Origin: Elusimicrobiota bacterium
Lineage (GTDB): Bacteria; Elusimicrobiota; Elusimicrobia; FEN-1173
Reading direction: 5' to 3'
Length of the DNA: 64,000 nucleotides
Assembly: GCA_016788905.1 (NCBI GenBank)
Contig: JAEURZ010000014.1
Span: 14,707-78,706, forward strand
Part shown: piece after piece, positions 1 to 64,000 of the stretch
How the letters are laid out: every line of letters begins with the position of its first letter
Numbering within the stretch: position 1 is the first letter of the stretch
The notes under the pieces: model-generated
The model's database searches: none
The model's input: the letters and a program-made list of their open reading frames with translations, nothing else
What the model was told of the DNA's origin: nothing
Position numbers and translations under genes: made by a program

Positions 1-1736
1 ATATTCTCCTCGCCTACCTGTGTCGGTTTGCGGTACGGACACACTATGCAGTAACCGCGGGGCTTTTCTTGGCAGCGTAGTTGGGCCGCTTCACATGTCT
101 TGCGACACGCTCGCACTCAGTTCTCGGGATGAACGGCTCCCCGGATTTACCTGGAGAACCTCCCTACCACCTTGGACCGGTGACCTTCTACCGGCCGGCT
201 TACCTTTCTGCGTCCCCCCTCGGTGTGACCCACATAATGTGGTTCAGGAATATTAACCTGATGCCCATCATCTACGCCTTTCGGCCTCGACTTAGGATCG
301 ACTAACCCTGTTCAGACGAACTTTAAACAAGGAAACCTTAGGCTTGCGGCGGGTCTGATTCTCACAGACCTTATCGCTACTTATTCCGACATCCTCACTT
401 CCGTTTCGTCCAGCACTCCTATCGGTGTGCCTTCATCCTACAACGGAACGCTCCCCTACCCCGTACAATGGACGAATCCATCGTACAGCCGTGACTGCGG
501 TATCAGGTTTGAGCCCCGGACTTTTTCGGCGCGACTTAACTTGACGAGTGAGCTGTTACGCACTCTTTAAAGGATGGCTGCTTCTAAGCCAACCTCCTCG
601 CTGTCTGAGTCAAATCACATCCTTTACCACTTAACCTGAATTTTGGGACCTAGGTCGACGGTCTGGGTTGTTCCCCTCTTGCGCACGAAGCTTAGCCCTC
701 GTGAACTGACTGCAGAGTTTTCCCGTATGTATTCGGAGTTTGGTTAGATTCGGAACCGAGGTATTCGGCCCTACACTATCCAGTGCTCTACCTCACACGG
801 TCATCACTCCACGCTAGCCCTAAAGCTATTTCGGGGAGAACCAGCTATCACCAGCCTCGATTGGCCTTTCACCCCTAACCCAAGCTCATGCAGGACATTT
901 TCAACTGTCAACGCTTCGGGCCTCCATCACCGTTTAAGGTGACTTCACCCTGTCCTGGGTTAGATCGACTGGCTTCGGGTCTACTATTGCATACTTGTCG
1001 CCCGTTAAGACTCGCTTTCGCTACGGCTCCACACCTTCAAGGTGCTTAACCTTGCATGCAACAGTAACTCGCCGGATCATTCTTCAACAGGCACGACGTC
1101 GAGCATTCCCCTTGCGGGGCATAGCTCTTCGTCTGCTTGTAAACGCACGGTTTCAGGTTCTTTTCACTCCCCGTCAGGGGTCCTTTTCACCTTTCCCTCG
1201 CGGTACTTGTGCACTATCGGTCGCCAGAGAGTATTTAGCCTTGGAGAGTGGTCTCCCCGGATTCACGCCGAATTTCACGTGCTCGGCGTTACTTAGGTAC
1301 TTGTCGTGAGCCGCTTCGTTTTCGTTTACGGGACTCTCACCCTCTTTGGTCGGCCTTTCCAGGCACGTTCGACTAACGAAGCGATTTTTTACTCACCGGC
1401 TCTAAACCGGACAAGCCCTGCAACACCCACCATAGGATGGGTTTAGGCTGTTCCCCGTTCGCTCGCCACTACTGAGGGAATCTCGTTTGATTTATTTTCC
1501 TCCAGGTACTGAGATGTTTCACTTCCCTGGGTTGTCTCGACAACGGTACCTCTTCCAGTTTCCCGAAAGCATTTCCATTGCCGTTCCGTGATTTGTCACC
1601 ACGGAGGGTTTCCCCATTCAGAGATCTCCGGATCAAAGGTTGCTTGCACCTCCCCGGAGCGTTTCGTCGCTGGCCACGTCTTTCATCGACTTCTGGCGCC
1701 AAGGCATCCACCATGCGCTCTTAGTAACTTAGCCGC
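1..1736 (-). rRNA. rrl: 23S rRNA, 5' ~1.7 kb (3' part lies beyond window start)
   Basis: Reverse complement of 1690-1736 reads ...GGCTAAGTTACTAAGAGCGCATGGTGGATGCCTTGGCGCC, the canonical 23S 5' domain; conserved 23S blocks throughout 1-1700; no long ORFs. Confidence 0.85.
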
Positions 1737-1933
1737 ATCTTTATATCCTCAGTCGCATCGCGCTACTCAAGGCGTTTGGACATAAAACGTCCTAACGTCT
1801 TTTTGAAGCTCGATACAACATACAATTAGACGCTTGACTTTCCTATTCGTGTGTCAAAGAACCGCCTGCGATTGTGGCTTTTCATGCTGCCAGAACCCGG
1901 CGAACTGCAAAATTTGATTTTACAGGATCAAAG

Positions 1934-2006
1934 TGGAGCTGATCGGGATTGAACCGACGGCCTCCTGCTTGCAAAGCAGGCGCTCTCCCAGCTGAGCTAC
2001 AGCCCC
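1934..2006 (-). tRNA. tRNA-Ala (anticodon TGC) in the 16S-23S spacer
   Basis: Reverse complement GGGGCTGTAGCTCAGCTGGGAGAGCGCCTGCTTTGCAAGCAGGAGGCCGTCGGTTCAATCCCGATCAGCTCCA; cloverleaf, TGC anticodon; CCA not encoded. Confidence 0.9.
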
Positions 2007-2112
2007 ATCCTACAAAGAGTTTCACCCTAAATAGTTGGGGCATTCCTCGTATCCTTACGAGGGCAGCCCTCTTGAATAAGGCCCCGGCATCATCCTTACC
2101 CCGCCTTAAACT

Positions 2113-2186
2113 TGGGCGGAAGTGGACTCGAACCACCGGCCTCACCCTTATCAGGGGTGTGCTCTAACCAGCTGAGCTATCCGCCC
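2113..2186 (-). tRNA. tRNA-Ile (anticodon GAT) in the 16S-23S spacer
   Basis: Reverse complement GGGCGGATAGCTCAGCTGGTTAGAGCACACCCCTGATAAGGGTGAGGCCGGTGGTTCGAGTCCACTTCCGCCCA; GAT anticodon. Confidence 0.9.
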
Positions 2187-2357
2187 TGCGGAATTTCCGC
2201 GCCTCTCGCGCGCCGCAGACACCCATAGCTCCGCAAGGGTGCCCGTGATTCCAAAATTTCATTTCCAAATGCCACTTCGCAAGCTGGTGAGCGCCCCAAA
2301 GGCGCTACTGACGATCGACCTCTTTCAGCGACGCCGAAGCGTCCTGAAATACTCCTT

Positions 2358-3895
<1,538 letters not shown>

Positions 3896-4135
3896 ATCTG
3901 CGTCCAATCCTTGCGGACGGGAACAAACTTTAGAGGTTTGGTTTAGGGCTCTTGTGGAATTGCTTGAACTATAATGCACAAGCTTTATTCACACCTGAAC
4001 GTCGTATACCAATCGGCATCGAGAAGCACCCACGTCGGACCCTCTTGGTTAGAGTGTCTTTCGCTTGGAGCGCTCACCCGCCTGCGCGAATGGCTATTTG
4101 GAAATGTCAAAGAACAAAACTACGAAATCGACCCG

Positions 4136-4176
4136 ATTATACAAAAAAAATCCCAAGGGACGCAAGCGCCCCCTTC
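4136..4176 (-). promoter_or_regulatory. Candidate rRNA operon promoter (TTGCGT - 18 nt - TGTATAAT extended -10) ~240 nt upstream of the 16S 5' end
   Basis: Minus strand reads GCGCTTGCGTCCCTTGGGATTTTTTTTGTATAATCGGG; perfect TATAAT with upstream TG and A/T-rich spacer. Confidence 0.3.
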
Positions 4177-4389
4177 AAAGGATCCAGACTCCATCCTCTG
4201 GGTTCGATCCTCGGGTGGGACCGAAAATTAGAATTTCAAATTTTGCACAGCGGTTTCATTTCACCGCCAACAGGGAGGAATATAACACAAGCCCTAATTT
4301 GTGTCAAGAACTATTTCTCAAAAAAAGTTAATGTTTTTTTTGTCGGGCACCTTTTTGCGGCCGCCGCAAATCCTAGACGGAGGAATCCC

Positions 4390-4959
4390 ATGCACATCAC
4401 GCCACTCCCCCTGAACGGCCTCTTTCTCGTTGAGGCCCGCGTGTTTCGCGACTCACGAGGTTCCTTTTTCGAGAGCTTTAACGAAACGGATTTCGACACC
4501 GCGCTCTTGCCCACGCGGTTTGCCCAAGACAACGTCAGCTCTTCCGGCCGAGGGACCGTGCGTGGACTCCACTTTCAAAAACCGCCCCACGCCCAGGGGA
4601 AACTGGTCCGTGTTTTCCACGGCACGGTGCTCGACGTTGCCATTGATCTTCGAAAGGGGTCGCCGACTTACGGAAAATGGCACGCGGAAGAACTTTCTTC
4701 CGAAAATGCCCGGTCCCTCTATATTCCACCCGGTTTTGCTCACGGGTTTTGTGTGACGAGCGAAAGCGCTGTGTTCTTTTACAAATGCACGACCGCCTAC
4801 AGCCCGGCGGCCGAAAGCGGAATCCTTTGGAACGACCCCACTTTAAACATCGATTGGCCCGTGAAGCCCGGTCAAGCGCTTGTTTCCGACAAGGATAGCC
4901 GATGGCCACCGTTCGGGGACAACGACAGCCCGTTCGTTTTTGAAGTTCCCGCTAAATAA
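4390..4959 (+). CDS. rmlC: dTDP-4-dehydrorhamnose 3,5-epimerase (RmlC/RfbC), 190 aa; true start is the internal Met of the 335-aa ORF
   Basis: MHITPLPLNGLFLVEARVFRDSRGSFFESFN...RGLHFQ...YIPPGFAHGF is the cupin fold and motifs of RmlC; GGAGG RBS 7 nt upstream of ATG 4390; ORF part upstream of 4390 overlaps the rRNA leader. Confidence 0.8.
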   Translation: MHITPLPLNGLFLVEARVFRDSRGSFFESFNETDFDTALLPTRFAQDNVSSSGRGTVRGLHFQKPPHAQGKLVRVFHGTVLDVAIDLRKGSPTYGKWHAEELSSENARSLYIPPGFAHGFCVTSESAVFFYKCTTAYSPAAESGILWNDPTLNIDWPVKPGQALVSDKDSRWPPFGDNDSPFVFEVPAK

Positions 4960-5863
4960 CGGAAGGGCGAGACATCCGCCTCAACAAGGCAAGGCGGCGA
5001 GAGATATCGACGGGACGGACCGTTTGGAGTCGATCAAGCGAAAACTTTTCTACCGTAAAACTGGCCATCACGGTTCCATAGAAAAGGGCTTGGTGGAGCG
5101 TGGCTTCGTCCAATCGGTTCTTTTTTTTGTTGAGGAACCCTATAAACCCACCCGCGAACGTGTCCCCCGCCCCCGTGGGATCAAACACCTCTTCTAGAGG
5201 AAACGCGGGCGCGCTGAAAATATTTTTTTTTGAAAACAGCAACACGCCGTGTTCCCCTTTTTTGACGACCACATATTTCGGACCCCAGGACTGGATAAGC
5301 CGACCCGCTTGAATGAGGCTAGCACGCCCCGAAAACTGCCTGGCTTCCCCATCATTCAATATAAGGATATCGATCTCTTTGCACAACATTTTGAGTTTTT
5401 CTTTCTTTGTGGAAATCCACAAATTCATGGTGTCCGCTGCCACCAACTTGGGACGTCGAACCTGCCGCAAGACCCGCAATTGAAGATCAGGGTCAATATT
5501 GGCCAAGAAAACGCAATCTGCCGATCGATAGCTTTCGGGAAGATTTGGGACAAACTTTTCAAAAACGTTTAAACGCGTGTCCAGCGTTTTGGCCTCCGCC
5601 AAATCATATTCGTAAAAACCCGACCAACGAAACGTGTCCCCGTCGACGACCTGAAGCCCCTCCAAATTTATTTTCCGGCGGCGGAGCAGATCGAGATGCT
5701 GGGAAGGGAAATCACGTCCCACCACACCCACCAGCTTTATATCCGAATGGAAACTGGCCGAATAAGAAAAATAGACCGCCGAGCCCCCCAGAGCTTCCGT
5801 CCTTTCTCCAAAAGGTGTTTTGACCGAATCCAACGCCACTGAACCGACGACGACAACGCTCAC
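4952..5863 (-). CDS. PfkB-family carbohydrate kinase (ribokinase-like)
   Basis: C-terminal DPTGAGDTFAGGF anion-hole motif and N-terminal GG-dipeptide region typical of the PfkB/ribokinase family. Confidence 0.7.
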   Translation of the reverse strand: MSVVVVGSVALDSVKTPFGERTEALGGSAVYFSYSASFHSDIKLVGVVGRDFPSQHLDLLRRRKINLEGLQVVDGDTFRWSGFYEYDLAEAKTLDTRLNVFEKFVPNLPESYRSADCVFLANIDPDLQLRVLRQVRRPKLVAADTMNLWISTKKEKLKMLCKEIDILILNDGEARQFSGRASLIQAGRLIQSWGPKYVVVKKGEHGVLLFSKKNIFSAPAFPLEEVFDPTGAGDTFAGGFIGFLNKKKNRLDEATLHQALFYGTVMASFTVEKFSLDRLQTVRPVDISRRLALLRRMSRPSVI

Positions 5864-5990
5864 AAGGATCTCCCTTTCTCAAAGTTAGCGACCGAGGAAT
5901 TCGCTGTGTTCATTATGACAAGCAAAACCCCCTCCAGGCAACAGACGAATTATCCCCATTGGCATACGATTCATCTGTGAACCCAGGGTT

Positions 5991-7031
5991 TTATTCCTTT
6001 TTGAATCGTCGAAACGCGCGGACCGCGCGACGATGGTCGCCATAGGATGTGGAGAATCGATGCCCACCCTCCCCGTCCGAGACAAAGAAGAGGAAGTCCA
6101 CAGGGGCAGGGGCCATGGCCGCCGTCAAGGAATCCCGACCTGGACTAGCGATGGGCCCTGGAGGAAGGCCGTAACGGCGATACGTGTTGTAGGGGGAATC
6201 CACTTCAATATCTTTTTTATAGAGAGGATTTTTCCATCCCCCTAAAGCGTATTGGACAGTGGGATCACATTCCAAGCGCATGCGGATTTTTAAACGGTTA
6301 TGATAAACAGCGGAGACCCGTGTGCGTTCGTCCGCCCGGCGCGTTTCCCGTTCGATGAGGGAAGCGAGGGTCACGATCTGACGTACCGTCCACCGCCGCC
6401 CATCCGCGGACAGCATCACCCCGTCGGGCCCTTCGGGAACAACAGCTTCTTGCCCATCCGGAAACCGGACCCCACCGGCCTGGACCGCGGAGAGAAACAC
6501 CTCCTGCCAAACAACGTTAAATCGATTTTGCATCACACGCAGGGGTTCTGAAACGGGCGAACCCGGATCAAAAAAGTAGGTGTCCGGGAAAAGAAAGCCT
6601 TCCCAGGGAGTGGCCACCGCTCGAAATTCTTCGGCCCGACAAACGCCCTTGGATTCCAACCTCTCGGCGATTTGCCAAACAGCAAAGCCTTCAGGAACCG
6701 TCACCCGGACCGTGGCCCCACGCCCCTGAACAAGAAACCGCAAAATTCGATCCGCTCGCTCCTGAGCGGGAATACGATAGAGGCCCGCTTTCAGTTTTTG
6801 ATCTGCCCGCGTCACCCGCGCCAGCATCTCGATCCACCGAGAAGATCGAACGTGACCGTCCTCCTTCAACCGTCGCGAGATCACCCGCGCGCTGGCACCG
6901 GGCAGAATTTCAATCAATCCTCCCATCGCCTCAGGAGGTGGTGTATTCACCCAAAGAAGTATTCCCAAGAGCGGCCCCCCGCCCCCAAAAATTCCGAGCA
7001 ACACTCCCAAAAGGACAATCCGTTTTTTCAT
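5991..7031 (-). CDS. mltG: Endolytic murein transglycosylase MltG (YceG family)
   Basis: N-terminal TM helix (MKKRIVLLGVLLGIFGG), YceG signature EGFLFPDTYFF; start ATG 7031 overlaps ruvX stop (ATGA). Confidence 0.75.
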   Translation of the reverse strand: MKKRIVLLGVLLGIFGGGGPLLGILLWVNTPPPEAMGGLIEILPGASARVISRRLKEDGHVRSSRWIEMLARVTRADQKLKAGLYRIPAQERADRILRFLVQGRGATVRVTVPEGFAVWQIAERLESKGVCRAEEFRAVATPWEGFLFPDTYFFDPGSPVSEPLRVMQNRFNVVWQEVFLSAVQAGGVRFPDGQEAVVPEGPDGVMLSADGRRWTVRQIVTLASLIERETRRADERTRVSAVYHNRLKIRMRLECDPTVQYALGGWKNPLYKKDIEVDSPYNTYRRYGLPPGPIASPGRDSLTAAMAPAPVDFLFFVSDGEGGHRFSTSYGDHRRAVRAFRRFKKE

Positions 7032-7450
7032 AGGGTCTCCCCCCGCTTTTTGTCCAGGAAAGCTTGGAGGAGCAAGGTGGCCGCCGCGCGATCCACCCGC
7101 CCTTTCGAGCGTCCCATTCCAGGCCCATCCCTCAAACGAGATTCGGCTTCCCAACTGCTCAGCCGCTCATCCCAAAAAATGACCGGCAAACCCACACGTT
7201 CCAGCCGCTCCGCCAACCGTCGAACAGCGGAGGCACTTTCCCCTTCTGTCCCGCTCATGTTTTTGGGCAACCCCAAAACTATCCCAGACGCTCCTCTGTC
7301 ACGGGCCAAATCACTCAAAGCCTGAATGAGCCCCGCAAGTGATTTGGGCTCCAATGTCTGAAGAGGATGTGCCATCCGACCCAACTCATCAGAAACGGCA
7401 ACCCCAACCCGTCGACGCCCCCAGTCCACACCCAGATAAACACTCTCCAC
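7028..7450 (-). CDS. ruvX: Putative pre-16S rRNA nuclease / Holliday-junction resolvase-like YqgF (RuvX)
   Basis: 140 aa, VYLGVDWGRRRVGVAVSD N-terminus and RNase H-like fold motifs; conserved yqgF-mltG gene pair. Confidence 0.75.
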   Translation of the reverse strand: MESVYLGVDWGRRRVGVAVSDELGRMAHPLQTLEPKSLAGLIQALSDLARDRGASGIVLGLPKNMSGTEGESASAVRRLAERLERVGLPVIFWDERLSSWEAESRLRDGPGMGRSKGRVDRAAATLLLQAFLDKKRGETL

Positions 7451-7695
7451 AGGTCCCTCCCAAATGGCGTTTCGCCTCTTTCCCCATCAACCTATAAGAA
7501 ATTGGCCACAATGAGCTTCAAGTTTACTCCCCATCCCGTCTGATCATACGGGCGAAGAAGAACCCCCACAAAGAGTCTCACGAGGCCAAAATATCAAAGC
7601 GATTTCTCTGACGCAATCAGGGAGATCCAAGAGAATGATGCAAGAGATCGAAAGTCCCCAATTTTACCCATAAACGGTGCTCTGGGTTGATACAT

Positions 7696-7726
7696 GAGGA
7701 GTCAAAAGGGCGATCGCCTTGACCCA
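7696..7726 (-). terminator. Imperfect palindrome GTCAAAAGGGCGATCGCCTTGAC downstream of the REC-MTase gene; possible terminator
   Basis: Inverted repeat containing GGCGATCGCC immediately after the stop of the 7752-9146 gene, followed by T-rich run on the minus strand. Confidence 0.3.
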
Positions 7727-7751
7727 CCGGTCGCCAAGGAGAGTCTTTTAA

Positions 7752-9146
7752 TTAGTTAAAGGGATTATTTTTTAGACCACCCATTCGAAAGAAAAAAACC
7801 ATGTCATCCAAATCCCGACGAAACTTACGGGGGAGAGCGGCTCTTTGAAGGCGGAGATTTGTTGAAAGGACAGGTGGCAATGGACGATCCGGCGTTTTAA
7901 CAAAAATAAACAATGGAACCCCATGGGTGCTGTACACCTGGGCCGAAGCTGGGAGGCATTCGCGCGTAAGAACTTGAAAATCTTTCAGACTAAAAGACGC
8001 CCGCAAAGACCGTTCAAAATCGAGGTTGAACAAATACGGCTGGGTTTTTTCTTCTTTATAGGCAAAATAGAGGACAGACTTGAGAGATTTCAGTCGGCCT
8101 AAATCGGCGAGAAAAATGGCCCCACCCGGTTTCAGTATGCGGCGAATCTCACGAAAACAGTCTTTTAAGTGTTCTCGCGTGGGCAAATGATGTAACGCAA
8201 CCGTACTGATAACCCCATCCACACTGCCCTCTTCGAAAATACCGAGTTGCGTGACATCGGATTTTTGAAAAGTGACATTGGTCAGCCCCCGACCTTGAAT
8301 GTACGCACGCGCCTGGTCCAACATAGAATCCGACATATCCACCCCCACAAAGGAAATGTCCGGGTTCAGCTGAGCCACTTCGGCCAGTTGGGTGGCCGGC
8401 CCACACGCAAGGTCCACCACCCGTGAGCATCCTTGAATCGCAAGACTGATTCGAGCCGCGTGGTGGAGATAAACGGCACGAAAGCCTCCCTCCCGTCGTC
8501 CCGCGGTGGCATAGGCCACCACTTCCGTTGAATCTTCCATGACGAGGTCCGGTTCAGGTTCTCTGCGCAAGCGGCGTTGCCCCATCGTTTCCCGAAGCAA
8601 AACCCAGAGCATCGGCAAATTCAAAAACCGTCGAAACGTAGAAAACAAATCAGATAGGACCACACGGAAGCAACGACGATCGGACGATTTAAAATAATCC
8701 GCTTCTTCCTGTTGTGATTTTTGATCCACGGAAGGCCTCGTCGCAGGAGGGGCCTCGGAAAGAACGAATGAGCGGCCTGTTCGGCGAAGAAGGCTCGCCA
8801 CCCGGGCCAAAAATTCGGAAGCCTCATAGGGTTTTGTCATGTAATCATCTGCCCCGGTTTGCAAACCTTCGACTTTGTCTTCTGTTTTTAATAGCGACGT
8901 GAGGAGAAGCACCGGGACCGTTCGCGTGCGCTGGTCATTGCGAAGGATTTCGCATAACTTTACCCCTGAAATCCCGGGCAATCGAATGTCCGCCACCAGG
9001 AGGTTCGGAGACTCTTGAAAAACAATTTTTAAGGCTTCTTCGGCGGATCCCACATCAATCACCTGGTATCCCGCCCGATTTAAAATAATCCGTGTCACAT
9101 TTCGCATTTCCGAATCGTCTTCAACGAGAAGAATGAGTGGTTTCAT
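7752..9146 (-). CDS. Response-regulator receiver domain fused to a class I SAM-dependent methyltransferase (464 aa)
   Basis: N-terminus MKPLILLVEDD...LLVADIRLPGISG...GADDYMTKP is a REC domain; C-terminus VVDLACGPA (motif I), VGVDMS, DGVISTVALHHL, LKPGGAIFLADL are class I MTase motifs; start overlaps the HK stop by 4 nt. Confidence 0.75.
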   Translation of the reverse strand: MKPLILLVEDDSEMRNVTRIILNRAGYQVIDVGSAEEALKIVFQESPNLLVADIRLPGISGVKLCEILRNDQRTRTVPVLLLTSLLKTEDKVEGLQTGADDYMTKPYEASEFLARVASLLRRTGRSFVLSEAPPATRPSVDQKSQQEEADYFKSSDRRCFRVVLSDLFSTFRRFLNLPMLWVLLRETMGQRRLRREPEPDLVMEDSTEVVAYATAGRREGGFRAVYLHHAARISLAIQGCSRVVDLACGPATQLAEVAQLNPDISFVGVDMSDSMLDQARAYIQGRGLTNVTFQKSDVTQLGIFEEGSVDGVISTVALHHLPTREHLKDCFREIRRILKPGGAIFLADLGRLKSLKSVLYFAYKEEKTQPYLFNLDFERSLRASFSLKDFQVLTRECLPASAQVYSTHGVPLFIFVKTPDRPLPPVLSTNLRLQRAALPRKFRRDLDDMVFFFRMGGLKNNPFN

Positions 9147-10528
9147 AAAATCCCCTTATGAATCGGTAACGTAAAAAACAAAGCGGTCCCCTGCCCAACT
9201 ACGGATTCCACACGCAGGCGTCCTCCGTGCCCCTCCACCAAGCTTTTCACAATAGAAAGTCCCAGCCCTGAACCCTCTTGAGGTCCCGTGTTCAGAACGC
9301 GGACGGGCTGAAAGAGACGCGACAACCGTTCCGGGGTAATTCCGGGCCCCGTGTCTTTGACACCAAACTCAACGAACCCGTTGGTTTGCGCGGCGCTGAA
9401 AATGACGATAGAATCACCCCCTTGAGTGAATTTAAACGCGTTGGCCACCAGGTTCAAGAAAATGCGCAAGGTTTTTTCTTCATCCGCTTCCAGAAGAGGA
9501 AGCGTTTCGGGAAACTGAACCATGAACATCTTGTTGGATTCTTTCGCGAACGGACCGTACAGTCGAACCAGTTCTTCCACAAGGGGGGCCACCTGAAAAA
9601 CAGTCTTCCGAAAGGGAATTTCCCCTTCTCTTAACCGGGCCGCGTCCAAGATATTATTGACCATGACCCTCAAGCGGAGAGCTCCCCTCTCAATAGATTC
9701 GATGAGAGTCCGATCTTCACCCGAAAAAGCTCCTGACCGCAACACCTGAGCCGCGGTACTGATGGCACTGAGCGGATTACGTAAATCGTGAGATATGGCG
9801 TAAAGAATTCGTTCCTTCATTTCATCCAGTTCCCGCAGCCGAACCGCCATACCGTTAAATTCCCGTGCCAGACCACCCAATTCGCCCGGCGCTTTTTCGG
9901 ATACCCGAGTGTCCAACGCGCCCGATCCGATTTTTCGCGCGCCCGCGGCAAGCGCGTGAATGGGTCGTGTCAAGGTTCGCGCGGCCAAGAAGGACAGGCC
10001 TGTTCCCATGAGCAACACACCGACACCCAACCACAAAAAACGCCCCACCGTAGAGATCAGGGCCAGACGAAGTCGAGTAAGGACCCTCTCCCCATCATAA
10101 ACCACCCGCGCGGTCGCGACCCAGTCTCCCCCCTGGAAAATGGGAGATCGATAGTCCCAGCGGGATCCGACGCCTGATTCTGTCAACATGATTTTTTGCG
10201 GTTCAGCCGGAGCCCAATCCGCCTTCTTCCCTTTTTTAGTCAAGTCCGTATGCATGAGTAATTTCCCCTGAGGATTCACGCAGGCCGCTTCCACTAGGGC
10301 ACCTTCCGTTTTCAGCTGATTCATAAAATCGATGAGGCCTAACTCATTCCGGGACAGGAGTGCGTCCCCACAAGCCAATCCGAGGTGGTCCACTGTAATC
10401 CAATGGGTTTTTTCTGCCTCGCGAACAAGGTGTTGACGCTCGGCCCAAAGAAGAACACCGGAATAGACCAGGAGGACAAAAAACGTGAGGGCGGCAATCG
10501 CAACGGCGAATCGGGTCCCGATGCTCAT
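9143..10528 (-). CDS. Sensor histidine kinase (two TM helices, periplasmic sensor, HAMP, HisKA, HATPase_c)
   Basis: H-box ISHDLRNPLSAI, G-box GTGLGLSIVKSLVEGHGG, N-terminal TM plus a second TM around residue 160. Confidence 0.8.
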   Translation of the reverse strand: MSIGTRFAVAIAALTFFVLLVYSGVLLWAERQHLVREAEKTHWITVDHLGLACGDALLSRNELGLIDFMNQLKTEGALVEAACVNPQGKLLMHTDLTKKGKKADWAPAEPQKIMLTESGVGSRWDYRSPIFQGGDWVATARVVYDGERVLTRLRLALISTVGRFLWLGVGVLLMGTGLSFLAARTLTRPIHALAAGARKIGSGALDTRVSEKAPGELGGLAREFNGMAVRLRELDEMKERILYAISHDLRNPLSAISTAAQVLRSGAFSGEDRTLIESIERGALRLRVMVNNILDAARLREGEIPFRKTVFQVAPLVEELVRLYGPFAKESNKMFMVQFPETLPLLEADEEKTLRIFLNLVANAFKFTQGGDSIVIFSAAQTNGFVEFGVKDTGPGITPERLSRLFQPVRVLNTGPQEGSGLGLSIVKSLVEGHGGRLRVESVVGQGTALFFTLPIHKGIL

Positions 10529-11739
10529 GGGTGATTCTTTAATTGCCGGACAACCCGATCCAAAGCCCGCGCCGCCATTTCATCATCCGGCGCCAACCCA
10601 ACACATTGCTCAAAAGCCTTCCGCGCGGCCGAAAGGTCCCCTCGGGAATATTCCATCAACCCCTTGGAATAATATTCTGCGGCTCTTTCGTGGTCTGGAG
10701 CGGTTGGGCGAGCCAGGGGTTTTTCACTTTTATGGGGGTAGGACTTTCCCCAATCCTCCCAGAGGCGCCCGAGATTTTCCCGAGCCGCTGTGTTCAAAGG
10801 ATCTTCTTTCAAAACAGCCAACCATTCGCGCACGGCTTCTTGACGACGCCCCTGAAACTCGGCTTCCCGGGCACGGCCAATGCGACGGCCTAAATCGGCC
10901 CTCTGGGATTCGCGTCGAACGATTTCCTCTAAACGTTGAACTTCTTCCTTTGCAAAACGGTTTGTCGAATCCAACACCAACCCTTCCCGATAATACCCCA
11001 AGGCCGCCCGATAATTTCCTTCTGAATATTGGGTTTCGCCCAATCCAAATTTCTTTCTTGCGAGAGCACGCCGTTCATCTATTTTCAGGCTGTTTTCAAT
11101 TTCCTGAACATAACGTGCTAACTCCTGATCGGAGGGATCCAAACTTAACGCCTTTTTCCATTCCGTCAAAGCGGGAACAATATCCATTCGTTGGTAAGCC
11201 ATAAAACCAGAAACACGATGAATATCCACTTCGGCGGGAAGCACGCCCGCCGCAACACCTGAAGAGAGGGAGAGACAAAGATCTCTAAGATACTCATTGC
11301 GGCGGGGGTCGGGGTCATCGTTCGCCAGGGAGATTTGCATTTGAAGTTCGACACCCCGACAGGTGTGAAGGAGAGATTCCGGCGTGGTCCGCCATTTGTG
11401 TTCATAGGACGCTCGAAGGTTGTTGAGCGCTTTCCGCGTTTCATGTTCCTGCTGATTTAAGGTGTGAAGGGCGCGAACGAGAGCGGGCCCGCGATCCTCT
11501 CGGGCAAGGACATCCAGTTCATTGGCCTTTTTTTCAATGGCCGCGGCGGTCACCTTCAGGCGTTTCAGGGCACCGACATGGCCTGGATCTTCCGAGAGGA
11601 TGTCCAGGAGCTTATCCATGGCCCCGGTCAGATCTCCCTGAGCCTGGAGTTCTTTCCAATCCTGAAATGGGGGTTTTCCCCCCGCCCAAAGGCCAACGGT
11701 CCCGAGAAAGAGAAAAACTAACGCCCCGAATCGTCCCAT
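10525..11739 (-). CDS. Secreted tetratricopeptide-repeat (TPR) protein with signal peptide
   Basis: MGRFGALVFLFLGTVGLWAGG signal; repeated helical A/L/Y-rich 34-aa units (AALGYYREGL..., AAEYYSKGLMEY...); 4-nt overlap with the HK start. Confidence 0.6.
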   Translation of the reverse strand: MGRFGALVFLFLGTVGLWAGGKPPFQDWKELQAQGDLTGAMDKLLDILSEDPGHVGALKRLKVTAAAIEKKANELDVLAREDRGPALVRALHTLNQQEHETRKALNNLRASYEHKWRTTPESLLHTCRGVELQMQISLANDDPDPRRNEYLRDLCLSLSSGVAAGVLPAEVDIHRVSGFMAYQRMDIVPALTEWKKALSLDPSDQELARYVQEIENSLKIDERRALARKKFGLGETQYSEGNYRAALGYYREGLVLDSTNRFAKEEVQRLEEIVRRESQRADLGRRIGRAREAEFQGRRQEAVREWLAVLKEDPLNTAARENLGRLWEDWGKSYPHKSEKPLARPTAPDHERAAEYYSKGLMEYSRGDLSAARKAFEQCVGLAPDDEMAARALDRVVRQLKNHP

Positions 11740-12776
11740 TCTTTTTTGAGCCGTTGGTTGGCCTCCCGCAACTTCAGGAGGGCTTTTGAGTGATGGGGGT
11801 CCGCCGCCAAGGCACGGTTGAAATTCACTACGGCTCGGGCAAAATCTTCTTGCCGCAAATAACCCAATCCCTTTTCATAAAACGCTTCCGCGGGTTTCCC
11901 AAAGTGCCAAACCAGTCCCACATGGTGCGTGTTCCCCAGATCCCCCAGAGGGGCAAACGCGTAATCCAAACGGAGATCTCCCACACGAAACCCCAACCCG
12001 TAAGTAAACGAATCTTCTGTACTCCCATCATACCCCAAACGAAAAAAGGACGAACCGCCGGAGGCGTATTCGATCCCCACCATCGGGCGGAGGTCTTCTC
12101 CGTTGGATTGGACCAGGTCCGCCGCTAGAGTAATTTTTTCATCCCAAACCCCTGTGGCAATCCCAAACCGTAATTCACGCGGCGGGCCTTGCCCGGGGGA
12201 CCAACCCACCCCCAGTCTTCGAACGGAAACTCCCGCGCGGAACCCCTGGAAAAACGTGGGCGCGGGGAGACGAGCCAATAATCCCCCATCAAAAAATGCC
12301 CCTTGAATGGATTGATCGTGAAATTTACGTTCGGTTTGATTCAACGCGATACCCGCCCACACTCGATTTCGAAATCCTCCCGCGCCGGAAATCTGGAACC
12401 AATCTTCGCGTGCGCCAATGTTGCCCAGCGCGTTTCCTGACGAATCCAGCCCCGAGATGGTTCCGTAATCGACACCTGACCACCGGGCGGCCAAGGTTCC
12501 TTTTTCCATGGGAAAGGCAACACCCAAGGAGTCTCTTATTATGGATTCGACCCCCTCGTGGTGGGAAAGGGACACTTCCCCCCGGGCCAACCGCCCCAGA
12601 CCGGCAGGATTCAAAACCCCGGACGCGTGGTCATCCCCCAACGCCGTCCCGGCCCCACCCAGGCCCATGGAACGAACTCCAGGAGAAGCGGAAAGGAATT
12701 CCCATTCTTCTCCCTCTCCTGCCAAAAGGGATAAGGAGAAGAGCACCCCTCCGACAGCGATAACTATTTTTTTCAT
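11718..12776 (-). CDS. Outer-membrane beta-barrel protein of the PorV/FadL-like type with a C-terminal TPR-like tail
   Basis: Signal peptide MKKIVIAVGGVLFSLSLLAG; N-terminal motif GLGGAGTALGDDHASGVLNPAGLG (as in PorV/FadL-family barrels); alternating Gly/aromatic beta-strand pattern; C-terminal YAFAPLGDLGNTHHVGLVWHF then a helical segment. Confidence 0.45.
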   Translation of the reverse strand: MKKIVIAVGGVLFSLSLLAGEGEEWEFLSASPGVRSMGLGGAGTALGDDHASGVLNPAGLGRLARGEVSLSHHEGVESIIRDSLGVAFPMEKGTLAARWSGVDYGTISGLDSSGNALGNIGAREDWFQISGAGGFRNRVWAGIALNQTERKFHDQSIQGAFFDGGLLARLPAPTFFQGFRAGVSVRRLGVGWSPGQGPPRELRFGIATGVWDEKITLAADLVQSNGEDLRPMVGIEYASGGSSFFRLGYDGSTEDSFTYGLGFRVGDLRLDYAFAPLGDLGNTHHVGLVWHFGKPAEAFYEKGLGYLRQEDFARAVVNFNRALAADPHHSKALLKLREANQRLKKEWDDSGR

Positions 12777-14197
12777 CGGATGACCATCAGTTTTCCTTTT
12801 TTAGCCACACCGGGGCTTTGAACATGATAGAGATAGACTCCCGGGACGACGGGTCTTCCCGATGTGTTTTTACCATCCCAGCAGAGAATGCCGTCTCCTC
12901 CCGTTTCTTCCAGCTGTCTCACTTCCCGCCCCGATGCCGTAAAAATTCGAAGCGTGGCCCGCTCGGCTAAGTTTGCGAAAGTGACCTGGGCGTCCGTCCC
13001 CTGGCGAAATGGGTTTGGCGATACACGAAGATCTTGGAGAGAAACGTCTTCCTGGCCCATCACCGACAGCGTCCCGAGTGATTGAACAATCGCCACGACC
13101 TTCCCGTCTTCCACACGAGAAGGGATCTTGTTCCAAAGCCCCGCGTGAAAATCAAGCCGGTAGAAACTGAGCGTGGTTTCCCGAACAAGGCCTGCCCCCG
13201 TTTCGACCCAACCGTCATTCGATGCGAAGTCGTAGCTCAGGGTCGCGGGGGCATGAAGATTTTCGTCCAAATGGGCGGGGCAGGCGCGGCTGGATTGGAT
13301 TTCCGCTAACCCATTCGGAAGGGGGCGACGTCGGACATCCCCGGTTCCCAGTATTTTATGATTGGCATCTAATATTTTTTCTGGAAGTGTCGGCGATTGA
13401 AGTGGATTCTCCAGGGGGGCGGCGTTGAAGGTCATGGTGTCTTCCGATGAAATATCCAATGGGGAGAGAGAGAGCTCCCAACGATTGTTTCCCCACAAAT
13501 AATTCGTTTGAGGAGGGCTGTCCGAAAGGGTGCGGGTTGATCCGAGAACGTGGAACGGGGTGGGAATCCCCTCCCGATTGAGGGCTCGAACACGTGCGTA
13601 GTATAATGTTCCCGGTGAAAGACACCCAATTTTTTTCGCTATTAAATTTCCGTATTCGGACGAAATAGATTCAACGAGGGGCTCATCAAAACCAGCCTTT
13701 TCCGAAAATTGGATTTGATAGTTTGTTCCAATGGGATTAATTTGCCCACTAACCCCGGTGGACCACCAAGCCACAGTAATGCTTCGACTCTGAACATTTT
13801 GAAATGGGATCGACCACGAATCGGAGGGAGGCGCCGCCAAAGAAGCAAAACTCCACCGTTGAAGCAATTCACTCGCGTTTTCAATCCAAAAAACATCCAC
13901 GCGATTTTCGGCGTTTAAAAAGAAATTTCCTATTTCCAATTGACCCTCTGTCCCGAGTGGGGCAAAAGTATAAACGCCCTGTACATTTTGTTCTGCATCG
14001 ATAATGCTAAAACGCAAATGATCACCAACGCCACAACTGTTATTCGTCCAATGGAGGGTCACTTTGGTGTAATCGTTTTGCGTCGCATAAAAATCTGACG
14101 CGCAGGGGAAAATGTCAATCGCTCCCAACATCAAACAAGAATAAAGGACAATAGATTTCACAATTTGAATTCTATCCCCAAAAATCTCTTTTAACAA
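12773..14197 (-). CDS. Secreted fibronectin-III-repeat protein with C-terminal T9SS-type / FlgD-Ig-like sorting domain
   Basis: FN3-like segments (YTKVTLHWTNNS, ITVAWWSTG...GTLYYARVRALN); C-terminus VSPNPF...ATLRIFTASGREVRQL...CWDGKNTSGRPVVPGVYLYHVQS...KGKLMVIR matches the Por-secretion-tail / FlgD-Ig consensus; N-terminal hydrophobic signal. Confidence 0.55.
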   Translation of the reverse strand: MLKEIFGDRIQIVKSIVLYSCLMLGAIDIFPCASDFYATQNDYTKVTLHWTNNSCGVGDHLRFSIIDAEQNVQGVYTFAPLGTEGQLEIGNFFLNAENRVDVFWIENASELLQRWSFASLAAPPSDSWSIPFQNVQSRSITVAWWSTGVSGQINPIGTNYQIQFSEKAGFDEPLVESISSEYGNLIAKKIGCLSPGTLYYARVRALNREGIPTPFHVLGSTRTLSDSPPQTNYLWGNNRWELSLSPLDISSEDTMTFNAAPLENPLQSPTLPEKILDANHKILGTGDVRRRPLPNGLAEIQSSRACPAHLDENLHAPATLSYDFASNDGWVETGAGLVRETTLSFYRLDFHAGLWNKIPSRVEDGKVVAIVQSLGTLSVMGQEDVSLQDLRVSPNPFRQGTDAQVTFANLAERATLRIFTASGREVRQLEETGGDGILCWDGKNTSGRPVVPGVYLYHVQSPGVAKKGKLMVIR

Positions 14198-14251
14198 CCC
14201 TTTTTGCTTTCGTTTAGGGAAGGGAGTAAAACCAGGACGAATGGATTGGAT

Positions 14252-15679
14252 TTACCGCTTGATTTGTTTAAGGACGTTGCCTTTGGGGTCCGTGATTTCG
14301 AGGAGGAGAGGCATGGAGCCTACGGCGTGGGTGGAACAGGAGAGACAGGGGTCGTAACAACGGATGGCACCTTCCACACGGTTCAGGGCGCCCTCCTTCA
14401 CATCGGCGCCGTTCACGTAGGTTTTGGCCACTTCCAAAACAGCTTGGTTCATGGACGGGTTATTTTGTCCCGTGGCGATCAGCAAATTGACGCTGGTGAG
14501 GATCCCGTTGGGGTCCACCTTGTAGTGGTGGAAGAGGGTTCCCCGGGGAGCTTCTGAACACCCCACCCCTTCGGACCGGTTTCGGCCCGCTTCGGAGCGG
14601 ATCTCTGTGGACATCACCCGGGGATCATTCAAAATCATCTCGACCAGTTCAACGGAACTCATCATTTCGATGATCCGCGCGTGATGGAAAGCGAAAGACC
14701 CAGAGACCGGCCGACCACCCGCAATGGAACGGAAATCTAAAAATTCTTTTTGCGCGTGCGGGGTCGGCATGCGGGTCGCCGCGTTCAACCGGGCCAGGGG
14801 CCCCACGCGATAGATCCCGCCGGGGTATCCCAAGGGTTTAAAGTAGGGCGCTTTTAAATAGGAATATTCCAACGGCCGTTCCGCAATAAATTCCGCGAAA
14901 CGGGCCGGATCCACCTGATCCGCCACGATGTTGCCCACAGCGTCCACCCACCGAAGTTTTCCATCATAAAGTTCGTGGGTCCCGTCCGGAAGAACCGTGC
15001 CTAAGTAAAGAGTGTCGAACCGGGCGAAGGCCTCCATTTCTTTCCGGTTGGCCTCCCAATATTTTTTGTAGAGCGCCAAAGCCACTCGAACGCTTTCCAT
15101 GGCTTCCGGAATCCAGGCCAAAAGCGCCAGTCGGTTTTCTTCGGTCAGGGCCTGGGTCACGCCCCCAGGAACAATGGCTCCGTTGTGGATCTTTTTCCCC
15201 GACAACCGGGAGGAGAGTTCCTGCCCGAATTTACGAAGCCGGATCCCCCGGCGTGCCACGTCCGGAAATTTTTCGGCGATATGCATGATATTGCGCGTCG
15301 TGGGGTCCGCGTCCCAACCCAAAAGGAAATCCGGCGACGACAAATGGAAAAAGCTGAGCGCGTGAGAACTGAACATCTGGCCCAAGTGCATGAGTCGGCG
15401 CAGAAGTGTCGCCGTGGGAGGGACCTCCACCGCCATAATATCTTCGCAGGCCTTGGCGCTGGCCACCGCGTGGCTCACGGGACAAATTCCACAAATCCGT
15501 GGTGTGATGATGGGCATTTCCGTGAAGTGCCTTCCTTCACAAAACTTTTCAAACCCGCGGAACTCTTCCACATGAAACCGAGCGTCCGCCACTTTCCCGT
15601 CATTTCCTAACATCAACGTGATTTTGGCGTGGCCTTCCACGCGGGTCACGGGATGAATCACAATTGTCTTGTCAGCCAT
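14252..15679 (-). CDS. hoxH: [NiFe]-hydrogenase large subunit, NAD-coupled (bidirectional) type HoxH
   Basis: N-terminal RICGICPVSH and C-terminal DPCLSCSTHAVG Ni-binding Cys motifs; 475 aa. Confidence 0.85.
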   Translation of the reverse strand: MADKTIVIHPVTRVEGHAKITLMLGNDGKVADARFHVEEFRGFEKFCEGRHFTEMPIITPRICGICPVSHAVASAKACEDIMAVEVPPTATLLRRLMHLGQMFSSHALSFFHLSSPDFLLGWDADPTTRNIMHIAEKFPDVARRGIRLRKFGQELSSRLSGKKIHNGAIVPGGVTQALTEENRLALLAWIPEAMESVRVALALYKKYWEANRKEMEAFARFDTLYLGTVLPDGTHELYDGKLRWVDAVGNIVADQVDPARFAEFIAERPLEYSYLKAPYFKPLGYPGGIYRVGPLARLNAATRMPTPHAQKEFLDFRSIAGGRPVSGSFAFHHARIIEMMSSVELVEMILNDPRVMSTEIRSEAGRNRSEGVGCSEAPRGTLFHHYKVDPNGILTSVNLLIATGQNNPSMNQAVLEVAKTYVNGADVKEGALNRVEGAIRCYDPCLSCSTHAVGSMPLLLEITDPKGNVLKQIKR

Positions 15680-16208
15680 TTTTTAAAGCCCCCGGGGGAA
15701 TGACCAACGGCTGGCCCTCCAGTAACGCCTTCAGTGCGGCAAAGATCAACTCAGGAGCGGGCGGGCACCCCGGCACATGTACATCCACCTTCACGTAACT
15801 GGCCAAGGGACAGGCGCGCGGAAGAAGGGTCGGAATGTCCACCGTCGGCATCGCCCCCTGTCCATCGTTCGTCACGATTTTATTGTAGGCGTGATCCAAC
15901 ATGGCCGCGGGGCCCAAAAGGTTCCGAAGGGCCGTCACGTTTCCTGTGACAGCACAATCTCCCAGCGCCACCACAACCTTAGAACGTTCCCTGATTTTCA
16001 GGATTTGCGCCCTGTCTTGATCTGTCGACACACATCCTTCCACCACCGCCACGTCGACGCCTTCCGGAAACTCTTTCGTGTCCACAAGGGGGCTTTTCAC
16101 CAGCGCCATGAGGGGCGCTAATTCTAAAAGTCCTTCGTCAATATCCAAAAGAGACATATGACAACCGGAACACCCACCCAGCCAAACGGTAGCGACGCGT
16201 TTTTTCAT
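15672..16208 (-). CDS. hoxY: [NiFe]-hydrogenase small subunit HoxY (NuoB-like)
   Basis: MKKRVATVWLGGCSGCHMSLLD proximal-cluster Cys motif and GCPP motif; 178 aa. Confidence 0.85.
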   Translation of the reverse strand: MKKRVATVWLGGCSGCHMSLLDIDEGLLELAPLMALVKSPLVDTKEFPEGVDVAVVEGCVSTDQDRAQILKIRERSKVVVALGDCAVTGNVTALRNLLGPAAMLDHAYNKIVTNDGQGAMPTVDIPTLLPRACPLASYVKVDVHVPGCPPAPELIFAALKALLEGQPLVIPPGALKNG

Positions 16209-16909
16209 GGGCGTTTTTCTCGTCGCGCGGCTAACGTTCCAGCCACGCTAGGATCTTTTTTTAATTCTCCCGGAACAGCCCCTTTTTTCCAGAGAGCGCC
16301 TGTAGGGCACAACTGAACACATTTTCCACAACTCGTGCAATCAGTGGATTCGGCCCAGGGACGATTAAAGTCCGCAAACAACCGACTTTGAACCCCTCGC
16401 CCCATGATGTCCCACACATGAGCCGTTTCAATTTCGTCGCACACGCGCACACAGCGCGTGCACAGGATGCACCGGTTCTGATCTAAAATAAAATCTTTGT
16501 GGGACGCGTCCACCCCCACCGCCGGTTGCAAGAACGGATAGCGAAAATGGTCGATCCCTGTTTTTACCGCCAGCGTCTGAAGTTCGCAGTGGTTATTGGC
16601 CACACACACACCGCACATGTGGTTCCGTTCGGAAAAAAAGAGTTCCAAAATCATTCGGCGGTAGGTGCTCAATTGATCTGAACTGGTACGAACTTTTTGA
16701 TAGGGCATCGCGGGTGTCGTACAGGCGGGGAGCAATTTCGTTGTTCCTTCAATCTCCAACAGGCACAACCGGCAGGCTCCCACTTCCGTCAAACCGTCCA
16801 CAGCGCAAAGGGTAGGGAGAAATACTTTTTCGCGGCGGCAAACATCCAACAAGGTCTCTTTGGGTTCGGCCGAAACTTCACGACCGTCAATTGTAATAGT
16901 AAAACTCAT
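16205..16909 (-). CDS. hoxU: Diaphorase iron-sulfur subunit HoxU (NuoG N-terminal-like, 2Fe-2S plus 4Fe-4S)
   Basis: MSFTITIDGREV...LCAVDGL...CRLC 2Fe-2S ferredoxin fold, then CxxCxxCxxxCP 4Fe-4S motifs; start taken at MSFTI (RBS upstream) rather than the ORF start at 16969. Confidence 0.8.
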   Translation of the reverse strand: MSFTITIDGREVSAEPKETLLDVCRREKVFLPTLCAVDGLTEVGACRLCLLEIEGTTKLLPACTTPAMPYQKVRTSSDQLSTYRRMILELFFSERNHMCGVCVANNHCELQTLAVKTGIDHFRYPFLQPAVGVDASHKDFILDQNRCILCTRCVRVCDEIETAHVWDIMGRGVQSRLFADFNRPWAESTDCTSCGKCVQLCPTGALWKKGAVPGELKKDPSVAGTLAARREKRP

Positions 16910-16994
16910 GGGTTCAGACCTCGTGTCCGAAGGCCAAAAGATTCGATCCCTCTCCCACCCCTCTCCCAAGAGGAGAGGGAAATCACGTTAAGGT

Positions 16995-18656
16995 TCATCG
17001 GACCGCTCCCACACTGTCCATGTGACAGACACCCGCGGGACATTGATGGTCTCGGATGTGGGCCGTGTATTCATCTCGGAAATACCGCAACGTTGAAAGG
17101 AGAGGATTGGGGGCGGTCATTCCGAGCCCACAAAGACTTGTGGCTTTCACCATGGGGGCCAACTCTTCCAACAGATCGAGATCCCCGGGAACCGCGCGTC
17201 CCGCGCAAATTTTATCCAGCAGGTCGTGCATATGTTTGGTCCCCACGCGACACGGGACACATTTGCCACAACTTTCGTCCATGCAAAATTCCATAAAGAA
17301 CCGGGCCACGTCCACCATGCAGGACGTATCGTCCATAACGATGAACCCACCCGATCCCATAATGGAGCCCAAAACCTGGAGAGATTCGTAGTCCACCCGG
17401 GTGTCCAAGTGCGCTTCGGGGATGCACCCACCGGAAGGACCACCGGTCTGGACAGCCTTGAAACGCCTTCCTGCGGGAATACCGCCCCCAATATCAAAAA
17501 TGATTTCCCGGAGCGTGATCCCCATGGGGACTTCGATCAACCCGGTGTTTCGGATTTTCCCCGCCAACGCAAAAACTTTCGTTCCGGAATTTTTTTGGGT
17601 CCCTATCTTCGAAAACCATTCGCCGCCTTTGGCGAGGATCGGAGCGATGTTGGCAAAGGTTTCCACGTTATTGATGAGAGTGGGTTTTTCCCAGAGGCCC
17701 GATTCCGCGGGATAGGGGGGCCGAGGCCGCGGTTGCCCGCGCCGCCCTTCGATGGAAGCGATCAGGGCCGTTTCCTCCCCACAAACGAACGCCCCCGCTC
17801 CGATCCGAATTTCCACGTCAAACGAAAAACTGGTTCGAAATATTTCACGGCCCAACAGTCCTTCCCGCCGTGCCGTTTTGATCGCCTGTTCCAAGCGTTT
17901 GATGGCCAACGGGTATTCAGCGCGCACGTAGAGAAAGCCCTTGTTGGCCCCTACCGCGTAGCCCGCGATCGCCATCCCCTCCAAAACCCGATGGGGGTCC
18001 CCTTCTAAAACACTCCGGTCCATAAACGCACCGGGATCGCCTTCATCGGCATTACAAATCACGTATTTTTGGTTGTTGACCATCTTGGCCACAGTCTCCC
18101 ACTTGAGACCGGTGGGATAACCTGCTCCGCCACGTCCGCGAAGACCGGACTTCTTCATTTCCGCCACCACGGCTTCCGGCGTCATTTCACTCAACAGGGT
18201 GTGAAGCGCCCGATACCCGCCGACGGCAATATATTCCTCTATGCTCTCCGGATTGATGCGACCACAATTCTCCAAGACGATCTTCTGTTGTTTTTGGAAA
18301 AAGTGAGCGTCGGGGGCGTCAGGTTCCCGGGGGGAATAGAGTTTATGCTTGGGTGAAACGGCCTTCCCACCCGTGATTTGTTCGAGTACAGCCCCCGCCT
18401 CCGCGGCGGAAATCCCCTGCAACAAAATATCGTCGTTGGCGAGCTGGACCAAAGGCCCTTTCTGACAGGCCCCCATACAACCGGAGGGGACCACCTCCAC
18501 TTGGGTTTCCAAACCGCGCTCTTTTACCAGCTTTTGCAACGTGGAAAGGGTTTCCCCGCTTCCGCAGGAAAAACACCCGGCCCCAGCGCACACCAGGAGA
18601 CGGCGCCTCTGCCCCATCTGGGCTTTAGCGTGGGCCGCTGTTTTCTCAAGATCCAC
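16995..18656 (-). CDS. hoxF: Diaphorase NAD(H)/FMN-binding subunit HoxF (NuoF-like with N-terminal thioredoxin-like 2Fe-2S domain)
   Basis: [26 protein letters not shown] site, C-terminal CxxCxxCxxxC cluster, N-terminal CxxxxC...CxxxC 2Fe-2S domain; 553 aa. Confidence 0.85.
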
Positions 18657-19134
18657 GGAGTTTCTCCTGAACCGCTCCAGAAATGGTCGAGGGGTCCACC
18701 CGCGCTAAAATTTCCTCATCATAGACGACCGCTGGCGCGAGGCCGCACGCTCCCAAACATCGGGCTTGGGCCAACCCCAATTTTCCGTCGGGAGTGACGT
18801 CCCCAGGTTTTAAACCAAACGTTTTTTGCAACTGATCCAAAATTTTTCCGGCACCCTTCACGTAACACGCCGTCCCCATACAGACCAGACACTGGTGATC
18901 CCCACGAGCTTTCAGGGAGAAGTAATGGTAGAAGGTTGACACCCCATACACACGGCTGGCGGGCACGCGCAACTCTTTGGCCACCATCCGCAACACGGGC
19001 TCGGGCAAATACCCAAATATTTCTTGAACAATATGAAGGATTTGGATCAGCGCGTCGGGGCGCCGATCGTAAAGTTTCATCTCCCGTGCCACACGTTTGA
19101 CCCGGGGATCGTCAGGCGTAACTGGACCGCTCAT
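18646..19134 (-). CDS. hoxE: Diaphorase 2Fe-2S subunit HoxE (NuoE-like)
   Basis: [13 protein letters not shown]...[16 protein letters not shown] thioredoxin-like [2Fe-2S] motifs; 162 aa. Confidence 0.85.
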
Positions 19135-19193
19135 GGGTTGTTATTCTACGTTCAAAACAAGTCAGAAACCATGATGAGCGTCATGTTTTTATT

Positions 19194-19787
19194 TTATGGG
19201 ATTCGATTCAGAAAACCTTCATCTTTAAGGTGACGCACCACCGCCTGGGCGGCCACGCGGGCGGGACGGGTGGTCCATTCATCTTTGTCCGTTCGCAGTG
19301 TCCCGTGAGCGGTCCACACCAGCCGGGTCGTCACGGCGTCATAGAGCCGAGCGCACCCGTTCGCATACCGTTGACCCCCAGGCCCTTGGGATTGAACAGT
19401 GGTCTGGGCCAAGGGGTTCTCTTTGGGGAGAGGCGCGAACGCTTCGGCCAATGTTCCCGGATGGGATTCCCCCCAGTGAACCATCGAGTGATGGTCCACC
19501 ACCAACACAGAATCGTACCCCAATTGGGCCGCCCGCGTTGGATTTCCCATGGCAAATTCCGTCACGTCCAGGCCCCGTCCGGGGTCCGACTGGGTTTCCC
19601 GAAACGCTTCCCGAAACGCCGTTTCGACACGTGATTTTGTGTCTCGGTCACCACGGAGATACACCACTAAGGTTCGATGATAAGGCCCCGAGGGGACAAC
19701 TCCTTCTTTTTTCGTTTCCAACCGCAACCCCACACAGCCGGTCAAAAGGATCGCCAACGTTAAACTTCTTAGGATTTTAGAGTCCAT
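19194..19787 (-). CDS. Hypothetical lipoprotein (~197 aa from the internal Met with lipobox LLTGC)
   Basis: MDSKILRSLTLAILLTGCVGL lipoprotein signal; ORF part upstream of that Met overlaps the ppsA 3' end and is likely non-coding. Confidence 0.5.
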   Translation of the reverse strand: MDSKILRSLTLAILLTGCVGLRLETKKEGVVPSGPYHRTLVVYLRGDRDTKSRVETAFREAFRETQSDPGRGLDVTEFAMGNPTRAAQLGYDSVLVVDHHSMVHWGESHPGTLAEAFAPLPKENPLAQTTVQSQGPGGQRYANGCARLYDAVTTRLVWTAHGTLRTDKDEWTTRPARVAAQAVVRHLKDEGFLNRIP

Positions 19788-22188
19788 CAGGGGGCCTCCC
19801 CGGCGCGGTTTCCGCGCCCGTGGACACTGATCCGGCGAGACTTTTGATGACACCGATGACGCTGTCGGGGTTGAGCGAAATCGTATCGATCCCGGACCGA
19901 ACGAGGAACGCGGCAAATTCCGGATGGTCCGAGGGGGCCTGCCCACAAATGCCCACCTTTCTTCCCTTGGCGTGGGCCCGCCGGATGATGTCCTCGATCA
20001 AACGCGTGACGGCAGGATTTCGTTCGTTAAACAGGGGGGCCAACGTTCCGGAATCCCGATCCACCCCTAAAGTCAATTGGGTGAGGTCGTTAGACCCGAT
20101 GGAAAACCCGTCGAATCGGTCAGCGAACGCCTCCGCAAGGATCACGTTAGACGGTATTTCACACATCACGTAAACTTCCAGCCCGTGCGCCCCGCGCGTC
20201 AAGCCGTTGGACGCCAGTTGGGCCAACACCTGGTCCGCCTCCTCAACGGTCCGACAAAAAGGGACCATGACCACCACGTTGGTGAACCCCTTCTTTTCTC
20301 GCACTTCCTTAATCGCGCGGCATTCCAGGGCAAAACCTTCCCGATAGTCCGGATGGTAGTAACGCGAGGCGCCACGCCAACCGATCATCGGGTTCTCCTC
20401 TTGGGGTTCGAATTCTTTCCCCCCCAAGAGGTTGGCATACTCGTTCGTTTTAAAATCGGAGAATCGCACAATCACAGGATGGGGATGCTGGGACGCGGCG
20501 ATTTGGGCCACACCCGAAGCCAACCGCTCCACGAAATAATCCGTGGGATGTTTATACCCCCGGGTCAGCCGAGCGATCTCCCGACGAACAGCGGGATTTT
20601 TAACCCGCTGGGGATGAACGAGAGCCATGGGGTGCACGCGAATGACATCATTGATGATAAATTCCAGCCGCGCGAGTCCAATCCCTTGGACCGGGAGACG
20701 CCACCATTGGAACGCCGCCGCTGGGCTGGCGATGTTGAGCATCAGAGGAACAGGAGGGGTGGGCAACTTTTCCAGGGGGATATCCACTTCTTCAAAGTCC
20801 AGGCGGCCGGGATACACCCGCCCGCGATCGCCCTCGGCACAGGACAGCGTCACGACTTGACCATTGAGAATGGCTTTCGTCGCTCGTCCGGTTCCCACAA
20901 TGGCGGGGATCCCCATCTCCCGACTCACGATGGCCGCGTGGGACGTGCGGCCACCGCGGTCGGTAATGATGCCAACCGCTTTTTTCATGACCGGCACCCA
21001 GTCCGGGTCCGTGTTGCCTGTCACCAATAGGTGACCTGGTTTGAATTTTTTAATATCCGCTGTTCGCTTGATGATTTGGGCGGGCCCGACAGCAATGGCG
21101 TCCCCCACCGCTAAGCCTTCCACCAACGGTGGCACGCGCTTTTTCAGGCGGTAGGCCCGTAAGGTCCCCTCTTTTTTCCGGCTCTGGAACGTTTCAGGCC
21201 GGGCCTGGACAAGATACAACGCCCCCCGTGCGCCGTCCTTTGCCCACTCCATATCCATGGGTTTTCCGTAATGTTTTTCGACCGTGACCGCCCATTGGGC
21301 CAAGGTCAGGAGCTCTTTTTCCGATAGGACAAACCGGAGACGTTCGCTTCGAGAGGTCGGCACGTTTTTTGTGGCGCCGCCGGCCACGTAAACCATTTTG
21401 ATGTCCTTCACCCCCAGGCGCGAGGTGAGGATCGGGCAAACGTCGGGCGTGCCAAGAAACGGTTTAAAAACCACATGCTCGTCCGGCGTGACCCGCCCCT
21501 GGACCACATTTTCCCCCAGCCCCCAGGCGGCGGTGATCACCACCACACGTGGAAACCCCGTGTCCGTGTGAAGGGAAAAAAGAACACCAGCCCCCGCTTT
21601 ATCGGCCCGCACCATTTGCTGAACGCCCACCGAGAGCGCAACCCGCTGATGGTCATACCCATTCTCTTCCCGATAGCGGATGGCCCGATCGGTAAAAAGG
21701 CTGGCGTAGCAACGGCGCACCGCGTCCACGAGAGCGGCTTCGCCTTTCACGTTCAGGTAACTTTCGTGTTGCCCCGCAAAACTGGCGTTGGGCAAATCTT
21801 CCGCCGTCGCGCTGGACCGCACGGCGACCCCCAGGCGAGGCTGACCCGCGTCACGGCAGAGGCGTTGGTAGGCGGAACGGATTTCGAATTCTACGTCAGA
21901 AGGGAGAACCCCTTGGAGGATCAATTTCCGAAGAGAAGCCCCTGTGGTGGCCAGGCTTTTGTTTTTGGTTTTGTGGGCCAGGAGAATACGGCGGATCGGG
22001 TCCCGCAATCGGTTCTGATCCAAAAACTTACCGTAGGCTTCAGCGGTGGTGGCGAAGCCGGGCGGGACACGAATCCCCTCCCGGGACAATTCCCGAATCA
22101 TCTCGCCCAAAGACGCGTTCTTCCCGCCCACGCGGGGAATATCGTTGAGGCTCACATCGCGGAAATCCACTACCCAGGACATAGACAC
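19777..22188 (-). CDS. ppsA: Phosphoenolpyruvate synthase (pyruvate, water dikinase)
   Basis: 803 aa; N-terminal ATP-grasp (DIPRVGGKNASLGEM), central phospho-His domain (GGRTSHAAIVSREMGIPAIVG), C-terminal PEP-utilizing TIM barrel with GICGQAPSD. Confidence 0.9.
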   Translation of the reverse strand: MSMSWVVDFRDVSLNDIPRVGGKNASLGEMIRELSREGIRVPPGFATTAEAYGKFLDQNRLRDPIRRILLAHKTKNKSLATTGASLRKLILQGVLPSDVEFEIRSAYQRLCRDAGQPRLGVAVRSSATAEDLPNASFAGQHESYLNVKGEAALVDAVRRCYASLFTDRAIRYREENGYDHQRVALSVGVQQMVRADKAGAGVLFSLHTDTGFPRVVVITAAWGLGENVVQGRVTPDEHVVFKPFLGTPDVCPILTSRLGVKDIKMVYVAGGATKNVPTSRSERLRFVLSEKELLTLAQWAVTVEKHYGKPMDMEWAKDGARGALYLVQARPETFQSRKKEGTLRAYRLKKRVPPLVEGLAVGDAIAVGPAQIIKRTADIKKFKPGHLLVTGNTDPDWVPVMKKAVGIITDRGGRTSHAAIVSREMGIPAIVGTGRATKAILNGQVVTLSCAEGDRGRVYPGRLDFEEVDIPLEKLPTPPVPLMLNIASPAAAFQWWRLPVQGIGLARLEFIINDVIRVHPMALVHPQRVKNPAVRREIARLTRGYKHPTDYFVERLASGVAQIAASQHPHPVIVRFSDFKTNEYANLLGGKEFEPQEENPMIGWRGASRYYHPDYREGFALECRAIKEVREKKGFTNVVVMVPFCRTVEEADQVLAQLASNGLTRGAHGLEVYVMCEIPSNVILAEAFADRFDGFSIGSNDLTQLTLGVDRDSGTLAPLFNERNPAVTRLIEDIIRRAHAKGRKVGICGQAPSDHPEFAAFLVRSGIDTISLNPDSVIGVIKSLAGSVSTGAETAPGRPPDGL

Positions 22189-22235
22189 CCCCCCTTGGGT
22201 CGCCCCTCCATTCTAACCGTTGGGGAGGAAATTGG

Positions 22236-22253
22236 GGATGATCCCGGTCATCC
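22236..22253. other. Perfect hairpin GGATGA-TCCCGG-TCATCC in the 81-bp crp-ppsA spacer
   Basis: 6-bp stem, 6-nt loop seen directly; followed by a second GGGGATGA repeat. Confidence 0.4.
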
Positions 22254-22269
22254 TGGGGGATGACGGGGA

Positions 22270-23061
22270 TCAGGGGCGTTGAAACGACGTTTCAGCCTGA
22301 CGCATCAGCTTGGTGGGATCCAGAAGAGTGATCGACTTTGGGTCGAGACGAACCAAACCCCATTGACGTAATTGACTGAGCAGACGGATGGTGGTTTCTT
22401 GGGTGGTCCCGATCATTTCGGCCATTTCTTCCCGGGTAAGCGACAGGGCGATTTTTGTTCCTTTGGGAGCGGGCCGTCCGTACGTGTTTCCTAACGTGAG
22501 GAGAAGCCGAGCCAACCGTACGAGAACCGGTTTTTCCACCATGTCCATCAGGCGGTCTTCCACTTCGTCCAGTTCCAGCGCCATCCGTTTGAGGAGAGCT
22601 TCCGCCACCAGAGGGTTTTCAACCATCATGGAAAGAAACGTTTTCCGATCCACAAAACAAATTCGGGTGTCCCCTAAAACTTCAGCCGAAAAACTGTGGG
22701 GTTTCTCCGTCAAGACCGCCCGATGGCCCACCAACGACCCTTCTTTCGCAATGCCAATAATTTGGGGACGCCCTTGGCTTCCCGATTTCGACAATTTGAG
22801 TTGTCCTTCATACACGCAATAGACCCCTAGGGCCGGGTGTCCTTCGTAGAAGATCACTTGGCCTTTTCGGTAACAATTGTCGGTTTTGCATCGGTCCAAT
22901 ACCCGAAGACGATCCCGGGTCAGACGGGAAAACACCCCCTCCAACCGGGTCGGACAGGCCTCACAATGAACGGGATTTTCCGCGCAGGTGGACATGCCTC
23001 TATTATACATATTGGAGTTCCCCACTCGCGTGGCTTCACGATTTTCTACAATAGCGTCCAT
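22270..23061 (-). CDS. Crp/Fnr-family transcriptional regulator with an N-terminal Cys cluster
   Basis: cNMP-binding beta-roll ([19 protein letters not shown]) and C-terminal HTH ([22 protein letters not shown]); N-terminal [11 protein letters not shown]; start placed at the ATG whose complement overlaps the purE ATG (alternative upstream start 23244). Confidence 0.65.
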
Positions 23062-23551
23062 GAAAAATCCCCTCGTGGCTGTCATCATGGGTTCGAAGAG
23101 TGATTGGGAAACAATGCAACACGCCGCGGCGGTGCTTAAGGACTTTGGCGTGTCGCACGAATGCCGAGTGGTTTCGGCCCACCGAACCCCCGCCTGGATG
23201 GCCACGTTCGCTGCCCAAGCGGAGTCCCAAGGATTGGAAGTCATTATTGCCGGAGCGGGAGGGGCGGCTCATCTTCCGGGAATGGTCGCGGCCCAAACCA
23301 CCTTGCCTGTTTTGGGTGTCCCGGTGGAAAGCCGCGCCTTGAAAGGTCTCGATTCCTTGCTTTCCATCGCCCAGATGCCCGCGGGAATCCCTGTGGGGAC
23401 CTTGGCCATCGGGAAAGCAGGGGCCACGAACGCCGGTCTTCTGGCCGTGGCAATATTGGCCAACAAACGGGCGGACCTTCGTAAAAAACTTACCGCGTTT
23501 CGATCTCGACAAACCAAACGGGTGTTAAAAGACACCTTACCGAAAACGTGA
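23060..23551 (+). CDS. purE: N5-carboxyaminoimidazole ribonucleotide mutase PurE
   Basis: [19 protein letters not shown]...[13 protein letters not shown] PurE signature; 163 aa. Confidence 0.85.
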
Positions 23552-24690
23552 CGACATTGATCCCACCCGGGTCAGCGGTCGGTGTTCTCGGATCGGGCCA
23601 GTTGGGTCGGATGTTTGCGATCGCGGCCCGACGCATGGGATACCGCGTTCACACGTATTCGGAAGAATCCGACACCCCCACCGGCCAAGTGTCTGACGTT
23701 GAAATCGCCGCTCCTTACGAGGATTTGGACGCCGTCCGGGCCTTCGCTAAGAACGTTTCGGTGGTGACTTTTGAATTCGAGAATGTCCCCGCGGCCTGCG
23801 TGCAAGCGGCGGAAGAATTTGTCCCCGTGCGCCCGAACGGGAATGCCCTTTTTATCTCACAACATCGCCTTCGTGAGAAAACATTTCTTTCTAAAAATGG
23901 TTTCCCCGTGACCGCCTTCCGTGAGATCAAATCTCTTGAGGAATTGACCGCGGGTCTTCAGGCCTTTGGTGTGCCCGCCATTTTAAAAACCGCGGGGTTT
24001 GGCTACGACGGGAAGGGGCAACGAATGATCCGAAAAATGGAAGAGGCCGCAGAAGCCTTCGCCAGTTTTCAAGGGGTTCCCACTGTCTTGGAAGCTTTTG
24101 TGGATTTCAGCTGTGAGCTGTCCGTGGTGGCCGCCCGGGCCTTGAATGGAGCCACTGCCGATTGGGGCGCTGTCGAAAACACCCACGTCAACCACATTTT
24201 AGACGTCTCTGTTTCCCCCCCCCTTTCCGTTCCCCCGAAACTGGCGAACGAAGCCGCCGCCATGGCCCATGACGTTTTGAAGGCGTTGGACGTGGTGGGG
24301 GTGATGTGTGTGGAGTTTTTTTTAACGAATTCCGGGCGGCTGATCATTAACGAGCTGGCCCCGCGACCGCACAATTCGGGCCATCTCACCTTTGACGCCA
24401 CGGTCACCAGCCAGTTCGAACAGCAATTGCGAGCCATCTGTGGCCTGCCCTTGGGCGCCACCGATCGGTTCGCCCCCGCGGCCATGGCAAACCTTCTGGG
24501 CGACCTCTGGGCCGCCGGAACCCCCGTTTGGGAACGGGCCCTGGTGTTTCCGGATGTCAAACTTCATCTGTATGGAAAAACCGAACCCCGCCCGGGCCGA
24601 AAGATGGGCCACCTCACAGCTCTCGCCCGAACGTCCGAAGAAGCCGCGCAATTGGTACGCCAAGCGCGACGGGCCCTTTCTCCAGCCTAA
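23548..24690 (+). CDS. purK: N5-carboxyaminoimidazole ribonucleotide synthetase PurK (ATP-grasp)
   Basis: [13 protein letters not shown]-terminus and ATP-grasp motifs; ATGA overlap with purE. Confidence 0.85.
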
Positions 24691-25919
24691 AGCTTTCCCT
24701 GCAAGGCGTGGCTCACCATCCCGGAAGGAATTTTGGGGTAAAAGTAGGTGCTTTTGGGAGGCATCACGGACCCTAGAGTGGAAACATCCAGAACTTCCTT
24801 CACGGTGTTGGGGGCCAAGAAAAACGCCCAGCCTTTGGAGTGTTGAGCACTTTTCACCGCTTCGGTGGGGTTCCGCGTAAAGAAAAAATCTTCCTTTCCC
24901 AACCCCTTCAGCGGCCCCCCGTGCAGACAAGCCACCGCTAGATTTTCGTGGGGCGTATTTTTTAGTTCCCCTGGGATTTGGGAAAACGTGTAGAGAAAAT
25001 ATTTTCCATCCCGATATACGCCCACCTCGAGGACTCCAGGTCCTTTTTTTCCATCGATAAGTTTCTTGAGAGCGTTCAGTCCTCGAACGGGTTTTAAGTT
25101 TCCCCATTTTTCTAAATTCACGAATTTCCGTTTTTCCCAGGGCACCGCGCGGTGCGTGGGAAGAACTTCCAGCCCCTTGTCGTCCGATGAGGAAAAGTAG
25201 GCCAGCACATGATCGGCCGCTGGGGCCCCGTTCTTTAAGGACCGGCGCGCCCATTGACTGTAGGCGAGAGACGTTTCGTAACGGTGGTGTCCATCCGCGA
25301 TGGCGCACGGGGATTTTTTGAAAACCCGTTGAAGTTCTCGAGCCGCAGCGTCGTTTTTCCAAATCCAAAGTCGATGGGTCACGCCGGATTCATCCTTAAA
25401 CTGCATCCAGGGGTGGCCTTTGGTCTGAAGACGCGTTAAGGCTTCCACACGACCCGAAGCGTCCCGAACCAAAAGTTGGATAGGGCTGGTTTGGGCACGG
25501 AGAGCCTTAAAAAGCAGAAGTCGATCCACCTTGGCGGTGGGTAATGTTTTTTCATGGGGATAAACACCTTGGCCCCAGGGAACCACCTTGAGCGCGGCAA
25601 AGAACCCACGCCGGACCAGGGGACGACCGTCCACCGGGGACCGAAACCGGGCTTCATACACATAGAATACCGGTGTTTTTTCACGGGTGAGAACCCCTTC
25701 CGCGTTCCACTTTTTCCATTGTTTCGCCGCCTCATCGTAGCGTGCCGAGGGATCCCCCATAGGCAGCTCAACCCGCACAAAATTTTGCGGGTCCTTTTTC
25801 ACCAAAGATTCTCGACCTGGAGGAGAAATAACATCATAAGGGGGGCAAACCAAGCGTCCGATTTTCTTTTGATATTTGGCGCCGTAAACAAAGGCTCGAA
25901 ACGGTTTAATGTCAGGCAT
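24687..25919 (-). CDS. DUF1015-family conserved protein
   Basis: N-terminus MPDIKPFRAFVY matches the DUF1015 start consensus (M..I.PF.A.RY); start at the internal Met 25919. Confidence 0.5.
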   Translation of the reverse strand: MPDIKPFRAFVYGAKYQKKIGRLVCPPYDVISPPGRESLVKKDPQNFVRVELPMGDPSARYDEAAKQWKKWNAEGVLTREKTPVFYVYEARFRSPVDGRPLVRRGFFAALKVVPWGQGVYPHEKTLPTAKVDRLLLFKALRAQTSPIQLLVRDASGRVEALTRLQTKGHPWMQFKDESGVTHRLWIWKNDAAARELQRVFKKSPCAIADGHHRYETSLAYSQWARRSLKNGAPAADHVLAYFSSSDDKGLEVLPTHRAVPWEKRKFVNLEKWGNLKPVRGLNALKKLIDGKKGPGVLEVGVYRDGKYFLYTFSQIPGELKNTPHENLAVACLHGGPLKGLGKEDFFFTRNPTEAVKSAQHSKGWAFFLAPNTVKEVLDVSTLGSVMPPKSTYFYPKIPSGMVSHALQGKL

Positions 25920-25954
25920 GATTTTTCCTTGTGTTGGGTTAGAATAAATCGAAA

Positions 25955-26947
25955 CTACAATTCCAGCGTGATCCCCCGCTTTAATTGGAGAGCTCTCTGG
26001 TAAACACAACCGGCCACCGCCACATCCTGAATGGCGAGGCCCGTGGAATCGAAAACCGTGATGTCCCGGTCCGATTGGCGCCCGGGTTTCTTCCCCGTCA
26101 CAATTTCACCCAGACTGGCCGCAATGTTTCGAACGGTGATGGTCCCCGCCTCAATACCCATATTGATTTCACCGGAATGAAGGGCTTGTTCGGGACTGTC
26201 CACAATGACCCGCGCCCGCTTCAATATCTCCACATCCAATTCCTGTTTACCCGGGGCATCGGCCCCGATAGCGTTGATATGGGTCCCTTCACGAATCCAA
26301 TCGGATTTCACCACCACGTCCCGGCCCGGCGTGGTGGTCACCACAATGTCCGCCCCACAGGCCTCTTGAACCGTTACCGGACGAAGAACTGGACCGCCCG
26401 AACGGGCGTGGCGCGTGCAGAAAGATTGAGCTTCTTCCAGCGATTGCGCCGCCACGAGAACTTCCCGCAAAGGGAAGAGAGTCGCCAGGGCCGTGAACTG
26501 GGTTGCCGCTTGCCGCCCGGCGCCCACCAAACCCAAAATACTCGATTCTTTCCGGGCCAAATATTTTGCGGCCACACCGCCTCCCGCTCCGGTCCGAACA
26601 TCGGTCAGCCGACCCGCGGCCATGACCGCGAGGGGCATCCCGGTCTCCGGGTCGTTCAGAATATAGATGGCGCTCACCGTGGGCAGTCCCCGTTTGGGGT
26701 TTCCCGGATGGGAATTGACCACTTTGACCCCCGCAAAAGGCCGATTCCCCGCACAGGAAATTTTAGGGATGTAGGCCGGCATGGCCCGCAGGTCGCCCCC
26801 ATATTCCGTAAATTCCAAATAGAGTTTCGGCGGCATTTGGGCATCGCCCCGGGCCAAATGGCCAAAGGCTTCTTCCACCAACGGCATGGCCGCCTCCACC
26901 GTAAGTAAACGATCCACCTCTTTTTCGGAGAGCCAGAGAATGTCCAT
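25955..26947 (-). CDS. Ornithine cyclodeaminase / mu-crystallin family NAD-binding protein
   Basis: LGLVGAGRQAATQFTALATLFP Rossmann motif and overall OCD-family pattern; 330 aa. Confidence 0.65.
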   Translation of the reverse strand: MDILWLSEKEVDRLLTVEAAMPLVEEAFGHLARGDAQMPPKLYLEFTEYGGDLRAMPAYIPKISCAGNRPFAGVKVVNSHPGNPKRGLPTVSAIYILNDPETGMPLAVMAAGRLTDVRTGAGGGVAAKYLARKESSILGLVGAGRQAATQFTALATLFPLREVLVAAQSLEEAQSFCTRHARSGGPVLRPVTVQEACGADIVVTTTPGRDVVVKSDWIREGTHINAIGADAPGKQELDVEILKRARVIVDSPEQALHSGEINMGIEAGTITVRNIAASLGEIVTGKKPGRQSDRDITVFDSTGLAIQDVAVAGCVYQRALQLKRGITLEL

Positions 26948-28224
26948 TAGACCTCCCGGAAGGCAGCTTGCGCCGCGGATAGCGTTTTTTCGATATCGTG
27001 AATCGAATGGGCGGCCGAAACGAAACTCGCCTCAAATTGAGATGGGGGGAAATACACTCCCCGCTTCAACAGACCGTGAAAAAATCTTCCGTAAGCGGCG
27101 GTGTTCGATTTCTCTGCGGAAACCAAATCCGTTACGGGATGAGGAGTGAAGAACACGGTAAACATGGACCCCACATTATTGACCGTGACCTCCACCCCCT
27201 GCCGACGGGCCAGATCCCGTAAGCCCTCTGTCAATAGCTTGGTTTTTTTTCGAAGGGCCCCATAGGGGGGGGATTTTTTTAACAGGGCCAACGTCGCCGC
27301 CCCTGCCGCCATGGCCACCGGATTTCCCGATAGAGTGCCCGCCTGATACACCGGGCCCAAGGGCGCGACCTTTTCCATCAAACGCTTGGGTCCTCCGAAA
27401 GCTCCCACGGGGAATCCGCCCCCAAGAATCTTGCCGAAACAGGTGATGTCCGCCTGAAGCCCCAACCATTCTTGCGCCCCGCCCCACGCCAACCGAAAAC
27501 CTGTCATCACCTCGTCCACGATAAGGAGAGCGCCGTGACGGCGGGGAATATTTTGGAGCGCCCCTTGAAATTCAGGCGAGGGGGAGACCACCCCCATGTT
27601 CCCCACCACCGGTTCAACGATGACGGCCGCAATCTTTTTTCCCCATTTTGAAAACACCTTGGCGAGCGCCACGGGATCGTTGTAGGGAAGGACCAAGGTT
27701 AACCGGGCCAGTTCCTTGGGGACTCCCGCCGATGTGGGGTGGCCCAGTGTGAGAGCCCCACTCCCCGCGGAAACCAAGAGGCTGTCCCCATGGCCATGAT
27801 AACAACCCGCAAATTTCACAATCAACGATCGCCCCGTGGTGCCCCGAGCCAATCGAAGCGCCGAAAGACAGGCCTCCGTTCCCGAACTCGTGAACCGGAG
27901 AAGATCAACGGTGGGATAGGCCTGGCGCACCAAATGGGCCAGGGCGAGTTCCCGGGGGGAGGGTGCTCCAAAGGAACTGCCCTCTTCCAAGGCCCGGCGG
28001 GCCTCCTGAACAACGACCGGATGGGCGTGGCCCAAAATCAGAGGGCCCCAGGATCCCACGTAATCCACATATTTTTTGTTGTCCACATCCGTGAGGGTAG
28101 AGCCCCGGGCCCGGGCCATAAAGACGGGGGTTCCCCCCACCGCGCGAAAGGCACGCACGGGGGAATTAACTCCTCCCACAAATATTTTTTGGGCTTGCTT
28201 AAAAAGAGTTTGGGAACGGGTCAT
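26947..28224 (-). CDS. hemL: Glutamate-1-semialdehyde 2,1-aminomutase HemL
   Basis: LFKQAQKIFVGGVNSPVRAF...VDEVMTGFR class-III aminotransferase / HemL signature; 425 aa. Confidence 0.9.
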   Translation of the reverse strand: MTRSQTLFKQAQKIFVGGVNSPVRAFRAVGGTPVFMARARGSTLTDVDNKKYVDYVGSWGPLILGHAHPVVVQEARRALEEGSSFGAPSPRELALAHLVRQAYPTVDLLRFTSSGTEACLSALRLARGTTGRSLIVKFAGCYHGHGDSLLVSAGSGALTLGHPTSAGVPKELARLTLVLPYNDPVALAKVFSKWGKKIAAVIVEPVVGNMGVVSPSPEFQGALQNIPRRHGALLIVDEVMTGFRLAWGGAQEWLGLQADITCFGKILGGGFPVGAFGGPKRLMEKVAPLGPVYQAGTLSGNPVAMAAGAATLALLKKSPPYGALRKKTKLLTEGLRDLARRQGVEVTVNNVGSMFTVFFTPHPVTDLVSAEKSNTAAYGRFFHGLLKRGVYFPPSQFEASFVSAAHSIHDIEKTLSAAQAAFREV

Positions 28225-29072
28225 GGGGTCTCCGTATCGTTGGGAGGTGCAGGGACATAGACCGTGGTGTTCTCCGGAAGCCCATCTCGACGAATTTGAA
28301 ATCCACCGGGTGGTAAAAATTTTACACGTTCAAATCTTTCGATAAAAGGCGCCAGAGGATTGAACTCAAAGAAGCGCGTGCGTGGGGTACCGTAATGCAT
28401 GGGGATCACAACACGGGGGCGAATTTCCTGGACCAACCCCGCCGCCGTTTCTGCGTCAACGGTGGTTCGGCCCCCCACAGGAATAAAAAGGACATCCACC
28501 CCCGTTAAGGCTTCTTTTTGTTCCGGTCGAAGGGAGCGCTGGCCCATATCCCCTAAATGGGCCCACCGAAGCCCTCCCATCTCCCACACATACATTCGGG
28601 TGGTTCCGTTCCTTCGCCCTTCCTGATCATCATGGTCCGCCAATGTCCCGACCACCTCGATTCCCGCGACCATTTGGGTTCCCGTACTGCGCACCACAGG
28701 AAAAGCCGCGGACGCCGATGGGGCCGCGCGGGATTCGGACCTTCGAGACAGACTCACTTCCTTCCCGGCGACCACATTATTTTCTTGGGCTGGCAAAAGA
28801 GCAGGAGGCTTAGGAACCGCGTCGTGGTCAAAGTGTTCGTGGGACACCAGGGCCGCGTCCGGCTTGATCTTCACCGCCGGATACCCGACCGTATCGTCAA
28901 AGGGGTCCAGAAGAAAAACCCGCCCCGCGCTGTCCTGAAGCGTGAAACAGGAATGCCCTTTCCAAACCACGAATACCCCGAGATTCGGATCGCCAGGCGG
29001 TCGGACCAGGGGACGCGAGAAACATCCACTTCCCCCCAGAACGATAAGACAAACGAACCAAAATGGCTTCAT
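28221..29072 (-). CDS. Metallo-beta-lactamase-fold hydrolase, lipoprotein
   Basis: Signal/lipobox LGGSGC; HEHFDHD zinc-binding motif. Confidence 0.6.
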
Positions 29073-30046
29073 TGATCCGCGAGCCGTTGAGCCATCTCCT
29101 GGGCGTGGTAGGTCAAAATCACGTCGGCGCCCGCACGCTTAATGGAAAGGAGGATTTCTTCCATGACCCTTGGCCCGTCCACCCATCCTTTCGCCGCGGC
29201 GGCCTTCACCAGGGCGTATTCGCCCGAAACGTTGTAAGCGGCCACCGGTACATCAAACCGATCTCTGACCCGTTGGATCACGTCCAAATAGGCTAACGCG
29301 GGTTTCACCATGACCATGTCGGCCCCTTCTTCTAGATCCAACGCTACTTCCTTGAGGGCTTCACGACCGTTGGCGGGGTCCATCTGATGGGTTCGTCGAT
29401 CCCCAAAGGCCGGAACCGACTGGGCCGCGTCTCGGAACGGGCCGTAGAAAGACGAAGCGTATTTAGCGGCGTAGGCCAAAATGGCCGTGTTCTTTCGACC
29501 GTCCGCGTCCAAGGAACGTCGGATGGCGGCCACCGCGCCGTCCATCATTCCGGAGGGAGCCACCCAATCGGCGCCCGCGGCCGCTTGCACGAGGGCTGTT
29601 CGGCTCAAGAGTTCAAGCGTGGCGTCGTTATCAATTTCAGCACCACGAACAACCCCACAATGGCCGTGATCCGTGTATTCACAAAGACACAAATCCGTTA
29701 TTACAAGCAGGTCAGGCAAGGCGTCTTTCACCGCCCGAACAGCCCGCTGGACAATTCCATCGGGAGAATAAGCGTCTCGTCCAAGGGGATCCTTCTTGGC
29801 TGGAACACCAAAAAGGATGATCGCGGGAACCCCCAGCTTCGCGCAGGCGCGGGCGTCTTTGACCATCTGATCGACGGAAAGCTGGCTGACGCCCGGCATG
29901 CTTCGCACAGAGCGGCGTTCGTTTTTTCCGGGTCGAACAAAAAACGGTTGAATCAAATCGGCGGGAGTCAGTTCTGTTTCACGGAGCATACGCCGGGAAG
30001 AAAGGGACGATCGGAGCCGACGGGGACGAATTTTAGGGAGGGGCAT
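29069..30046 (-). CDS. hemB: Porphobilinogen synthase (delta-aminolevulinate dehydratase) HemB
   Basis: RPRRLR...LIQPFFV N-terminus, active-site lysine context [12 protein letters not shown]; 325 aa. Confidence 0.9.
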
Positions 30047-30050
30047 GGAA

Positions 30051-30863
30051 CTATTTTACTTTTTCCCTGAAACCCTGGGCCAGAATCCGAAGCATCGCCG
30101 GATGGATGGGTCCGTTCGAAGCCAGCGTCTGGGACGTGTCGGTTAACGCGTAGGGCCGACCCCTGAAATTCGTCACCCGTCCACCGGCCTCCTCCACCAA
30201 CAATTTCCCAGCGGCCGCGTCCCAAGGTTTAAGATTAAATTCCCAATACCCGTCAAATCGCCCCGCCGCCACATAGGCCAAATCCAAGGCCGCCGCTCCC
30301 AGCCGCCGCAGCCCCTGAACCCGTTGCATGAATTGTTCCACGAAGGAGAGATAGAAGCGGGCTTTTTTATGCCTGTCGTAAGGGAAACCCGTCACGAGCA
30401 AACTGTCGATCAAACGTTGGGTTTTGGAAACATGAATCGGGCGCCCATTCAATGTGGCTCCTTTTCCTTTCACCGCAATAAATAGTTCTTCCCGAAAAGG
30501 ATCATAGACACCCCCCATCAAAACCTGTCCGTTTTTTTCCAATCCGATGGACACACAACTGATGGGAACCCTGTGGGCAAAGTTCACCGTCCCGTCCAAA
30601 GGATCCACCACCCAGCGGTATTCCGAGGAAGAGGCGTGGAGGCCTGACTCTTCCATGAGAAACCCATGGTCCGGGAACGCGCCGCGAAGAACGTTAAGAA
30701 TCTTTTTTTCTGCCGCGTGGTCCACCGTTGTCACGATGTCGACCACTCCCTTGTGCGAAATAGAAATAGACCGGCGAGCCCCCCGCCGGTGAATGGCCCC
30801 CGCCTCGGTTAAGGCGCGACGAAGCGCGCGCAACAAAGAAGTGGGTGTGGGCGTTGCGTTCAT
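30051..30863 (-). CDS. Inositol-monophosphatase-family protein (SuhB/CysQ-like)
   Basis: [12 protein letters not shown] metal-binding motif and GG..DP... IMPase fold. Confidence 0.75.
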
Positions 30864-30892
30864 GCTTGAACCGCACCGATCAGGAAATTATG

Positions 30893-30934
30893 ATGCTTAC
30901 AAAACATAATGTTTATTAAACATTATGTTGTTGG
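30893..30934. repeat. Left copy of palindrome-containing inverted repeat (ATGCTTACAAAACATAATGTTTATTAAACATTATGTTG) flanking the DUF234 ATPase gene
   Basis: Contains AACATAATGTT and its complement AACATTATGTT; 19/22 identical to the reverse complement of 32247-32268. Confidence 0.7.
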
Positions 30935-32217
30935 AGAAGGGAACCGATATCGGACATCCCCAAAATTCGATATTCGACAGGCGACAACGTTGAACTTAAG
31001 CGTGTTGAGATAAACCGACGCTCCAAATCCCGCGTCAGGCCAGCTCGTTCATCTGAAGAAAGTGCCCGCCATTTGCATTCCCCCACCAGGTGCGCACGTT
31101 GAGAAGGGATCCGCGCCACCACATCGATTTCGACCAAACTTTCCCAGTATCTCCCACCACCCGGAAAACGGGACCGACAAAAAATCTCCCATTGACGGGC
31201 CACATGCTGATGAATTCTCTCCAGTTTTTCCTTGGAATCCATCGCCCCCCATCGGTGTCGCGTGGGCAAATAGACGCTGTAGTAAAAGCGCAAGGCAGGG
31301 TCCTGAATGGTGTAAAGAACCTTTTTCGTGGAGCGTGGAGTTTGTCCAAAGGGGGATTCCCGGTTCACAAAGCCCAGATCCAAGAGGAGAGCCAGCGGTC
31401 GGGACAGGTTCCCTTGGGGAAGTCCCAACCGAGACGCGAGCTCTCCTGGTTTTGACACCCCACGCCCAATCAGGTCCACCAGCGCTTTCGCGACCGTGCC
31501 CGACACCCCTTCTTCCGTCAACCAGGCGGACGGCTCTGCCGCCAAGGGCGCGGACGGACGGTAATACAATTCCTCCACCTGTTCTAAAAGCGACCCACGC
31601 GGCATCATCCGCCAATAGTGAGGAACGCCTCCCACTATAGAGTATCGACTAAACGTGAGGGGATCCAAGGGATTATAGTGGAGTGCCCGACAGAACCATT
31701 CGTAAGGAAGGGGATCCAAGTTTAAATGGAAATCGGCGCGCCCAAAGAGAGGAGACTCTTGACGCAGGAAATGAGAATGCAGCATGGATTGGGAAGACCC
31801 AGAGACCAAAAGGAGGGTTTTGTGTTTCGGGAGTTCGTGGTCCACCCATTCCTGGAGAACGCTGGGAAGCGTGGGATCCCCCTGGACCCAGTAAGGAAAT
31901 TCGTCGAAGACGACCAAGCTCGGCCATTTTTCTCGGGAAAGGAGCGAAAGGAATTCCACCCAGCTTTTGGGAACCACACTTTTGAGGATCGGGAAATGGG
32001 ATTGAAACTCCTCGGCCAAGTGGAGAATTTGTTGTTGGGGTGTTCCCTCAACGGCTTGATGATACAGCCCCCCCCCCTCCTGACAGATTTCCCCCAGAAG
32101 AGCCGTTTTTCCCACACGACGGCGTCCCGTGACTAAACCGAACCCTCCGTGACGGAGAGCGCGGCGTAATTGCTTTAGTTCATCGGTCCGGTTCCAAAAC
32201 ACGCGCAGAGGGGCCAT
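30916..32217 (-). CDS. AAA+ ATPase with C-terminal DUF234 (PD-(D/E)xK-like) domain (archaeal-ATPase family)
   Basis: Walker A GLVTGRRRVGKTALL, Walker B LVVFDEF, C-terminal EIDVVA...VGECKW typical of DUF234; ATG at 32217 preferred over the TTG two codons upstream. Confidence 0.7.
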   Translation of the reverse strand: MAPLRVFWNRTDELKQLRRALRHGGFGLVTGRRRVGKTALLGEICQEGGGLYHQAVEGTPQQQILHLAEEFQSHFPILKSVVPKSWVEFLSLLSREKWPSLVVFDEFPYWVQGDPTLPSVLQEWVDHELPKHKTLLLVSGSSQSMLHSHFLRQESPLFGRADFHLNLDPLPYEWFCRALHYNPLDPLTFSRYSIVGGVPHYWRMMPRGSLLEQVEELYYRPSAPLAAEPSAWLTEEGVSGTVAKALVDLIGRGVSKPGELASRLGLPQGNLSRPLALLLDLGFVNRESPFGQTPRSTKKVLYTIQDPALRFYYSVYLPTRHRWGAMDSKEKLERIHQHVARQWEIFCRSRFPGGGRYWESLVEIDVVARIPSQRAHLVGECKWRALSSDERAGLTRDLERRFISTRLSSTLSPVEYRILGMSDIGSLLQQHNV

Positions 32218-32227
32218 GGCCAATAAT

Positions 32228-32268
32228 AATGCTAGTTAAACATTATGTTTGTCAAGCATTATGTTTAA
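32228..32268. repeat. Right copy of inverted repeat (AAACATTATGTTTGTCAAGCATTATGTTTAA) between cobA-hemD stop and ATPase start
   Basis: Two tandem ACATTATGTTT units; reverse complement ATGCTTGACAAACATAATGTTT matches 30893-30914. Confidence 0.7.
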
Positions 32269-33797
32269 GACAACGTTTTGACGACCGCGCGGGCGAGATC
32301 TTCAACGGTGGCGGAACCGGTGGCCTGAAGGGGGCGGATGCCCCCGGCGCGAAGCGCTTGGCTTGTGATCGGGCCGATGGAGACGGCGCGGGTCCGGGAA
32401 AAAATTCGTTGACGCTCCCGGGGGGTGAAATTCCTCATGAAGGAGGTGGCCGTTGACGAGGATGTAAACGTGACGGCGTCCATCTCACCGGCTCGAAGCG
32501 TGGCCTGGGCCTCCGGGGTGAGGGCCACCGGCTTTGTTTCGTAAAGGGGCCACAGGTCCACGGAGGCCCCGCGACGGGCCAAGACCGTTTGGATCACATC
32601 CCGGCCTTCTCGGGCCCGAACCAAAAGATACTTTTTCCCTCTCAGGGTTCGCCCGAACAAGGAGACCACTCCTTCCGATTGAAAGGTGTCAGCGGTTCGA
32701 TAAACACGAAGATCCTCAGACCGAAGGGCGTCCGCCGTTTTAGCCCCAATCGCGTAGAGAGGAAGGCAGGCCCGCCCCTTAAGATGTCTGGACAAAATTT
32801 TAGCTCCGTTCGCGCTGGTGACGATGAGACCATCATACTCCGAGAGTTTTTTTAAGAATTGCCGCCCGGTGGTATTGAGGGGCAACGGGGTGATGGCGAT
32901 GAGCGGGCTTTCGATGACACGGGCTCCCGATTCTTCTAAAAGCCCGGTGAGACCGGAGGCTTGATCCCGAGCGCGCGTCACAAGAACCGTTTTCCCAAAG
33001 AGGGGCCGTTTTTCAAACCAGTTCAGTTTAGTCCGAAACCCGGCAACATCACCCACCACAATGATCGCGGGCGCCCCAAGACGTTCCGCTTTCACTCTCT
33101 GGGAAATATTCTCCAACGTGCCGCGAACGGTCTTCTGTTGAGGCCAACTCCCCCATTGAACGACGGCCGCCGGGAGTGAAGACGGCCATCCGAGATCCAA
33201 AAGTCTCCGGGCGATCACGGGCAACTGGTTGAGACCCATCAAAACCACCAAGGTCCCCGTGGGTGAAATTTTAGCCCAATCCACCCCCGGCCCCCGCCGG
33301 CGGGCCGACTGCCCGGCGCTCTCTCCCAAATAGGGGTTTTCTCGGCCTTCATGCCCCGTCACCACTGTGAGTGCAGACGCGTGACCCCGGTGAGTTAATG
33401 GAATGCCCGCCAATCCGGGGACCGAGGTGACCGAACTCACACCGGGGACCACCTCAAAGGGAATCCCCTGATCAGCCAAGGCTTCCGCCTCTTCCGCTCC
33501 CCGACCAAAGAAGTAAGGATCTCCGCCTTTTAACCGCACGACAGTTTTCCCCTGTTTCGCTAACCGAACAATCAGCCGGTTAATGTCGGGTTGCCGTAGA
33601 AACACCCGCCCTCCGCCCCGCTTCCCCGCTTCGATAATTTTCACTTTGGGGGAACAGTGGGATAAAATTCGCCGGTCCACCAGGGCATCCAACACCACCA
33701 CATCGGCCCGGCGGAGACACTCCACCCCGCGCAAGGTCATTAAATCCGGACGACCGGGACCGGCACCAACCAGGTAAACTGTTTTTGATGGGATCAC
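32265..33797 (-). CDS. cobA/hemD: Fused uroporphyrinogen-III C-methyltransferase / uroporphyrinogen-III synthase (CobA-HemD)
   Basis: N-terminal VYLVGAGPGRPDLMTLRG SUMT motif; C-terminal half has the HemD fold; 510 aa. Confidence 0.85.
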   Translation of the reverse strand: MIPSKTVYLVGAGPGRPDLMTLRGVECLRRADVVVLDALVDRRILSHCSPKVKIIEAGKRGGGRVFLRQPDINRLIVRLAKQGKTVVRLKGGDPYFFGRGAEEAEALADQGIPFEVVPGVSSVTSVPGLAGIPLTHRGHASALTVVTGHEGRENPYLGESAGQSARRRGPGVDWAKISPTGTLVVLMGLNQLPVIARRLLDLGWPSSLPAAVVQWGSWPQQKTVRGTLENISQRVKAERLGAPAIIVVGDVAGFRTKLNWFEKRPLFGKTVLVTRARDQASGLTGLLEESGARVIESPLIAITPLPLNTTGRQFLKKLSEYDGLIVTSANGAKILSRHLKGRACLPLYAIGAKTADALRSEDLRVYRTADTFQSEGVVSLFGRTLRGKKYLLVRAREGRDVIQTVLARRGASVDLWPLYETKPVALTPEAQATLRAGEMDAVTFTSSSTATSFMRNFTPRERQRIFSRTRAVSIGPITSQALRAGGIRPLQATGSATVEDLARAVVKTLS

Positions 33798-34318
33798 GAT
33801 CGTTTTTCAAAACCAATTTTGCGGATCGGGTGAGTCGGTCCATCCAGAAGGGGATGAATCAGGTCGAACATTTTTTGGACGTAGTCGGTGAGCCCCTCGG
33901 TTCTTTTCTCTTGCGCCGCGATGCGTCGAGCAAGATCTCGATGCAGGGAGATCCCCTGGCGAAGCCGAACGAAAGCACGCATAATGGCAATGTTGACATC
34001 AATAGCGCGTGGGCTACGAAGCACACCCGACAACATGGCGACGCCCTGCTCGGTAAAAACGTAGGGGCGCGCCTTAGGATCGCGGTGCTTTTGCGAACCG
34101 GTCACAATCTGTGACCGGTTCAGCTGTCGTAATTCACCCAAGGATAATTGGAACATAAAATCATCTGGAAACCGTTTGAGGTTACGTCGAACCGCTTGGT
34201 TTAATACTTTTGTGGGGACCCCATAGAGGGTGGCCAGATCTTTGTCCATCATGACCTTGTGCCCACGAATCAAATAGATTTGTTCATGGATGCGCTGTTC
34301 AGGAATGAGGAAACTCAT
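33794..34318 (-). CDS. ORF6N-domain protein (KilA-N-related, phage antirepressor-like DNA-binding protein)
   Basis: IRGHKVMMDKDLATLYGVPTKVLNQAVRRNLKRFPDDFMFQLS matches the ORF6N domain consensus; 174 aa; 4-nt overlaps with both neighbours. Confidence 0.7.
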   Translation of the reverse strand: MSFLIPEQRIHEQIYLIRGHKVMMDKDLATLYGVPTKVLNQAVRRNLKRFPDDFMFQLSLGELRQLNRSQIVTGSQKHRDPKARPYVFTEQGVAMLSGVLRSPRAIDVNIAIMRAFVRLRQGISLHRDLARRIAAQEKRTEGLTDYVQKMFDLIHPLLDGPTHPIRKIGFEKRS

Positions 34319-35235
34319 GGGAGAAGAGTTTCTAGAATTTCCAGGGCCCCTTGATTAAGCAGACGTTGGGCAAGAGTTTGTCCTATTTTGGGGGCGTCAG
34401 TGAGGAGACCAGTTTCTGTGCCTTTCACATCATTTTTACCATCGACGGACGTGACCCGTCCATCCAAAACAAGTTGGCCCGCCTCTTCCCGGGCGTACGC
34501 CGCGATGGGAACGCGACATCCGCCTCCCAGAGCCGCCAGGAAGCCGCGCTCCGCGATGGCGGCGTGTTGGCCAGGCAGATGATTGAGCTGGGACACCCAT
34601 TTCATCGTCTCAGGATCTTCTCCGCGAATTTCGATGGCCACAAACCCTTGGCCGGGCGCGGGGAGAACAAGATCGAATGGCAAAACTTCCGTCACCTCTT
34701 CGGCCCGGCCCAAGCGACGCACCCCGGCGTAAGCCACCACCACGGCCGAAAAATCTCCCGCCGCCACCCGACCCAAACGGGTGTCCAAATTCCCCCGCAG
34801 ATCTTCAATCCGGATGCCTTTTTTGACCGCACGGATTTGGGCCTGTCGGCGGAGCGAACTGGTTCCGATGACCGATCCCCGGGGGAGTTCCATCAACTGT
34901 TCCCCGAACCGCGACACCACACAATCCCGGGGATCTTCCCTCTCCAAGATGGCGCCGACCATTAATCCCGAAGGGAGTTCCGTAGGAAGATCTTTCAGCG
35001 AATGGACCGCCAGGTCCACGGTCTTGGAGAGAAGGGCTTCTTCCAACTCTTTGGTGAACACCCCTTTCCCGCCAATCGACGCGAGGGAAGCGTCCGCCAA
35101 ACGATCCCCCGTGGTTTTAATGATTTGGAGATCGACTTGAAGACCCGGGGAAAGAGATTCCAATCGACTTTTGACAAAGCGGGATTGGGCCAGAGCTAAG
35201 GCGCTTCCGCGTGTGCCGATCGTTAAACGGGTCAT
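34315..35235 (-). CDS. hemC: Hydroxymethylbilane synthase (porphobilinogen deaminase) HemC
   Basis: LTIGTRGSALALAQ N-terminus and dipyrromethane cofactor Cys region; 306 aa. Confidence 0.9.
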   Translation of the reverse strand: MTRLTIGTRGSALALAQSRFVKSRLESLSPGLQVDLQIIKTTGDRLADASLASIGGKGVFTKELEEALLSKTVDLAVHSLKDLPTELPSGLMVGAILEREDPRDCVVSRFGEQLMELPRGSVIGTSSLRRQAQIRAVKKGIRIEDLRGNLDTRLGRVAAGDFSAVVVAYAGVRRLGRAEEVTEVLPFDLVLPAPGQGFVAIEIRGEDPETMKWVSQLNHLPGQHAAIAERGFLAALGGGCRVPIAAYAREEAGQLVLDGRVTSVDGKNDVKGTETGLLTDAPKIGQTLAQRLLNQGALEILETLLP

Positions 35236-36317
35236 CCGGGCTCCGCCTCAACGCTTAAGGATTCGCGGGAGTTGTGGCGGAGCGCCGCGGTGGTTCCCTG
35301 CCGCCAGGAATCATACCAGGGCGAAAACTCCTTGGCTTTTTCATCCACCAGCCGCCCGGCCTTGTCGATCTCCGACTCGCGTTGGACCAGACTTTCGGAG
35401 ACGATCCCTTCCAAGTCGTCGATGTTGTAGAGATAAACGCTGTCCAATTCATCCACAGCGGGATCCACATCCCGGGGAACCGCAATGTCAATAAAAAAGA
35501 GGGGTCGCCCATGGCGCTCATCGATAACGCGCGCGATGTCTTCTTTCTTAAAAATAGTTCCGGCCGCACCTGTGGAACATATGACGATGTCCGCTTGAAC
35601 CAGTTCTTGGGGAAGGGCTTCGAAGGGGGTGGGATGGGCCCCGAACTGTTCCGCCATGGCGACCGCTTTTTCAAGCGTGCGGTTGGCGATCGTGAGTCGC
35701 CCCACCTTTTGGCTTTTGAGCGCCCGAGCCGCCAGTTCCGCCATGGCCCCGGCGCCGACGACCAGAGCACGGCTCTCGGATAGTTCCCCGAAAATGCGGC
35801 GGGCCAGGGAAACGGCCAGACTGGGAACTGAGGTGGGCCCCTCGGCAATTTTGGTTTCCGTGCGGACGGTTTTTCCCACAAACATGGCCCGCTGAAAAAG
35901 AACGTTGGTGAGTTTGCCCGTGGACTGGGATTGGCGGGCCAGATCGTAGGAGCGTTTCACTTGACCCAATATTTCGGCCTCTCCCACCACCAGGGAATCG
36001 AGCCCCGCCACCACGCGAAACAGGTGCCGGATCGCTGCATCGTCCTCCAAGGCGTACAAGCTTCCGTCCAACGAGACATCCCCGTGTAAATCCAACAGAC
36101 CTTTCCGCAAGAGACATTCGGCATCACCTTCCGGCGGGGTGGCGGCGTACACTTCCACGCGGTTGCAGGTGGAGAGGACCACCGCTTCCACGACACCCAC
36201 CGACTGGCGAAGGGAAAACAGGAAGGCCGGCAACCGATTGTCCGACACCGCCAACCGCTCCCGCCATTCCACGGGGGCGGTCCGGTGAGACACACCCACC
36301 ATGCGGAGCCGTTTCAT
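35232..36317 (-). CDS. hemA: Glutamyl-tRNA reductase HemA (start at internal Met MKRLRMVGVSHRTAPVEWRE)
   Basis: VGVSHRTAPVEWRERLA, catalytic Cys context LSTCNRVEVY, NADPH-binding GAGAMAELAARAL; ORF part upstream of 36317 overlaps the preceding gene. Confidence 0.85.
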   Translation of the reverse strand: MKRLRMVGVSHRTAPVEWRERLAVSDNRLPAFLFSLRQSVGVVEAVVLSTCNRVEVYAATPPEGDAECLLRKGLLDLHGDVSLDGSLYALEDDAAIRHLFRVVAGLDSLVVGEAEILGQVKRSYDLARQSQSTGKLTNVLFQRAMFVGKTVRTETKIAEGPTSVPSLAVSLARRIFGELSESRALVVGAGAMAELAARALKSQKVGRLTIANRTLEKAVAMAEQFGAHPTPFEALPQELVQADIVICSTGAAGTIFKKEDIARVIDERHGRPLFFIDIAVPRDVDPAVDELDSVYLYNIDDLEGIVSESLVQRESEIDKAGRLVDEKAKEFSPWYDSWRQGTTAALRHNSRESLSVEAEPG

Positions 36318-37228
36318 TGTTTTTCTATGGCCACGTAGCCGTGGGTCTTTGAAACATAGTTGATTCCCATGTAACTCACGAGAACAAGCCCAAATCCGGC
36401 GAGCGATAGGTAAGCCGCCCGCCGCCCCCGCCAATTAAACCCGTAACGGAGAACCAGATAGGCCAGGTAGACCGCCCAAACCACAACGGACCAAATGATT
36501 TTGGGATCCGATACCCAGCCGCCCCCCCATGACGAATGGGCCCAGACAATGCCCAACCCGAGCCCCAGGGTGAGCGCTGGGAATGCAACCGCGATGAGCC
36601 GCGCGATCAAACGATCCATTTCTTCTAAGGAAGGCAATCGATACCCCAACTCCGTGGGGCGCCGGGTTTTAATCTGGCGTTCTTGGATGAGAAAAGCCAA
36701 CCCAATTCCGAAGGCATTCGCGAACGCCGCGTAGGCCAAGAAAAGGAGAGGCACATGGATGGCGGCCCAAACGGAAACCGGCATGACCGACAGATGGCGC
36801 GTGGCGTCCGCGGCTTTAAGAAAGTCTTCAACCGAAGCAAACGGACACCGAGGACTTGCGAGGAACGCTTTGGTCAACGCCAATCCCATCAAGAGAAGAG
36901 CCCAGGGCAAAACGAAGGCCCCCAAGATGGCAAGCCGCGCCCGCGTTTGAACCCCCAGAAAAACAACAACGATCAAGAGAGAAAAGAGCGAGAGGCTCGT
37001 AAACCAATTGCTCCAAAACCCGTAGGCCACGTGGCCGGGCCGATGGCTTTCCGCCCAGAGGCCGAGCGCGAGGCTTGCGGCGTGGAGGACCACGGATCCC
37101 CAAAGAATCCGATGCCCCAGGGAACCGTGCCGGTCCCGACGGGAGAACACGTAGGTCAAATACAGGATCACCGCGGTCAGGTAACCAATAAACCCAAAAT
37201 CAAAAAGAAGCGCTTCAATTTTTTGCAC
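36314..37228 (-). CDS. Cytochrome c assembly (CcsA/HemX-like) integral membrane protein
   Basis: Multiple TM helices, W-rich segment (WAHSSWGGGW) typical of the CcsA/ResC heme-handling family; position upstream of hemA as hemX in hemAXCDBL; start (GTG 37228 or ATG 37297) uncertain. Confidence 0.55.
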   Translation of the reverse strand: MQKIEALLFDFGFIGYLTAVILYLTYVFSRRDRHGSLGHRILWGSVVLHAASLALGLWAESHRPGHVAYGFWSNWFTSLSLFSLLIVVVFLGVQTRARLAILGAFVLPWALLLMGLALTKAFLASPRCPFASVEDFLKAADATRHLSVMPVSVWAAIHVPLLFLAYAAFANAFGIGLAFLIQERQIKTRRPTELGYRLPSLEEMDRLIARLIAVAFPALTLGLGLGIVWAHSSWGGGWVSDPKIIWSVVVWAVYLAYLVLRYGFNWRGRRAAYLSLAGFGLVLVSYMGINYVSKTHGYVAIEKQ

Positions 37229-37865
37229 GGTTTCTCCTGACTCTCCGCATTTCCCGCTGGGCCACACGGCGGAACGAGGCCGTGGCCTGGCGGCCATCCG
37301 TTTTGAACCGATCCATCCATTCCCGCGTCACAAGCTCGGTGAGAAGGGTGCGCCGCGCGCGAATGGGAACCCGCAAAAGCTCCGAACGAAGACCCTTTAA
37401 TACCGCCGCCACCCGCCCCACTTCGGGGCCAAAACGGGCGCGCAGTTCCGCTCCAAGAAATTTTGCCACCGCCGGGCTCAGCCCACCCGTCGAGACCGCA
37501 AAGGTCACTGGCCCCCGCCGAACCACCGCCGGAACAATAAAATCGCAGAGGGGCGGGCGGTCCACCACGTTCACCCAAACCCGCCTGGAACGACAAAGCG
37601 CGGCGATCCGTGCGTGAAGCGCTTCATCATCCGTGGCGGCCACCACCAGCCAGGGCGCGGGAGATAAATCCCCCGGCCGAAAAGAACGTCGAATAACGCG
37701 AATCTCATTTAATCCACTGAACCCCGGCAAAACACGCGGGGCCACCACGGTCACTCGAGCCCCCGCGGACCGGAGATCTTGGGTTTTGTGCAGAGCCAGC
37801 CTCCCCCCCCCAACCACCAGGCATTCTTTTCCAGTCAGGTTCAAAAACGCGGGGTAAAATCCCAT
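37215..37865 (-). CDS. Precorrin-2 dehydrogenase / sirohydrochlorin ferrochelatase (SirC / CysG N-terminal domain)
   Basis: FLNLTGKECLVVGGGRLALHK Rossmann motif of siroheme synthase N-domain; 216 aa. Confidence 0.75.
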   Translation of the reverse strand: MGFYPAFLNLTGKECLVVGGGRLALHKTQDLRSAGARVTVVAPRVLPGFSGLNEIRVIRRSFRPGDLSPAPWLVVAATDDEALHARIAALCRSRRVWVNVVDRPPLCDFIVPAVVRRGPVTFAVSTGGLSPAVAKFLGAELRARFGPEVGRVAAVLKGLRSELLRVPIRARRTLLTELVTREWMDRFKTDGRQATASFRRVAQREMRRVRRNRAKN

Positions 37866-38006
37866 GGGAGGCAGGTCCTCCCGTCAATCATAGTCAAAAG
37901 GAGACCGGTCCGGCAACCCAGGCCCGTGATTAATCCCTATTATCGTTTTATTGATAAATCGAAAATAAACTGATACGCTGTTTTCGGCCTCGACAGAAGC
38001 CTTTCT

Positions 38007-39176
38007 ATGACGAACCTTACAAAATCCCCTGGACGCTGGATCCATCGACCGGAAGGTTATCGCGCCTTTCTCCCAAACCCCTTACCCCCTGGGCTTTCTT
38101 TTTCCCCTCGAGTGAGCCGCGCCTTGTCCGATGCGGACCTTCTCTTGGGACGGTTGGCCGGGGAGGGGAAACAGCTTCCCAATCCCCACCTGCTCATTCG
38201 CCCCTTTATCCGAAGAGAGGCCGTCCTTTCCAGCCGGATAGAGGGGACCCAAGCAACGCTCGGGGAACTTTTGGCCGTGGAAGCGGGGGCCGCGGTGGAG
38301 CGAAGCCCCTTAGATCTTCGGGAGGTCGGCAACTACGTCGTGGCCTTGGAACACGGCAGGGCTCGGCTTAAAAAGATCCCCCTTTCTCTTCGACTTATCC
38401 GTGAACTTCATGCGAAACTCATGAAGGGGATGGCCCCCCCCCATTGGACCCCGGGAGAATTTAGACGATCCCAGAACTGGATCGGCCCCTCAGGATGCAC
38501 GCTCATGAACGCCAGCTATGTCCCTCCACCACCGGAGGAATTGATGAATTGCCTGGGGTCCTGGGAAAAATTTCTCCATGATCAAACGTTCCCCCCCCTT
38601 ATTCAAATAGCCTTGGCTCACTACCAGTTTGAAGCCATCCATCCTTTCCTGGATGGGAACGGGCGCGTGGGACGCCTGCTTATTTCTCTTTTCTTAACGG
38701 AAAGGGGAATCCTTCCCACTCCGCTACTTTATCTCAGCGCTTTTTTTGAGGCCACGCGTCCGGAATATTACGAGCGGCTGAGCGGGGTGAGCGCCCGAGG
38801 GGAATGGGATCTCTGGCTCCTCTATTTCCTCAGCGGCGTTGCACGACAATCGGAAGATGCTTTGAGCCGAGCCGAACGAATCAATCGGATTTTGGCGGAT
38901 TGGAGAATCCTGACCGCCAAATCTCCATCAAAATTACCCCCACAGATCATTGACAGCCTGGCCGCAAATCCTTTTCTCACAACAAAATCGGCTATGCAAA
39001 CGTACGGAGTCGCCTTTTCAACCATCCAACGGGCCATCGAATTTCTCGTCCGACGGTCCGTTCTCAAAGAAGTCAGTGGAGGAAAGCGGGACCGGGTCTA
39101 TTGCGCTCAGAAAATTCTTAGAATTTTGGAAGAACCCGCCCAACTCCTTCCTTCTCCCCGGAGTAAAAGAATTTGA
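38007..39176 (+). CDS. fic: Fic-family protein (AMPylator) with N-terminal inhibitory motif and C-terminal winged HTH
   Basis: Active-site HPFLDGNGRVGR (HxFx(D/E)GNGRxxR); inhibitory helix motif SRIEGT ((S/T)xxxE(G/N)) near the N-terminus. Confidence 0.85.
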   Translation: MTNLTKSPGRWIHRPEGYRAFLPNPLPPGLSFSPRVSRALSDADLLLGRLAGEGKQLPNPHLLIRPFIRREAVLSSRIEGTQATLGELLAVEAGAAVERSPLDLREVGNYVVALEHGRARLKKIPLSLRLIRELHAKLMKGMAPPHWTPGEFRRSQNWIGPSGCTLMNASYVPPPPEELMNCLGSWEKFLHDQTFPPLIQIALAHYQFEAIHPFLDGNGRVGRLLISLFLTERGILPTPLLYLSAFFEATRPEYYERLSGVSARGEWDLWLLYFLSGVARQSEDALSRAERINRILADWRILTAKSPSKLPPQIIDSLAANPFLTTKSAMQTYGVAFSTIQRAIEFLVRRSVLKEVSGGKRDRVYCAQKILRILEEPAQLLPSPRSKRI

Positions 39177-39194
39177 CCTTCCCCATTCTTCCCC

Positions 39195-39605
39195 ATGGCT
39201 AAAAAAACTCTCGCCGATCTTCTCCGCGTCCAAGCCCAACTGCGCGCACCGGGAGGATGCCCCTGGGACCGGAAACAAACCCACAAGACTCTGTTGAAAC
39301 ATTTGCGGGAAGAGTCGGACGAAGTGGCCCAGGCCATTCGCAAGGGAGACATGGAAAACCTGCAAGAAGAATTGGGCGATCTTCTCCACCAGATTATTTT
39401 CCACGCACAAATCGCCCGGGAAAAGAAACTCTTCACCATGGCCGACGTAGTTGATGGCCTCTGCCGAAAAATCGTGCGTCGACACCCCCATGTCTTTGGT
39501 CGCTCGAAAGCGAAAAGCGTCAAAGATGTCCTTATTCAGTGGGATGAGATCAAACGCCGGGAAAAATTAGCCAAAGCCAAGAAAGCCGCGCGGATGAAGA
39601 GATGA
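39195..39605 (+). CDS. mazG: MazG-like nucleoside triphosphate pyrophosphohydrolase
   Basis: CPWDRKQTHKTLLKHLREESDEVAQAI...EELGDLL EExxE/D motifs; 136 aa. Confidence 0.8.
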   Translation: MAKKTLADLLRVQAQLRAPGGCPWDRKQTHKTLLKHLREESDEVAQAIRKGDMENLQEELGDLLHQIIFHAQIAREKKLFTMADVVDGLCRKIVRRHPHVFGRSKAKSVKDVLIQWDEIKRREKLAKAKKAARMKR

Positions 39606-40354
39606 AGAAAAAGAAGTCCGTGAAAGCCGTGTTCTTTGATGCAGGGAACACACTTCTTCGCCCCTTCCCTTCCGTGGGACACATCTACGCGAAAACGGCA
39701 GGACGGCATGGGGTTCGAATCACTGTAGCGGGAGTGGAAGAACGATTTCAGGCCGCCTGGCGAGACCGTCACAGCCCGCACCATTTAAAAAGCGACCAGG
39801 CGGACAAATCCTGGTGGCGTGTGTTGGTCCACCGAGTGATGGGGTCTCACTTCAGTGAAAACAAGTTCCACCGCTATTTTGAAGACTTGTATCATCGTTT
39901 TGCCCATCCTCAAAACTGGCGGTTATTCCCCGATGCGCTCCCCACACTCCGAGCCCTTCGCCAAAAGAATTTTTCCTTGGGGATCGTTTCCAATTGGGAT
40001 TCCCGGTTGCTGGTGTTAAGTGAACGCATCGGATTAACAAATGAAGTGGCTTTCGTTCTCGCCTCCGCTGTCGAAGGCGTTGCCAAACCCGATAAGAAAC
40101 TCTTCCAAAAAGCGTTAAAACAGGCGCGAGTTTCCGCGCCTGAGGCCCTTCATGTGGGAGACAGCTTCAAGGAAGATTATGAGGGAGCCACAAAGGCTGG
40201 CCTTCGCGCCCTCCTTTTAGACCGCCAGGGCGTTCCCCTGAAAGGGGTCACCACCATCCGATCGCTCAAAGAAGTCCTTTCCCATGCCACAGAAAGGATC
40301 ACTCCCTCTAAAAAAAGGCCGGTTGAAGGAAAACCCCAGTCGACAAGGAATTGA
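39602..40354 (+). CDS. HAD-superfamily hydrolase (subfamily IA)
   Basis: Motif I FFDAGNTL, later motifs (GIVSNW, VGDS); ATGA overlap with mazG. Confidence 0.75.
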   Translation: MKKKKSVKAVFFDAGNTLLRPFPSVGHIYAKTAGRHGVRITVAGVEERFQAAWRDRHSPHHLKSDQADKSWWRVLVHRVMGSHFSENKFHRYFEDLYHRFAHPQNWRLFPDALPTLRALRQKNFSLGIVSNWDSRLLVLSERIGLTNEVAFVLASAVEGVAKPDKKLFQKALKQARVSAPEALHVGDSFKEDYEGATKAGLRALLLDRQGVPLKGVTTIRSLKEVLSHATERITPSKKRPVEGKPQSTRN

Positions 40355-41018
40355 TTAACGTTTCCACCCCATTATTTGCGGCGAGGTGAGGGAGAACTTT
40401 TAAGTTCCCCTGATAAAGGCGGCCCCAGGACGTTACCCGCAAAGCCCCCCCCACGAGTTTTTGGCCCTTCCACAGAATGTCATCCTGAGAAAATTCTTGA
40501 TAACAGGCGCCTGGAAGGCTCTTTCTTTGTTTCTCGACATGGTGGAGGGAGACCTCCACTCCCACAGAGCGTAACTCATTCGCAATCGCTTCATGGAACA
40601 AGCGGTAAACGTTCTTGATGCAAGGCGGAAGGGTGGAATGGTCCCGCCGCCACGCAATGGAAAAACTGAGATCCGTATCATGGAATACCATCCCTCCACC
40701 CGTGGGCCGTTGAACCACCGCCTTAGCCCCCGAAATAGCCGCGAAAGCCTCCGCCCCCGCCCGCGATTGAAGGCGTCCGTAGGTTACGGTGGGTTCCCGC
40801 CATTTGTAGAAACGGACGGCTGGGAATGATTGCGTATTACGTTGTGATTCAAATGTTTCCATGTCACGCCGCATATTTTCTTCCCCACCCAATGGCCCAT
40901 CCAAAGTCAAACCCCATGGACTGGGCTGAATTATAAATTGGGAGCAAGGAGAAACCGGGTCCGCAGGAGTGAAACTGTTCATGGAACCATTCTCGCTTTT
41001 CCTGAAAACTTCGTCCAA
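40308..41018 (-). CDS. Lipoate/octanoyl-protein ligase family (BPL/LPL catalytic domain; LipB/LipM-like)
   Basis: RPTGGGMVFHD motif and conserved lysine context (WKGQKLVGGA); start may be the internal Met (MRRDMET). Confidence 0.6.
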   Translation of the reverse strand: MDEVFRKSENGSMNSFTPADPVSPCSQFIIQPSPWGLTLDGPLGGEENMRRDMETFESQRNTQSFPAVRFYKWREPTVTYGRLQSRAGAEAFAAISGAKAVVQRPTGGGMVFHDTDLSFSIAWRRDHSTLPPCIKNVYRLFHEAIANELRSVGVEVSLHHVEKQRKSLPGACYQEFSQDDILWKGQKLVGGALRVTSWGRLYQGNLKVLPHLAANNGVETLINSLSTGVFLQPAFF

Positions 41019-41160
41019 TGACTCATTTTTTTAATGTTAATTTGACGAAAATGGAACTATATATTATAATTATCGACGGTGAATCGAACATCTATCCCTT
41101 GTTGGTTGGCTTTGTTGTGCATCGGCATGTCCACCCCCCCTGCGGAAAATCTACCTATCT

Positions 41161-42894
41161 TTGCCGTTCGAGGAGATCCTCTTGAATTCTAGAAAAGTTT
41201 TGTTGACCAGCGTCTGTCGTCCCTTTGGAACGGAATACGGGGACGCCGATTCCGTTGGGTATGAGCTTCTTCACAAACAGATCACACGAGCCCAGGGACT
41301 CTTCAGCCCCCGCGCGGTCCAGGTCCAGTATGGACTGGAATATATTGCGGCGAACCTGGAAACCCCCACTGTCGTTCTCCAATATCCTTCTCGTCGCGAA
41401 CTCATTCGCGAATTGAAGAAGGGTTACGATTACGTGGGCGTTTCGTTCATCATGGCACTCTTTCATAAAATGAAAGACGCCGTGGCCCTGATTCGCCGAT
41501 ATTCACCCCACAGCAAAATTATTCTGGGAGGATACGGCACGGTTCTTTCCGATGACGTATTGGCCCCCTTTGGGGACTATTTCTGTCGGGAAGAAGGGGT
41601 CACATTCTTCCGGCGTTTGTTGGGCGAAACACCGATCCCCAAACCCTATAAGCACCCCATGATTCACAGCGATCTCAAAATATTTTCCACACAAGCGTCT
41701 CGCACAGGGAAAATTTTTGCGGGGTTGGGTTGCCCGAACGGATGCGATTTTTGTTGCACCTCCCATTTCTTTAAGCGACGCCATGTGAAGTTGTTGCCCA
41801 CGGGGAAAGACATTTTTTCCGTGGCGGAGAAATTTCTCGACATGGATCCTTCAACCGTTTTCATTATTTTCGATGAAGACTTTCTTTTGAACAAAACCCG
41901 GGCCTTGGAATTCCGCGACTGCGTGAAACGAAGCGGGCGACTGCCCTCCCTGTTCGTTTTTTCCAGCATCAAGGCCATCAGCCAATACACGGTGGAAGAA
42001 ATCTTGGAAATGGGCATTGATGGCTTCTGGGTCGGTTACGAAGGGACGAAATCCGGCTACAATAAACAACAGGGACGACCTGTGGAAGACATCTTCACTG
42101 AATTCCGCGAACACGGCATCACGATCCTCGCTTCTATGATCGTTGGGTTTGATTACCAAAACCATGAGGTGGTGGCCAAGGAACTGGATGGTCTGATGAA
42201 TTTAAAACCGTCCTTGACACAGATTCTCATTTACGGGCCCGTGCCCAGCACGCCTTTCTACGATCGCATTATGGAACAGAACCTGCTTCGCGACGATTAC
42301 CGAGGCGAACCGGAGAAGTTCTATAAACGAGCCGACGGGTTTACCACCATGATCAAACACCCCACTCTTTCCCCCGCTCAGATCGAAGGGATTCAACGGT
42401 GGTGTTACGACGAGGACTTTCGTCGATTGGGGCCCAGCATTTTCCGTGTGATTGAATCGTGGGTTTTGGGGTACCACAAACTCAAGGATTCAACCAACCC
42501 ACTCCTGCGGGCCAAGGCGCGTTTTTACGCCAAGGAGATTCGTAAATCTTACCCGATCTTCTTGGCTGGACGGCTGTTGGGGCCAAACCCAGCGATTCGG
42601 CAATGGATCAAGGAATTGGAAACCCAATCCCATCACGCCGCCGGCCGTCCTTCCCTGAAGGAACGGGTCTTGTCTCTTTTTGCTTTGGGCATGGCCCTGT
42701 GGACTGGCTTTACTTTAAAATTCAATCTCTTCCAACACCCCTCCCTGCACCGAACAGCCTACCGTATGCCTGGGGAAAAGCAATCCATTCCGCTTTGGGA
42801 AAAACCTCTTGTGGAGGACTCTCTACACACAACAGACGTCTGCACCAACGAACCGGCGGAACCCGTGGAAGTCGGCTCTGGTCTGGAGAAATAG
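41161..42894 (+). CDS. B12-binding-domain radical SAM protein (class B), TTG start
   Basis: CPNGCDFCC radical-SAM CxxxCxxC preceded by a Rossmann-like B12-binding N-domain; 577 aa. Confidence 0.7.
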   Translation: MPFEEILLNSRKVLLTSVCRPFGTEYGDADSVGYELLHKQITRAQGLFSPRAVQVQYGLEYIAANLETPTVVLQYPSRRELIRELKKGYDYVGVSFIMALFHKMKDAVALIRRYSPHSKIILGGYGTVLSDDVLAPFGDYFCREEGVTFFRRLLGETPIPKPYKHPMIHSDLKIFSTQASRTGKIFAGLGCPNGCDFCCTSHFFKRRHVKLLPTGKDIFSVAEKFLDMDPSTVFIIFDEDFLLNKTRALEFRDCVKRSGRLPSLFVFSSIKAISQYTVEEILEMGIDGFWVGYEGTKSGYNKQQGRPVEDIFTEFREHGITILASMIVGFDYQNHEVVAKELDGLMNLKPSLTQILIYGPVPSTPFYDRIMEQNLLRDDYRGEPEKFYKRADGFTTMIKHPTLSPAQIEGIQRWCYDEDFRRLGPSIFRVIESWVLGYHKLKDSTNPLLRAKARFYAKEIRKSYPIFLAGRLLGPNPAIRQWIKELETQSHHAAGRPSLKERVLSLFALGMALWTGFTLKFNLFQHPSLHRTAYRMPGEKQSIPLWEKPLVEDSLHTTDVCTNEPAEPVEVGSGLEK

Positions 42895-42900
42895 CGGCTC

Positions 42901-43287
42901 ATGATGGAAACGTCTCCACTCCTTTTTATTCTGGTGGGAGGGTTGGCGGGAGTGGTTTCAGGTTTTTTGGGTGTGGGAGGCGGAATTGTTATTGTTCCCG
43001 CGCTCGTGTATTTCGCCGGGTTTGGTCAACTGAGAGCCACGGGGACCAGCCTGGCCATTCTGCTCCTTCCCGTGGGGTTCGGCGCGGTGATGGAATACTA
43101 TCGACACGGCAACGTGGACGTCCGCGGCGCGGCCTTTGGTGCCGTGGCCCTTTTTTTCGGCGCCTGGCTCAGCAGCCGTTTGGCCCAACGCATGAACCCC
43201 GCCTATCTCAAAATCGCTTTCGGCGTTGTCGTCATGGTCCTGGGCGCCTACATGATCCTCAGCACCTACTCCCGCCTCCGAAAATAA
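42901..43287 (+). CDS. Half-size TauE/SafE (DUF81) family membrane protein
   Basis: GxxGxGGG motif (GFLGVGGGIVIVP), ~4 TM segments, 128 aa. Confidence 0.6.
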   Translation: MMETSPLLFILVGGLAGVVSGFLGVGGGIVIVPALVYFAGFGQLRATGTSLAILLLPVGFGAVMEYYRHGNVDVRGAAFGAVALFFGAWLSSRLAQRMNPAYLKIAFGVVVMVLGAYMILSTYSRLRK

Positions 43288-43300
43288 CCCCAGAATCCCC
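43286..43300. repeat. Copy 1 of short dispersed repeat AACCCCAGAATCCCC (followed by GTTGA)
   Basis: Seen directly; near-identical copies at 43641-43654 and 54806-54820. Confidence 0.6.
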
Positions 43301-43363
43301 GCCGTTGACGTAAAATCGTTTTAATTATTGGCATGACATAGTAAAGTTTGTATTTACTATATC

Positions 43364-43810
43364 ATGTACAGAAGAGCCATGACATTTCACGAATTAGTGA
43401 AGAACTCCTGCTTTCTTTGGGGTCCCCGCCAAACAGGGAAGTCCACGTTGCTTCAGCAGAAATTCCCTAAAGCCTTGGTTTTTGATTTTCTCTTCTCCAG
43501 GAACGTGGAGAGATTGACTGCGGCACCTGACTCCTTCCGACAAGAATGTCTCCAACACAAGTCCACGGGCCATCCGGTCGTGATCGATGAAGTTCAACGG
43601 CTCACGGGTTTTCTCAACGACGTCCAGTGGCTGATCGTTAACCCAGAATCCCCAGTTGAGCGCGAGGACCGGCCAGGCTCAGAGAGCCTGGCACCTGGGG
43701 CGGCAGAGCCGCTGATGCGAGACGGAAAAAGCGGGCTTTTTTACGAACAAAAAAGTGCAGGTCGTAGGCCGCTCCCACGCGGGCCATTCCCCCTTGGCAT
43801 TCCTGGCTAG
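43364..43810 (+). pseudogene. N-terminal fragment of a DUF4143-type AAA ATPase (Walker A through Walker B only)
   Basis: GPRQTGKSTLL Walker A and VIDEVQ Walker B; family similarity stops at ~aa 95 (LIVNPESP) exactly at a copy of the ACCCAGAATCCCC repeat; remaining 50 aa low-complexity. Confidence 0.6.
43641..43654. repeat. Copy 2 of ACCCAGAATCCCC repeat, at the truncation point of the ATPase fragment
   Basis: TAACCCAGAATCCCCAGTTGAG vs TAACCCCAGAATCCCCGCCGTTGACG at copy 1. Confidence 0.6.
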
Positions 43811-44076
43811 CGCCGTCACACTTCCGCTCGCGCGGTCGCGGGGACTACGGACAAACTTTTTTGGGAAGGAAAAAGGTCCGGATTTTTCGTCGAATCCCGC
43901 GATCCAACTGAAGATTTCGGGTTAAATGAAACACCGTGTTTTTTCAAATTTGAAATGTCTTTTATTCGGTCCCATTCAACTCGAGCGGCATAGGGATATT
44001 ATAGCAAGGCCATTAACGAAACGGACTCAATTTTTGGGTTCGGCGAATTAAAGAAACATCTCCTATCCTGGATTGA

Positions 44077-45537
44077 TTATGGGCGGTAGCGTAGGCGGGG
44101 TTCTCGGGCGGCTTTGACTTCGTCTAGCCGGCGGACGGGGGTGGTGTGGGGGGCCGCTTTTACATGGTCCGGGTTGGATTTGGATTCTTCGATGATGGTC
44201 TTTAATGTTTCCACAAAGTGGTCGAGGGTTTCCTTGGTCTCATTTTCGGTGGGTTCGATCATCATGGCTTCCGGGACGATCAATGGGAAATAGATCGTGG
44301 GGGCGTAATACCCATAATCCAACAGCCGTTTGGCCACGTCCAAGGTTCGGACACCCGGACCGAAAGCGCCTTCCCCGGACACCACCACTTCATGCATGCA
44401 AGCGCCCGCGGGCATTTTGGGGAAGAGCGGGGTCAGTTTTGTCTTCAGATAGTTGGCGGCCAAAATGGCGTTTTCACTGATCTCTAAAAGCCCTTCGGCG
44501 CCCTGCAACCGCATGTAGGCGTAGGCCCGGATCAGAACACCCACATTTCCTTGAAAACCATGAACCCGCCCAATGGTGTTGACCCGATCAAACCGCCGTC
44601 GGTAAACACCTTTTTCCAACGCCACCCGCGGAACGGGGAGGAAGGGTTCCAATTCTTTTTTCACACCCACGGGTCCTGCCCCGGGCCCGCCACCGCCGTG
44701 GGGCGTGGCAAAGGTTTTGTGCAGGTTCACATGCAAAACGTCGACCCCGAGGTCTCCCGGGCGGACGAGACCCACCAGGGCGTTCAGGTTCGCCCCATCC
44801 ATATACATGAGGGCTCCCGCTTCATGGATTTTTTTTGCGATTTCCTGAATACGTGGTTCGAAAAGGCCCAGCGTGCTGGGGATGGTCATCATGACCAAGG
44901 CCACGTCTTTGGTCAGTTTTTTATAAAGATCCTCCACATCCACCTGTCCGTCTGGAGTGGACTTGACCGTCACCGAGGTAAGTCCTGCCACCGCCACACT
45001 GGCCGGGTTCGTTCCGTGAGCGGAATCCGGAATGAGAACCACCGGCCGTTTTTCGCCTCGATGCTCGTGGTAAGCCCGCGCCACCAAAATACCCGTCAGT
45101 TCACCCTGGGCCCCCGCGGAAGGCTGGAGGGTAAAAGCGTCCATCCCACAAATTTCACACAGCCACCGTTCCACTTCAAAGAGGATTTCCAAAATCCCCT
45201 GACTGAGCTCATGGGGGCGGAGGGGGTGAAGCCCCGCAAAGTCCGGGATCTGGACGATGCGGTCGTTTACTTTTGGGTTGTGTTTCATGGTGCAGGATCC
45301 TAGAGGGTAAAAATTTGTGTCAATAGAGAAATTTAAATGGGAGAGTCGCGTGAAATGTCGAACCACTTGAGGCTCCGACAGTTCGGGAAACGGCGCGGGT
45401 TCCTGACGGATCAGATCCGCGGGGATGTCTTTTTCCACAGGGACAACCGGAACATCGCACACCGGCCAGGAAAGTCCCTGACGCCCCGGCGCGCTTTTTT
45501 CAAAGAGGAGAGGTTCCACCACTTTTTCCACCGTCAT
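44077..45537 (-). CDS. gcvPB: Glycine dehydrogenase (decarboxylating) subunit 2 GcvPB
   Basis: PLP-lysine region and overall P-protein C-terminal half; start at the internal Met overlapping the gcvPA stop by 4 nt. Confidence 0.85.
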   Translation of the reverse strand: MTVEKVVEPLLFEKSAPGRQGLSWPVCDVPVVPVEKDIPADLIRQEPAPFPELSEPQVVRHFTRLSHLNFSIDTNFYPLGSCTMKHNPKVNDRIVQIPDFAGLHPLRPHELSQGILEILFEVERWLCEICGMDAFTLQPSAGAQGELTGILVARAYHEHRGEKRPVVLIPDSAHGTNPASVAVAGLTSVTVKSTPDGQVDVEDLYKKLTKDVALVMMTIPSTLGLFEPRIQEIAKKIHEAGALMYMDGANLNALVGLVRPGDLGVDVLHVNLHKTFATPHGGGGPGAGPVGVKKELEPFLPVPRVALEKGVYRRRFDRVNTIGRVHGFQGNVGVLIRAYAYMRLQGAEGLLEISENAILAANYLKTKLTPLFPKMPAGACMHEVVVSGEGAFGPGVRTLDVAKRLLDYGYYAPTIYFPLIVPEAMMIEPTENETKETLDHFVETLKTIIEESKSNPDHVKAAPHTTPVRRLDEVKAAREPRLRYRP

Positions 45538-46862
45538 CGGACCGCCTCGGCCAACAGCGCCCCGAACTGGTCGATGTCCGCCTTCGTTTTTATTTCGGTC
45601 ACACAAACCAACATCTGATCCGCCCGATCGGGGTAATACCCCCCCAAGGGAAGACCAGCCAACACACGCTTCTCCTCCAACTTCTTCACAATTTTTTCAG
45701 GAGATTGAGGGCAGCGAACCACAAACTCGTTAAAGAACGGGTGGGAGAAAACCAGTGGGAATCCATTCTTGGAAAGGACAGTTGCGGCGTGGTGCGCCTT
45801 TTGAAAATTAAGATTTGCCAAATCCACAAACCCTTTTTTTCCAAGGAGTGCCATGTGGATCGTGGACGCCAACGCGCAAAGGGCTTGGTTGGTGCAAATA
45901 TTGGACGTCGCCTTGTCGCGGCGGATATGCTGTTCCCGTGCCTGAAGTGTCAGCACAAAAGCGCGTTTTCCGTCAGCGTCCACGGTTTGACCGACCACGC
46001 GACCGGGCATTTTCCGAAGGAGTTCTTCCTTACACGCGAAGAATCCCAGATAGGGACCACCGTATCCCAATGGAAGACCTAAAGATTGTCCTTCCGCCAC
46101 CGCCATGTCCGCCCCGTAATCCCCAGGGGGAACGATCAGTCCCAATGAGACGGGATAGGTTGACGCCACCAACAGTCCACCGGCCCCATGAACCTGGTTG
46201 GATAATTCTCTCACGTGGATTTCTAAATTCCCGAAAAAATTGGGGTTCTGCACAAGCAGGGCCGCGGTGTTGGAACCCAGATGCTTTTGAAGCTCTGTCG
46301 GTTCAAGAATCCCTTGAGGACAAGGCACCCGCACCACCCGGGCCCCGCTGTGAGCCAAATAGGTCTGGATCACCTGGAGCGTCTGGGGATGGACCGTTTC
46401 CGGCACTAAAATTTCTCCCCGTCCCGTATGTTTGGCCGCCACCAGACAGGCCTCGGCCGCCGCGCTGGCCCCATCGTACATGGAAGCGTTGGCCACATCC
46501 ATTTTGAAGAGATCACAAAGAAGACTTTGAAATTCAAAAATGGATTGAAGCGTGCCCTGACTGGCCTCCGCTTGGTAAGGCGTGTAAGCCGTGGCGAACT
46601 CTCCCCGCAACGCCAAGGCCCACACCGACGTCGGGACAAAATGTTCGTAAGCCCCCGCCCCCAAATAGGATTGGGCCAAATGGTCCCGAGCCGCCAACTC
46701 TTCCATGTGACGGACCAGCTCCATTTCGCTCAGAGATCCGGGAAGGTTCAGCCGAGGACGGACCAAGGCCTTCGGAAGCGCCGCAATTAATTCGTCGAAC
46801 CGCGCCGCCCCAAGGGCCGCGAGCATTTCTTTTTTATGGTCGTCCGTATGTGGGATAAACAT
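45534..46862 (-). CDS. gcvPA: Glycine dehydrogenase (decarboxylating) subunit 1 GcvPA
   Basis: MFIPHTDDHKKEMLAALG... N-terminal P-protein half; 442 aa. Confidence 0.85.
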   Translation of the reverse strand: MFIPHTDDHKKEMLAALGAARFDELIAALPKALVRPRLNLPGSLSEMELVRHMEELAARDHLAQSYLGAGAYEHFVPTSVWALALRGEFATAYTPYQAEASQGTLQSIFEFQSLLCDLFKMDVANASMYDGASAAAEACLVAAKHTGRGEILVPETVHPQTLQVIQTYLAHSGARVVRVPCPQGILEPTELQKHLGSNTAALLVQNPNFFGNLEIHVRELSNQVHGAGGLLVASTYPVSLGLIVPPGDYGADMAVAEGQSLGLPLGYGGPYLGFFACKEELLRKMPGRVVGQTVDADGKRAFVLTLQAREQHIRRDKATSNICTNQALCALASTIHMALLGKKGFVDLANLNFQKAHHAATVLSKNGFPLVFSHPFFNEFVVRCPQSPEKIVKKLEEKRVLAGLPLGGYYPDRADQMLVCVTEIKTKADIDQFGALLAEAVR

Positions 46863-46909
46863 GGTTTGTTCTCATTGAGCCCCGAGGGGGAAAGGGCAAA
46901 TTTTAACTC

Positions 46910-47281
46910 TTATTTGGCTTTAATAAAGCTTTCGTATTGATCGTACGTCATTAATTTTTCTCGGTCAGCGGGAGAAGCCATCTGGATTTTGTAGAGCCAT
47001 CCATCCCCGTACGGCGATTGGTTGAGAAGAGCGGGGTTCTTCGTCGTCTCTGTGTTCACCGCCGCGACCGTTCCGGCGACAGGGGCGTAAATATCAAAGG
47101 CGGCTTTAACCGATTCCACCACGGCGCACGCCTCCTCCCCCTTAACGGAACGACCGACTTTAGGAAGTTCCACAAAAACCACGTCCGTGATTTCGTGCTG
47201 GGCGTGGTCGGAGATTCCCACTGCGCCATCGGGGGAAATCCATTCGTGTGACTTGGTGAAACGAAGATCTTTGGGGTCCAT
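46910..47281 (-). CDS. gcvH: Glycine cleavage system H protein (lipoyl carrier)
   Basis: ESVKAAFDIYAPV lipoyl-lysine motif; 123 aa. Confidence 0.9.
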   Translation of the reverse strand: MDPKDLRFTKSHEWISPDGAVGISDHAQHEITDVVFVELPKVGRSVKGEEACAVVESVKAAFDIYAPVAGTVAAVNTETTKNPALLNQSPYGDGWLYKIQMASPADREKLMTYDQYESFIKAK

Positions 47282-47290
47282 GGTTACCTC

Positions 47291-48427
47291 TCAGTTCGTT
47301 ATGGGGAGCACTGATTTACGGTAGAACGGCAACGCCGCTCGATCCGCCGGAACAGCCCGCCCGTGAATTCGAATCGTCCACTCGGGATTGGTTTCGGCCG
47401 TTGGGGGCAACAACCCGATGTCCACGTATCCCATCCCAATCCCCGCCCCCAGTGTGGGTGAAAACGTTCCGCTGGTGACATATCCCACCGGGTCTCCCGC
47501 AAAACAGATCTCACATTTTTCCCGGGGGACGCCTCTCTCCTGAAGTTGAAAACCCATCAGTCGGCGACGCGACCCCCCTTCCTTTTCCTTGACCAAAGCC
47601 CCGCGCCCCACAAAAAATGGCTTTTCCAGTTTGACCGCCCATCCCAACCCGGCTTCCAAGGGCGAATGGGTGTCATCGAGTTCGTGACCGTAAAGCCGGT
47701 ACCCCATTTCCAATCGCAAGGTGTCCCGGGCCCCCAACCCACAGTTAACGAGCCCCAGAGGTTTCCCCTCTTTCATAAGGAACTCATACACCGGGAACAA
47801 ATGCCCGGCCGGCCCAAAGAGTTCAAAACCGTCTTCCCCCGTGTATCCGGTTCGAGCCACAACAACCTCCATATCCATGAGGGGAATTTCGGCCACACCG
47901 TTTTTTTTCAACCCACAGGCCTCTTTCGATATTTTAGCCATGACTTCGCTCGCCGCGGGGCCCTGAACCGCCAACGCCGCCGGCTGGGGTTGTTCCGTCA
48001 TCTTCGTGTCCAGCCCCAAACGCGGGCGGATCCATTCCTCATCCACCGATACGCGAGACGCGTTGACGATAAGCAAATAGCGTTGAGGGTCTAAGCAGTA
48101 AACATACAGATCGTCCACCACCATCCCCTCTTCATTGCAAAGAAGTGCGTAGAGACCGCGTTGGGCGGGAAGGCCTCCGATATCATTGGTCAGAAGTTTC
48201 TGCAAACTTTCCTGGGCACCGGGCCCCGTGACCCACAGCTGGCCCATATGGGAGATGTCGAAAATACCGGCCCGTTCCCGAACGGCCCGATGCTCGGCCA
48301 TGACACTTTCAAATTGAACGGGCATTTCCCACCCAGCAAAGGGAACGAGGCGTGCGCCGTTTTGTTGATGTCGAAAATGGAACGGAGTTCGTCGGAGCGC
48401 GGGGGTGACGGACAGGGATTCGTTCAC
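47291..48427 (-). CDS. gcvT: Aminomethyltransferase (glycine cleavage T protein)
   Basis: VPFAGWEMPVQF and C-terminal barrel motifs; 378 aa. Confidence 0.85.
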   Translation of the reverse strand: MNESLSVTPALRRTPFHFRHQQNGARLVPFAGWEMPVQFESVMAEHRAVRERAGIFDISHMGQLWVTGPGAQESLQKLLTNDIGGLPAQRGLYALLCNEEGMVVDDLYVYCLDPQRYLLIVNASRVSVDEEWIRPRLGLDTKMTEQPQPAALAVQGPAASEVMAKISKEACGLKKNGVAEIPLMDMEVVVARTGYTGEDGFELFGPAGHLFPVYEFLMKEGKPLGLVNCGLGARDTLRLEMGYRLYGHELDDTHSPLEAGLGWAVKLEKPFFVGRGALVKEKEGGSRRRLMGFQLQERGVPREKCEICFAGDPVGYVTSGTFSPTLGAGIGMGYVDIGLLPPTAETNPEWTIRIHGRAVPADRAALPFYRKSVLPITN

Positions 48428-49320
48428 GATCGCACCATTTCGTCGGCGTGATAGGAACTCCGGACCCGAGGCCCGGCCATCACACGTTCAAAATATTTTT
48501 TAGCCTGCACGTTGAGCACTAGAAACTCCTCCGGTGTGTAAAAACGAACCACGGGCAAATGGTCGAAACTGGGGGGAAGGTATTGGCCCATGGTGAAAGA
48601 CCGGACACCCGCCTGGGCCAGGTCCTGAAACGTTTCGTTCAGTTCCGCCTCGCTCTCTCCCAACCCCACCATGAGACCCGATTTCGTGTGGAGCCCCGCG
48701 CGAGCGGACCGGGAAAGGACCGACAACGAACAATCGTACGTCGCCCGCGCGCGAACCCGGGGGGTTAACCGACGAACCGTTTCCATGTTGTGGTTAAAAA
48801 TATCCGGACCTTCACGGAAAACCAAATCTAGCAAATCCGGTCGCCCCTGGAAATCCGGCACCAAAACTTCGATGGTGAGGGAGGGGATCCCCAACCGCAG
48901 GGCCCGGACACAGGCCGCGAACTGAGTGGCCCCTTGATCCGAAAGGTCGTCCCGGGCCGGGGACGTGATGACCACGTGGCGCAAATTTAATTGACGGGCG
49001 GCTTCGACCAGATGGCCAGGTTCCTCCCCGTCCACAGGACCCGGCCGACCCGTGGCCTCCGCGCAAAACCCGCAACGGCGCGTGCAGGTGGACCCCAGAA
49101 TTTGAAAAGCCAAGGTTCCCCGAGCCCAACACTCCGTTCGGTTGGGACAGAGAGCCTGCTCACACACCGTGGGAAGTTTCGTTCCCTTGAGAACGTCCCT
49201 GACGTTAAACAACGTTTCCCCTTGGGGAACAACGCCCTTCATGAAAGCCGGAAGTCTCGGACGCCAGGCGAGAGGTGTTTCGCGTTGTTCCTTCAGAAAA
49301 ACAGGCCCGGCCCCGCTCAT
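48424..49320 (-). CDS. lipA: Lipoyl synthase LipA (radical SAM)
   Basis: CEQALCPNRTEC auxiliary cluster and CTRRCGFC radical-SAM motifs. Confidence 0.9.
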   Translation of the reverse strand: MSGAGPVFLKEQRETPLAWRPRLPAFMKGVVPQGETLFNVRDVLKGTKLPTVCEQALCPNRTECWARGTLAFQILGSTCTRRCGFCAEATGRPGPVDGEEPGHLVEAARQLNLRHVVITSPARDDLSDQGATQFAACVRALRLGIPSLTIEVLVPDFQGRPDLLDLVFREGPDIFNHNMETVRRLTPRVRARATYDCSLSVLSRSARAGLHTKSGLMVGLGESEAELNETFQDLAQAGVRSFTMGQYLPPSFDHLPVVRFYTPEEFLVLNVQAKKYFERVMAGPRVRSSYHADEMVRS

Positions 49321-50666
49321 CGCCCGAGCGCTCCTGGAATCCCTTCCGACAGGGTCGGGTGAGCAAAAATAACCTGCCGCAATTGGTCCACCGTTTGGCC
49401 CGCGGCCAAGGCCACAGAAAGGATATGGATCAGTTCCGTGGCGTGAGGACCGATGATCTGAGCCCCCAACAAACGTCCATCCTTTTTATTCGACAGGATC
49501 TGAATAAACCCTTCTCCTTCCTCCGCGGCAAGGGCCTTGGCCGACCCCTGAAAAAAGAAACGTTGGGTTTTAACTTCCAGGTCTTTGATTGAAGCCGAAT
49601 GGGTCCATTCGCCCACGCTCGCCACTTCGGGCCACGTGTAGAGACAACGGGGCACACGAGCGTGGGCGTAAGAGGTGCCCTTCCCCATCATATGCCCCAC
49701 AGCAACGGACCCCTGAACCGCCGCGGCGTGGGCCAACAGGGACAACCCGTTCACGTCCCCCACCGCGTAGATCGAGGCCCGGGACGTCTGCATAAAATCG
49801 TTCACCGCGATTCGCCCCCGTTCGACCGAAACGCCCGCCAACTCCAATCCCAAATCATTCAGTGAAGCGCGGCGCCCCACGCAAACCAAAACCCTCTCCG
49901 CAAAGCACTCCTCTCCCTTGGAAAGAGTGATCCGCCACCCGTCCGAACTTTTCTCGGCGGACGTCACCGTTTGTTCCGTATGGACTTTGATTCCCCGTTT
50001 TTCAAAACTTTGCTGGAGGAACCGGGACACCGAGGCTTCTTCCCCCGGCAAAAGTTGGGGCATTTTCTCTACCACAGTGACGGCGGTGCCCAGTTCATGA
50101 AAAAGACAAGCAAACTCTAACCCCACAGCGCCCCCGCCCACCACCACCAGACTTTTGGGAACTTGAGTTAAATTCAGAACACGGTCACTGTCTAAAATAT
50201 CTTGAACACTTGGATCAAAAGGAGGAGGGAAAAATGGTGCGGAACCTGTGGCAATGACCGCCGTTTCAAAATCAATGTTCTGGGCCCCTTCAGGCCCTGT
50301 GACACGAACAGAGTGGGGACTGACGAACCGGGCGTCTCCCCGGACCAATCTGATTTTCAACTGACCGAAACGCTGTTCAAGGGATTTTCGAAAATGTGTA
50401 ACAAGCCCGCGTTTTTTTTCTTGCAACATGTCCCAATGGATAGAAGCCGTGGATCCCCCCACCAGGTAGGCAGCCGATCGCACCTGTCGAAGAAGCCGGC
50501 CTCCTTCCAACAACATTTTGGAAGGAATACACCCAGCGTTTAAACAGAGTCCGCCCACTTCCGCTCGCTCAATTATGGTGACCTGGGCCCCCAACTCCGC
50601 CGCCCGTTTGGCCGCCGCTTCGCCTCCCGGCCCCGCACCGATGACCACCACCGATTTAGAATTCAA
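49317..50666 (-). CDS. lpd: Dihydrolipoyl dehydrogenase (L protein)
   Basis: VVIGAGPGG FAD motif, redox-active GGLCLNAGCIPSK, C-terminal HAHPTLSE. Confidence 0.9.
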   Translation of the reverse strand: MNSKSVVVIGAGPGGEAAAKRAAELGAQVTIIERAEVGGLCLNAGCIPSKMLLEGGRLLRQVRSAAYLVGGSTASIHWDMLQEKKRGLVTHFRKSLEQRFGQLKIRLVRGDARFVSPHSVRVTGPEGAQNIDFETAVIATGSAPFFPPPFDPSVQDILDSDRVLNLTQVPKSLVVVGGGAVGLEFACLFHELGTAVTVVEKMPQLLPGEEASVSRFLQQSFEKRGIKVHTEQTVTSAEKSSDGWRITLSKGEECFAERVLVCVGRRASLNDLGLELAGVSVERGRIAVNDFMQTSRASIYAVGDVNGLSLLAHAAAVQGSVAVGHMMGKGTSYAHARVPRCLYTWPEVASVGEWTHSASIKDLEVKTQRFFFQGSAKALAAEEGEGFIQILSNKKDGRLLGAQIIGPHATELIHILSVALAAGQTVDQLRQVIFAHPTLSEGIPGALGR

Positions 50667-50743
50667 ATGAAACTCCTCCTCTCGACCGAACTGAACATGA
50701 CGGACTCCACACTCGCCTCTTCCCGAAAATTTAAACCGGTTTG

Positions 50744-50773
50744 TGGAAAAAGGGGACGAATGTCCCCCCCCCC
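50744..50773 (-). terminator. Rho-independent terminator immediately after the glmS stop
   Basis: Minus strand reads TAA-GGGGGGGGGGACATTCGTCCCCTTTTTCC: GGGGAC/GTCCCC stem, ATTC loop, T5 tail. Confidence 0.6.
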
Positions 50774-52639
50774 TTATTCGACGGTGACGGATTTGGCTAG
50801 GTTGCGGGGTTGGTCCACATCACAACCGAGAAGAACCGCGATGTGATACGCCAACAGCTGGAGCGGCACCACGTTAACCGCGGGAGCCATGGATTCCGGG
50901 ACCTCTGGAAGCCAAATAATATCCGAGGTCAGCGCCGTGATTCGGGTGTCCCCTTCCGTGGCCAAGGCGATCACTCGCCCCCCGCGAGCGGACACCTCTT
51001 CCAAGTTCGTCATGACCTTGTCATAGACGCGGCTCTGGGTGGCGATGGCCACCACTGGCATGTCTTCATCGATCAGGGCGATGGGCCCGTGCTTCAATTC
51101 GCCCGCGGGATAGCCCTCCGCGTGGATGTAGGAAATTTCTTTCAGTTTCAACGCGCCTTCCAGGGCAATGGGGTAGTTGAGGTTTCGACCCAGAAAGAGG
51201 AAATGGCGACTGTGAAAATATTTTTTGGCAATGAGGGAAACAGCCGCCTCTGTTTTAAGGGCGTCCCCCACCCAGCGCGGGAGGTGAAGCAAATTCTTCA
51301 TGATGGTTTCCACTTCCGCCCGCGGCAACGTGCCCCGGATCAACGCCCCGTACAGCGCCAGGACATAGAGGACCCCCAACTGGGCGGTGAATGCTTTGGT
51401 ACTGGCGACCCCGATCTCCGGACCGCAATGGGTGAGGATTTTCCCGTGACATTCCCGGTAAAGGGTCGATCCCACTGAATTGGTAACGGCCAGAGTTCGG
51501 GCCCCTTTCCCTTTTGCGTGCCGGACCGCGGCAATAGTGTCCGCCGTTTCACCAGATTGAGAAATGGCCACCAACAAATCCTCCGGCCCCACGAGGGGAT
51601 TGCGGTAACGAAACTCCGAAGCGATTTCCACGTCGCAAGGCGCCTGAACCCACGATTCAAAAAAGTAACGGGCCAATAACCCCGCATGGTAAGAGGTGCC
51701 GCAGGCCACAATGGTCATTTTTCGAAATCCGCGAATTTGATCTTCCGAAAGTTTGAGGGTGTCTAAATGAACTTTGATTTCATCGATATTCAATCGGCCC
51801 CGAAGAGTGTCTTCCATGGAACGGGGCTGTTCATGGATTTCCTTCAACATGAAATGGCGGTAGCCGGCTTTTTCCGCTTGAAGGGGGTCCCAGGGGAGAT
51901 AGGTGACGGCGCGTTCCAAGGGCCGACCGGTTTCGATACTGAACAGCTGGACACCGTCCCGGGACAAAAGGGCCAGGTCCCCGTCCTGAAGAAAAATGGC
52001 GTTCCGGGTACGCGCGAGGATGGCGGGGGCGTCCGACGCGAGAAAATATTCGCCATCTCCCATTCCCACCAAAAGAGGACATTCACGACGGGCCCCAATC
52101 ACCACATCGGGACAATCGGCCGAAACGATCCCTAGGGCGAACGTCCCTTTAATTTCAGAGAGAGCCTCACGGACCGCTTCCACAAACTCCAGGGGAGCCA
52201 AGGGGACCCCCGCGCGTTGACGACGGGAGATCGCCCCACCCACAAGGTGGGCCACGACCTCCGTGTCCGTTTGGGATTCAAAGGTGACACCCCGAGATTG
52301 GAGTCCTGACTTTAACGCCATATAGTTTTCAATAATCCCGTTGTGGACCACCACGACGCGGCCCGTGGCGTCTCGGTGAGGATGGGCGTTCTCTTCGGAA
52401 GGACGACCGTGTGTGGCCCAACGCGTGTGCCCAACCCCCGCGTGACCGGAAAGGGGGGATTTTTTGAGATGGGTTTCCAGATTAACTAATTTCCCGACAC
52501 TCCGCCGAATGTCCAACCCCTTACCGTTCAGAACCACCATTCCGGCCGAATCGTAACCACGGTATTCCAGGCGCCGCAATCCGTCCAAAAGGACATCGGC
52601 CGCTTCTTCTTTCCCGATGTATCCAACAATTCCACACAT
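50774..52639 (-). CDS. glmS: Glutamine--fructose-6-phosphate aminotransferase GlmS
   Basis: MCGIVGYIG N-terminal nucleophile and two SIS domains; 621 aa. Confidence 0.9.
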   Translation of the reverse strand: MCGIVGYIGKEEAADVLLDGLRRLEYRGYDSAGMVVLNGKGLDIRRSVGKLVNLETHLKKSPLSGHAGVGHTRWATHGRPSEENAHPHRDATGRVVVVHNGIIENYMALKSGLQSRGVTFESQTDTEVVAHLVGGAISRRQRAGVPLAPLEFVEAVREALSEIKGTFALGIVSADCPDVVIGARRECPLLVGMGDGEYFLASDAPAILARTRNAIFLQDGDLALLSRDGVQLFSIETGRPLERAVTYLPWDPLQAEKAGYRHFMLKEIHEQPRSMEDTLRGRLNIDEIKVHLDTLKLSEDQIRGFRKMTIVACGTSYHAGLLARYFFESWVQAPCDVEIASEFRYRNPLVGPEDLLVAISQSGETADTIAAVRHAKGKGARTLAVTNSVGSTLYRECHGKILTHCGPEIGVASTKAFTAQLGVLYVLALYGALIRGTLPRAEVETIMKNLLHLPRWVGDALKTEAAVSLIAKKYFHSRHFLFLGRNLNYPIALEGALKLKEISYIHAEGYPAGELKHGPIALIDEDMPVVAIATQSRVYDKVMTNLEEVSARGGRVIALATEGDTRITALTSDIIWLPEVPESMAPAVNVVPLQLLAYHIAVLLGCDVDQPRNLAKSVTVE

Positions 52640-52641
52640 GG

Positions 52642-53370
52642 TTAGGTCCTCCTCTCCACACCCGCCACCAACGTTTTCATTTCCCGCACGGCCGATTCAA
52701 GACCAACAAACAACGACCGAGCAATAATTGAGAAACCAATATTGAGTTCGTTCATATGATCCAGCGTGGCAATCGGAAGAACATTTTGGTAGTCCAATCC
52801 ATGCCCCGCGTTTAAAACCAGTCCCAAGCGGTGTGCCAGAAGACCGGCTTCCTCAACCTTCTTCAGCGCCGTGCCCCGCGCCTCAGCCGGAGCGTCCGCG
52901 TAGGTCCCCGTGTGAATCTCCACCATATGCGCTCCCGCGTCTTTGGCTGCGGTCACCTGGTCCAAGTCAGGACCAATAAAAAGACTCACTTTGATTCCCT
53001 TGGATGAAATTTTTTGGCAAACGCCCCGCACACGGGCCATTTGGTTCATCACGTCCAGCCCCCCTTCCGTGGTCAATTCTTGGCGCCGTTCCGGGACAAG
53101 ACATACACTGAAAGGACGTAAGACACTCGCAATCCGAACCATTTCTTCCGTGGCCGCCATTTCAAGATTGAGCCGAAGGCCCTGGATCTTGGATAAACGC
53201 GAGACATCCATATCTTGAATGTGGCGACGGTCTTCACGCAAATGAACGGTGATGGAGTCGGCCCCTGAGGCCAACGCCACTTGGGCGGCCGCCACCACAT
53301 CGGGCACCGTGGATCGACGGGCTTGACGAACGGTGGCCACATGGTCAATGTTAACGCCAAGAAGAGTCAT
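52642..53370 (-). CDS. pdxJ: Pyridoxine 5'-phosphate synthase PdxJ
   Basis: LLGVNIDHVATVRQAR N-terminus; 242 aa TIM barrel. Confidence 0.85.
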   Translation of the reverse strand: MTLLGVNIDHVATVRQARRSTVPDVVAAAQVALASGADSITVHLREDRRHIQDMDVSRLSKIQGLRLNLEMAATEEMVRIASVLRPFSVCLVPERRQELTTEGGLDVMNQMARVRGVCQKISSKGIKVSLFIGPDLDQVTAAKDAGAHMVEIHTGTYADAPAEARGTALKKVEEAGLLAHRLGLVLNAGHGLDYQNVLPIATLDHMNELNIGFSIIARSLFVGLESAVREMKTLVAGVERRT

Positions 53371-53448
53371 CGGATTTACCGAAAAAAGAAAACCAACATC
53401 AAATTTATATCACACACTGAAATTTCACGCCCCAACGCAGTTTCACGG

Positions 53449-54783
53449 TCAAGCCGCGCGAACCAGACGGGCCAACGCTTCCGCGTGGGATTCAATGGCG
53501 CCCCGGTCAGGACCTTCAATCATAATCCGCAGAAGGGGTTCGGTCCCCGAATAGCGGACCAGGGTGCGCCCGGTGTCCCCCAGAAGAGTGTTCACCTCCG
53601 CCAAAGCCCGGGAAAAACCTGGGATCTTTTCCAACGGGGTACGCTCGCGAACGGGAACGTTCAATAAGACCTGGGGGTAGTGGACCGCCAACGAGGTCAA
53701 CGAGGAGAAACTTCTCCCTGTTTCAACCAAAAGCGCGGCCACCTGCAAGGCGGTGAGGATCCCGTCTCCCGTCGGGAGGAAATCCCGAAAGATCACATGC
53801 CCGGACGGTTCCCCTCCCAACGCCGCCCCTGTTTTACGCATTCCCTGCCACACATATTTGTCTCCCACCGCCGTCACTTCCCTTTGAAACCCCAGGGCGT
53901 CCAACGCCCGATGAAGACCCAGATTGCTCATCACCGTCACGACCACGGAATTGTTCGTTAATCGACCGCGTACCTTCAAGTGACGGGCCGCGGCCAAAAG
54001 AACAGCGTCCCCATCGCGCGGATGGCCCGCTTCATCCACAAAGATCGCTCGGTCCCCATCCCCATCGAAAGCCACCCCCAACCGCGCGCCTGTCCGGCGA
54101 ACGGCCTGGGCCAACGCCTGGGGGTGAAGAGCCCCGCATTGGCGATTGATATTTCGGCCATTGGGTGACGCGGAGAGCACCGTGACCTGCGCCCCCATCT
54201 GACGAAAAAGGTCCGGAGCGACCGTACTGGTCGCCCCTTGGGCACAATCCAAAACAAGGGGAACCCCGCGCAAGGATACACCCGCGGGCCAGCATTTCTT
54301 TAAAAACCGAATGTATCGATTTCGCGCTTGAAGAAACGGTTTCACACGCAACCGGAGAGGTGGGAGCGGTTCTTTCGAGAGGGCGCGGCGTTCAATCGCC
54401 TCCTCCCAGTCTTCTTCAAGTTTGTGGCCCCCAGGCCCGAAAAACTTGACCCCATTGTGGGCCGCCGGATTGTGTGAGGCGGAAATCACCGCGCCCGCAA
54501 CCACGGGCAACGAAGGGATAAGTGCGGCCACCGCCGGGGTGGGCAGCACACCCCCATCCAAAACTGAAAATCCCGCCGCGCCCAGTCCTTCCGCTAAGGC
54601 CCTCAGCAACACCGGCCCGGACGATCGGGGATCGCGAACAATAAACAATCTCTTGGGGCGACGAGGTTCCCGTTCCGCTAAAACGGTACCCGCCGCCCAT
54701 CCCAATCGACGGACAAATTGTTCCGTCAACGGATAACGGCCCGCCACTCCGCGCACGCCATCTGTTCCAAATAATTTTCCCAT
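53449..54783 (-). CDS. glmM: Phosphoglucosamine mutase GlmM
   Basis: MGKLFGTDGVRG and active-site Ser region (ISASHNPA); 444 aa. Confidence 0.9.
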   Translation of the reverse strand: MGKLFGTDGVRGVAGRYPLTEQFVRRLGWAAGTVLAEREPRRPKRLFIVRDPRSSGPVLLRALAEGLGAAGFSVLDGGVLPTPAVAALIPSLPVVAGAVISASHNPAAHNGVKFFGPGGHKLEEDWEEAIERRALSKEPLPPLRLRVKPFLQARNRYIRFLKKCWPAGVSLRGVPLVLDCAQGATSTVAPDLFRQMGAQVTVLSASPNGRNINRQCGALHPQALAQAVRRTGARLGVAFDGDGDRAIFVDEAGHPRDGDAVLLAAARHLKVRGRLTNNSVVVTVMSNLGLHRALDALGFQREVTAVGDKYVWQGMRKTGAALGGEPSGHVIFRDFLPTGDGILTALQVAALLVETGRSFSSLTSLAVHYPQVLLNVPVRERTPLEKIPGFSRALAEVNTLLGDTGRTLVRYSGTEPLLRIMIEGPDRGAIESHAEALARLVRAA

Positions 54784-54805
54784 CAGATCATATTCTCCTC
54801 AAGCG

Positions 54806-54820
54806 CACCCAGAATCCCCC
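54806..54820. repeat. Copy 3 of ACCCAGAATCCCC repeat (CACCCAGAATCCCCCCCC) in the cdaA-glmM spacer
   Basis: Seen directly; same 13-mer core as 43286 and 43641. Confidence 0.5.
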
Positions 54821-54999
54821 CCCTAAATCGAGGAGAAGAATCCGGGCAAAATTTTCAGGCTGCCGTTACCGCTGTTGACCCGCTTCGGGAACCGTCGACA
54901 CCGGAAATCGTTCCCGGGGGTTTAGATGCAAGCTCATCCACAGGAGCACGGCCAAAAGAACAGCCATACATTTCAATTCCCAATTCTTTTTCCAGCCCC

Positions 55000-55809
55000 T
55001 CACAGGTCTCCCTCCCGCGTCCGACGGTTGCGGAGGCCTTTTTCTCCGATCGACTTGTAAAACTCCATCAACCGTCGTTGCAACTCGTCCAGTGGGACAT
55101 CCCGATCCAGGTGTCCATGGCGCACCATCGAGACCGTCCCTGTTTCTTCACTTAAGACAATCACAATGGCGTCGGAAATCTCACTCAAGCCCAGGGCCGC
55201 CCGGTGACGGGTCCCCATCACGCGGGACAGTTCTGTGTCATTCGAGAGAGGCAACACACACCCAGCGGCCACCACCCGATCTTCCCGCAAGATGGCGGCT
55301 CCATCATGGAGCGGAGTGTGCGGAAAAAAAAGGGTCGACAATAGTTCCCGGGAAACTTGCCCGTTAATGACGGTCCCTGTTCCAATGAAATTCCGGAGTC
55401 CGGTTTCCTGTTCCAAGACGATCAACATCCCCACACGCCCCGCGGCGCCTTCACGCAAAGCGGCAATAATTTCATCAATGAACCCCAGTTCCTGTGGAAT
55501 CAAAGAACGGCCCAATCGATGACTCCCGAGATGGGCCAAAAGGGCCCGGAGTTCCGGTTGAAATACCACCGCAAAAACAACCGCCCACGCAATCCAAAAG
55601 GTTCGTAACAACCAGCCCAAGGTGGGCAACCCAAGCAAACGATCCGCCACAACCGTCGCCACAGCAAGAACAACAAATCCGCGTAGAACTTGGACGGCAC
55701 GGGTTCCCTGAATTAAAAGAAGAACGTGGTAAATAAGAATCGACACCAAAACCACGTCCACCACGTGGAGAAAGGGGCCCTGCCAGAATCGGAAAAAGAA
55801 GGCACTCAT
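55000..55809 (-). CDS. cdaA: Diadenylate cyclase CdaA (c-di-AMP synthase; 3 TM plus DAC domain)
   Basis: DAC motifs (PLHDGAAIL, GTRHRAALGLSEISDAIVIV); N-terminal TM helices; start at internal Met MSAFFF. Confidence 0.85.
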   Translation of the reverse strand: MSAFFFRFWQGPFLHVVDVVLVSILIYHVLLLIQGTRAVQVLRGFVVLAVATVVADRLLGLPTLGWLLRTFWIAWAVVFAVVFQPELRALLAHLGSHRLGRSLIPQELGFIDEIIAALREGAAGRVGMLIVLEQETGLRNFIGTGTVINGQVSRELLSTLFFPHTPLHDGAAILREDRVVAAGCVLPLSNDTELSRVMGTRHRAALGLSEISDAIVIVLSEETGTVSMVRHGHLDRDVPLDELQRRLMEFYKSIGEKGLRNRRTREGDL

Positions 55810-55874
55810 GGAGCCAGGAGCCCGGAGAGGGAACCCGCACAACCCCTCCCGAGGACCGCGTTCCTCCTCATGAC

Positions 55875-56714
55875 TTATTTGATGTACAGGTTATCGATCA
55901 ACCGGGTATGTCCAACCCACACCGCCGCCGCCACCAGGAACGGTCCTGATTTTTTTAGGGACGGCACCAATGTTTCCGGATCCACAATTTCAAGGTATTG
56001 GATTCGTATCCCAGAATGGCCCCGCAACACCGCCCGAGCGGCGCGGAGGGCCTCCACTTTATTCCGACGAGATTTTAACACTTGCCCCGCCGCCCGTAAA
56101 GCACGACTCAACAGGGGGGCCACCGCGCGATCCCCAAGAGAGAGAAAAGCGTTCCGGCTGGAAAGGGCCAGCCCTCCAAACTCCCGAACGGTTGGGCAGG
56201 CAACGACTTTGACCGGCAGATCCAGATCCTTCACCATCCGTTGGATCACCCGCAACTGCTGAAAATCTTTTTTTCCAAAATAGGCCCGGTCGGGTTGGAC
56301 TTGGTTCAAAAGTTTAAGCACCACCGTGGCCACGCCTCGGAAATGGCCTGGCCGGACAAGCCCACACAGGGGCTTGGAGAGTTCTTCCACAGTCACCCAG
56401 GTTTGAAAATCCGGCGGATACATTCCCTGGGGCGAGGGGGTGAACAGGAGGGCGACCGATTCACGCCGACAGAGATCGGCGTCCCGGGCAAAAGGGCGAG
56501 GGTAGCGGGTCAAATCCTCCTGGGGTCCAAACTGGGTGGGATTAACAAAGAGGGAAACCACCACGAAATCATTTTCCCTCTTCGCCCGTCGGATGAGAGA
56601 CAAATGCCCTTCATGCAACGCCCCCATGGTCGGGACCAAACCCACCGACCGCCCACGTCGCCGCCACGCCAAGACGATTTTTCGCAGGACAGCGGAGGAA
56701 CGAATTGTTTTCAT
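55875..56714 (-). CDS. panC: Pantoate--beta-alanine ligase PanC
   Basis: VPTMGALHEGHLSL HIGH-type motif; 279 aa. Confidence 0.9.
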   Translation of the reverse strand: MKTIRSSAVLRKIVLAWRRRGRSVGLVPTMGALHEGHLSLIRRAKRENDFVVVSLFVNPTQFGPQEDLTRYPRPFARDADLCRRESVALLFTPSPQGMYPPDFQTWVTVEELSKPLCGLVRPGHFRGVATVVLKLLNQVQPDRAYFGKKDFQQLRVIQRMVKDLDLPVKVVACPTVREFGGLALSSRNAFLSLGDRAVAPLLSRALRAAGQVLKSRRNKVEALRAARAVLRGHSGIRIQYLEIVDPETLVPSLKKSGPFLVAAAVWVGHTRLIDNLYIK

Positions 56715-57595
56715 GGGCGTGATCGATGAAACGCCCGATCAAAAAAGGCAAGGATCCGATCTTGATACTCCCGTCCCCCCACTTCGGCCAATTCCCCATG
56801 ATACGCCCCGGGAACCGTCCAGAGCGTTTTGGGTTCACCCGCCGCATCGAAAAGGCGGCGACCCTCAGCGGGGGGGGTGCGTCGGTCCCGTTCGCCTTGT
56901 AAAATAAAGAGAGGTCGAGGGGCAATCTTCCCGACGACCCGAAGGGGAGCGTAATCATTGGGGTCAAACCCCAATCGGTTCCGGACAAACCAAAGCGTCA
57001 GCCGTGAAAATAGTTTTGGAGCTCCATAAAATAACCGACCGTGGCGGGTGAGCGCCCCACTGAATTCACAGAAGGGGCTTTCCGCCGCAACCGCCAAGAC
57101 GCCCACGTCTTGGGCGGCGACCCAGATCCCAATGGACGCGCCCATGGACATTCCATACAGCCCCATCCGAGCGGATTCGGTCGGATGGACCGAACGAAGA
57201 TGACGGAGAGCGGCGTCCAGATCCCCAATTTCTTCACGGGAAAGAGACGCTTGCCCCGAATCGCTTTCCCCGTGGTTTCGAAAATCGAAGAAGAAGAGGT
57301 TGTACTCACCGCGCGACCTTAAAAAATGAGTCCGCTCCAAGATGTTGGACCGGTTCGCCCCCCACCCGTGACAAATAACGAGGGTCGTGTCGGAAGGGTG
57401 GGAGGACGGCACGAACCATGCACGAAGAACAAGATTCCCCGAAGAGTTGAACCGTTCCTCAGAATACGCCAACCCATACGTCCGCGGCGTGGTGGTGAGC
57501 GGTTCCCGCGGCCCACGAAGAACAAGGCCGGACATCCGCCACCCCAAAAAGAAAATGCCACCGACAACAAAAAAAACAATGAGAAGGAAAATCAC
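56711..57595 (-). CDS. Membrane-anchored alpha/beta-hydrolase
   Basis: N-terminal TM, nucleophile elbow GMSMGA, HG oxyanion motif (ICHGWG). Confidence 0.7.
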   Translation of the reverse strand: MIFLLIVFFVVGGIFFLGWRMSGLVLRGPREPLTTTPRTYGLAYSEERFNSSGNLVLRAWFVPSSHPSDTTLVICHGWGANRSNILERTHFLRSRGEYNLFFFDFRNHGESDSGQASLSREEIGDLDAALRHLRSVHPTESARMGLYGMSMGASIGIWVAAQDVGVLAVAAESPFCEFSGALTRHGRLFYGAPKLFSRLTLWFVRNRLGFDPNDYAPLRVVGKIAPRPLFILQGERDRRTPPAEGRRLFDAAGEPKTLWTVPGAYHGELAEVGGREYQDRILAFFDRAFHRSRP

Positions 57596-58416
57596 CGGTA
57601 AGTGTGGTCGCGTCCGGGAAACCGGGAGGTTCGAACCTCCGACCGGAATTGCTGGACAGCCCCGAGTGCTTCATCCCACAAATGGGCGTATCGTTTAACA
57701 AATTTCGGGGAAGGACCGTCGGAAAAACCCAGCATATCATCAAGAACCAATATTTGACCGTCCGTCCCCACCCCCGCTCCAATGCCAATGGTGGGAATTT
57801 TCAGGGCGCGGGAAATCTGGCGGGCCAGGGAGGCCGGAACCGCTTCCAAAACGAGGGCGAAAACACCTTCCGATTCCAACTGGCGGGCGTCTCTCAATAT
57901 CCTGGCGGCGTCACGAGGGGTTCGGCCTTGAACCCGATACCCCCCGAGCCGGTGAACCGCTTGAGGCGTTAATCCCAGATGCCCCATCACTGGGATATTG
58001 GCCCCGATGAGCGCACGAAGGGACGGCAAAATGGCCCCCGCCCCTTCCACTTTCACCCCTTCAGCGCCGCCCTCTTTAATCAACCGACCCACCTGCCGAA
58101 CCGCGTCCTTGGGATCGAACTCATAGGAAAGAAACGGCATATCCGCCACCAACAGGGCTCGGCTGTTCCCCCGCCGAACCGCCCGGGTGTGATGGAGGAT
58201 ATCCTCTAAGGTGACGGGAAGCGTGTTCGGGAAACCCAGCTTCACATTGCCCACCGAGTCGCCAACCAAAATCACATCCACCAAGGCTCGGTTGAGTAGA
58301 CGGGCCATGGGAGCATCGTAGGCGGTGAGCGCCGTTATTTTTTCGCCCGTGCGTTTCATTTCTCGAAGGGTGTGAACAGTGACTTTTCCGGGGGAGAGCG
58401 TGGGTTTCTTTTTCAT
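57592..58416 (-). CDS. panB: 3-methyl-2-oxobutanoate hydroxymethyltransferase PanB
   Basis: ITALTAYDAPMARL and VGDSVGNV motifs. Confidence 0.9.
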   Translation of the reverse strand: MKKKPTLSPGKVTVHTLREMKRTGEKITALTAYDAPMARLLNRALVDVILVGDSVGNVKLGFPNTLPVTLEDILHHTRAVRRGNSRALLVADMPFLSYEFDPKDAVRQVGRLIKEGGAEGVKVEGAGAILPSLRALIGANIPVMGHLGLTPQAVHRLGGYRVQGRTPRDAARILRDARQLESEGVFALVLEAVPASLARQISRALKIPTIGIGAGVGTDGQILVLDDMLGFSDGPSPKFVKRYAHLWDEALGAVQQFRSEVRTSRFPGRDHTYR

Positions 58417-58931
58417 CAGAGGGGTCTCGGATAGAGTTTAATGCTTTGGTCCGGATCTGTCAATTTCCGCCGATAATAACCCATGGATCGCCCGCTCACA
58501 ACGTCTTTAAACCGGGGGGCAATATCCGCCAGGGGCCACACCACGAATTTGCGTTCTTTCCATCGGGGATGGGGCAGGAGAAGTTCCTCTCGATGGCGAC
58601 GAACACCGAAGAAGATCAAATCCAAATCAATTTCTCGAGGCCCCCACCGCTTGCGTCGCCGACGGCCAAGAAGCCCTTCAATTTTTTTCATCTGTCCCAA
58701 CAAATCCGCCGGCCCCATCAACGAACGGAGTTCAACAACCGCGTTCAGGAAATGCCGCTGGCGTGGCCCCACAGGAGAAGTTTCATACACGGGCGAAACA
58801 CGAAACACCTTCACTCCCGGGATATTTCCCAGAGCCCGCACGGCCCGACGAAGAAAAACCAGTCGCCGCCCCACATTGGACCCCACACCCACGAAAACTT
58901 TCTCAACCGCCACGGGGTCTCTTTCCCGCAA
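58416..58931 (-). CDS. folK: 2-amino-4-hydroxy-6-hydroxymethyldihydropteridine pyrophosphokinase FolK
   Basis: VFVGVGSNVG...YETSPVG...REIDLDLIFF HPPK signature. Confidence 0.85.
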   Translation of the reverse strand: MRERDPVAVEKVFVGVGSNVGRRLVFLRRAVRALGNIPGVKVFRVSPVYETSPVGPRQRHFLNAVVELRSLMGPADLLGQMKKIEGLLGRRRRKRWGPREIDLDLIFFGVRRHREELLLPHPRWKERKFVVWPLADIAPRFKDVVSGRSMGYYRRKLTDPDQSIKLYPRPL

Positions 58932-59661
58932 GCCCCTGCATTAAAAACCGAAATAATCCGTACAAGAGTTGGATGTCTTGGCGGTGAATCCTCCAGCGCT
59001 GAAAGAGACGCCGCACTTTTCTTTCTTGAGCGGCCCTGGGAAGGAATGGCAAATACTCGGCGGCTTCGAAAAGGTTCATGGTTTGCCGCACCAACCGATT
59101 GAGATCATCTGTTGTTGCCAGGGGAGCCAGCCCTGGCAAGGGGCGACGAGGAAGGGCTTCCAGAACGCGGGCCCACTCGTATGCACACAGGGCCACGGAT
59201 TGTCCCATATTCATTGAAGGGCATCCTGGATCTGTTGGAATGGTGAGCCAGATATGACACCGGTCCAAGTGCGTGCTAGAAAGACCTGTCTTTTCCGATC
59301 CAAAGAGAATGGCGGCCTGGAACGTTCCTCTGTCTTTCGTTAGAAAGGGGGACGGAGCCACTTGTTTCAAATAATCCCCCAGGTTCGGCAAGGAAACAAC
59401 GGGCCGTTCCGGACGGCGATTGCGAAGGGCCGTGGTACCCAAAACCAATTGGCAGTCTCCGATGGCCTCATCCAAGGAAGAAAGCGAACGGGCGTCCCTC
59501 ACCAATTGTTCCGCTCCCACGGCGGAAGTCGTTTCCCGCCAAACGGGCGCGAAAGGTTTGACCACCACCAGATCGTTAAACCCAAAGTTGGCCATAGCCC
59601 GAGCCGCGGCGCCCATATTGAGTGGGTTACGGGGCCGAACAAGAACGAACCGAAGTTTCAT
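58903..59661 (-). CDS. SpoU/TrmH-family RNA 2'-O-methyltransferase (TrmJ-like); start at internal Met MKLRFVLV
   Basis: VLVRPRNPLNMGAAARAMANFG and AILFGSEKTGLS SPOUT motifs; ORF part upstream of 59661 overlaps the next gene. Confidence 0.65.
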   Translation of the reverse strand: MKLRFVLVRPRNPLNMGAAARAMANFGFNDLVVVKPFAPVWRETTSAVGAEQLVRDARSLSSLDEAIGDCQLVLGTTALRNRRPERPVVSLPNLGDYLKQVAPSPFLTKDRGTFQAAILFGSEKTGLSSTHLDRCHIWLTIPTDPGCPSMNMGQSVALCAYEWARVLEALPRRPLPGLAPLATTDDLNRLVRQTMNLFEAAEYLPFLPRAAQERKVRRLFQRWRIHRQDIQLLYGLFRFLMQGLAGKRPRGG

Positions 59662-60578
59662 GGAACCGGAACCAAAGGAGGAACGGGGCGTGACGGGGCT
59701 CGCAGGATCCAAACCCCCGCGGCCATAATCAGCCCGATCCCCACCAGTGAAATAATGTCCGGCAGACGCCTCCAAAAAATCCAGTCGGCAACACCGGCGG
59801 TCGCCACCGCAATATACATGAGAGCGCCCACATCCCCAGGGGAAGAGAGCCGATATCCTTCCGTCATCAGAAGTTGTGCTACGGTGGCCACAATACCCAA
59901 AGCGCCCAGGGCCACCCACAGGCCCACAGAAGGAGGGGTCCAAGCCCCCGCTAAGGGCGGAGCCGTCAACCCCGTGGCCACAAGTCCAAAATAAAAAACG
60001 ATGCGGGTGGGCGGTTCCGTTGTGGTCAGATGACGAATGCCCACTTGGGCAATGGCCGCCAATAATCCCGCCGCCAAAGCAAAGAGCGCCACCGGCTGAA
60101 AAATCCCTAATCCGGGTTTGAGCAGAAGAAGAATGCCCGCAAACCCCAGCCCCAGTGCCACCCCAGCGTGACGTGGGATGGGTTCACCTAACCACCACCG
60201 GGCCAAAAAAGGCATGAAGAGTGGCGCCGTGTAAGCCAGCACGTAGGCATCGGCCAATCGCATATGTCCGATGGCGTAGAAGGACAAATACATGGCCCCT
60301 ATCCCCGCCAGGGCACGGGTAAAGTGGGCCCCAAACCTCTTCGTTCGAAGGGAGCCTTTCCCCTGAAGAAAGGGGACGAGAGCCACCAAACCTACGGCGT
60401 TACGAAAAAAAACAATCATAGGGCTTGGAATTGATTCGGATGTCCATTTGACCAATACACCCAGTAACCCAAAGAGGATCGCCGCTAAAGCCACCAGGAG
60501 GGCCCCACGGCGGGACGTAAGGATCAATCCTTGCTCCTTCCCGTGAAACAAAAAACGGAGGCGATCCATTCCACCCAC
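59658..60578 (-). CDS. DMT-superfamily (EamA-like) transporter, 10 TM
   Basis: Two EamA-like halves of hydrophobic helices; 306 aa. Confidence 0.65.
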   Translation of the reverse strand: MGGMDRLRFLFHGKEQGLILTSRRGALLVALAAILFGLLGVLVKWTSESIPSPMIVFFRNAVGLVALVPFLQGKGSLRTKRFGAHFTRALAGIGAMYLSFYAIGHMRLADAYVLAYTAPLFMPFLARWWLGEPIPRHAGVALGLGFAGILLLLKPGLGIFQPVALFALAAGLLAAIAQVGIRHLTTTEPPTRIVFYFGLVATGLTAPPLAGAWTPPSVGLWVALGALGIVATVAQLLMTEGYRLSSPGDVGALMYIAVATAGVADWIFWRRLPDIISLVGIGLIMAAGVWILRAPSRPVPPLVPVP

Positions 60579-60615
60579 GGTCGATGGGACCCCCGAGCTT
60601 TCCGGGAAACGCTTG

Positions 60616-61779
60616 TTACCACTTCAATCGGCCGATGCGTTCCAAAGCCACTTCTAGCCTTTCCTTTGGAACCGTCAGGGCAAACCGAACATAGCCTTCG
60701 CCGGAAGGGCCGAACCCATTCCCGGGCGTACACACGATATGCGCCTCTTGCAAAAGACGCTCTGCCGTTCGGGCGGAAGAATATCCCTCGGGAGTATGCG
60801 CCCATACGTAAAAAGTGGCGGGTGGATTTGTCACGCGCCATCCGAGGGCCCGAAGCCGAGGGATAAATAAGTCCCGACGTTCGCGGTACACTTTTCGCAT
60901 TTCGGCCACGTTGTCCTGGGAACCGGTCAGAGCGGCGACGGCGGCCTCTTGCACTGCCTGGAATACGCCCGAATCAAAATTGTCTTTGAGCCGCCCCAAA
61001 ATTCGAACGGCGGTGGCGTTCCCACACACCCACCCCACCCGCCAGCCCGTCATGTTGTACGTTTTTGAGCAGGAATGAAATTCAATCCCCACTTCTTTGG
61101 CCCCAGGGATTTGGAGGAACGAGAGAGGTGGTTCTTCGTAGTACATTTCAGAATAAGCCGCGTCATGGATCACAAGGAATCCATGCTCTTTCGCTAACCG
61201 AATGACTGATTCGTAGAAAGACCGGGGGGCCATCACGGAGAGAGGATTCGACGGGTAATTGAGATAGAAAAGTTTTGCCTTCGACAAAATGTCTTTAGGA
61301 ATGCTTTCCAAATCCGGCAGAAATCCTTTTTCCTCCAGAAGCGGGGTAAAATATGTTTGCCCTCCCGCCAAGAGGATGGACGCGTTGTAGGCCGGGTAAG
61401 CGGGTTCCGGCACAATGGCCGTGTCACCGGGATTCATGAAAGCCAATGGCAAGTGCGTCAATCCATCTTTTGAACCGATAAGGGAATACACTTCCGTCGC
61501 TGGGTCCAAATCCACTTGAAACCGGGTCTTGTACCAATGGGTCACGGCTTGGCGAAAACTGAGAAGCCCTGCGCCAAAGGGGTATTGGTGGTTGGCCGGT
61601 TTCGTCATGGCCGCTTGCCCCGCCGCAATGATGGGCGCAGGGGTGGGAAGGTCTGGGTCGCCCACCCCCAATGAAATAATGTCCGCCCCTTTGTCCATGG
61701 CGGCCTTCTTGGCCGCGTCAATGGCCGCAAACAGGTAGGGGGGCAAGAGCCCCAATCGATCCGATGCGTTAATGGTCAT
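60616..61779 (-). CDS. PLP-dependent class I aminotransferase (aspartate / LL-diaminopimelate aminotransferase-like)
   Basis: ISLGVGDPDLPTP, conserved NPTG-like region (NYPSNPLS) and PLP-lysine context (SCSKTYNMTGWRVG). Confidence 0.7.
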   Translation of the reverse strand: MTINASDRLGLLPPYLFAAIDAAKKAAMDKGADIISLGVGDPDLPTPAPIIAAGQAAMTKPANHQYPFGAGLLSFRQAVTHWYKTRFQVDLDPATEVYSLIGSKDGLTHLPLAFMNPGDTAIVPEPAYPAYNASILLAGGQTYFTPLLEEKGFLPDLESIPKDILSKAKLFYLNYPSNPLSVMAPRSFYESVIRLAKEHGFLVIHDAAYSEMYYEEPPLSFLQIPGAKEVGIEFHSCSKTYNMTGWRVGWVCGNATAVRILGRLKDNFDSGVFQAVQEAAVAALTGSQDNVAEMRKVYRERRDLFIPRLRALGWRVTNPPATFYVWAHTPEGYSSARTAERLLQEAHIVCTPGNGFGPSGEGYVRFALTVPKERLEVALERIGRLKW

Positions 61780-61789
61780 AAATTCTCCT

Positions 61790-63124
61790 TCAATGGGAAA
61801 TGGGTGGTGCCAATTCTTTGTGCGAGGGGCTGCTCTCCGGATCCGTCAAAAGATCGTCTAAGGGGCTGGACGGAGCGTTGGCCATGTCGCGCAGGACATG
61901 GGTGTAGATCATGGTTGTCTCAACGCTTTTGTGTCCCAAGAGTTCCTGAACTTCCCGGATATTAACCCCTTTCATCAACAGATGTGTGGCGAAACTGTGC
62001 CGAAGCGTATGGACCGTGGCGTGCTTGGTTAACCCCGCTTTAACAACCGCCCTCGCCATGGTTTGTTGAATGGCCGAATCGCTCAGATGGTGTCGCCGCA
62101 CTTTTCCGCTCCGGGGGTCCACAGACAGTCGGTCTGAGGGAAAGACATATTGCCATTTCCATTCTTTCCCTGCACGGGGATATTTGCGGTCAAGTCCCTC
62201 GGGGAGATACACGTCTCCAAACCCTTTAGCAAGATCTCCATCATGGAGACGTTTAACTTCAAGAAGATGATTTCGGAGCGGGTCTCTGACCGATTTCGGC
62301 AGCATGGTCGTTCGGTCTTTGTCCCCTTTCCCCCCACGGATATACAGTGTTCCCCGATCAAAATCCAAATCGTGAACGCGCAATCGGGCCAATTCCATGA
62401 GTCGCATCCCCGTCCCATAGAGCAGTTCAAGGATAAGCCGATTTTCCCCCGTCGTCGAGGCAAAAACCTCGCGAACCTCTCCCCGCGACAGAACCACTGG
62501 CAATCGAATGCCCCGTTTCGCGCGAACTGTTTTTCGAATGTCGTCCAAGGACCGCCCCAATACATCCCGAAAAAGGAAAAGCAGTCCATTAAACGCCTGG
62601 TTCTGAGTTGAAGCGGAAACACGATCAACCACCGCCAATCGAGTCAAGAAATCGCTCACGTCTTCCGAGGTCCATTCCGATGGCTCTGTTTTTCCACGCA
62701 CAGAAGAAATATATTTATGAAACCGAGTATACCAATCTAAATAGGAGCGTTCGGTACTGAAAGAGTAATGCTTTAAACGCATTCTTTCCTTTAATTTTTC
62801 CTCCACCGCACCCCCCGTCGCTGGAGCGACAGGGAGCGATTCTTCTTTTGTTCCAAAATAACGATTATACAGGCGGACGGCTGATTCCGCTTGGGCGATT
62901 TGCCAGGGTTGAAATTTTCCCTGAATGGATGTATGCTTTAAAAAGCGTTCCAGGCCAATTTCAAACGGCACTGCCCCGTCAGTGTTCTGGCCCAAAAAGG
63001 TCAAATAAGCCTGGGCCCACTGCGCGAGAAAAGGGATTTGTTTTTCAAGAGCAAGGTTACGCTGCCGCAGCAGGTTTTGGAATTCAGGCAAGCAAGCCTG
63101 ATTATATGAAGTAAGCATAACCAT
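61790..63124 (-). CDS. intI: Integron integrase IntI (tyrosine recombinase with IntI-specific insertion), 444 aa with N-terminal extension
   Basis: [16 protein letters not shown], the IntI-specific additional segment [20 protein letters not shown] (cf. IntI1 [20 protein letters not shown]), [29 protein letters not shown] with catalytic Tyr. Confidence 0.85.
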
Positions 63125-63240
63125 GTAACAAGGGAATTTTACTTCGATTAATCATCTTGTATTTCATTTTATTCAAAATAGAAAAAGGCGTCAACGGGCC
63201 TTTCCCGAAGAAAGAAGAGTATAGATAATAATTGTTAGGC
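63125..63240 (+). other. Candidate attI site ending in the core GTTAGGC (63234-63240); AT-rich, divergent from intI
   Basis: GTTRRRY core site positioned 110 bp upstream of the intI start, followed immediately by an AT-rich ORF and an attC-like element. Confidence 0.5.
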
Positions 63241-63248
63241 GCTAAAGA

Positions 63249-63560
63249 ATGCGACTATTTAGACAACCGACAATAGATGATTTAAAAAATCGGGGATTTT
63301 TACTTTACACCAAATTTGGTCTTAACAAATCCCCCGCGGACAGTGTTCGGGAATCATTTCCTAGTGTAGAAGTTGAATTGAAAAACACGTGGATTACAGA
63401 TTTCAAAAAGATTGAAATAGAGCTGACACGTCATTATTCCCAGAGTTTGAATGACAATAAGGTCATTATGGATCAATTAAAATCGAGATTTCCTTTTTTA
63501 AATAGAAGGTCTTGTAAGCGGATAGAGTTTCTGTTGTGGTATTCGAGATTAAGAGGGTAA
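63249..63560 (+). CDS. First integron cassette ORF, 103 aa hypothetical protein (AT-rich, ~33% GC)
   Basis: Complete ORF between GTTAGGC (attI core) and GCCTAAC (attC inverse core); composition differs sharply from the ~60% GC host. Confidence 0.55.
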   Translation: MRLFRQPTIDDLKNRGFLLYTKFGLNKSPADSVRESFPSVEVELKNTWITDFKKIEIELTRHYSQSLNDNKVIMDQLKSRFPFLNRRSCKRIEFLLWYSRLRG

Positions 63561-63577
63561 TTTATAACAATAGGAGC

Positions 63578-63629
63578 GCCTAACAAGTCGCTGCAGCGGA
63601 CCAAGGAGTGGTCGCTTCGTGGGTTTAGT
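63578..63629 (+). other. attC-like site: inverse core GCCTAAC, palindromic CGCTGCAGCG / GCGGACC..GGTCGC stems, degenerate core GTTTAGT
   Basis: GCCTAAC at 63578-63584 is the exact complement of the attI GTTAGGC; imperfect inverted repeats follow; 3' boundary uncertain (GTTTAGT recurs at 63623, 63641, 63703). Confidence 0.4.
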
Positions 63630-63834
63630 TGTTTGAGTGAGTTTAGTCATCACCGCCATCGGCCGTAGGTTCCGCACTTTCCTTGGCCGCTGAGCTTGGT
63701 CCGTTTAGTCTGTAGAAAAACCCCTGCGAGCGCTTAGTTTCCCCTCCGTTTCATTTTTCTAGCGGTCCCCATCCAAAAGAGATAATCTTGAATTACCGTC
63801 GACGCTGACGACAATCCCCTTTCCGGAGGTCCCC

Positions 63835-64000
63835 ATGCCGCGGTATAAAGAAGCGAATTACGCGCAAGGGCAGTTTGTATCTATTCAGTTTGAACACCAA
63901 ATCCTACCTGGTAGTTTCGAGCATGCCCTCTCTTATATTGTTGACCACAAAATCAATATGACGGCGTTTCATAGGTTACGGAACAACGACGACGGAGGCG
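63835..64000 (+). mobile_element. 5' end of a transposase gene (IS5/IS1182-like N-terminal DUF772-type domain), truncated by the window end
   Basis: GGAGG RBS 6 nt upstream; MPRYKEANYAQGQFVSIQFEHQILPGSFEHALSYIVDHKINMTAFHRLRNNDDGG fits the Y.Q..LLP...D.LP..H.A..I...VD.LD...F...Y..D.GRP N-terminal transposase pattern. Confidence 0.45.

Follow-up and report, generated by a model that had tools for sequence, protein, structure and literature searches.

A receiver–methyltransferase fusion in a predicted envelope two-component operon of Elusimicrobiota

In Porphyromonas gingivalis, the small cargo protein PorA, which has a conserved C-terminal domain, attaches to PorV, and the surface signal is passed to a membrane histidine kinase (PMC7712824); the output of the regulator PorX is enzymatic rather than classical DNA-binding (PMC11320123, PMC10951265). 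In Proteobacteria, the PrsK/PrsR/PrsT-PepA system, which governs PEP-CTERM proteins and flocculation, combines a TPR protein, a kinase and a regulator with a C-terminally sorted surface protein, and no methyltransferase (MTase) is mentioned in its descriptions (PMC1569441, PMC9850573). Fusion of a receiver to an enzyme under two-component control is a recognised pattern (PMC5847659). CheB, in which a receiver is fused to a methylesterase, illustrates that methylation chemistry can be controlled in this way. The PhcB-PhcS-PhcR quorum-sensing system of Ralstonia solanacearum (phcBSRQ operon) groups the gene of a SAM-dependent MTase, PhcB, with those of a histidine kinase and a regulator; the signal produced by PhcB is a fatty-acid methyl ester, and exopolysaccharide and aggregation are under the control of the system.

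The window analysed here, a 64,000-nt stretch of contig JAEURZ010000014.1 from an uncultured Elusimicrobiota bacterium, encodes a cargo with a C-terminal domain, a PorV-like barrel, a kinase and a regulator with enzymatic output all together, as five genes (g1–g5) that also include a TPR protein, whereas the Porphyromonas genes are scattered rather than gathered in one operon and have no TPR partner. The hosts differ as well, Bacteroidota vs. Elusimicrobiota, and the annotated part of the window showed no core genes of type IX secretion. The output domain of PorX is of the PglZ/alkaline-phosphatase type where g5 has an MTase, and the C-terminal sorting domain is the sole resemblance between PorA and g1. 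The Prs/PepA system follows the same logic as the cassette, and the MTase family of g5 is found beside pepA and prsT in most of the proteobacterial loci examined, there always as a separate gene, unlike in g5. However, its sorting signal is of the PEP-CTERM/exosortase kind rather than the type-IX-style domain of g1, PrsR is a sigma-54 activator, unlike g5, and the PrsT model gave g3 no more than 24 bits (cutoff 312). Compared with CheB, g5 has as its output a class I SAM MTase with a generic fold, from an uncharacterised family, which is neither a methylesterase nor of the CheR type, and no chemotaxis genes lie at this locus; the Phc system differs from the window in gene order and in that PhcB is not fused to a receiver. 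While a response regulator with an enzymatic output is a known pattern, this receiver–MTase (REC::MTase) variant is new. A preliminary description had not recognised the five genes as a described system, but analogues have been described (PMC7712824, PMC1569441, PMC9850573) and receiver-enzyme fusions are known (PMC5847659).

Operon layout and the envelope components

Five open reading frames on the minus strand occupy the positions that had been claimed for them, 12773-14197 (g1), 11718-12776 (g2), 10525-11739 (g3), 9143-10528 (g4) and 7752-9146 (g5), and reading the sequence confirmed the overlaps of 4 nt (ATGA) at g1/g2, 22 nt at g2/g3, and 4 nt at both g3/g4 and g4/g5. Identical overlaps were found again in the related loci L007, L008 and L098. 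Four overlapping same-strand junctions in succession are a strong operon signal, and a terminator scan detected no terminator-like site inside the block; g1–g5 thus have the layout of a single tightly packed operon, as had been proposed. A terminator-like hairpin was found 3′ of g5 at 7564-7585, within a conserved 64-nt stretch of the minus strand (7561-7624) that is 77% identical to positions 17161-17224 of L098 and is likely the end of the operon. At the other end, the TTG start of g1 lies 54 nt after the hoxH stop. The gap amounts to 54–120 nt depending on the g1 start chosen, as other gene callers set it at GTG 14161 (462 aa) or ATG 14131 (452 aa). The scan showed no terminator-like site in the intergenic region (14198-14251, minus strand), and a weak promoter-like match covers 14169-14197. 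The proposed link to the hydrogenase is lineage-specific, since in L093 the neighbourhood reads Crp-PPDK-cassette with no hox genes.

The identities assigned earlier to the five products agreed with domain searches and with a structure model of g2. From its TTG start, g1 encodes 474 aa, with an FN3 domain at about 13565-13813 and a C-terminal FlgD_ig/T9SS type A sorting domain at about 12782-13024. All three matches passed their cutoffs barely (fn3, 25.4 vs. 25; FlgD_ig, 29 vs. 27; TIGR04183, 23.1 vs. 23), and by these profiles g1 is a predicted secreted FN3/Ig cargo with a type-IX-style C-terminal domain. Its orthologues in L007, L008, L098, L093, L009 and L095 are 35–62% identical, and related loci carry one to three copies. 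The g2 product has a signal peptide and scored 86.6 bits against the PorV/PorQ family NF033709, slightly below the cutoff of 90. Its AlphaFold model (pLDDT 90) consists of a PorV/FadL-like barrel of 14 strands followed by a C-terminal TPR tail of three helices (about 11727-11894). In a Foldseek search, the top solved match of the model was chain F of the type IX translocon complexes 8gl6 and 6h3i (TM 0.65), with FadL as the second-best, and distant Elusimicrobia homologues bear the NCBI name 'PorV/PorQ family protein'. Based on fold and family resemblance, g2 may therefore be regarded as PorV-like. The TPR-repeat protein g3 has an N-terminal signal peptide, is presumably located in the periplasm, and adjoins g2 in all related loci, L007, L008, L009, L093, L095 and L098 among them. 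The sensor histidine kinase g4 has two predicted transmembrane segments with some 130 aa of periplasmic sequence between them, followed by HAMP, HisKA and HATPase_c domains, and is 84% and 48% identical to the kinases of L098 and L009, respectively.

The g5 fusion and its unfused relatives

In g5, residues 1-124 (8775-9146, minus strand) form an OmpR/PhoB-family receiver (Response_reg, 89 bits; the best NCBIfam match covers positions 1-125 of PhoB), which is orthologous to, and 57–67% identical with, the receivers of the OmpR-type regulators found last in the cassettes of L009, L095, L093 and L098. The phospho-acceptor and switch residues are complete (D10, D11, D53, T83, Y102 and K105). Unlike these regulators, g5 has no winged-helix DNA-binding domain, save for a relic in the linker (residues 125-172; 8631-8774, minus strand). 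In detail, alignment A3 pairs SVDQKSQQEEAD of g5 with SADLEARRAEVD of the L093 regulator, and tblastn gave 63% identity over residues 1-150; the first ~25 linker residues are what is left of the initial strands of the winged helix. The remainder of the linker did not match the 5′ region of the L009 MTase. Among the fusion orthologues the linker is of invariant length but only 31–46% identical. Residues 173-464 with the stop codon (7752-8630, minus strand) form a complete class I SAM MTase of an unnamed 'REPEP...HHLPT' family, with Methyltransf_25/11 scores of 77/74 bits. It retains all invariant columns common to 21 free-standing homologues, so it is not degenerate, and the claim that the regulator's output is a SAM MTase rather than a DNA-binding domain was borne out. 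Across three diverged lineages, pN was 0.10–0.16 and pS 0.65–0.8 (saturated) for both domains, with 0.13–0.16 vs. 0.65–0.72 for the receiver, indicating that purifying selection acts on both halves, as judged from substitution patterns. In an AF2 model of g5, the receiver and the linker were modelled with low confidence (pLDDT 33–65).

The fusion was seen only in the window's species and two relatives (76–81% identity) and has one cluster representative among 1.84 billion; 9 independent contigs carry the identical protein, and the orthologues, at 81% and 76% identity, are also 464 aa long. The five genes stand together in L007 and L008. Unfused arrangements were found in L098, L093, L009 and L095. 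In L098, g2–g4 are 77–84% identical to the window, yet a normal OmpR-type regulator (REC-wHTH) is followed directly by a separate MTase::acyl-ligase gene, and in L093 the same type of regulator is likewise followed by a separate MTase gene; both MTases carry the motifs REPEP, HHLPT and LD..SL.AA (hhalign probability 99.8). In the more distant L009, whose g1–g4 are 35–48% identical to those of the window, the regulator is OmpR-type and the MTase orthologue is encoded as a divergent neighbour; it is 72% identical to residues 173-464 of g5, starting at residue 2 of the L009 protein, and the receiver of the L009 regulator shares 57% identity with residues 1-124. The layout of L095 repeats that of L009. 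By these alignments, g5 is a fusion of the cassette's OmpR-family receiver, a winged-helix relic with the junction, and a complete MTase. The unit conserved in several Elusimicrobiota lineages is g1–g4 plus a response regulator, which outside the narrow clade is an ordinary OmpR-type DNA binder with the MTase in a separate adjacent gene. In every Elusimicrobiota lineage examined, the cassette comes with an MTase of the same family.

The methyltransferase family and its neighbours

The MTase family is unnamed and widespread, with members 50–60% identical across phyla, and in the PEP-CTERM floc loci of Proteobacteria its members are neighbours of PepA and PrsT. In a neighbourhood survey of 70 loci, mostly proteobacterial, a PEP-CTERM-tailed protein was adjacent to the MTase in half (35/70), and in 50 a PEP-CTERM tail, or a cluster of PepA or PrsT, lay within six genes of it; the neighbours were identified with models for PepA (NF033554) and PrsT (TIGR02917, 814 bits). 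FeeM-like proteins, the exosortase-associated acyltransferase TIGR03694 and LolCE-like permeases were also among the proteobacterial neighbours. Curated families and solved structures matched nothing in the g5 MTase beyond the generic Rossmann core, and its structural neighbours are MTases that act on small molecules, peptides and lipids. Fusion partners within the family are an ABC1/UbiB-like kinase, a fatty-acid desaturase, FAD_binding_4 and an AMP-binding acyl ligase, the last in L098. We suspect that the substrate is a lipid-like small molecule.

Proposed mechanism and alternatives

Our preferred reading, to which we assign a probability of about 0.6, is an envelope two-component cassette of Elusimicrobiota in which the winged helix of the regulator was replaced by the neighbouring MTase, bringing the enzyme under phosphorylation control. 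The data show the order of the genes, the identity of their domains, the fusion with its breakpoint, intact catalytic and phospho-acceptor residues, purifying selection and the recurring cassette-MTase neighbourhood; such control, the substrate and what the kinase senses are what we infer, as follows. The g2 barrel probably holds the C-terminal domain of g1, with its TPR tail pointing into the periplasm, and the membrane kinase g4 would read the state of the g1-g2-g3 assembly and phosphorylate D53 of g5. The cassette-adjacent MTase would have taken the place of the winged helix in the lineage of the window, and given the fusion and the purifying selection on both halves, D53 phosphorylation probably switches MTase activity directly. 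Dimerisation via the alpha4-beta5-alpha5 face of the receiver is the likely route, because this is the usual mode in OmpR/PhoB receivers. The MTase would most likely methylate a cytoplasmic or inner-membrane lipid-like small molecule tied to the surface-protein system.

The MTase could instead be a signal synthase making a methylated lipid-like autoinducer (e.g., a fatty-acid or N-acyl-amino-acid methyl ester), by analogy with PhcB; the kinase would then sense its product, and REC::MTase would close a direct positive-feedback loop. The position of the MTase in or beside a two-component operon in all Elusimicrobiota lineages seen, the FeeM-like N-acyl synthase homologues and TIGR03694 among proteobacterial neighbours, the acyl-AMP ligase fusion and the small-molecule MTases among structural neighbours agree with this, but the Elusimicrobiota loci carry no FeeM-like, ThiF-like or nitroreductase-like genes, and the periplasmic sensor of the kinase and its TPR and outer-membrane partners fit envelope sensing better than a diffusible lipid, which makes this reading improbable. 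It is doubtful, too, that the MTase methylates a protein, be it the sorted cargo before export (g1, or the proteobacterial PepA) or, in an adaptation loop like CheR/CheB, a signalling protein, for instance the HAMP kinase. The cargo gene does directly adjoin the MTase gene in those 35 of 70 loci and in the divergent pairs of L009 and L095, and the post-translational processing of PepA is unexplained (PMC9850573); however, g1 and PepA have no detectable homology while their MTases are 50–60% identical, which argues for a shared non-cargo substrate, g5 has no CheR N-terminal domain or CheR-type Pfam match, and the family's fusion partners are lipid enzymes rather than protein-modification modules.

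That a deletion merely joined neighbours, leaving a constitutive MTase, a receiver that is a phosphate sink or decaying, and a two-component system in effect without output, is suggested by the narrow clade, the fast-evolving linker and the sufficiency of the unfused arrangement in close relatives. Against this, the receiver retains its complete set of phospho-acceptor and switch residues, is under purifying selection equal to that on the MTase, and belongs to a protein of invariant length whose kinase gene is intact and overlaps g5 by 4 nt; we consider a fusion without regulatory role unlikely. The preliminary description had taken the five genes as a distinct, conserved and undescribed envelope-to-methylation signalling system. 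The operon and domains are real, two loci share the five-gene synteny and an MTase of the same family recurs with the cassette, but the conserved unit has an OmpR-type regulator, REC::MTase is the variant of one lineage, and analogues are described for cargo, PorV, kinase and regulator (PMC7712824) and for TPR protein, kinase, regulator and sorted protein (PMC1569441). That version, largely refuted by the gene-neighbourhood data, is very improbable. In g2–g4, the unfused L098 is as close to the window as the fusion-bearing L007, and its receiver is just 67% identical though the adjacent kinase is 84% identical, suggesting that the 3′ end of the operon was swapped between lineages.

The five-gene operon and its products

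Five minus-strand open reading frames (7752-14197), encoding an FN3/CTD cargo protein (g1), a PorV-like barrel (g2), a TPR protein (g3), a histidine kinase (g4) and a regulator joining a receiver domain (REC) to a SAM methyltransferase (MTase) (g5), were found at exactly the positions given for them in the preliminary description. The overlaps that it claimed could be read from the sequence, being a 4-nt ATGA at g1/g2, 22 nt at g2/g3, and 4 nt at both g3/g4 and g4/g5, and its distance of 54 nt from the hoxH stop to the start of g1 holds for the TTG start of this gene. The g1 start is uncertain, as other gene callers place it at GTG 14161 or ATG 14131, and the signal peptide reads more cleanly from the GTG start. 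A consensus scan detected no terminator-like hairpin within the five-gene block and one at 7564-7585, 3′ of g5; the spacing from g5 to ruvX is 301 nt. The 64-nt segment that contains this hairpin (7561-7624) is 77% identical to positions 17161-17224 of the related locus L098, where it lies just upstream of LigT, a gene absent from the window.

The domain calls previously made for the five components were borne out by Pfam and NCBIfam. In g1, the cargo, FN3 is accompanied by a FlgD_ig / type A sorting domain at the C terminus, and each of the three models scored barely above cutoff: residues 392-472 marginally passed TIGR04183, the type A C-terminal sorting domain (23.1 bits vs. a cutoff of 23), FlgD_ig was likewise marginal (29 vs. 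27), and no PEP-CTERM match was found in g1. On the PorV/PorQ family model NF033709, g2 scored 86.6 bits, below the cutoff of 90, and it fell far under cutoff on the PorV and PorQ equivalog models. Its AlphaFold model (pLDDT 90, pTM 0.83) has a 14-strand barrel followed by three helices, and among solved structures this fold came closest to chain F, which we take to be PorV, in two type IX translocon complexes, 8gl6 and 6h3i (TM 0.65), followed by FadL. Further, g3 combines TPR repeats with a signal peptide and is not a PrsT equivalog (24 bits on the PrsT model vs. a cutoff of 312), and g4 is a kinase of the HAMP-HisKA-HATPase type with two transmembrane segments; among the matches listed for g4 and g5 there was none to PrsK or PrsR.

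Cargo gene copies number one in the window (12773-14197), two in L008 (2692-5486), a relative with a fused g5, and three in L098 (5739-10004), and the cargo paralogues of L008 and L098 are 48-61% identical to g1. This copy-number variation, together with the paralogue identities, suggests that the g1-type surface protein has duplicated and diverged rapidly.

The fused regulator and its unfused relatives

The receiver of g5 best matches PhoB/OmpR-type models (top NCBIfam match PhoB, positions 1-125, 119 bits), keeps D10, D11, D53, T83, Y102 and K105, and is 57-67% identical to the receivers of those cassette regulators that bear Trans_reg_C, the cassette being g1-g4 plus the response regulator. 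In g5 itself, no Pfam match to Trans_reg_C was obtained and the winged helix is missing. In the regulator alignment, a stretch of ~25 residues corresponds to the first winged-helix strands, with nothing further of the domain, and this relic is followed by a junction of ~22 residues; the 5′ region of the separate MTase gene of the relative L009 showed no similarity that would indicate the origin of junction residues 151-172.

As the preliminary description had stated, the regulator output is a SAM MTase domain; Pfam and NCBIfam place it in class I. Residues 173-464 belong to an unnamed class I family, 'REPEP...HHLPT', being 50-73% identical to its free-standing homologues, and form a full-length MTase of ~290 aa with the family motifs REPEPD, DL[GA]CGPATQL, STxALHHLPT and LD[YF]ERSLRA and the GGLxNDPF end. 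Since the domain is full length and keeps all 58 invariant columns common to 21 free-standing homologues, the degenerate fold raised earlier as a possible objection is not what the sequence shows. Among three fusion orthologues, non-synonymous divergence was 0.10-0.16 in both domains, with synonymous sites saturated at 0.65-0.8, and the linker was 31-46% identical at a constant total length; judged from these alignments, both halves of g5 are being maintained. With no more than three sequences covering the receiver and linker, the AlphaFold model of g5 is of low confidence in both.

Two other explanations of g5 were rejected. The fusion is not an assembly artefact, as the identical protein occurs on nine independent contigs with unchanged neighbours, and two diverged orthologues of the same length exist in the relatives L007 (81% identical) and L008 (76%). 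A DNA-methylation or chemotaxis-type reading was ruled out by domain and fold evidence: no CheB methylesterase, CheR N-terminal or CheR MTase domain was among the Pfam/NCBIfam hits, the nucleic-acid MTase matches were limited to weak sub-threshold ones to the TrmB and FtsJ cores, and the top structural neighbours were small-molecule MTases. The regulator g5 is neither CheB nor CheR, and although its receiver is of the OmpR/PhoB type, it is no member of that family, the winged helix being absent.

Cassette relatives were identified by protein searches and exact-protein look-ups; the PorV-like alignment A2, scanned against JGI metagenome contigs, yielded no confirmed one. In L009 (Elusimicrobiota MAG contig JAYRXX010000075.1) and L095, where the four upstream cassette genes are 34-48% identical to those of the window, the cassette closes with an ordinary OmpR-type regulator (REC plus Trans_reg_C), and the MTase is a separate gene divergently transcribed from the cargo gene. 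Residues 1-124 of g5 share 57-60% identity with the receiver of this regulator, and residues 173-464 share 72-73% with the separate MTase, from its second residue on. L098, a JGI contig of 1.08 Mb in which hox precedes the cassette and RuvX-YceG-PfkB follows it, is closer to the window in g2 (81%), g3 (77%) and g4 (84%), and carries a 236-aa OmpR-type regulator, then a 904-aa MTase::AMP-binding ligase and LigT. L093 (~60% identity), likewise a JGI contig, has an L098-like layout but no hox, and several of its genes are frameshifted. The MTases of L098 and L093 are only 28-29% identical to that of g5, while they carry the family-specific REPEP, HHLPT and LD..SL.AA motifs, with an hhalign probability of 99.8. 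In the more distant L094, the cargo, PorV-like and TPR genes occur with an OmpR-type regulator, and the remaining flank is too short for an MTase to be seen; an MTase of one family adjoins the cassette in every lineage with enough flank. At 9309-14326 of L093, the cargo, PorV-like and TPR genes are split or merged and the kinase is joined to the regulator, and as frameshift errors are likely, its gene calls are to be read with caution.

In comparison of the window (8775-10528) with L098 (12249-14341), identity falls from 84% in the kinase to 67% in the receiver, so that the 3′ end of the operon seems to differ in history from g1-g4; the step suggests a boundary of recombination between the kinase and regulator genes. 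These near-identical operons, in which the regulator alone differs, being a DNA binder beside an MTase gene in one and an MTase fusion in the other, form a natural before/after pair that lets one test a shift of enzyme control from transcription to direct phosphorylation.

Gene order and overlaps of all five genes are kept in L007 and L008, and the regulator of the other cassette relatives is unfused. Among 1.84 billion cluster representatives searched, one matched g5 end to end among the matches listed, namely the best 150 (at least 164 bits), below which receiver fusions with other MTase families would score. Response regulators that join a receiver to an enzyme are already known as a class (PMC5847659), and no report of a receiver-SAM MTase regulator was found in the literature. 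These results indicate that g5 is a lineage-restricted domain swap within a conserved envelope cassette; the finding of the preliminary description holds, yet its scope is smaller and it is more readily explained than was proposed there.

Proposed signalling and the methyltransferase family

In the PorA-PorV-PorY-PorX system of Porphyromonas, a PorV-binding C-terminal-domain protein passes a surface signal to a kinase, the regulator of which has an enzymatic output (PMC7712824, PMC11320123), and this is the described logic nearest to the cassette. A second analogue is PrsK/PrsR/PrsT-PepA (PMC1569441, PMC9850573), with which g5 has the MTase family in common, although g5 is no part of a PEP-CTERM system. 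The logic that was pieced together stepwise for PorA/PorV/PorXY is compact in Elusimicrobiota, where cargo, PorV-like barrel, TPR protein, kinase and regulator lie within a single operon. In the proposed mechanism, g2 would bind the C-terminal domain of g1, as PorV does its cargo, and g3 together with the TPR tail of g2 would connect the g1/g2 assembly to the periplasmic part of g4, which would then phosphorylate D53 of g5. Phosphorylation would alter the MTase activity, probably by making the receivers dimerise, as happens in OmpR/PhoB proteins. The OmpR-type ancestor of the regulator may have governed transcription of the neighbouring MTase gene, and if so, the fusion swaps transcriptional for post-translational control of the same enzyme.

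A genome scan for the 'REPEP...HHLPT' family recovered 80 loci, nearly all from Beta- and Gammaproteobacteria, with the Elusimicrobiota represented by one species; neighbouring genes were clustered for 70 loci and the cluster representatives scanned. A PEP-CTERM-tailed protein, in several cases the flocculation protein PepA, adjoins the MTase in 35 of the 70, PrsT was identified at 814 bits among the neighbours, and in 50 of 70 a PEP-CTERM tail or a member of the PepA or PrsT clusters is at most six genes away from the MTase. A ThiF-like / nitroreductase-like / FeeM-like trio is found nearby in 51/70 loci, and other recurring neighbours are LolCE-like permeases and an exosortase-associated acyltransferase. 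The trio recurs near pepA, prsT and the MTase in L014, L020, L034 and other proteobacterial loci (at most six genes from position 10001). Its ThiF-like member matches PRK08223 at 457 bits, its nitroreductase-like member is of the Rv1355c C-terminal / Acg type, and the three modules are also fused in single NCBIfam proteins (PRK14852).

Family members fused to an ABC1/UbiB-like atypical kinase, FAD_binding_4 or a fatty-acid desaturase (P0167, P0168, P0169, P0175, P0295 and P0305) share 42-52% identity with g5 where the domain aligns completely, and the member in L098 is fused to an acyl-AMP ligase. Every one of these partners acts on lipids or quinones, which makes a lipid-like substrate our best guess, and a guess only. 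Neither a curated family nor a solved close relative of these MTases was found, nor any mention in the floc-formation literature of an MTase beside pepA or prsT. The family is an overlooked, widespread and highly conserved one, lying beside pepA and prsT in the floc loci of Zoogloea, Thiobacillus, Accumulibacter, Dechloromonas and other activated-sludge bacteria. A wider reading, which we consider improbable, is that these MTases make or modify a lipid acting as anchor, acceptor or signal where surface proteins are sorted by their C termini, and that this applies both to PEP-CTERM/exosortase in Proteobacteria and to the unrelated type-IX-like C-terminal-domain/PorV modules of Elusimicrobiota. 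If that were true, the Elusimicrobiota REC::MTase fusion would expose a control point of the lipid pathway, since a periplasm-sensing kinase would set lipid methylation by phosphorylation, without transcription.

The hydrogenase genes and the rest of the window

In the window (14252-19134) and in L098 (1-5700), the hoxEFUYH operon separates the PPDK/Crp genes from the cassette, whereas L093 (1-10000) has the order Crp-PPDK-MMPL-cassette and lacks hox, indicating that the adjacency reflects insertion or loss in part of the clade. A functional link between the cassette and the Hox hydrogenase was rejected, as no hox lies beside the cassette in L093, L009 or L095. In the PPDK-hoxE interval, a 250-aa minus-strand ORF (19194-19946) has no Pfam match, and L098 has a 202-aa gene there.

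A Pfam scan of ORFs of at least 150 aa at 3952-54783 found housekeeping genes, among them those of heme synthesis, glycine cleavage, GlmS/GlmM and PdxJ, interrupted by a few inserted genes. Within this scanned part of the 64 kb, no gene of the type IX core machinery (SprA/Sov translocon, PorU sortase, PorKLMN/GldKLMN motor) was seen, so that the cassette is at most a candidate member of a true type IX system. ATPase_2, ORF6N-domain and Fic genes at 30916-32223, 33794-34318 and 38007-39176, within or beside hemB, cobA/hemD, hemC and hemA, look like inserted mobile or toxin-type genes, the ORF6N gene being located between hemC and cobA/hemD. A 577-aa ORF (41161-42894) with weak B12-binding and radical SAM matches is the lone plus-strand gene amid minus-strand housekeeping genes.

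What the first reader, a model, noticed from the sequence alone, without database searches (positions are those of the whole stretch)
7752..9146. Response regulator with methyltransferase output domain
- N-terminus: a REC domain with phospho-acceptor Asp (LLVADIRLPG) and a ~100-aa linker.
- C-terminus: a complete class I SAM MTase motif set (VVDLACGPA / VGVDMS / DGVISTVAL / LKPGGAIFLADL).
- Context: REC-regulated methylation outside chemotaxis (CheB is REC-methylesterase, CheR is a stand-alone MTase) is uncommon.
- Implication: the cognate kinase is adjacent, so phosphorylation-gated methylation of an unknown substrate is implied.
Basis: partly seen in the sequence, partly recalled or inferred. 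Interest (0 to 1): 0.6.

Follow-up and report, generated by a model that had tools for sequence, protein, structure and literature searches.

The report
Response regulator fused to a methyltransferase
In one clade of uncultured Elusimicrobia, a two-component response regulator has lost its DNA-binding domain and gained a complete, well-conserved SAM methyltransferase that close relatives encode as a separate gene beside the same operon, so the enzyme is probably now switched directly by phosphorylation.

Summary

- **The gene.** Window 7752-9146 (minus strand) is one 464-aa ORF.
  - It has an OmpR/PhoB-type receiver with every phospho-acceptor residue.
  - A 48-aa linker follows (not ~100 aa).
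  - The rest is a complete class I SAM methyltransferase.
  - Its start overlaps the stop of a HAMP-HisKA-HATPase sensor kinase by 4 bp.
- **Not an artefact.**
  - The identical protein occurs on 10 independent contigs.
  - Two orthologues (81% and 76% identical) keep the architecture.
  - Both domains are under strong purifying selection.
- **Origin.** Sister Elusimicrobia have the same operon ending in an ordinary REC + winged-helix regulator. There the methyltransferase is a separate, divergently transcribed gene behind a candidate OmpR-type direct repeat.
- **The enzyme family.**
  - It is an uncharacterised, well-conserved family, about 55% identical to hundreds of stand-alone proteobacterial proteins.
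  - Those proteins sit beside PepA-type PEP-CTERM genes and PrsT.
  - Elsewhere the family is fused to ABC1/UbiB kinases and to a fatty-acid desaturase.
  - I infer a lipid-like small-molecule substrate tied to cell-surface assembly; this is not shown.
- **Rarity.** This fusion forms a single 50%-identity cluster among 1.84 billion representatives.
- **Rating.** A new variant of a known kind (enzymatic response regulators), of moderate interest.

The parts
7752..9146 (-). REC-methyltransferase fusion gene (464 aa; identical to NCBI MBL8023983.1, 'MAG: response regulator [Elusimicrobia bacterium]')
   Evidence: ORF; Pfam Response_reg + Methyltransf_25/11/31/12; exact match P0001 on 10 contigs
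8775..9146 (-). Receiver (REC) domain, residues 1-124, OmpR/PhoB/RpaA type; D10, D11, D53, T83, Y102, K105
   Evidence: Pfam 2.9e-25; gapless alignment to RpaA and PhoB; 57% identical to the REC of the syntenic OmpR-type regulator in L001; pN 0.10-0.16 with saturated pS
8631..8774 (-). Linker, residues 125-172; fast-evolving but fixed at 48 aa in all three fused orthologues
   Evidence: 31-46% identity against 77-87% for the domains; pN 0.36-0.47; low pLDDT; no detectable homology to L001 DNA
7755..8630 (-). Complete class I SAM methyltransferase module, residues 173-464: family-specific N-terminal cap, Rossmann core, C-terminal helical hairpin
   Evidence: 72% identical over its whole length to the stand-alone P0005, from that protein's residue 2; all family-invariant residues kept; pLDDT above 90 for most of residues 220-464; Foldseek hits to small-molecule class I MTases
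9143..10528 (-). Cognate sensor histidine kinase (461 aa): TM1, ~125-aa extracytoplasmic loop, TM2, HAMP, HisKA (His247), HATPase_c; 4-bp overlap with the regulator gene
   Evidence: Pfam; hydropathy and H-box; 48% identical orthologue in L001
10525..11739 (-). TPR-repeat protein (404 aa), operon member
   Evidence: Pfam TPR families; orthologue in L001, L003, L089, L092
11718..12776 (-). PorV/PorQ-like outer-membrane protein with a C-terminal TPR (352 aa), operon member
   Evidence: NCBIfam PorV_fam 86.6 bits against a cutoff of 90, so marginal; PorQ 48 bits; TPR at 296-329
12773..14197 (-). Surface protein with fn3 and a T9SS-type A C-terminal sorting / FlgD-Ig-like domain (474 aa), first gene of the operon
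   Evidence: Pfam FlgD_ig and fn3; TIGR04183 23.1 bits against a cutoff of 23, so marginal; PorZ/PorU C-terminal similarity

Best explanation
**What it is.** A functional two-component response regulator whose output is an enzyme rather than a DNA-binding domain.

**How it most likely works.**
1. The membrane kinase senses an extracytoplasmic signal and phosphorylates Asp53 of the OmpR-type receiver.
2. As in other OmpR/PhoB receivers, phosphorylation drives dimerisation through the alpha4-beta5-alpha5 face.
3. Through the flexible 48-aa tether, this switches the activity of the attached class I SAM methyltransferase, either by bringing two catalytic domains together or by relieving inhibition.

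**How it arose.** The protein came from a domain swap or fusion. Sister Elusimicrobia have the same five-gene operon (T9SS-type sorted surface protein, PorV/Q-like protein, TPR protein, kinase, regulator). Theirs ends in a normal REC + winged-helix regulator, and the methyltransferase is a separate, divergently transcribed neighbour behind a candidate OmpR-type direct repeat. Control of the enzyme has therefore probably moved from transcription to direct phosphorylation.

**The enzyme.** It belongs to an uncharacterised, well-conserved cytoplasmic methyltransferase family.
- In Proteobacteria the family sits in PEP-CTERM/exosortase (PepA, PrsT, N-acyl amino acid synthase) loci.
- Elsewhere it is fused to ABC1/UbiB kinases, an FAD oxidase and a fatty-acid desaturase.
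- Its substrate is therefore most likely a lipid-like or quinone-like small molecule connected with assembly of the cell surface or matrix.

**Shown:** architecture, conserved residues, operon orthology, origin of both halves, purifying selection, family distribution and neighbourhoods.

**Inferred:** phosphotransfer, dimerisation-based gating, direction of regulation, substrate class.
For: **Architecture**
- One ORF with REC + MTase.
- All REC phospho-acceptor and switch residues are present, and the receiver aligns without gaps to RpaA/PhoB.
- All MTase family-invariant residues are retained.
- The MTase half is modelled confidently and has a class I small-molecule MTase fold.
- The kinase overlaps by 4 bp and has TM-loop-TM-HAMP-HisKA-HATPase topology.
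- The fusion protein has no hydrophobic segment, so it is cytoplasmic.

**Reality of the fusion**
- The identical protein is on 10 contigs from independent samples.
- Orthologues of 81% and 76% identity sit in the same operon context.
- pS is saturated while pN is 0.10-0.16 in both domains.

**Origin**
- L001/L002 and L089 carry the orthologous operon with a REC + Trans_reg_C regulator and a divergent stand-alone MTase.
- The fusion's REC is 57% identical to that regulator's REC. Its MTase is 72% identical to that stand-alone enzyme from residue 2.
- An 11-bp-period direct repeat, TTTCACATT-N2-TTTCACTTT, lies in the divergent intergenic region of the unfused lineages only.

**Substrate class**
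- A PepA-type PEP-CTERM gene lies within 700 bp in at least 36 of 62 proteobacterial loci.
- PrsT, the exosortase-associated acyltransferase TIGR03694, FeeM-like, ThiF, nitroreductase-like and LolCDE-like genes are nearby.
- Five clusters fuse the family to ABC1 kinase domains, one of them also carrying FAD_binding_4, and one cluster fuses it to FA_desaturase.
Against: - There are no biochemical data. Phosphotransfer, SAM binding, catalysis and any effect of phosphorylation are all untested.
- The REC half of the structure model is low-confidence, because only three sequences cover it in the alignment. No inter-domain geometry or dimer model was obtained.
- The substrate is unknown.
  - The nearest structures are only 13-25% identical and cover many substrate types.
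  - The many invariant charged residues could equally fit a polar substrate.
- The window has no PEP-CTERM protein, N-acyl amino acid synthase or ABC1 kinase. The proteobacterial context may therefore not transfer to Elusimicrobia.
- The T9SS-type assignments of the operon partners are at or just below curated cutoffs.
- The two unfused lineages are close relatives, so conservation of the direct repeat is weak evidence on its own.
- The direction of evolution (fusion or fission) is inferred by parsimony only.
Confidence: 0.6

Rival explanations
1. The fusion only tethers or co-expresses the enzyme and does not regulate it. The methyltransferase would be constitutively active. The receiver would act independently, for example as a phosphate sink or as a scaffold placing the enzyme near the kinase at the membrane.
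For: - The linker is long, poorly conserved and predicted to be flexible, which does not obviously transmit an allosteric signal.
- The methyltransferase works as a stand-alone protein in hundreds of other genomes.
Against: - Both domains and the exact linker length are conserved beyond silent-site saturation.
- The receiver keeps every residue needed for phosphorylation and the Y102/T83 switch.
- The receiver is the only regulator encoded with the kinase. It replaces, at the same operon position, the DNA-binding regulator of sister lineages.
- From established knowledge: flexible linkers are typical of dimerisation-activated regulators such as PhoB.
Confidence: 0.15
2. The enzyme is a protein methyltransferase. 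It would methylate a signalling or sorting protein, such as the kinase, a TPR partner or the precursor of the sorted surface protein. That would make it a non-chemotaxis analogue of CheR-type adaptation.
For: - In two unrelated sorting systems the family sits directly beside genes for sorted surface proteins: PepA-type PEP-CTERM in Proteobacteria and a T9SS-type C-terminal-domain protein in Elusimicrobia.
- Many invariant charged residues lie outside the SAM pocket.
Against: - No CheR, PrmA or other protein-methyltransferase family is matched. The best fold and profile neighbours are small-molecule C/O/N-methyltransferases: CouO, NovO, BelI/CysG, Coq5, RebM, CpaM, BioC.
- The recurrent fusions are to lipid or quinone-type partners (ABC1/UbiB, FAD oxidase, fatty-acid desaturase), not to protein-binding modules.
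- The enzyme is cytoplasmic, while the candidate protein substrates are exported.
Confidence: 0.1
3. Signalling runs in reverse. The methyltransferase-like domain would act as a SAM/SAH or substrate sensor that tunes phosphorylation or dephosphorylation of the receiver. The protein would then be an input or adaptor element, not an effector.
For: - From established knowledge: enzymatic domains attached to receivers sometimes act as regulatory or adaptor modules, for example the RssB PP2C-like domain.
- Loss of the DNA-binding domain leaves the kinase with no obvious transcriptional output in the window.
Against: - The residues kept include not only the SAM pocket but all family-invariant positions outside it, with pN as low as in stand-alone enzymes. 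This argues for retained catalysis.
- No downstream partner regulator was found in the 64-kb window.
Confidence: 0.1
4. The fusion is an artefact: a chimeric assembly, a sequencing frameshift or a gene-calling error that joins two separate genes.
For: - The sequence comes from a metagenome-assembled genome.
- Close relatives do have the two halves in separate genes.
Against: - The identical 464-aa product is found on 10 contigs from independent assemblies in NCBI, JGI and Logan.
- Two diverged orthologues of exactly the same length sit in the same synteny.
- There is no stop or frameshift.
- There is no conserved internal Met and no ribosome-binding site at the junction.
- Purifying selection acts across the whole gene.
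Confidence: 0.01

Closest known systems
OmpR/PhoB-family response regulators (PhoB, RpaA, MtrA)
   Same: - The receiver is of this type. It aligns without gaps to RpaA residues 1-125 (107 bits) and to PhoB with identical numbering.
- Read from the sequence and compared with PhoB from established knowledge, most alpha4-beta5-alpha5 interface positions are kept: V92, L95, D100, D101, E111, A114, R115.
- The syntenic orthologue in sister genomes is a true OmpR-type regulator.
   Different: The defining winged-helix Trans_reg_C DNA-binding domain is absent and replaced by an enzyme. By architecture the protein is therefore not a member of this family.
CheB (REC-methylesterase) and CheR (stand-alone methyltransferase) of chemotaxis
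   Same: - Receiver control of methyl-group chemistry.
- Like CheB, a receiver is joined by a linker to a catalytic domain and phosphorylated by a dedicated kinase.
   Different: - No CheB_methylest or CheR domain is detected.
- The kinase is a HisKA-type sensor kinase, not CheA.
- There are no chemotaxis genes nearby.
- The enzyme adds methyl groups rather than removing them, and it resembles small-molecule methyltransferases.
Enzymatic response regulators activated by receiver dimerisation or oligomerisation (PleD and WspR REC-GGDEF, RpfG REC-HD-GYP)
   Same: - Same design principle: receiver + flexible linker + enzyme.
- PleD's first receiver is among the best sequence matches.
   Different: The output is a class I SAM methyltransferase. 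I found no characterised example of that output in the literature available here.
PorX-PorY of Porphyromonas (REC fused to an alkaline-phosphatase-superfamily enzyme, regulating type IX secretion); recalled from established knowledge, not tested here
   Same: - An atypical regulator with an enzymatic output and no DNA-binding domain.
- It is genetically linked to type IX-style secretion and sorting components. Here those are a PorV/Q-like protein and a cargo with a T9SS-type C-terminal domain in the same operon.
   Different: - The output domain is unrelated.
- The T9SS-type assignments here are marginal.
- No core T9SS genes were identified among the window ORFs I scanned.
Unnamed stand-alone methyltransferase family of PEP-CTERM/exosortase loci (e.g. 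P0031 and P0109 from Thiobacillus, P0064 from a betaproteobacterium, and loci in Zoogloea, Accumulibacter, Methylomonas and Herbaspirillum)
   Same: - Residues 173-464 are a full-length member: 53-60% identity, all invariant residues, and the same N-terminal cap and C-terminal hairpin.
- Both forms sit next to a gene for a C-terminally sorted surface protein and TPR proteins.
   Different: - It is fused to a receiver.
- The host is Elusimicrobia.
- The neighbour is a T9SS-type rather than a PEP-CTERM protein.
- No N-acyl amino acid synthase, ThiF, nitroreductase-like or PrsT genes are in the window.
UbiE/Coq5 quinone C-methyltransferases and their ABC1 partners UbiB/Coq8
   Same: - Class I fold, with Coq5 among the top structural matches.
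- Weak UbiE/MenG profile hits.
- The family is repeatedly fused to ABC1 kinase domains. From established knowledge, this echoes the ubiE-ubiJ-ubiB operon of E. coli.
   Different: - Scores are far below the UbiE/MenG cutoffs: 46.8 bits against 216, and 45.5 against 158.
- The family has its own conserved cap and C-terminal motifs, so it is not an orthologue.

Membership tests
Two-component response regulator (REC superfamily) | Receiver-domain fold/profile match | tested here: met
   Pfam PF00072, 89 bits against a cutoff of 30.2, residues 5-116; PDB receiver hits down to E = 2.7e-30
Two-component response regulator (REC superfamily) | Conserved acidic pocket, phospho-acceptor Asp, Thr/Ser, aromatic switch residue and Lys | tested here: met
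   D10, D11, D53, T83, Y102 and K105 read from the translation and aligned to RpaA/PhoB
Two-component response regulator (REC superfamily) | Cognate histidine kinase encoded with it | tested here: met
   HAMP-HisKA-HATPase_c kinase with a 4-bp overlap; the pairing is conserved in all five related lineages
Two-component response regulator (REC superfamily) | Phosphotransfer to the receiver Asp | not testable with these tools
   Needs an in-vitro phosphotransfer or Phos-tag assay
OmpR/PhoB family | C-terminal winged-helix Trans_reg_C DNA-binding domain | tested here: not met
   No PF00486 hit. All NCBIfam OmpR-family models match only residues 1-~125, at scores far below their cutoffs. The L001 orthologue has the domain.
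Class I SAM-dependent methyltransferase | Rossmann-type methyltransferase profile and fold | tested here: met
   Methyltransf_25/11/31/12 all above cutoff; model pLDDT above 90; Foldseek probability 1.0 to CouO, NovO, BelI and Coq5
Class I SAM-dependent methyltransferase | SAM-binding motifs: motif I D-L-x-C-G-P, acidic residue after beta2, motifs III and IV | tested here: met
   D245-L-A-C-G249-P250, D270, D297 and S314-T315 are conserved across 38 family members. The first Gly of motif I is Ala here, as it is in some other members of the alignment, including stand-alone ones.
Class I SAM-dependent methyltransferase | SAM binding and methyl transfer | not testable with these tools
   Needs biochemistry
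Chemotaxis CheB/CheR | CheB_methylest or CheR catalytic domain, with CheA/CheW/MCP neighbours | tested here: not met
   No such Pfam hit at E <= 0.01; the neighbours are TPR, PorV-like, RuvX, YceG and hydrogenase genes
Arsenite methyltransferase ArsM (the name JGI gives this protein) | Score at or above the curated ArsM family cutoff | tested here: not met
   NF008823, 51.3 bits against a cutoff of 263; only the Rossmann core aligns
UbiE/MenG quinone methyltransferase | Score at or above the curated cutoff | tested here: not met
   PRK00216.1-5, 46.8 bits against 216; TIGR01934, 45.5 against 158
Stand-alone PEP-CTERM-locus methyltransferase family (unnamed) | Full-length homology including the family-specific N-terminal cap (REPEPDLVMDD...) and C-terminal motif (RYRRDLDD...GGL.NDPF) | tested here: met
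   53-60% identity over residues ~175-464 to more than 100 proteins at E < 1e-95; all 47 invariant columns retained
Stand-alone PEP-CTERM-locus methyltransferase family (unnamed) | Adjacent PEP-CTERM (PepA-type) gene and PrsT / exosortase-associated genes | tested here: not met
   No PEP-CTERM-like C-terminus in any of 275 window reading frames. The operon partner is instead a T9SS-type C-terminal-domain protein.

The most novel reading that the evidence does not exclude
This methyltransferase family could be an unrecognised, conserved cytoplasmic component of systems that display C-terminally sorted surface proteins, meaning PEP-CTERM/exosortase in Proteobacteria and a T9SS-like module in Elusimicrobia. 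It would methylate a lipid-like molecule, for example an N-acyl amino acid or a quinone/isoprenoid derivative, that is needed for anchoring or matrix assembly.

On this reading, one Elusimicrobia clade rewired control of the enzyme. Regulation by an OmpR-type regulator binding a TTTCAC direct repeat was replaced by direct phosphorylation control, through swapping the regulator's DNA-binding domain for the enzyme itself.

That would be the first response regulator with a class I methyltransferase output whose ancestral state (unfused) and derived state (fused) both still exist in nature.
Probability: 0.2. Interest if true: 0.7.

Novelty: new variant of a known kind. Interest (0 to 1): 0.5.

Why it matters
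**1. A natural experiment in signalling evolution.** The same kinase-regulator pair and the same target enzyme exist in two wirings: a transcription factor plus a separate enzyme gene, and a direct receiver-enzyme fusion. The speed, cost and logic of transcriptional and post-translational control could be compared on one system.

**2. A handle on an uncharacterised enzyme family.** The family is about 55% identical across phyla. It sits next to the flocculation protein PepA and PrsT in activated-sludge and environmental Proteobacteria, yet it is absent from the PEP-CTERM and floc-formation papers I could read. The fusion is Rosetta-stone evidence that the enzyme belongs functionally with a surface-protein/TPR/two-component module. 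The ABC1, FAD-oxidase and desaturase fusions point to a lipid-like substrate.

**3. A new enzymatic output class.** If confirmed, it would add SAM-dependent methylation to the known enzymatic outputs of response regulators.

Tried and rejected
- **Chimera or frameshift:** rejected. The protein is on 10 independent contigs, two orthologues keep the architecture, and both domains are under purifying selection.
- **Internal start giving a stand-alone MTase:** rejected. Met179 is not conserved in P0003 and has no ribosome-binding site upstream.
- **JGI's name 'arsenite methyltransferase' and the UbiE label:** rejected. Scores are far below the curated cutoffs.
- **Chemotaxis-type CheB/CheR relationship:** rejected. 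No such domains or neighbours.
- **Apparent second fusion in L065 (tblastn match to query residues 87-445):** spurious upstream extension. L065 encodes an ordinary stand-alone enzyme.
- **Census of REC fused to any methyltransferase, from the exhaustive search:** failed. The top 150 hits were filled by family members and by multi-REC proteins whose domain scores add up. Rarity is established only within this family.
- **Origin of the 48-aa linker:** no detectable similarity to the L001 intergenic region, the winged-helix coding region, or anything else in that locus.
- **Solved-structure homologue that would name the substrate:** none. Only Rossmann-core matches at about 50 bits and 13-25% identity.
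- **Literature:**
  - No characterised REC + class I methyltransferase regulator was found.
  - Two ids I tried for Galperin's census and his review (PMC1482966, PMC3086570) returned nothing, and Craig, Cherry and Brady 2011 (PMC3187218) is not held either.
  - The Haft 2006 paper and the pepA floc paper do not mention this methyltransferase.
  - The methyltransferases listed in the Rubrivivax EPS paper appear to be other genes.
- **Context of the MTase-ABC1 fusions:** housekeeping neighbours only, so uninformative.
- **Promoter/terminator scan of the operon:** nothing above background.
Full report
**1. Observation**

The finding's coordinates match one uninterrupted ORF, 7752-9146 on the minus strand (ATG start, 464 aa).

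- Pfam finds Response_reg at residues 5-116 (E = 2.9e-25) and Methyltransf_25 at 243-342 (E = 1.5e-21). Methyltransf_11, _31 and _12 are also above their cutoffs.
- Read from the translation, the receiver has the full catalytic set: D10, D11, phospho-acceptor D53 (LLVADIRLPG), T83, Y102 and K105-P106.
- The receiver aligns without gaps to RpaA 1-125 (107 bits) and to PhoB with identical numbering.
- NCBIfam OmpR-family models match only residues 1-~125, far below their cutoffs. There is no Trans_reg_C domain.
- The upstream gene, 9143-10528 (-), is a HAMP-HisKA-HATPase_c kinase. It has two hydrophobic segments around a loop of about 125 aa and the H-box His at residue 247. Its stop overlaps the regulator's ATG by 4 bp.
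- The fusion protein has no hydrophobic segment, so it is cytoplasmic.

**2. The fusion is real**

- The identical protein (P0001 = NCBI MBL8023983.1, 'MAG: response regulator [Elusimicrobia bacterium]') is encoded on 10 contigs from independent NCBI, JGI and Logan assemblies.
- Two diverged orthologues, P0002 (81% identical) and P0003 (76%), are also exactly 464 aa and lie in the same operon (L003, L092).
- Between the three genes, silent sites are saturated (pS 0.65-0.82). Non-synonymous divergence is only 0.10-0.16 in the receiver and 0.10-0.12 in the methyltransferase.
- The 48-aa linker is relaxed (pN 0.36-0.47; 31-46% identity) but constant in length.
- No conserved internal Met or ribosome-binding site exists at the junction.

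**3. Where the two halves come from**

Two sister Elusimicrobiota lineages were compared: L001/L002/L009 (GCA_041917295.1, an EBPR sludge MAG) and L089-L091.

- Both carry the orthologous operon: C-terminal-domain surface protein, ~350-aa protein, TPR protein, kinase, regulator.
- There the regulator is an ordinary 227-231-aa REC + Trans_reg_C protein.
- There the methyltransferase (P0005, P0004) is a separate gene transcribed divergently from the first operon gene.
- Window residues 1-124 are 57% identical to that regulator's receiver.
- Window residues 173-464 are 72% identical to the whole stand-alone enzyme, starting at its residue 2. The other operon proteins are 33-48% identical.

The divergent intergenic region of both unfused lineages contains a direct repeat, TTTCACATT-N2-TTTCACTTT, with an 11-bp period, inside a highly conserved block.

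- It lies about 100-157 bp upstream of the methyltransferase ATG and about 117 bp from the operon's first gene.
- This is the layout typical of OmpR/PhoB boxes (established knowledge).
- The pattern is absent from the whole window and from all fused-lineage loci, even with 3 mismatches.
- This fits a model in which the ancestral regulator controlled the enzyme gene or the operon transcriptionally. The evidence is weak, because the two unfused lineages are close relatives.

Stand-alone enzymes and OmpR-type regulators are the norm everywhere else, so fusion is more parsimonious than fission. In the unfused relatives the two genes lie at opposite ends of the operon. If that layout is ancestral, fusion needed a rearrangement rather than a simple read-through. 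This step is inferred.

**4. The methyltransferase family**

- Residues ~175-464 match hundreds of ~290-aa stand-alone proteins at 53-60% identity (E < 1e-95).
- A 38-sequence alignment shows 47 invariant columns, all retained here. They include the SAM motifs and the family-specific N- and C-terminal motifs.
- No NCBIfam model is specific for the family. ArsM (JGI's label), UbiE, BioC and CpaM models hit only the Rossmann core, far below their cutoffs.
- No solved structure is close.
- An AlphaFold model is confident for the enzyme half and poor for the receiver half, which only three sequences cover in the alignment.
- Foldseek's best PDB matches are small-molecule methyltransferases (CouO, NovO, BelI/CysG, Coq5, RebM) at 13-25% identity.
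- Among 185,579 species representatives, about 100 encode the family. Of the 80 loci kept, nearly all are Beta- or Gammaproteobacteria (Thiobacillus, Rhodocyclaceae, Zoogloea, Accumulibacter, Nitrosomonas, Methylomonas, Herbaspirillum). A few are Myxococcota, Bdellovibrionales, Desulfobulbus or Acidobacteriota, and one is an Elusimicrobiota genome.

Neighbourhoods in the proteobacterial loci:

- A PEP-CTERM gene lies within 700 bp in at least 36 of 62 loci. One of them reaches the curated cutoff for 'flocculation-associated PEP-CTERM protein PepA' (167 bits against 80).
- Other recurrent neighbours are PrsT (742 bits), the exosortase-associated acyltransferase TIGR03694, FeeM-like, ThiF, Acg/Rv1355c-type nitroreductase-like, LolCDE-like ABC and DUF1302-like genes.

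What the literature says:

[quoted passage not shown] 2011, as cited in PMC7293339 and PMC11072679).
- PepA and PrsT are required for, or involved in, floc formation (PMC9850573).
- None of the papers I could read mentions this methyltransferase.

An exhaustive HMMER search of 1.84 billion cluster representatives gave two results.

- Exactly one cluster (P0002) has the full-length REC + enzyme architecture.
- The same enzyme family is fused to ABC1/UbiB atypical kinase domains in five clusters, one of which also carries an FAD-binding oxidase, and to a fatty-acid desaturase in another.

These partners point to a lipid-like or quinone-like small-molecule substrate. This is an inference.

**5. 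The operon**

- The first gene (12773-14197) has fn3 and a FlgD-Ig / T9SS type A sorting domain (TIGR04183, 23.1 bits against a cutoff of 23).
- The second gene (11718-12776) is PorV/PorQ-like (86.6 bits against 90) with a TPR tail.
- The third gene is a TPR protein.
- These assignments are marginal but mutually consistent.

The enzyme family therefore sits with a C-terminally sorted surface protein, TPR proteins and a two-component system in two unrelated sorting contexts.

The window has no PEP-CTERM-like protein. The ORFs I scanned elsewhere in it are chromosomal housekeeping genes.

**6. Mechanism**

*Shown:* an intact receiver, an intact enzyme, a translationally coupled kinase, and long-term co-conservation.

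*Inferred:* the kinase phosphorylates D53. The OmpR-type receiver then dimerises through alpha4-beta5-alpha5, where most PhoB interface positions are kept. Through the flexible 48-aa tether, this changes the activity of the methyltransferase. Control of the enzyme has moved from transcription to direct phosphorylation. Confidence is about 0.6 for this overall picture and about 0.35 for the lipid-like substrate.

*Rivals:* tethering without regulation; a protein-methylating enzyme; reverse signalling in which the enzyme domain acts as a sensor; and an artefact, which is refuted.

**7. Comparison and novelty**

- Response regulators with enzymatic outputs are a known kind: CheB, PleD/WspR, RpfG and PorX.
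- The receiver here descends from the OmpR/PhoB family, but the protein fails that family's defining DNA-binding-domain test.
- It is not CheB/CheR-like, and it is neither ArsM nor UbiE.
- I found no characterised regulator with a class I methyltransferase output in the searchable literature. I could not count uncharacterised REC-methyltransferase architectures in other enzyme families.
- The protein is already deposited and named 'response regulator', so the sequence is not new. The interpretation, the traceable domain swap and the family's genomic associations are.

Rating: a new variant of a known kind; interest 0.5.

Noticed in passing
window 1-3895 (-): An rRNA operon at the window edge: the 5' part of 23S (1-1734, cut by the window end), tRNA-Ala (1934-2006), tRNA-Ile (2113-2186) and a complete 16S (2360-3895). 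Mechanical ORFs listed over this stretch are spurious.
   Followed up: yes
P0122, P0123, P0124, P0130, P0250, P0260; L097-L100: The same methyltransferase family (45-53% identical) is fused to ABC1/UbiB atypical kinase domains in five clusters. One of these also has an N-terminal FAD_binding_4 oxidase (1365 aa). A separate cluster fuses the family to a fatty-acid desaturase. P0130 is on 8 contigs of up to more than 200 kb, so the fusions are real.
   Followed up: partly
L010-L073 (e.g. L011 7090-7935, L016 7012-7887, L004 6033-6893): In Proteobacteria the stand-alone methyltransferase sits immediately next to a PepA-type flocculation PEP-CTERM gene (at least 36 of 62 loci), with PrsT, the exosortase-associated acyltransferase, ThiF and nitroreductase-like genes close by. 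The PEP-CTERM and floc papers I could read do not mention this association.
   Followed up: partly
L001 7844-7863; L089 5944-5963: A candidate OmpR-type box, TTTCACATT-N2-TTTCACTTT (11-bp period), lies in the divergent promoter region between the methyltransferase gene and the operon. It is found only in the unfused lineages.
   Followed up: partly
L001 7931-7944 and 7990-8003: A 59-bp tandem duplication repeats the ribosome-binding site and start codon (GGGAGGCGGCCATG) of the stand-alone methyltransferase gene. L089 has a single copy.
   Followed up: no
window 14252-19134 (-): A NiFe hydrogenase with NuoE/F/G-like diaphorase subunits (a Hox-type bidirectional hydrogenase layout) lies directly upstream of the operon. 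The same junction is conserved in L092.
   Followed up: no
L092 1580-4374: The P0003 lineage has two tandem paralogues of the FlgD-Ig/C-terminal-domain surface protein (466 and 465 aa). The window has one.
   Followed up: no
window 5991-7154 (-) and 3952-4959 (+): Two mechanical ORF starts are probably too far upstream. The YceG/MltG ORF (387 aa, TTG start) overlaps RuvX by 127 bp, while gene calls in L003 and L093 give 346-347 aa with a 4-bp overlap. The 335-aa ORF at 3952-4959 begins just past the end of the 16S gene, and only its C-terminal ~190 aa corresponds to the dTDP-sugar isomerase gene called in L003.
   Followed up: partly
window 62001-64000: G+C falls to 0.468, against 0.51-0.59 across the rest of the window.
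   Followed up: no
P0004 and P0005 C-termini (L001 8001-9065; L089 6042-7079): The unfused Elusimicrobia methyltransferases carry a poorly conserved C-terminal extension of 50-60 aa. It is absent from the fused proteins and from the proteobacterial homologues.
   Followed up: no

What the first reader, a model, noticed from the sequence alone, without database searches (positions are those of the whole stretch)
11718..14197. PorV/FadL-like barrel adjacent to a protein with a T9SS-type C-terminal sorting domain
- Cargo: the C-terminal ~80 aa of the 474-aa protein (LRIFTASGREV...CWDGKNTSGRPVVPGVYLYHV...KGKLMVIR) resembles the Por-secretion-tail / FlgD-Ig domain.
- Partner: the neighbouring gene encodes a signal-peptide beta-barrel with the GxGGAGxA...NPAGL N-terminal motif shared by PorV/FadL-type shuttles, fused to a TPR tail.
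- Implication: a dedicated cargo-shuttle pair outside canonical Bacteroidetes T9SS loci would be informative about the organism's secretion machinery.
Basis: inference. Interest (0 to 1): 0.55.

Follow-up and report, generated by a model that had tools for sequence, protein, structure and literature searches.

The report
Paired surface protein and barrel anchor
An uncultured Elusimicrobia bacterium encodes a fibronectin-like surface protein whose conserved tail resembles a type IX secretion signal, right next to its own PorQ/PorV-like outer-membrane barrel; this pairing recurs across the group, a phylum not listed in the literature as having type IX secretion.

Summary
Two overlapping minus-strand genes encode (i) a 462-474-aa secreted protein made of FN3-like domains that ends in a T9SS type-A-like C-terminal domain (CTD), and (ii) a 352-aa, 14-stranded FadL-superfamily barrel with a short C-terminal TPR tail.

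The barrel's best sequence and fold matches are PorV and PorQ. The CTD's best solved relative is the PorZ CTD. All curated scores for the window proteins are borderline: PorV_fam 86.6 bits against a cutoff of 90, and TIGR04183 23.1 against 23.

The main new result is comparative. In about nine non-orthologous loci, most of them from labelled Elusimicrobia/Endomicrobiia MAGs, a CTD-tailed protein with an unrelated passenger (392-2048 aa) directly abuts a barrel of this family, often with a 4-nt overlap. A TPR protein and a two-component regulator usually follow. Two divergent pairs coexist in single genomes and are inherited as units.

The most likely function is a cognate cargo/anchor module, like PorQ-PorZ or SprF-SprB. 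Whether a SprA/PorKLMN translocon exists elsewhere in these genomes could not be tested; none lies in the 64-kb window.

I rate it a new variant of a known kind, of moderate interest.

The parts
12773..14197 (-). Cargo gene. The longest ORF is 474 aa; the probable true start is the GTG at 14161, giving 462 aa. It encodes a secreted multi-domain beta-sandwich protein.
   Evidence: AF2 model with pLDDT 79; fold matches are tandem FN3 arrays only.
14111..14161 (-). Signal peptide of the cargo, ending at the conserved A-F-P-C junction. C32 is one of four invariant cysteines (C32, C55, C192, C306).
   Evidence: Alignment A1. Cleavage by signal peptidase I is inferred from A-x-A before FPC in the relatives.
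13844..14101 (-). Variable N-terminal Ig/FN3-like domain (residues 33-118). It is the fastest-evolving part, with mean pairwise identity 0.36.
13532..13813 (-). Fibronectin type III domain (residues ~129-222).
   Evidence: Pfam fn3, 25.4 bits against 25; PDB FN3 hits.
13058..13522 (-). Rare pre-CTD middle domain (residues 226-380).
   Evidence: 27 representatives among 1.84 billion. 21 of the 25 new hits end in the same CTD.
12776..13024 (-). C-terminal sorting/anchoring domain (residues ~392-474), preceded by a low-confidence linker (384-402). It carries PNPF, an invariant G423 at the likely start of beta4, WDGKN..G..V.PGVY, and invariant G468-K469 in the last strand.
   Evidence: (identity 0.76, the most conserved region).
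11718..12776 (-). Barrel gene (352 aa). Its start overlaps the cargo stop by 4 nt. Layout: signal peptide (~1-19), plug region with invariant N56-A58-G59-L60 (P57 nearly invariant; the NPAGL motif) (26-62), 14 strands (66-292), TPR tail (295-350).
11727..11894 (-). C-terminal three-helix TPR tail of the barrel. It is presumed periplasmic.
   Evidence: Pfam TPR_1/TPR_2 at 296-329; helices 295-350 in the model. Topology is inferred from even-stranded OMP rules.
10525..11739 (-). 404-aa all-TPR protein with a signal peptide. It overlaps the end of the barrel gene by 22 nt and is conserved in all type-b loci. In other loci it is replaced by a longer TPR fusion on the barrel.
9143..10528 (-). Histidine kinase (HAMP-HisKA-HATPase_c) with a 4-nt overlap. 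It is conserved after the TPR gene in window, L003, L008 and L009.
7752..9146 (-). Response-regulator receiver fused to a SAM methyltransferase, with a 4-nt overlap. It is probably the last gene of the unit.
   Evidence: Response regulators recur next to barrels in L003, L004, L005, L017 and L018.

Best explanation
This is a cognate cargo/anchor module. The 462-aa FN3-type protein is exported by Sec. Its conserved C-terminal cassette (mid-domain, linker, type-A-like CTD) is recognised by the PorQ/PorV-family 14-stranded barrel encoded by the overlapping downstream gene. The barrel collects the protein and holds it on the cell surface through the uncleaved CTD, as PorQ holds PorZ and SprF holds SprB.

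The barrel's periplasmic TPR tail and the separate TPR protein would act as periplasmic docking or scaffold elements. The downstream histidine kinase and response regulator would control the unit.

Shown here: homology of both parts, the barrel's architecture, conserved adjacency with unrelated passengers, co-inheritance of pairs, and faster evolution of the passenger than of the CTD.

Inferred only: physical CTD-barrel binding, surface location, the roles of the TPR proteins and the two-component system, and the route across the outer membrane. That route could be an unidentified translocon or the barrel module itself.
For: Barrel:
- NF033709 at 86.6 bits, E = 2.3e-24.
- The family profile hits PorV 6h3i_F at E = 3e-42.
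- The top fold matches are PorV in SprA complexes, TM 0.64-0.67.
- The model has 14 strands and an N-terminal plug region; N56, A58, G59 and L60 of the NPAGL motif are invariant and P57 nearly so.

CTD:
- TIGR04183 at 23.1 bits against 23; best hits are PorZ and PorU, whose CTDs are not cleaved (PMC10947112).
- The solved PorZ CTD in 5M11 matches at 1e-4.
- G423 and K469 are invariant; by position they look like the functional beta4 Gly and last-strand Lys described in PMC11285876, but this equivalence was not established by a structural alignment.

Pairing:
- A CTD gene abuts the barrel in window, L003, L004, L005, L007, L008 (twice), L009 (twice), L012 (twice), L017 and L019.
- The passengers are unrelated: FN3, G8/beta-helix 1425 aa, G8/fn3 2048 aa, CarboxypepD_reg 555 aa, and a 1029-aa protein with a T9SS-protease-like C-terminus.
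- The FCB-type loci L010-L016 lack this abutment.
- Two pair types are inherited as units and coexist in L009, where the barrels are 30% identical and the CTDs 41%.

Evolutionary rates:
- The CTD is the most conserved region of the family, 0.76 against 0.36 for the N-terminal domain.
- Cargo paralogues are 48-62% identical between window and L003, where Hox proteins are 93% and the barrel 81%.

Paired barrels score PorQ above PorV in every case.
Against: - No binding or localisation data exist.
- The window proteins only graze the curated cutoffs. They fail the PorV (15 against 250) and PorQ (48 against 220) equivalog models, and Pfam Por_Secre_tail gives no hit for the window cargo.
- The barrel is compact (~270 aa against ~390 for PorV), so the PorV loops that bind CTDs may be missing.
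- 46 of 52 family members also match treponemal UPF0164 'FadL-like' proteins, which are thought to import small molecules.
- A plugged 14-stranded barrel cannot by itself explain export of 45-200-kDa proteins, and no translocon was identified.
- Several of the loci used are unlabelled metagenome contigs.
Confidence: 0.55

Rival explanations
1. Ordinary T9SS cargo plus a PorV/PorQ paralogue. These Elusimicrobia would have a complete T9SS (SprA/Sov, PorKLMN, PorU) elsewhere in the genome. The pair would just be a cargo gene next to a specialised collector that docks on SprA, as proposed for PorQ and PorP-like proteins.
For: There is sequence and fold homology to PorV/PorQ and to type A CTDs. NCBI names relatives 'T9SS type A sorting domain-containing protein' and 'PorV/PorQ family protein'. 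In Ignavibacteriales locus L014, a true PorZ lies 3 kb from a PorV2-like barrel. PMC9143113 and PMC10947112 propose that such barrels collect cargo from Sov.
Against: The literature reports T9SS genes only in FCB-group phyla and as absent from other phyla (PMC11285876). No T9SS core gene was found in the 64-kb window, and no T9SS-core Pfam appeared in the precomputed annotations of the flanks of L003, L004, L005, L007, L017, L018 and L019. No paper links Elusimicrobia with T9SS. A whole genome was not examined.
Confidence: 0.2
2. Autonomous Slam-like translocon. The barrel together with its TPR tail and TPR partner would itself move the neighbouring CTD protein across the outer membrane, without any SprA-type channel. 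Slam does this as a TPR plus 14-stranded barrel that exports adjacent surface lipoproteins recognised through their C-terminal domain.
For: The module is compact, translationally coupled and self-contained: cargo, barrel-TPR, TPR. A TPR is always fused to or adjacent to the barrel. Cognate pairs are multiplied within genomes. The phylum is not known to have T9SS. One locus couples the barrel to ExbB-ExbD-TonB.
Against: There is no homology to Slam/DUF560. The TPR is C-terminal here, not N-terminal. The model has an N-terminal plug region in the position of the hatch of import-type FadL channels. Cargoes of up to 2048 aa seem too large for such a pore. The Slam comparison rests on my own knowledge, not on a test made here.
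Confidence: 0.15
3. The barrel is a FadL/UPF0164-type small-molecule importer, as proposed for the T. pallidum barrel-TPR proteins. The neighbouring CTD protein would be an unrelated or accessory surface protein.
For: 46 of 52 family members match UPF0164 and 23 of 52 match FadL/TodX. The barrel-plus-C-terminal-TPR architecture equals that of three of the five T. pallidum FadL-like orthologs (PMC8407342). The NPA-type plug motif is conserved.
Against: This does not explain why a CTD-tailed gene abuts the barrel in about nine non-orthologous loci, nor why CTD and barrel types are co-inherited. PorV is a better sequence and fold match than FadL.
Confidence: 0.07
4. Flagellar FlgD-related protein, or a chance adjacency of two unrelated genes.
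For: Pfam FlgD_ig is the best Pfam hit for the tail (29 bits). JGI names fragments 'flagellar hook assembly protein FlgD'.
Against: FlgD equivalogs score 17-23 bits against cutoffs of 230-383 and match only the Ig part. There are no flagellar genes nearby. The PorZ CTD scores better than FlgD in PDB. The adjacency recurs with different passengers.
Confidence: 0.03

Closest known systems
PorQ-PorZ (and PorV-PorU) sub-complexes of the P. gingivalis T9SS attachment complex
   Same: A 14-stranded FadL-family barrel partners a protein whose CTD is retained rather than cleaved and serves as the surface anchor (PMC10947112). The window CTD's best matches are the PorZ and PorU CTDs. All paired barrels score PorQ above PorV.
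   Different: Neither protein reaches the equivalog cutoffs: PorQ 48 against 220, PorZ 36.7 against 260. The passenger is FN3-type, not the PorZ beta-propellers. The genes overlap here. The barrel carries a TPR tail. The host is Elusimicrobia. The rest of the T9SS was not found or not tested.
[quoted passage not shown]
   Same: The organisation matches. Multiple cognate cargo/barrel pairs occur per genome, the cargo gene is adjacent to its own 14-stranded FadL-family barrel, and the barrel anchors the cargo (PMC9143113). From my own knowledge, PorE contains a TPR domain, which would parallel the TPR gene here.
   Different: The barrel is not PorP/SprF: no TIGR03519 hit for the window protein. 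The tail is type-A-like, not type B (CHU_C 18.1 against 27).
Treponema pallidum FadL-like OMPs with a C-terminal TPR extension (Pfam UPF0164; from memory TP0548, TP0859 and TP0865)
   Same: A 14-stranded barrel carries a short, presumptively periplasmic C-terminal alpha-helical TPR bundle (PMC8407342). 46 of 52 members of the barrel family match UPF0164.
   Different: The window protein is below the UPF0164 gathering score (17.9 against 21.4). The treponemal proteins are interpreted as nutrient importers, and no CTD partner is described. That paper reported the architecture as having no counterpart among Pfam FadL members, which these data contradict.
Slam (surface lipoprotein assembly modulator) of Neisseria (from my own knowledge)
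   Same: A TPR domain plus a 14-stranded barrel is encoded next to substrates that are recognised through a C-terminal domain.
   Different: There is no sequence homology. The domain order is reversed. The substrates here lack a canonical lipobox.

Membership tests
FadL/OMPP1 superfamily of outer-membrane barrels | 14 antiparallel strands with an N-terminal hatch/plug carrying an NPA motif | tested here: met
   The AF2 model has 14 strands (66-292) and a plug region (26-62). N56, A58, G59 and L60 are invariant and P57 is nearly invariant. FadL, TbuX and TodX are fold matches at TM 0.45-0.55.
FadL/OMPP1 superfamily of outer-membrane barrels | Match to Pfam Toluene_X (PF03349) | tested here: inconclusive
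   The window protein gives no hit. 23 of 52 family members hit weakly, best 1.7e-5.
PorV/PorQ family (NCBIfam NF033709) | Score at or above the curated cutoff of 90 bits | tested here: not met
   The window barrel scores 86.6 bits, E = 2.3e-24, over its full length. Five of the seven paired relatives tested pass at 126-172 bits. The family profile hits solved PorV at E = 3e-42.
PorV/PorQ family (NCBIfam NF033709) | Orthology to PorV (NF033710, cutoff 250) or PorQ (NF033711, cutoff 220) | tested here: not met
   PorV 15.4 bits and PorQ 48 bits. PorQ outscores PorV in all paired relatives, but all are below cutoff.
PorV/PorQ family (NCBIfam NF033709) | Binds the CTD of secreted proteins | not testable with these tools
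   Only indirect support: conserved adjacency and co-inheritance.
T9SS type A C-terminal sorting domain (TIGR04183 / Pfam PF18962) | HMM score at or above cutoff, located at the extreme C-terminus | tested here: inconclusive
   TIGR04183 scores 23.1 against 23 at residues 392-472 of 474, a bare pass. Pfam Por_Secre_tail gives no hit, and FlgD_ig scores 29 against 27. Partner-locus cargoes pass: L017 PF18962 at 27.8 against 27; L012 TIGR04183 at 24.6 against 23.
T9SS type A C-terminal sorting domain (TIGR04183 / Pfam PF18962) | Beta-sandwich with a conserved Gly at the start of beta4 and a Lys in the last strand (PMC11285876) | tested here: inconclusive
   G423 and K469 are invariant in 17-19 family members, and the model is all-beta over 405-472, though with pLDDT of only 55-80. 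Their equivalence to the published positions was judged by eye, not by structural alignment.
Type IX secretion system (whole system) | Core genes sprA/sov, porK/L/M/N, porU and porT in the same genome | not testable with these tools
   None in the 64-kb window or in the annotated flanks of seven related loci. Whole genomes could not be scanned.
Type IX secretion system (whole system) | Host belongs to the FCB group | tested here: not met
   Proteins 100% identical are labelled 'Elusimicrobia bacterium' by NCBI. The literature lists T9SS only in FCB phyla (PMC11285876).
PorP/SprF barrel with a type B CTD | TIGR03519 PorP/SprF match, and a CHU_C/type B tail on the cargo | tested here: not met
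   The window barrel has no TIGR03519 hit. CHU_C scores 18.1 against 27. Only the gene organisation is shared.
Flagellar hook cap FlgD | FlgD equivalog score and a flagellar gene context | tested here: not met
   17-23 bits against cutoffs of 230-383, matching the Ig part only. No flagellar genes are nearby.
Treponemal UPF0164 (PF03687) barrel-TPR proteins | Pfam gathering score of 21.4, and a C-terminal helical TPR extension | tested here: inconclusive
   17.9 bits for the window protein; 46 of 52 relatives match at E <= 0.01. The TPR tail is present.

The most novel reading that the evidence does not exclude
Elusimicrobia, and perhaps other non-FCB diderms such as spirochaetes with UPF0164 barrel-TPR proteins, carry self-contained 'mini type IX' modules. 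In these, a type-A-like CTD cassette, a cognate PorQ-like barrel and TPR partners would suffice to deliver and anchor a surface protein without SprA/PorKLMN. Such a module could be the evolutionary precursor of the T9SS attachment complex, or a stripped-down relative of it.
Probability: 0.22. Interest if true: 0.8.

Novelty: new variant of a known kind. Interest (0 to 1): 0.55.

Why it matters
The literature describes T9SS components as confined to the FCB group. Here, homologues of its two cargo-handling parts, the CTD signal and the PorQ/PorV barrel, form multiplied, translationally coupled, cognate gene pairs in Elusimicrobia, always with TPR partners.

If these genomes lack SprA/PorKLMN, the module would show what the CTD-barrel interaction can do on its own. 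It would also point to the origin of the T9SS attachment machinery.

If they do have a full T9SS, the system's phylogenetic range is wider than stated, and type A CTDs can have dedicated collectors, which so far has been proposed only for type B.

Separately, the data link the T. pallidum 'FadL-like' barrel-TPR vaccine candidates to the PorV/PorQ clade. That suggests they may have protein partners rather than, or as well as, lipid cargo.

Tried and rejected
- **Genome scan, first attempt:** The search for related loci with the 52-sequence barrel alignment failed for lack of a conserved stretch. A 10-sequence alignment worked.
- **CTD-only homology search:** it returned mostly short gene fragments. 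It showed that NCBI labels such tails as T9SS type A in Elusimicrobia and Endomicrobiia, but said little about full architectures. Three long-contig hits were followed up.
- **Literature searches for T9SS or PorV in Elusimicrobia and in the Danish WWTP secretome paper:** nothing relevant.
- **Promoter/terminator scan:** at chance level, and no terminator between hoxH and the cargo gene. It therefore does not settle where the transcription unit starts.
- **Cargo fold search:** only generic FN3 arrays, with no functional clue for the passenger.
- **Hox hydrogenase linkage:** rejected as part of the system. It is kept only in the closest relative, L003, and not in L008 or L009.
- **Lipoprotein reading of the conserved FPC cysteine:** considered, but the -3 to -1 residues do not fit a lipobox, and a second invariant Cys (C55) suggests a disulfide. 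This is inference only.
- **Mantel correlation (r = 0.98):** it mainly reflects two orthologous groups, so I use it as evidence of co-inheritance, not of co-evolution.

Full report
**What is there**

The window is a contig of an uncultured Elusimicrobia bacterium. Proteins 100% identical to both ORFs are in NCBI as JNK54_06885 and JNK54_06890, 'MAG: Elusimicrobia bacterium', both named 'hypothetical protein'.

Five minus-strand genes follow each other with overlapping stops and starts:
- cargo, 12773..14197; probable true start GTG 14161, giving 462 aa
- barrel, 11718..12776, 4-nt overlap
- an all-TPR protein, 10525..11739, 22-nt overlap
- a HAMP histidine kinase, 9143..10528
- a receiver-methyltransferase fusion, 7752..9146

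Upstream lies a HoxEFUYH hydrogenase. No terminator-like site separates it from the cargo gene, but the scan is at chance level.

**The cargo**

Pfam gives fn3 (25.4 bits against 25) and FlgD_ig (29 against 27). NCBIfam gives TIGR04183, the T9SS type A sorting domain, at 23.1 against 23. The best hits are the C-termini of PorZ (1.7e-9) and PorU (1e-6); FlgD equivalogs are far below cutoff.

A profile of 19 family members finds the PorZ CTD (PDB 5M11, residues 671-748) at 1e-4, against 0.01 for FlgD. PMC11285876 confirms that 5M11 is PorZ.

The AF2 model (pLDDT 79) shows, in order:
- a signal-peptide helix
- an Ig-like N-domain
- an FN3 domain
- a beta-rich middle domain
- a low-confidence linker (384-402)
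- an all-beta CTD

Fold matches are only tandem FN3 arrays.

In the family alignment the signal peptide ends at a conserved A-F-P-C junction, and four cysteines are invariant. G423 and K469 are also invariant. By position they look like the Gly at the start of beta4 and the Lys in the last strand that PMC11285876 shows to matter for T9SS CTDs, but I judged this by eye.

Mean pairwise identity rises from 0.36 in the N-domain to 0.76 in the CTD.

The middle domain is rare, with 27 representatives among 1.84 billion. Of the 25 new hits, 21 end in the same CTD, on proteins of 424-1385 aa. The conserved unit is therefore a ~250-aa C-terminal cassette.

**The barrel**

NF033709 (PorV/PorQ family) scores 86.6 bits against a cutoff of 90 (E = 2.3e-24, full length). 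PorQ scores 48 and PorV 15, both far below their equivalog cutoffs. The TPR lies at 296-339.

A 52-member profile hits solved F. johnsoniae PorV (6h3i_F) at E = 3e-42.

The AF2 model (pLDDT 91.2) has 14 strands, an N-terminal plug region and three C-terminal helices. In the NPAGL motif, N56, A58, G59 and L60 are invariant and P57 is nearly so. Foldseek ranks PorV in the SprA translocon complexes first (TM 0.64-0.67), ahead of FadL/TbuX/TodX (0.45-0.55).

At family level, 46 of 52 members match Pfam UPF0164 (the T. pallidum 'FadL-like' family), 26 match PorV, 23 match FadL, and 21 carry a TPR. The clade sits between PorV/PorQ and the treponemal barrel-TPR proteins. The architecture of those proteins was reported to have no counterpart among Pfam FadL members (PMC8407342).

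**Comparative evidence for a functional pair**

In the closest relatives (L003, L008, L009) the core 'cargo x1-3, barrel, TPR, HK' is conserved. Hox adjacency is kept only in L003.

An HMM of the family's CTD also hits the extreme C-terminus of the gene directly upstream of distant barrels:
- L004: a 1425-aa G8/beta-helix protein, 5.5e-15
- L005: a 2048-aa G8/fn3 protein, 3.4e-12
- L007: a 557-aa protein, 3.7e-6

A genome-collection scan and three CTD-seeded look-ups added further cases:
- L009a and L019: a second pair type
- L008: a second pair, whose barrel is fragmented
- L017: a CarboxypepD_reg protein that passes Pfam Por_Secre_tail (27.8 against 27), followed by barrel, RR and HK
- L012: two pairs, one with a 1029-aa TIGR04183-positive protein overlapping the barrel start by 4 nt
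- L018 (Endomicrobiia): CTD, then RR, then barrel-TPR

Loci from Fibrobacteria, Gemmatimonadaceae, Ignavibacteriales, Eisenbacteria and two unclassified MAGs show no abutting CTD gene. In Ignavibacteriales, however, a bona fide PorZ (309.7 bits) lies 3 kb from a PorV2-like barrel.

Five of the seven paired barrels tested pass the PorV/PorQ family cutoff (126-172 bits); counting the window's barrel, three of eight fall just short. All score PorQ above PorV.

Pair types a and b are each conserved across genomes, and both coexist in L009, where the barrels are 30% identical and the CTDs 41%. This argues for cognate partners rather than a single shared shuttle.

Between window and L003, Hox proteins are 93-94% identical, the barrel 81%, the TPR protein 77%, and the cargo paralogues only 48-62%. 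That is the pattern expected of an exposed, diversifying surface protein with a constrained anchor.

**Mechanism**

The best-supported reading is a cognate cargo/anchor module. After Sec export, the C-terminal cassette is recognised by the neighbouring PorQ-like barrel. The barrel holds the FN3 protein at the surface through an uncleaved CTD.

PorQ does this for PorZ (PMC10947112), and SprF and PorP do it for type B CTD proteins. [quoted passage not shown]

The recurrent TPR element, whether a tail, a fusion or a separate gene, and the two-component genes probably serve periplasmic docking and regulation. This is inference.

How the cargo crosses the outer membrane is the open step. It could use a T9SS translocon encoded elsewhere, or the module could be autonomous in a Slam-like way.

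**What could not be settled**

The window is otherwise housekeeping:
- an rRNA operon
- PEP synthase, Fnr and purK
- haem biosynthesis and glycine cleavage
- GlmS/GlmM and pantothenate/folate genes
- an integrase

It holds no T9SS core gene. None appears in the annotated flanks of seven related loci either.

The literature places T9SS only in FCB phyla, and no paper in the library links it to Elusimicrobia.

**Verdict**

Two refinements apply: the pair is PorQ-PorZ-like rather than PorV-like, and it is one instance of a recurrent module type in Elusimicrobia.

Homology of the parts is already reflected in NCBI names for relatives. The cognate, translationally coupled, TPR-associated organisation in a non-FCB phylum appears undescribed in the library searched.

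I rate it a new variant of a known kind, interest 0.55.

Noticed in passing
window 1-3895 (-): An rRNA operon: partial 23S (1-1734), tRNA-Ala(TGC) and tRNA-Ile(GAT) in the spacer, and a complete 16S (2360-3895). The 16S could place the organism precisely within Elusimicrobia.
   Followed up: no
window 14252-19134 (-): A HoxEFUYH-type NAD-linked [NiFe] hydrogenase lies directly upstream of the module, with no terminator-like site between them. The adjacency is kept only in the closest relative, L003 (Hox proteins 93-94% identical), and not in L008 or L009.
   Followed up: partly
window 7752-9146 (-): A response-regulator receiver fused to a SAM-dependent methyltransferase is the last gene of the unit. 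In L003 a separate OmpR-type RR is present together with a 904-aa methyltransferase/AMP-binding protein. In L008 and L009 only the methyltransferase part finds a match (31-32% identity); the RR there was not examined.
   Followed up: partly
window 61790-63124 (-) and 62000-64000: A phage-type tyrosine integrase sits next to a drop in G+C to 0.47, against ~0.55 elsewhere. This may be the edge of an integrated element.
   Followed up: no
barrel family (alignment A2); window 11727-11894: 46 of 52 family members match Pfam UPF0164, the T. pallidum 'FadL-like' OMP family, and 21 of 52 carry a TPR. PMC8407342 reported that the barrel-plus-C-terminal-TPR architecture had no counterpart among Pfam FadL members, so it is in fact widespread. 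The treponemal proteins may belong to the PorV/PorQ clade.
   Followed up: partly
L007 8001-15072: A barrel with a weak FlgD_ig hit is followed by an 834-aa TPR protein, ExbB-ExbD-ExbD-TonB and a 298-aa FlgD_ig protein. This may be an energised version of the module.
   Followed up: no
L014 4403-10957 (Ignavibacteriales MAG): A true PorZ equivalog (309.7 bits against 260) lies 3 kb upstream of a PorV2-like barrel (204 bits, below the cutoff of 325). This is loose linkage of a PorZ/barrel pair in an FCB-group lineage.
   Followed up: partly
L009 395-7014 and L019 6730-13418: The type-a CTD/barrel pair sits immediately next to an RND efflux operon (OEP plus AcrB) in both genomes. The AcrB gene is split into two ORFs in L009.
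   Followed up: no
L008 6070-7076: A second barrel copy, between cargo paralogues, is broken across three to four reading frames. This is either a pseudogene or frameshift errors in the assembly (contig names begin 'tig', which suggests long reads).
   Followed up: no
window 13058-13522 (-): The cargo's middle domain matches no Pfam or NCBIfam family and has only 27 representatives in 1.84 billion proteins. Of the 25 new hits, 21 carry the same CTD at their extreme C-terminus, on proteins up to 1385 aa. A 2495-aa protein (P0208) shows 14 matched stretches.
   Followed up: partly
L001 1457-2671: In an independent assembly of the same organism the TPR gene was called as two genes (204 and 150 aa), although tblastn shows it is 99.8% identical over the full length. 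This is a gene-calling artefact or a single-base difference.
   Followed up: partly
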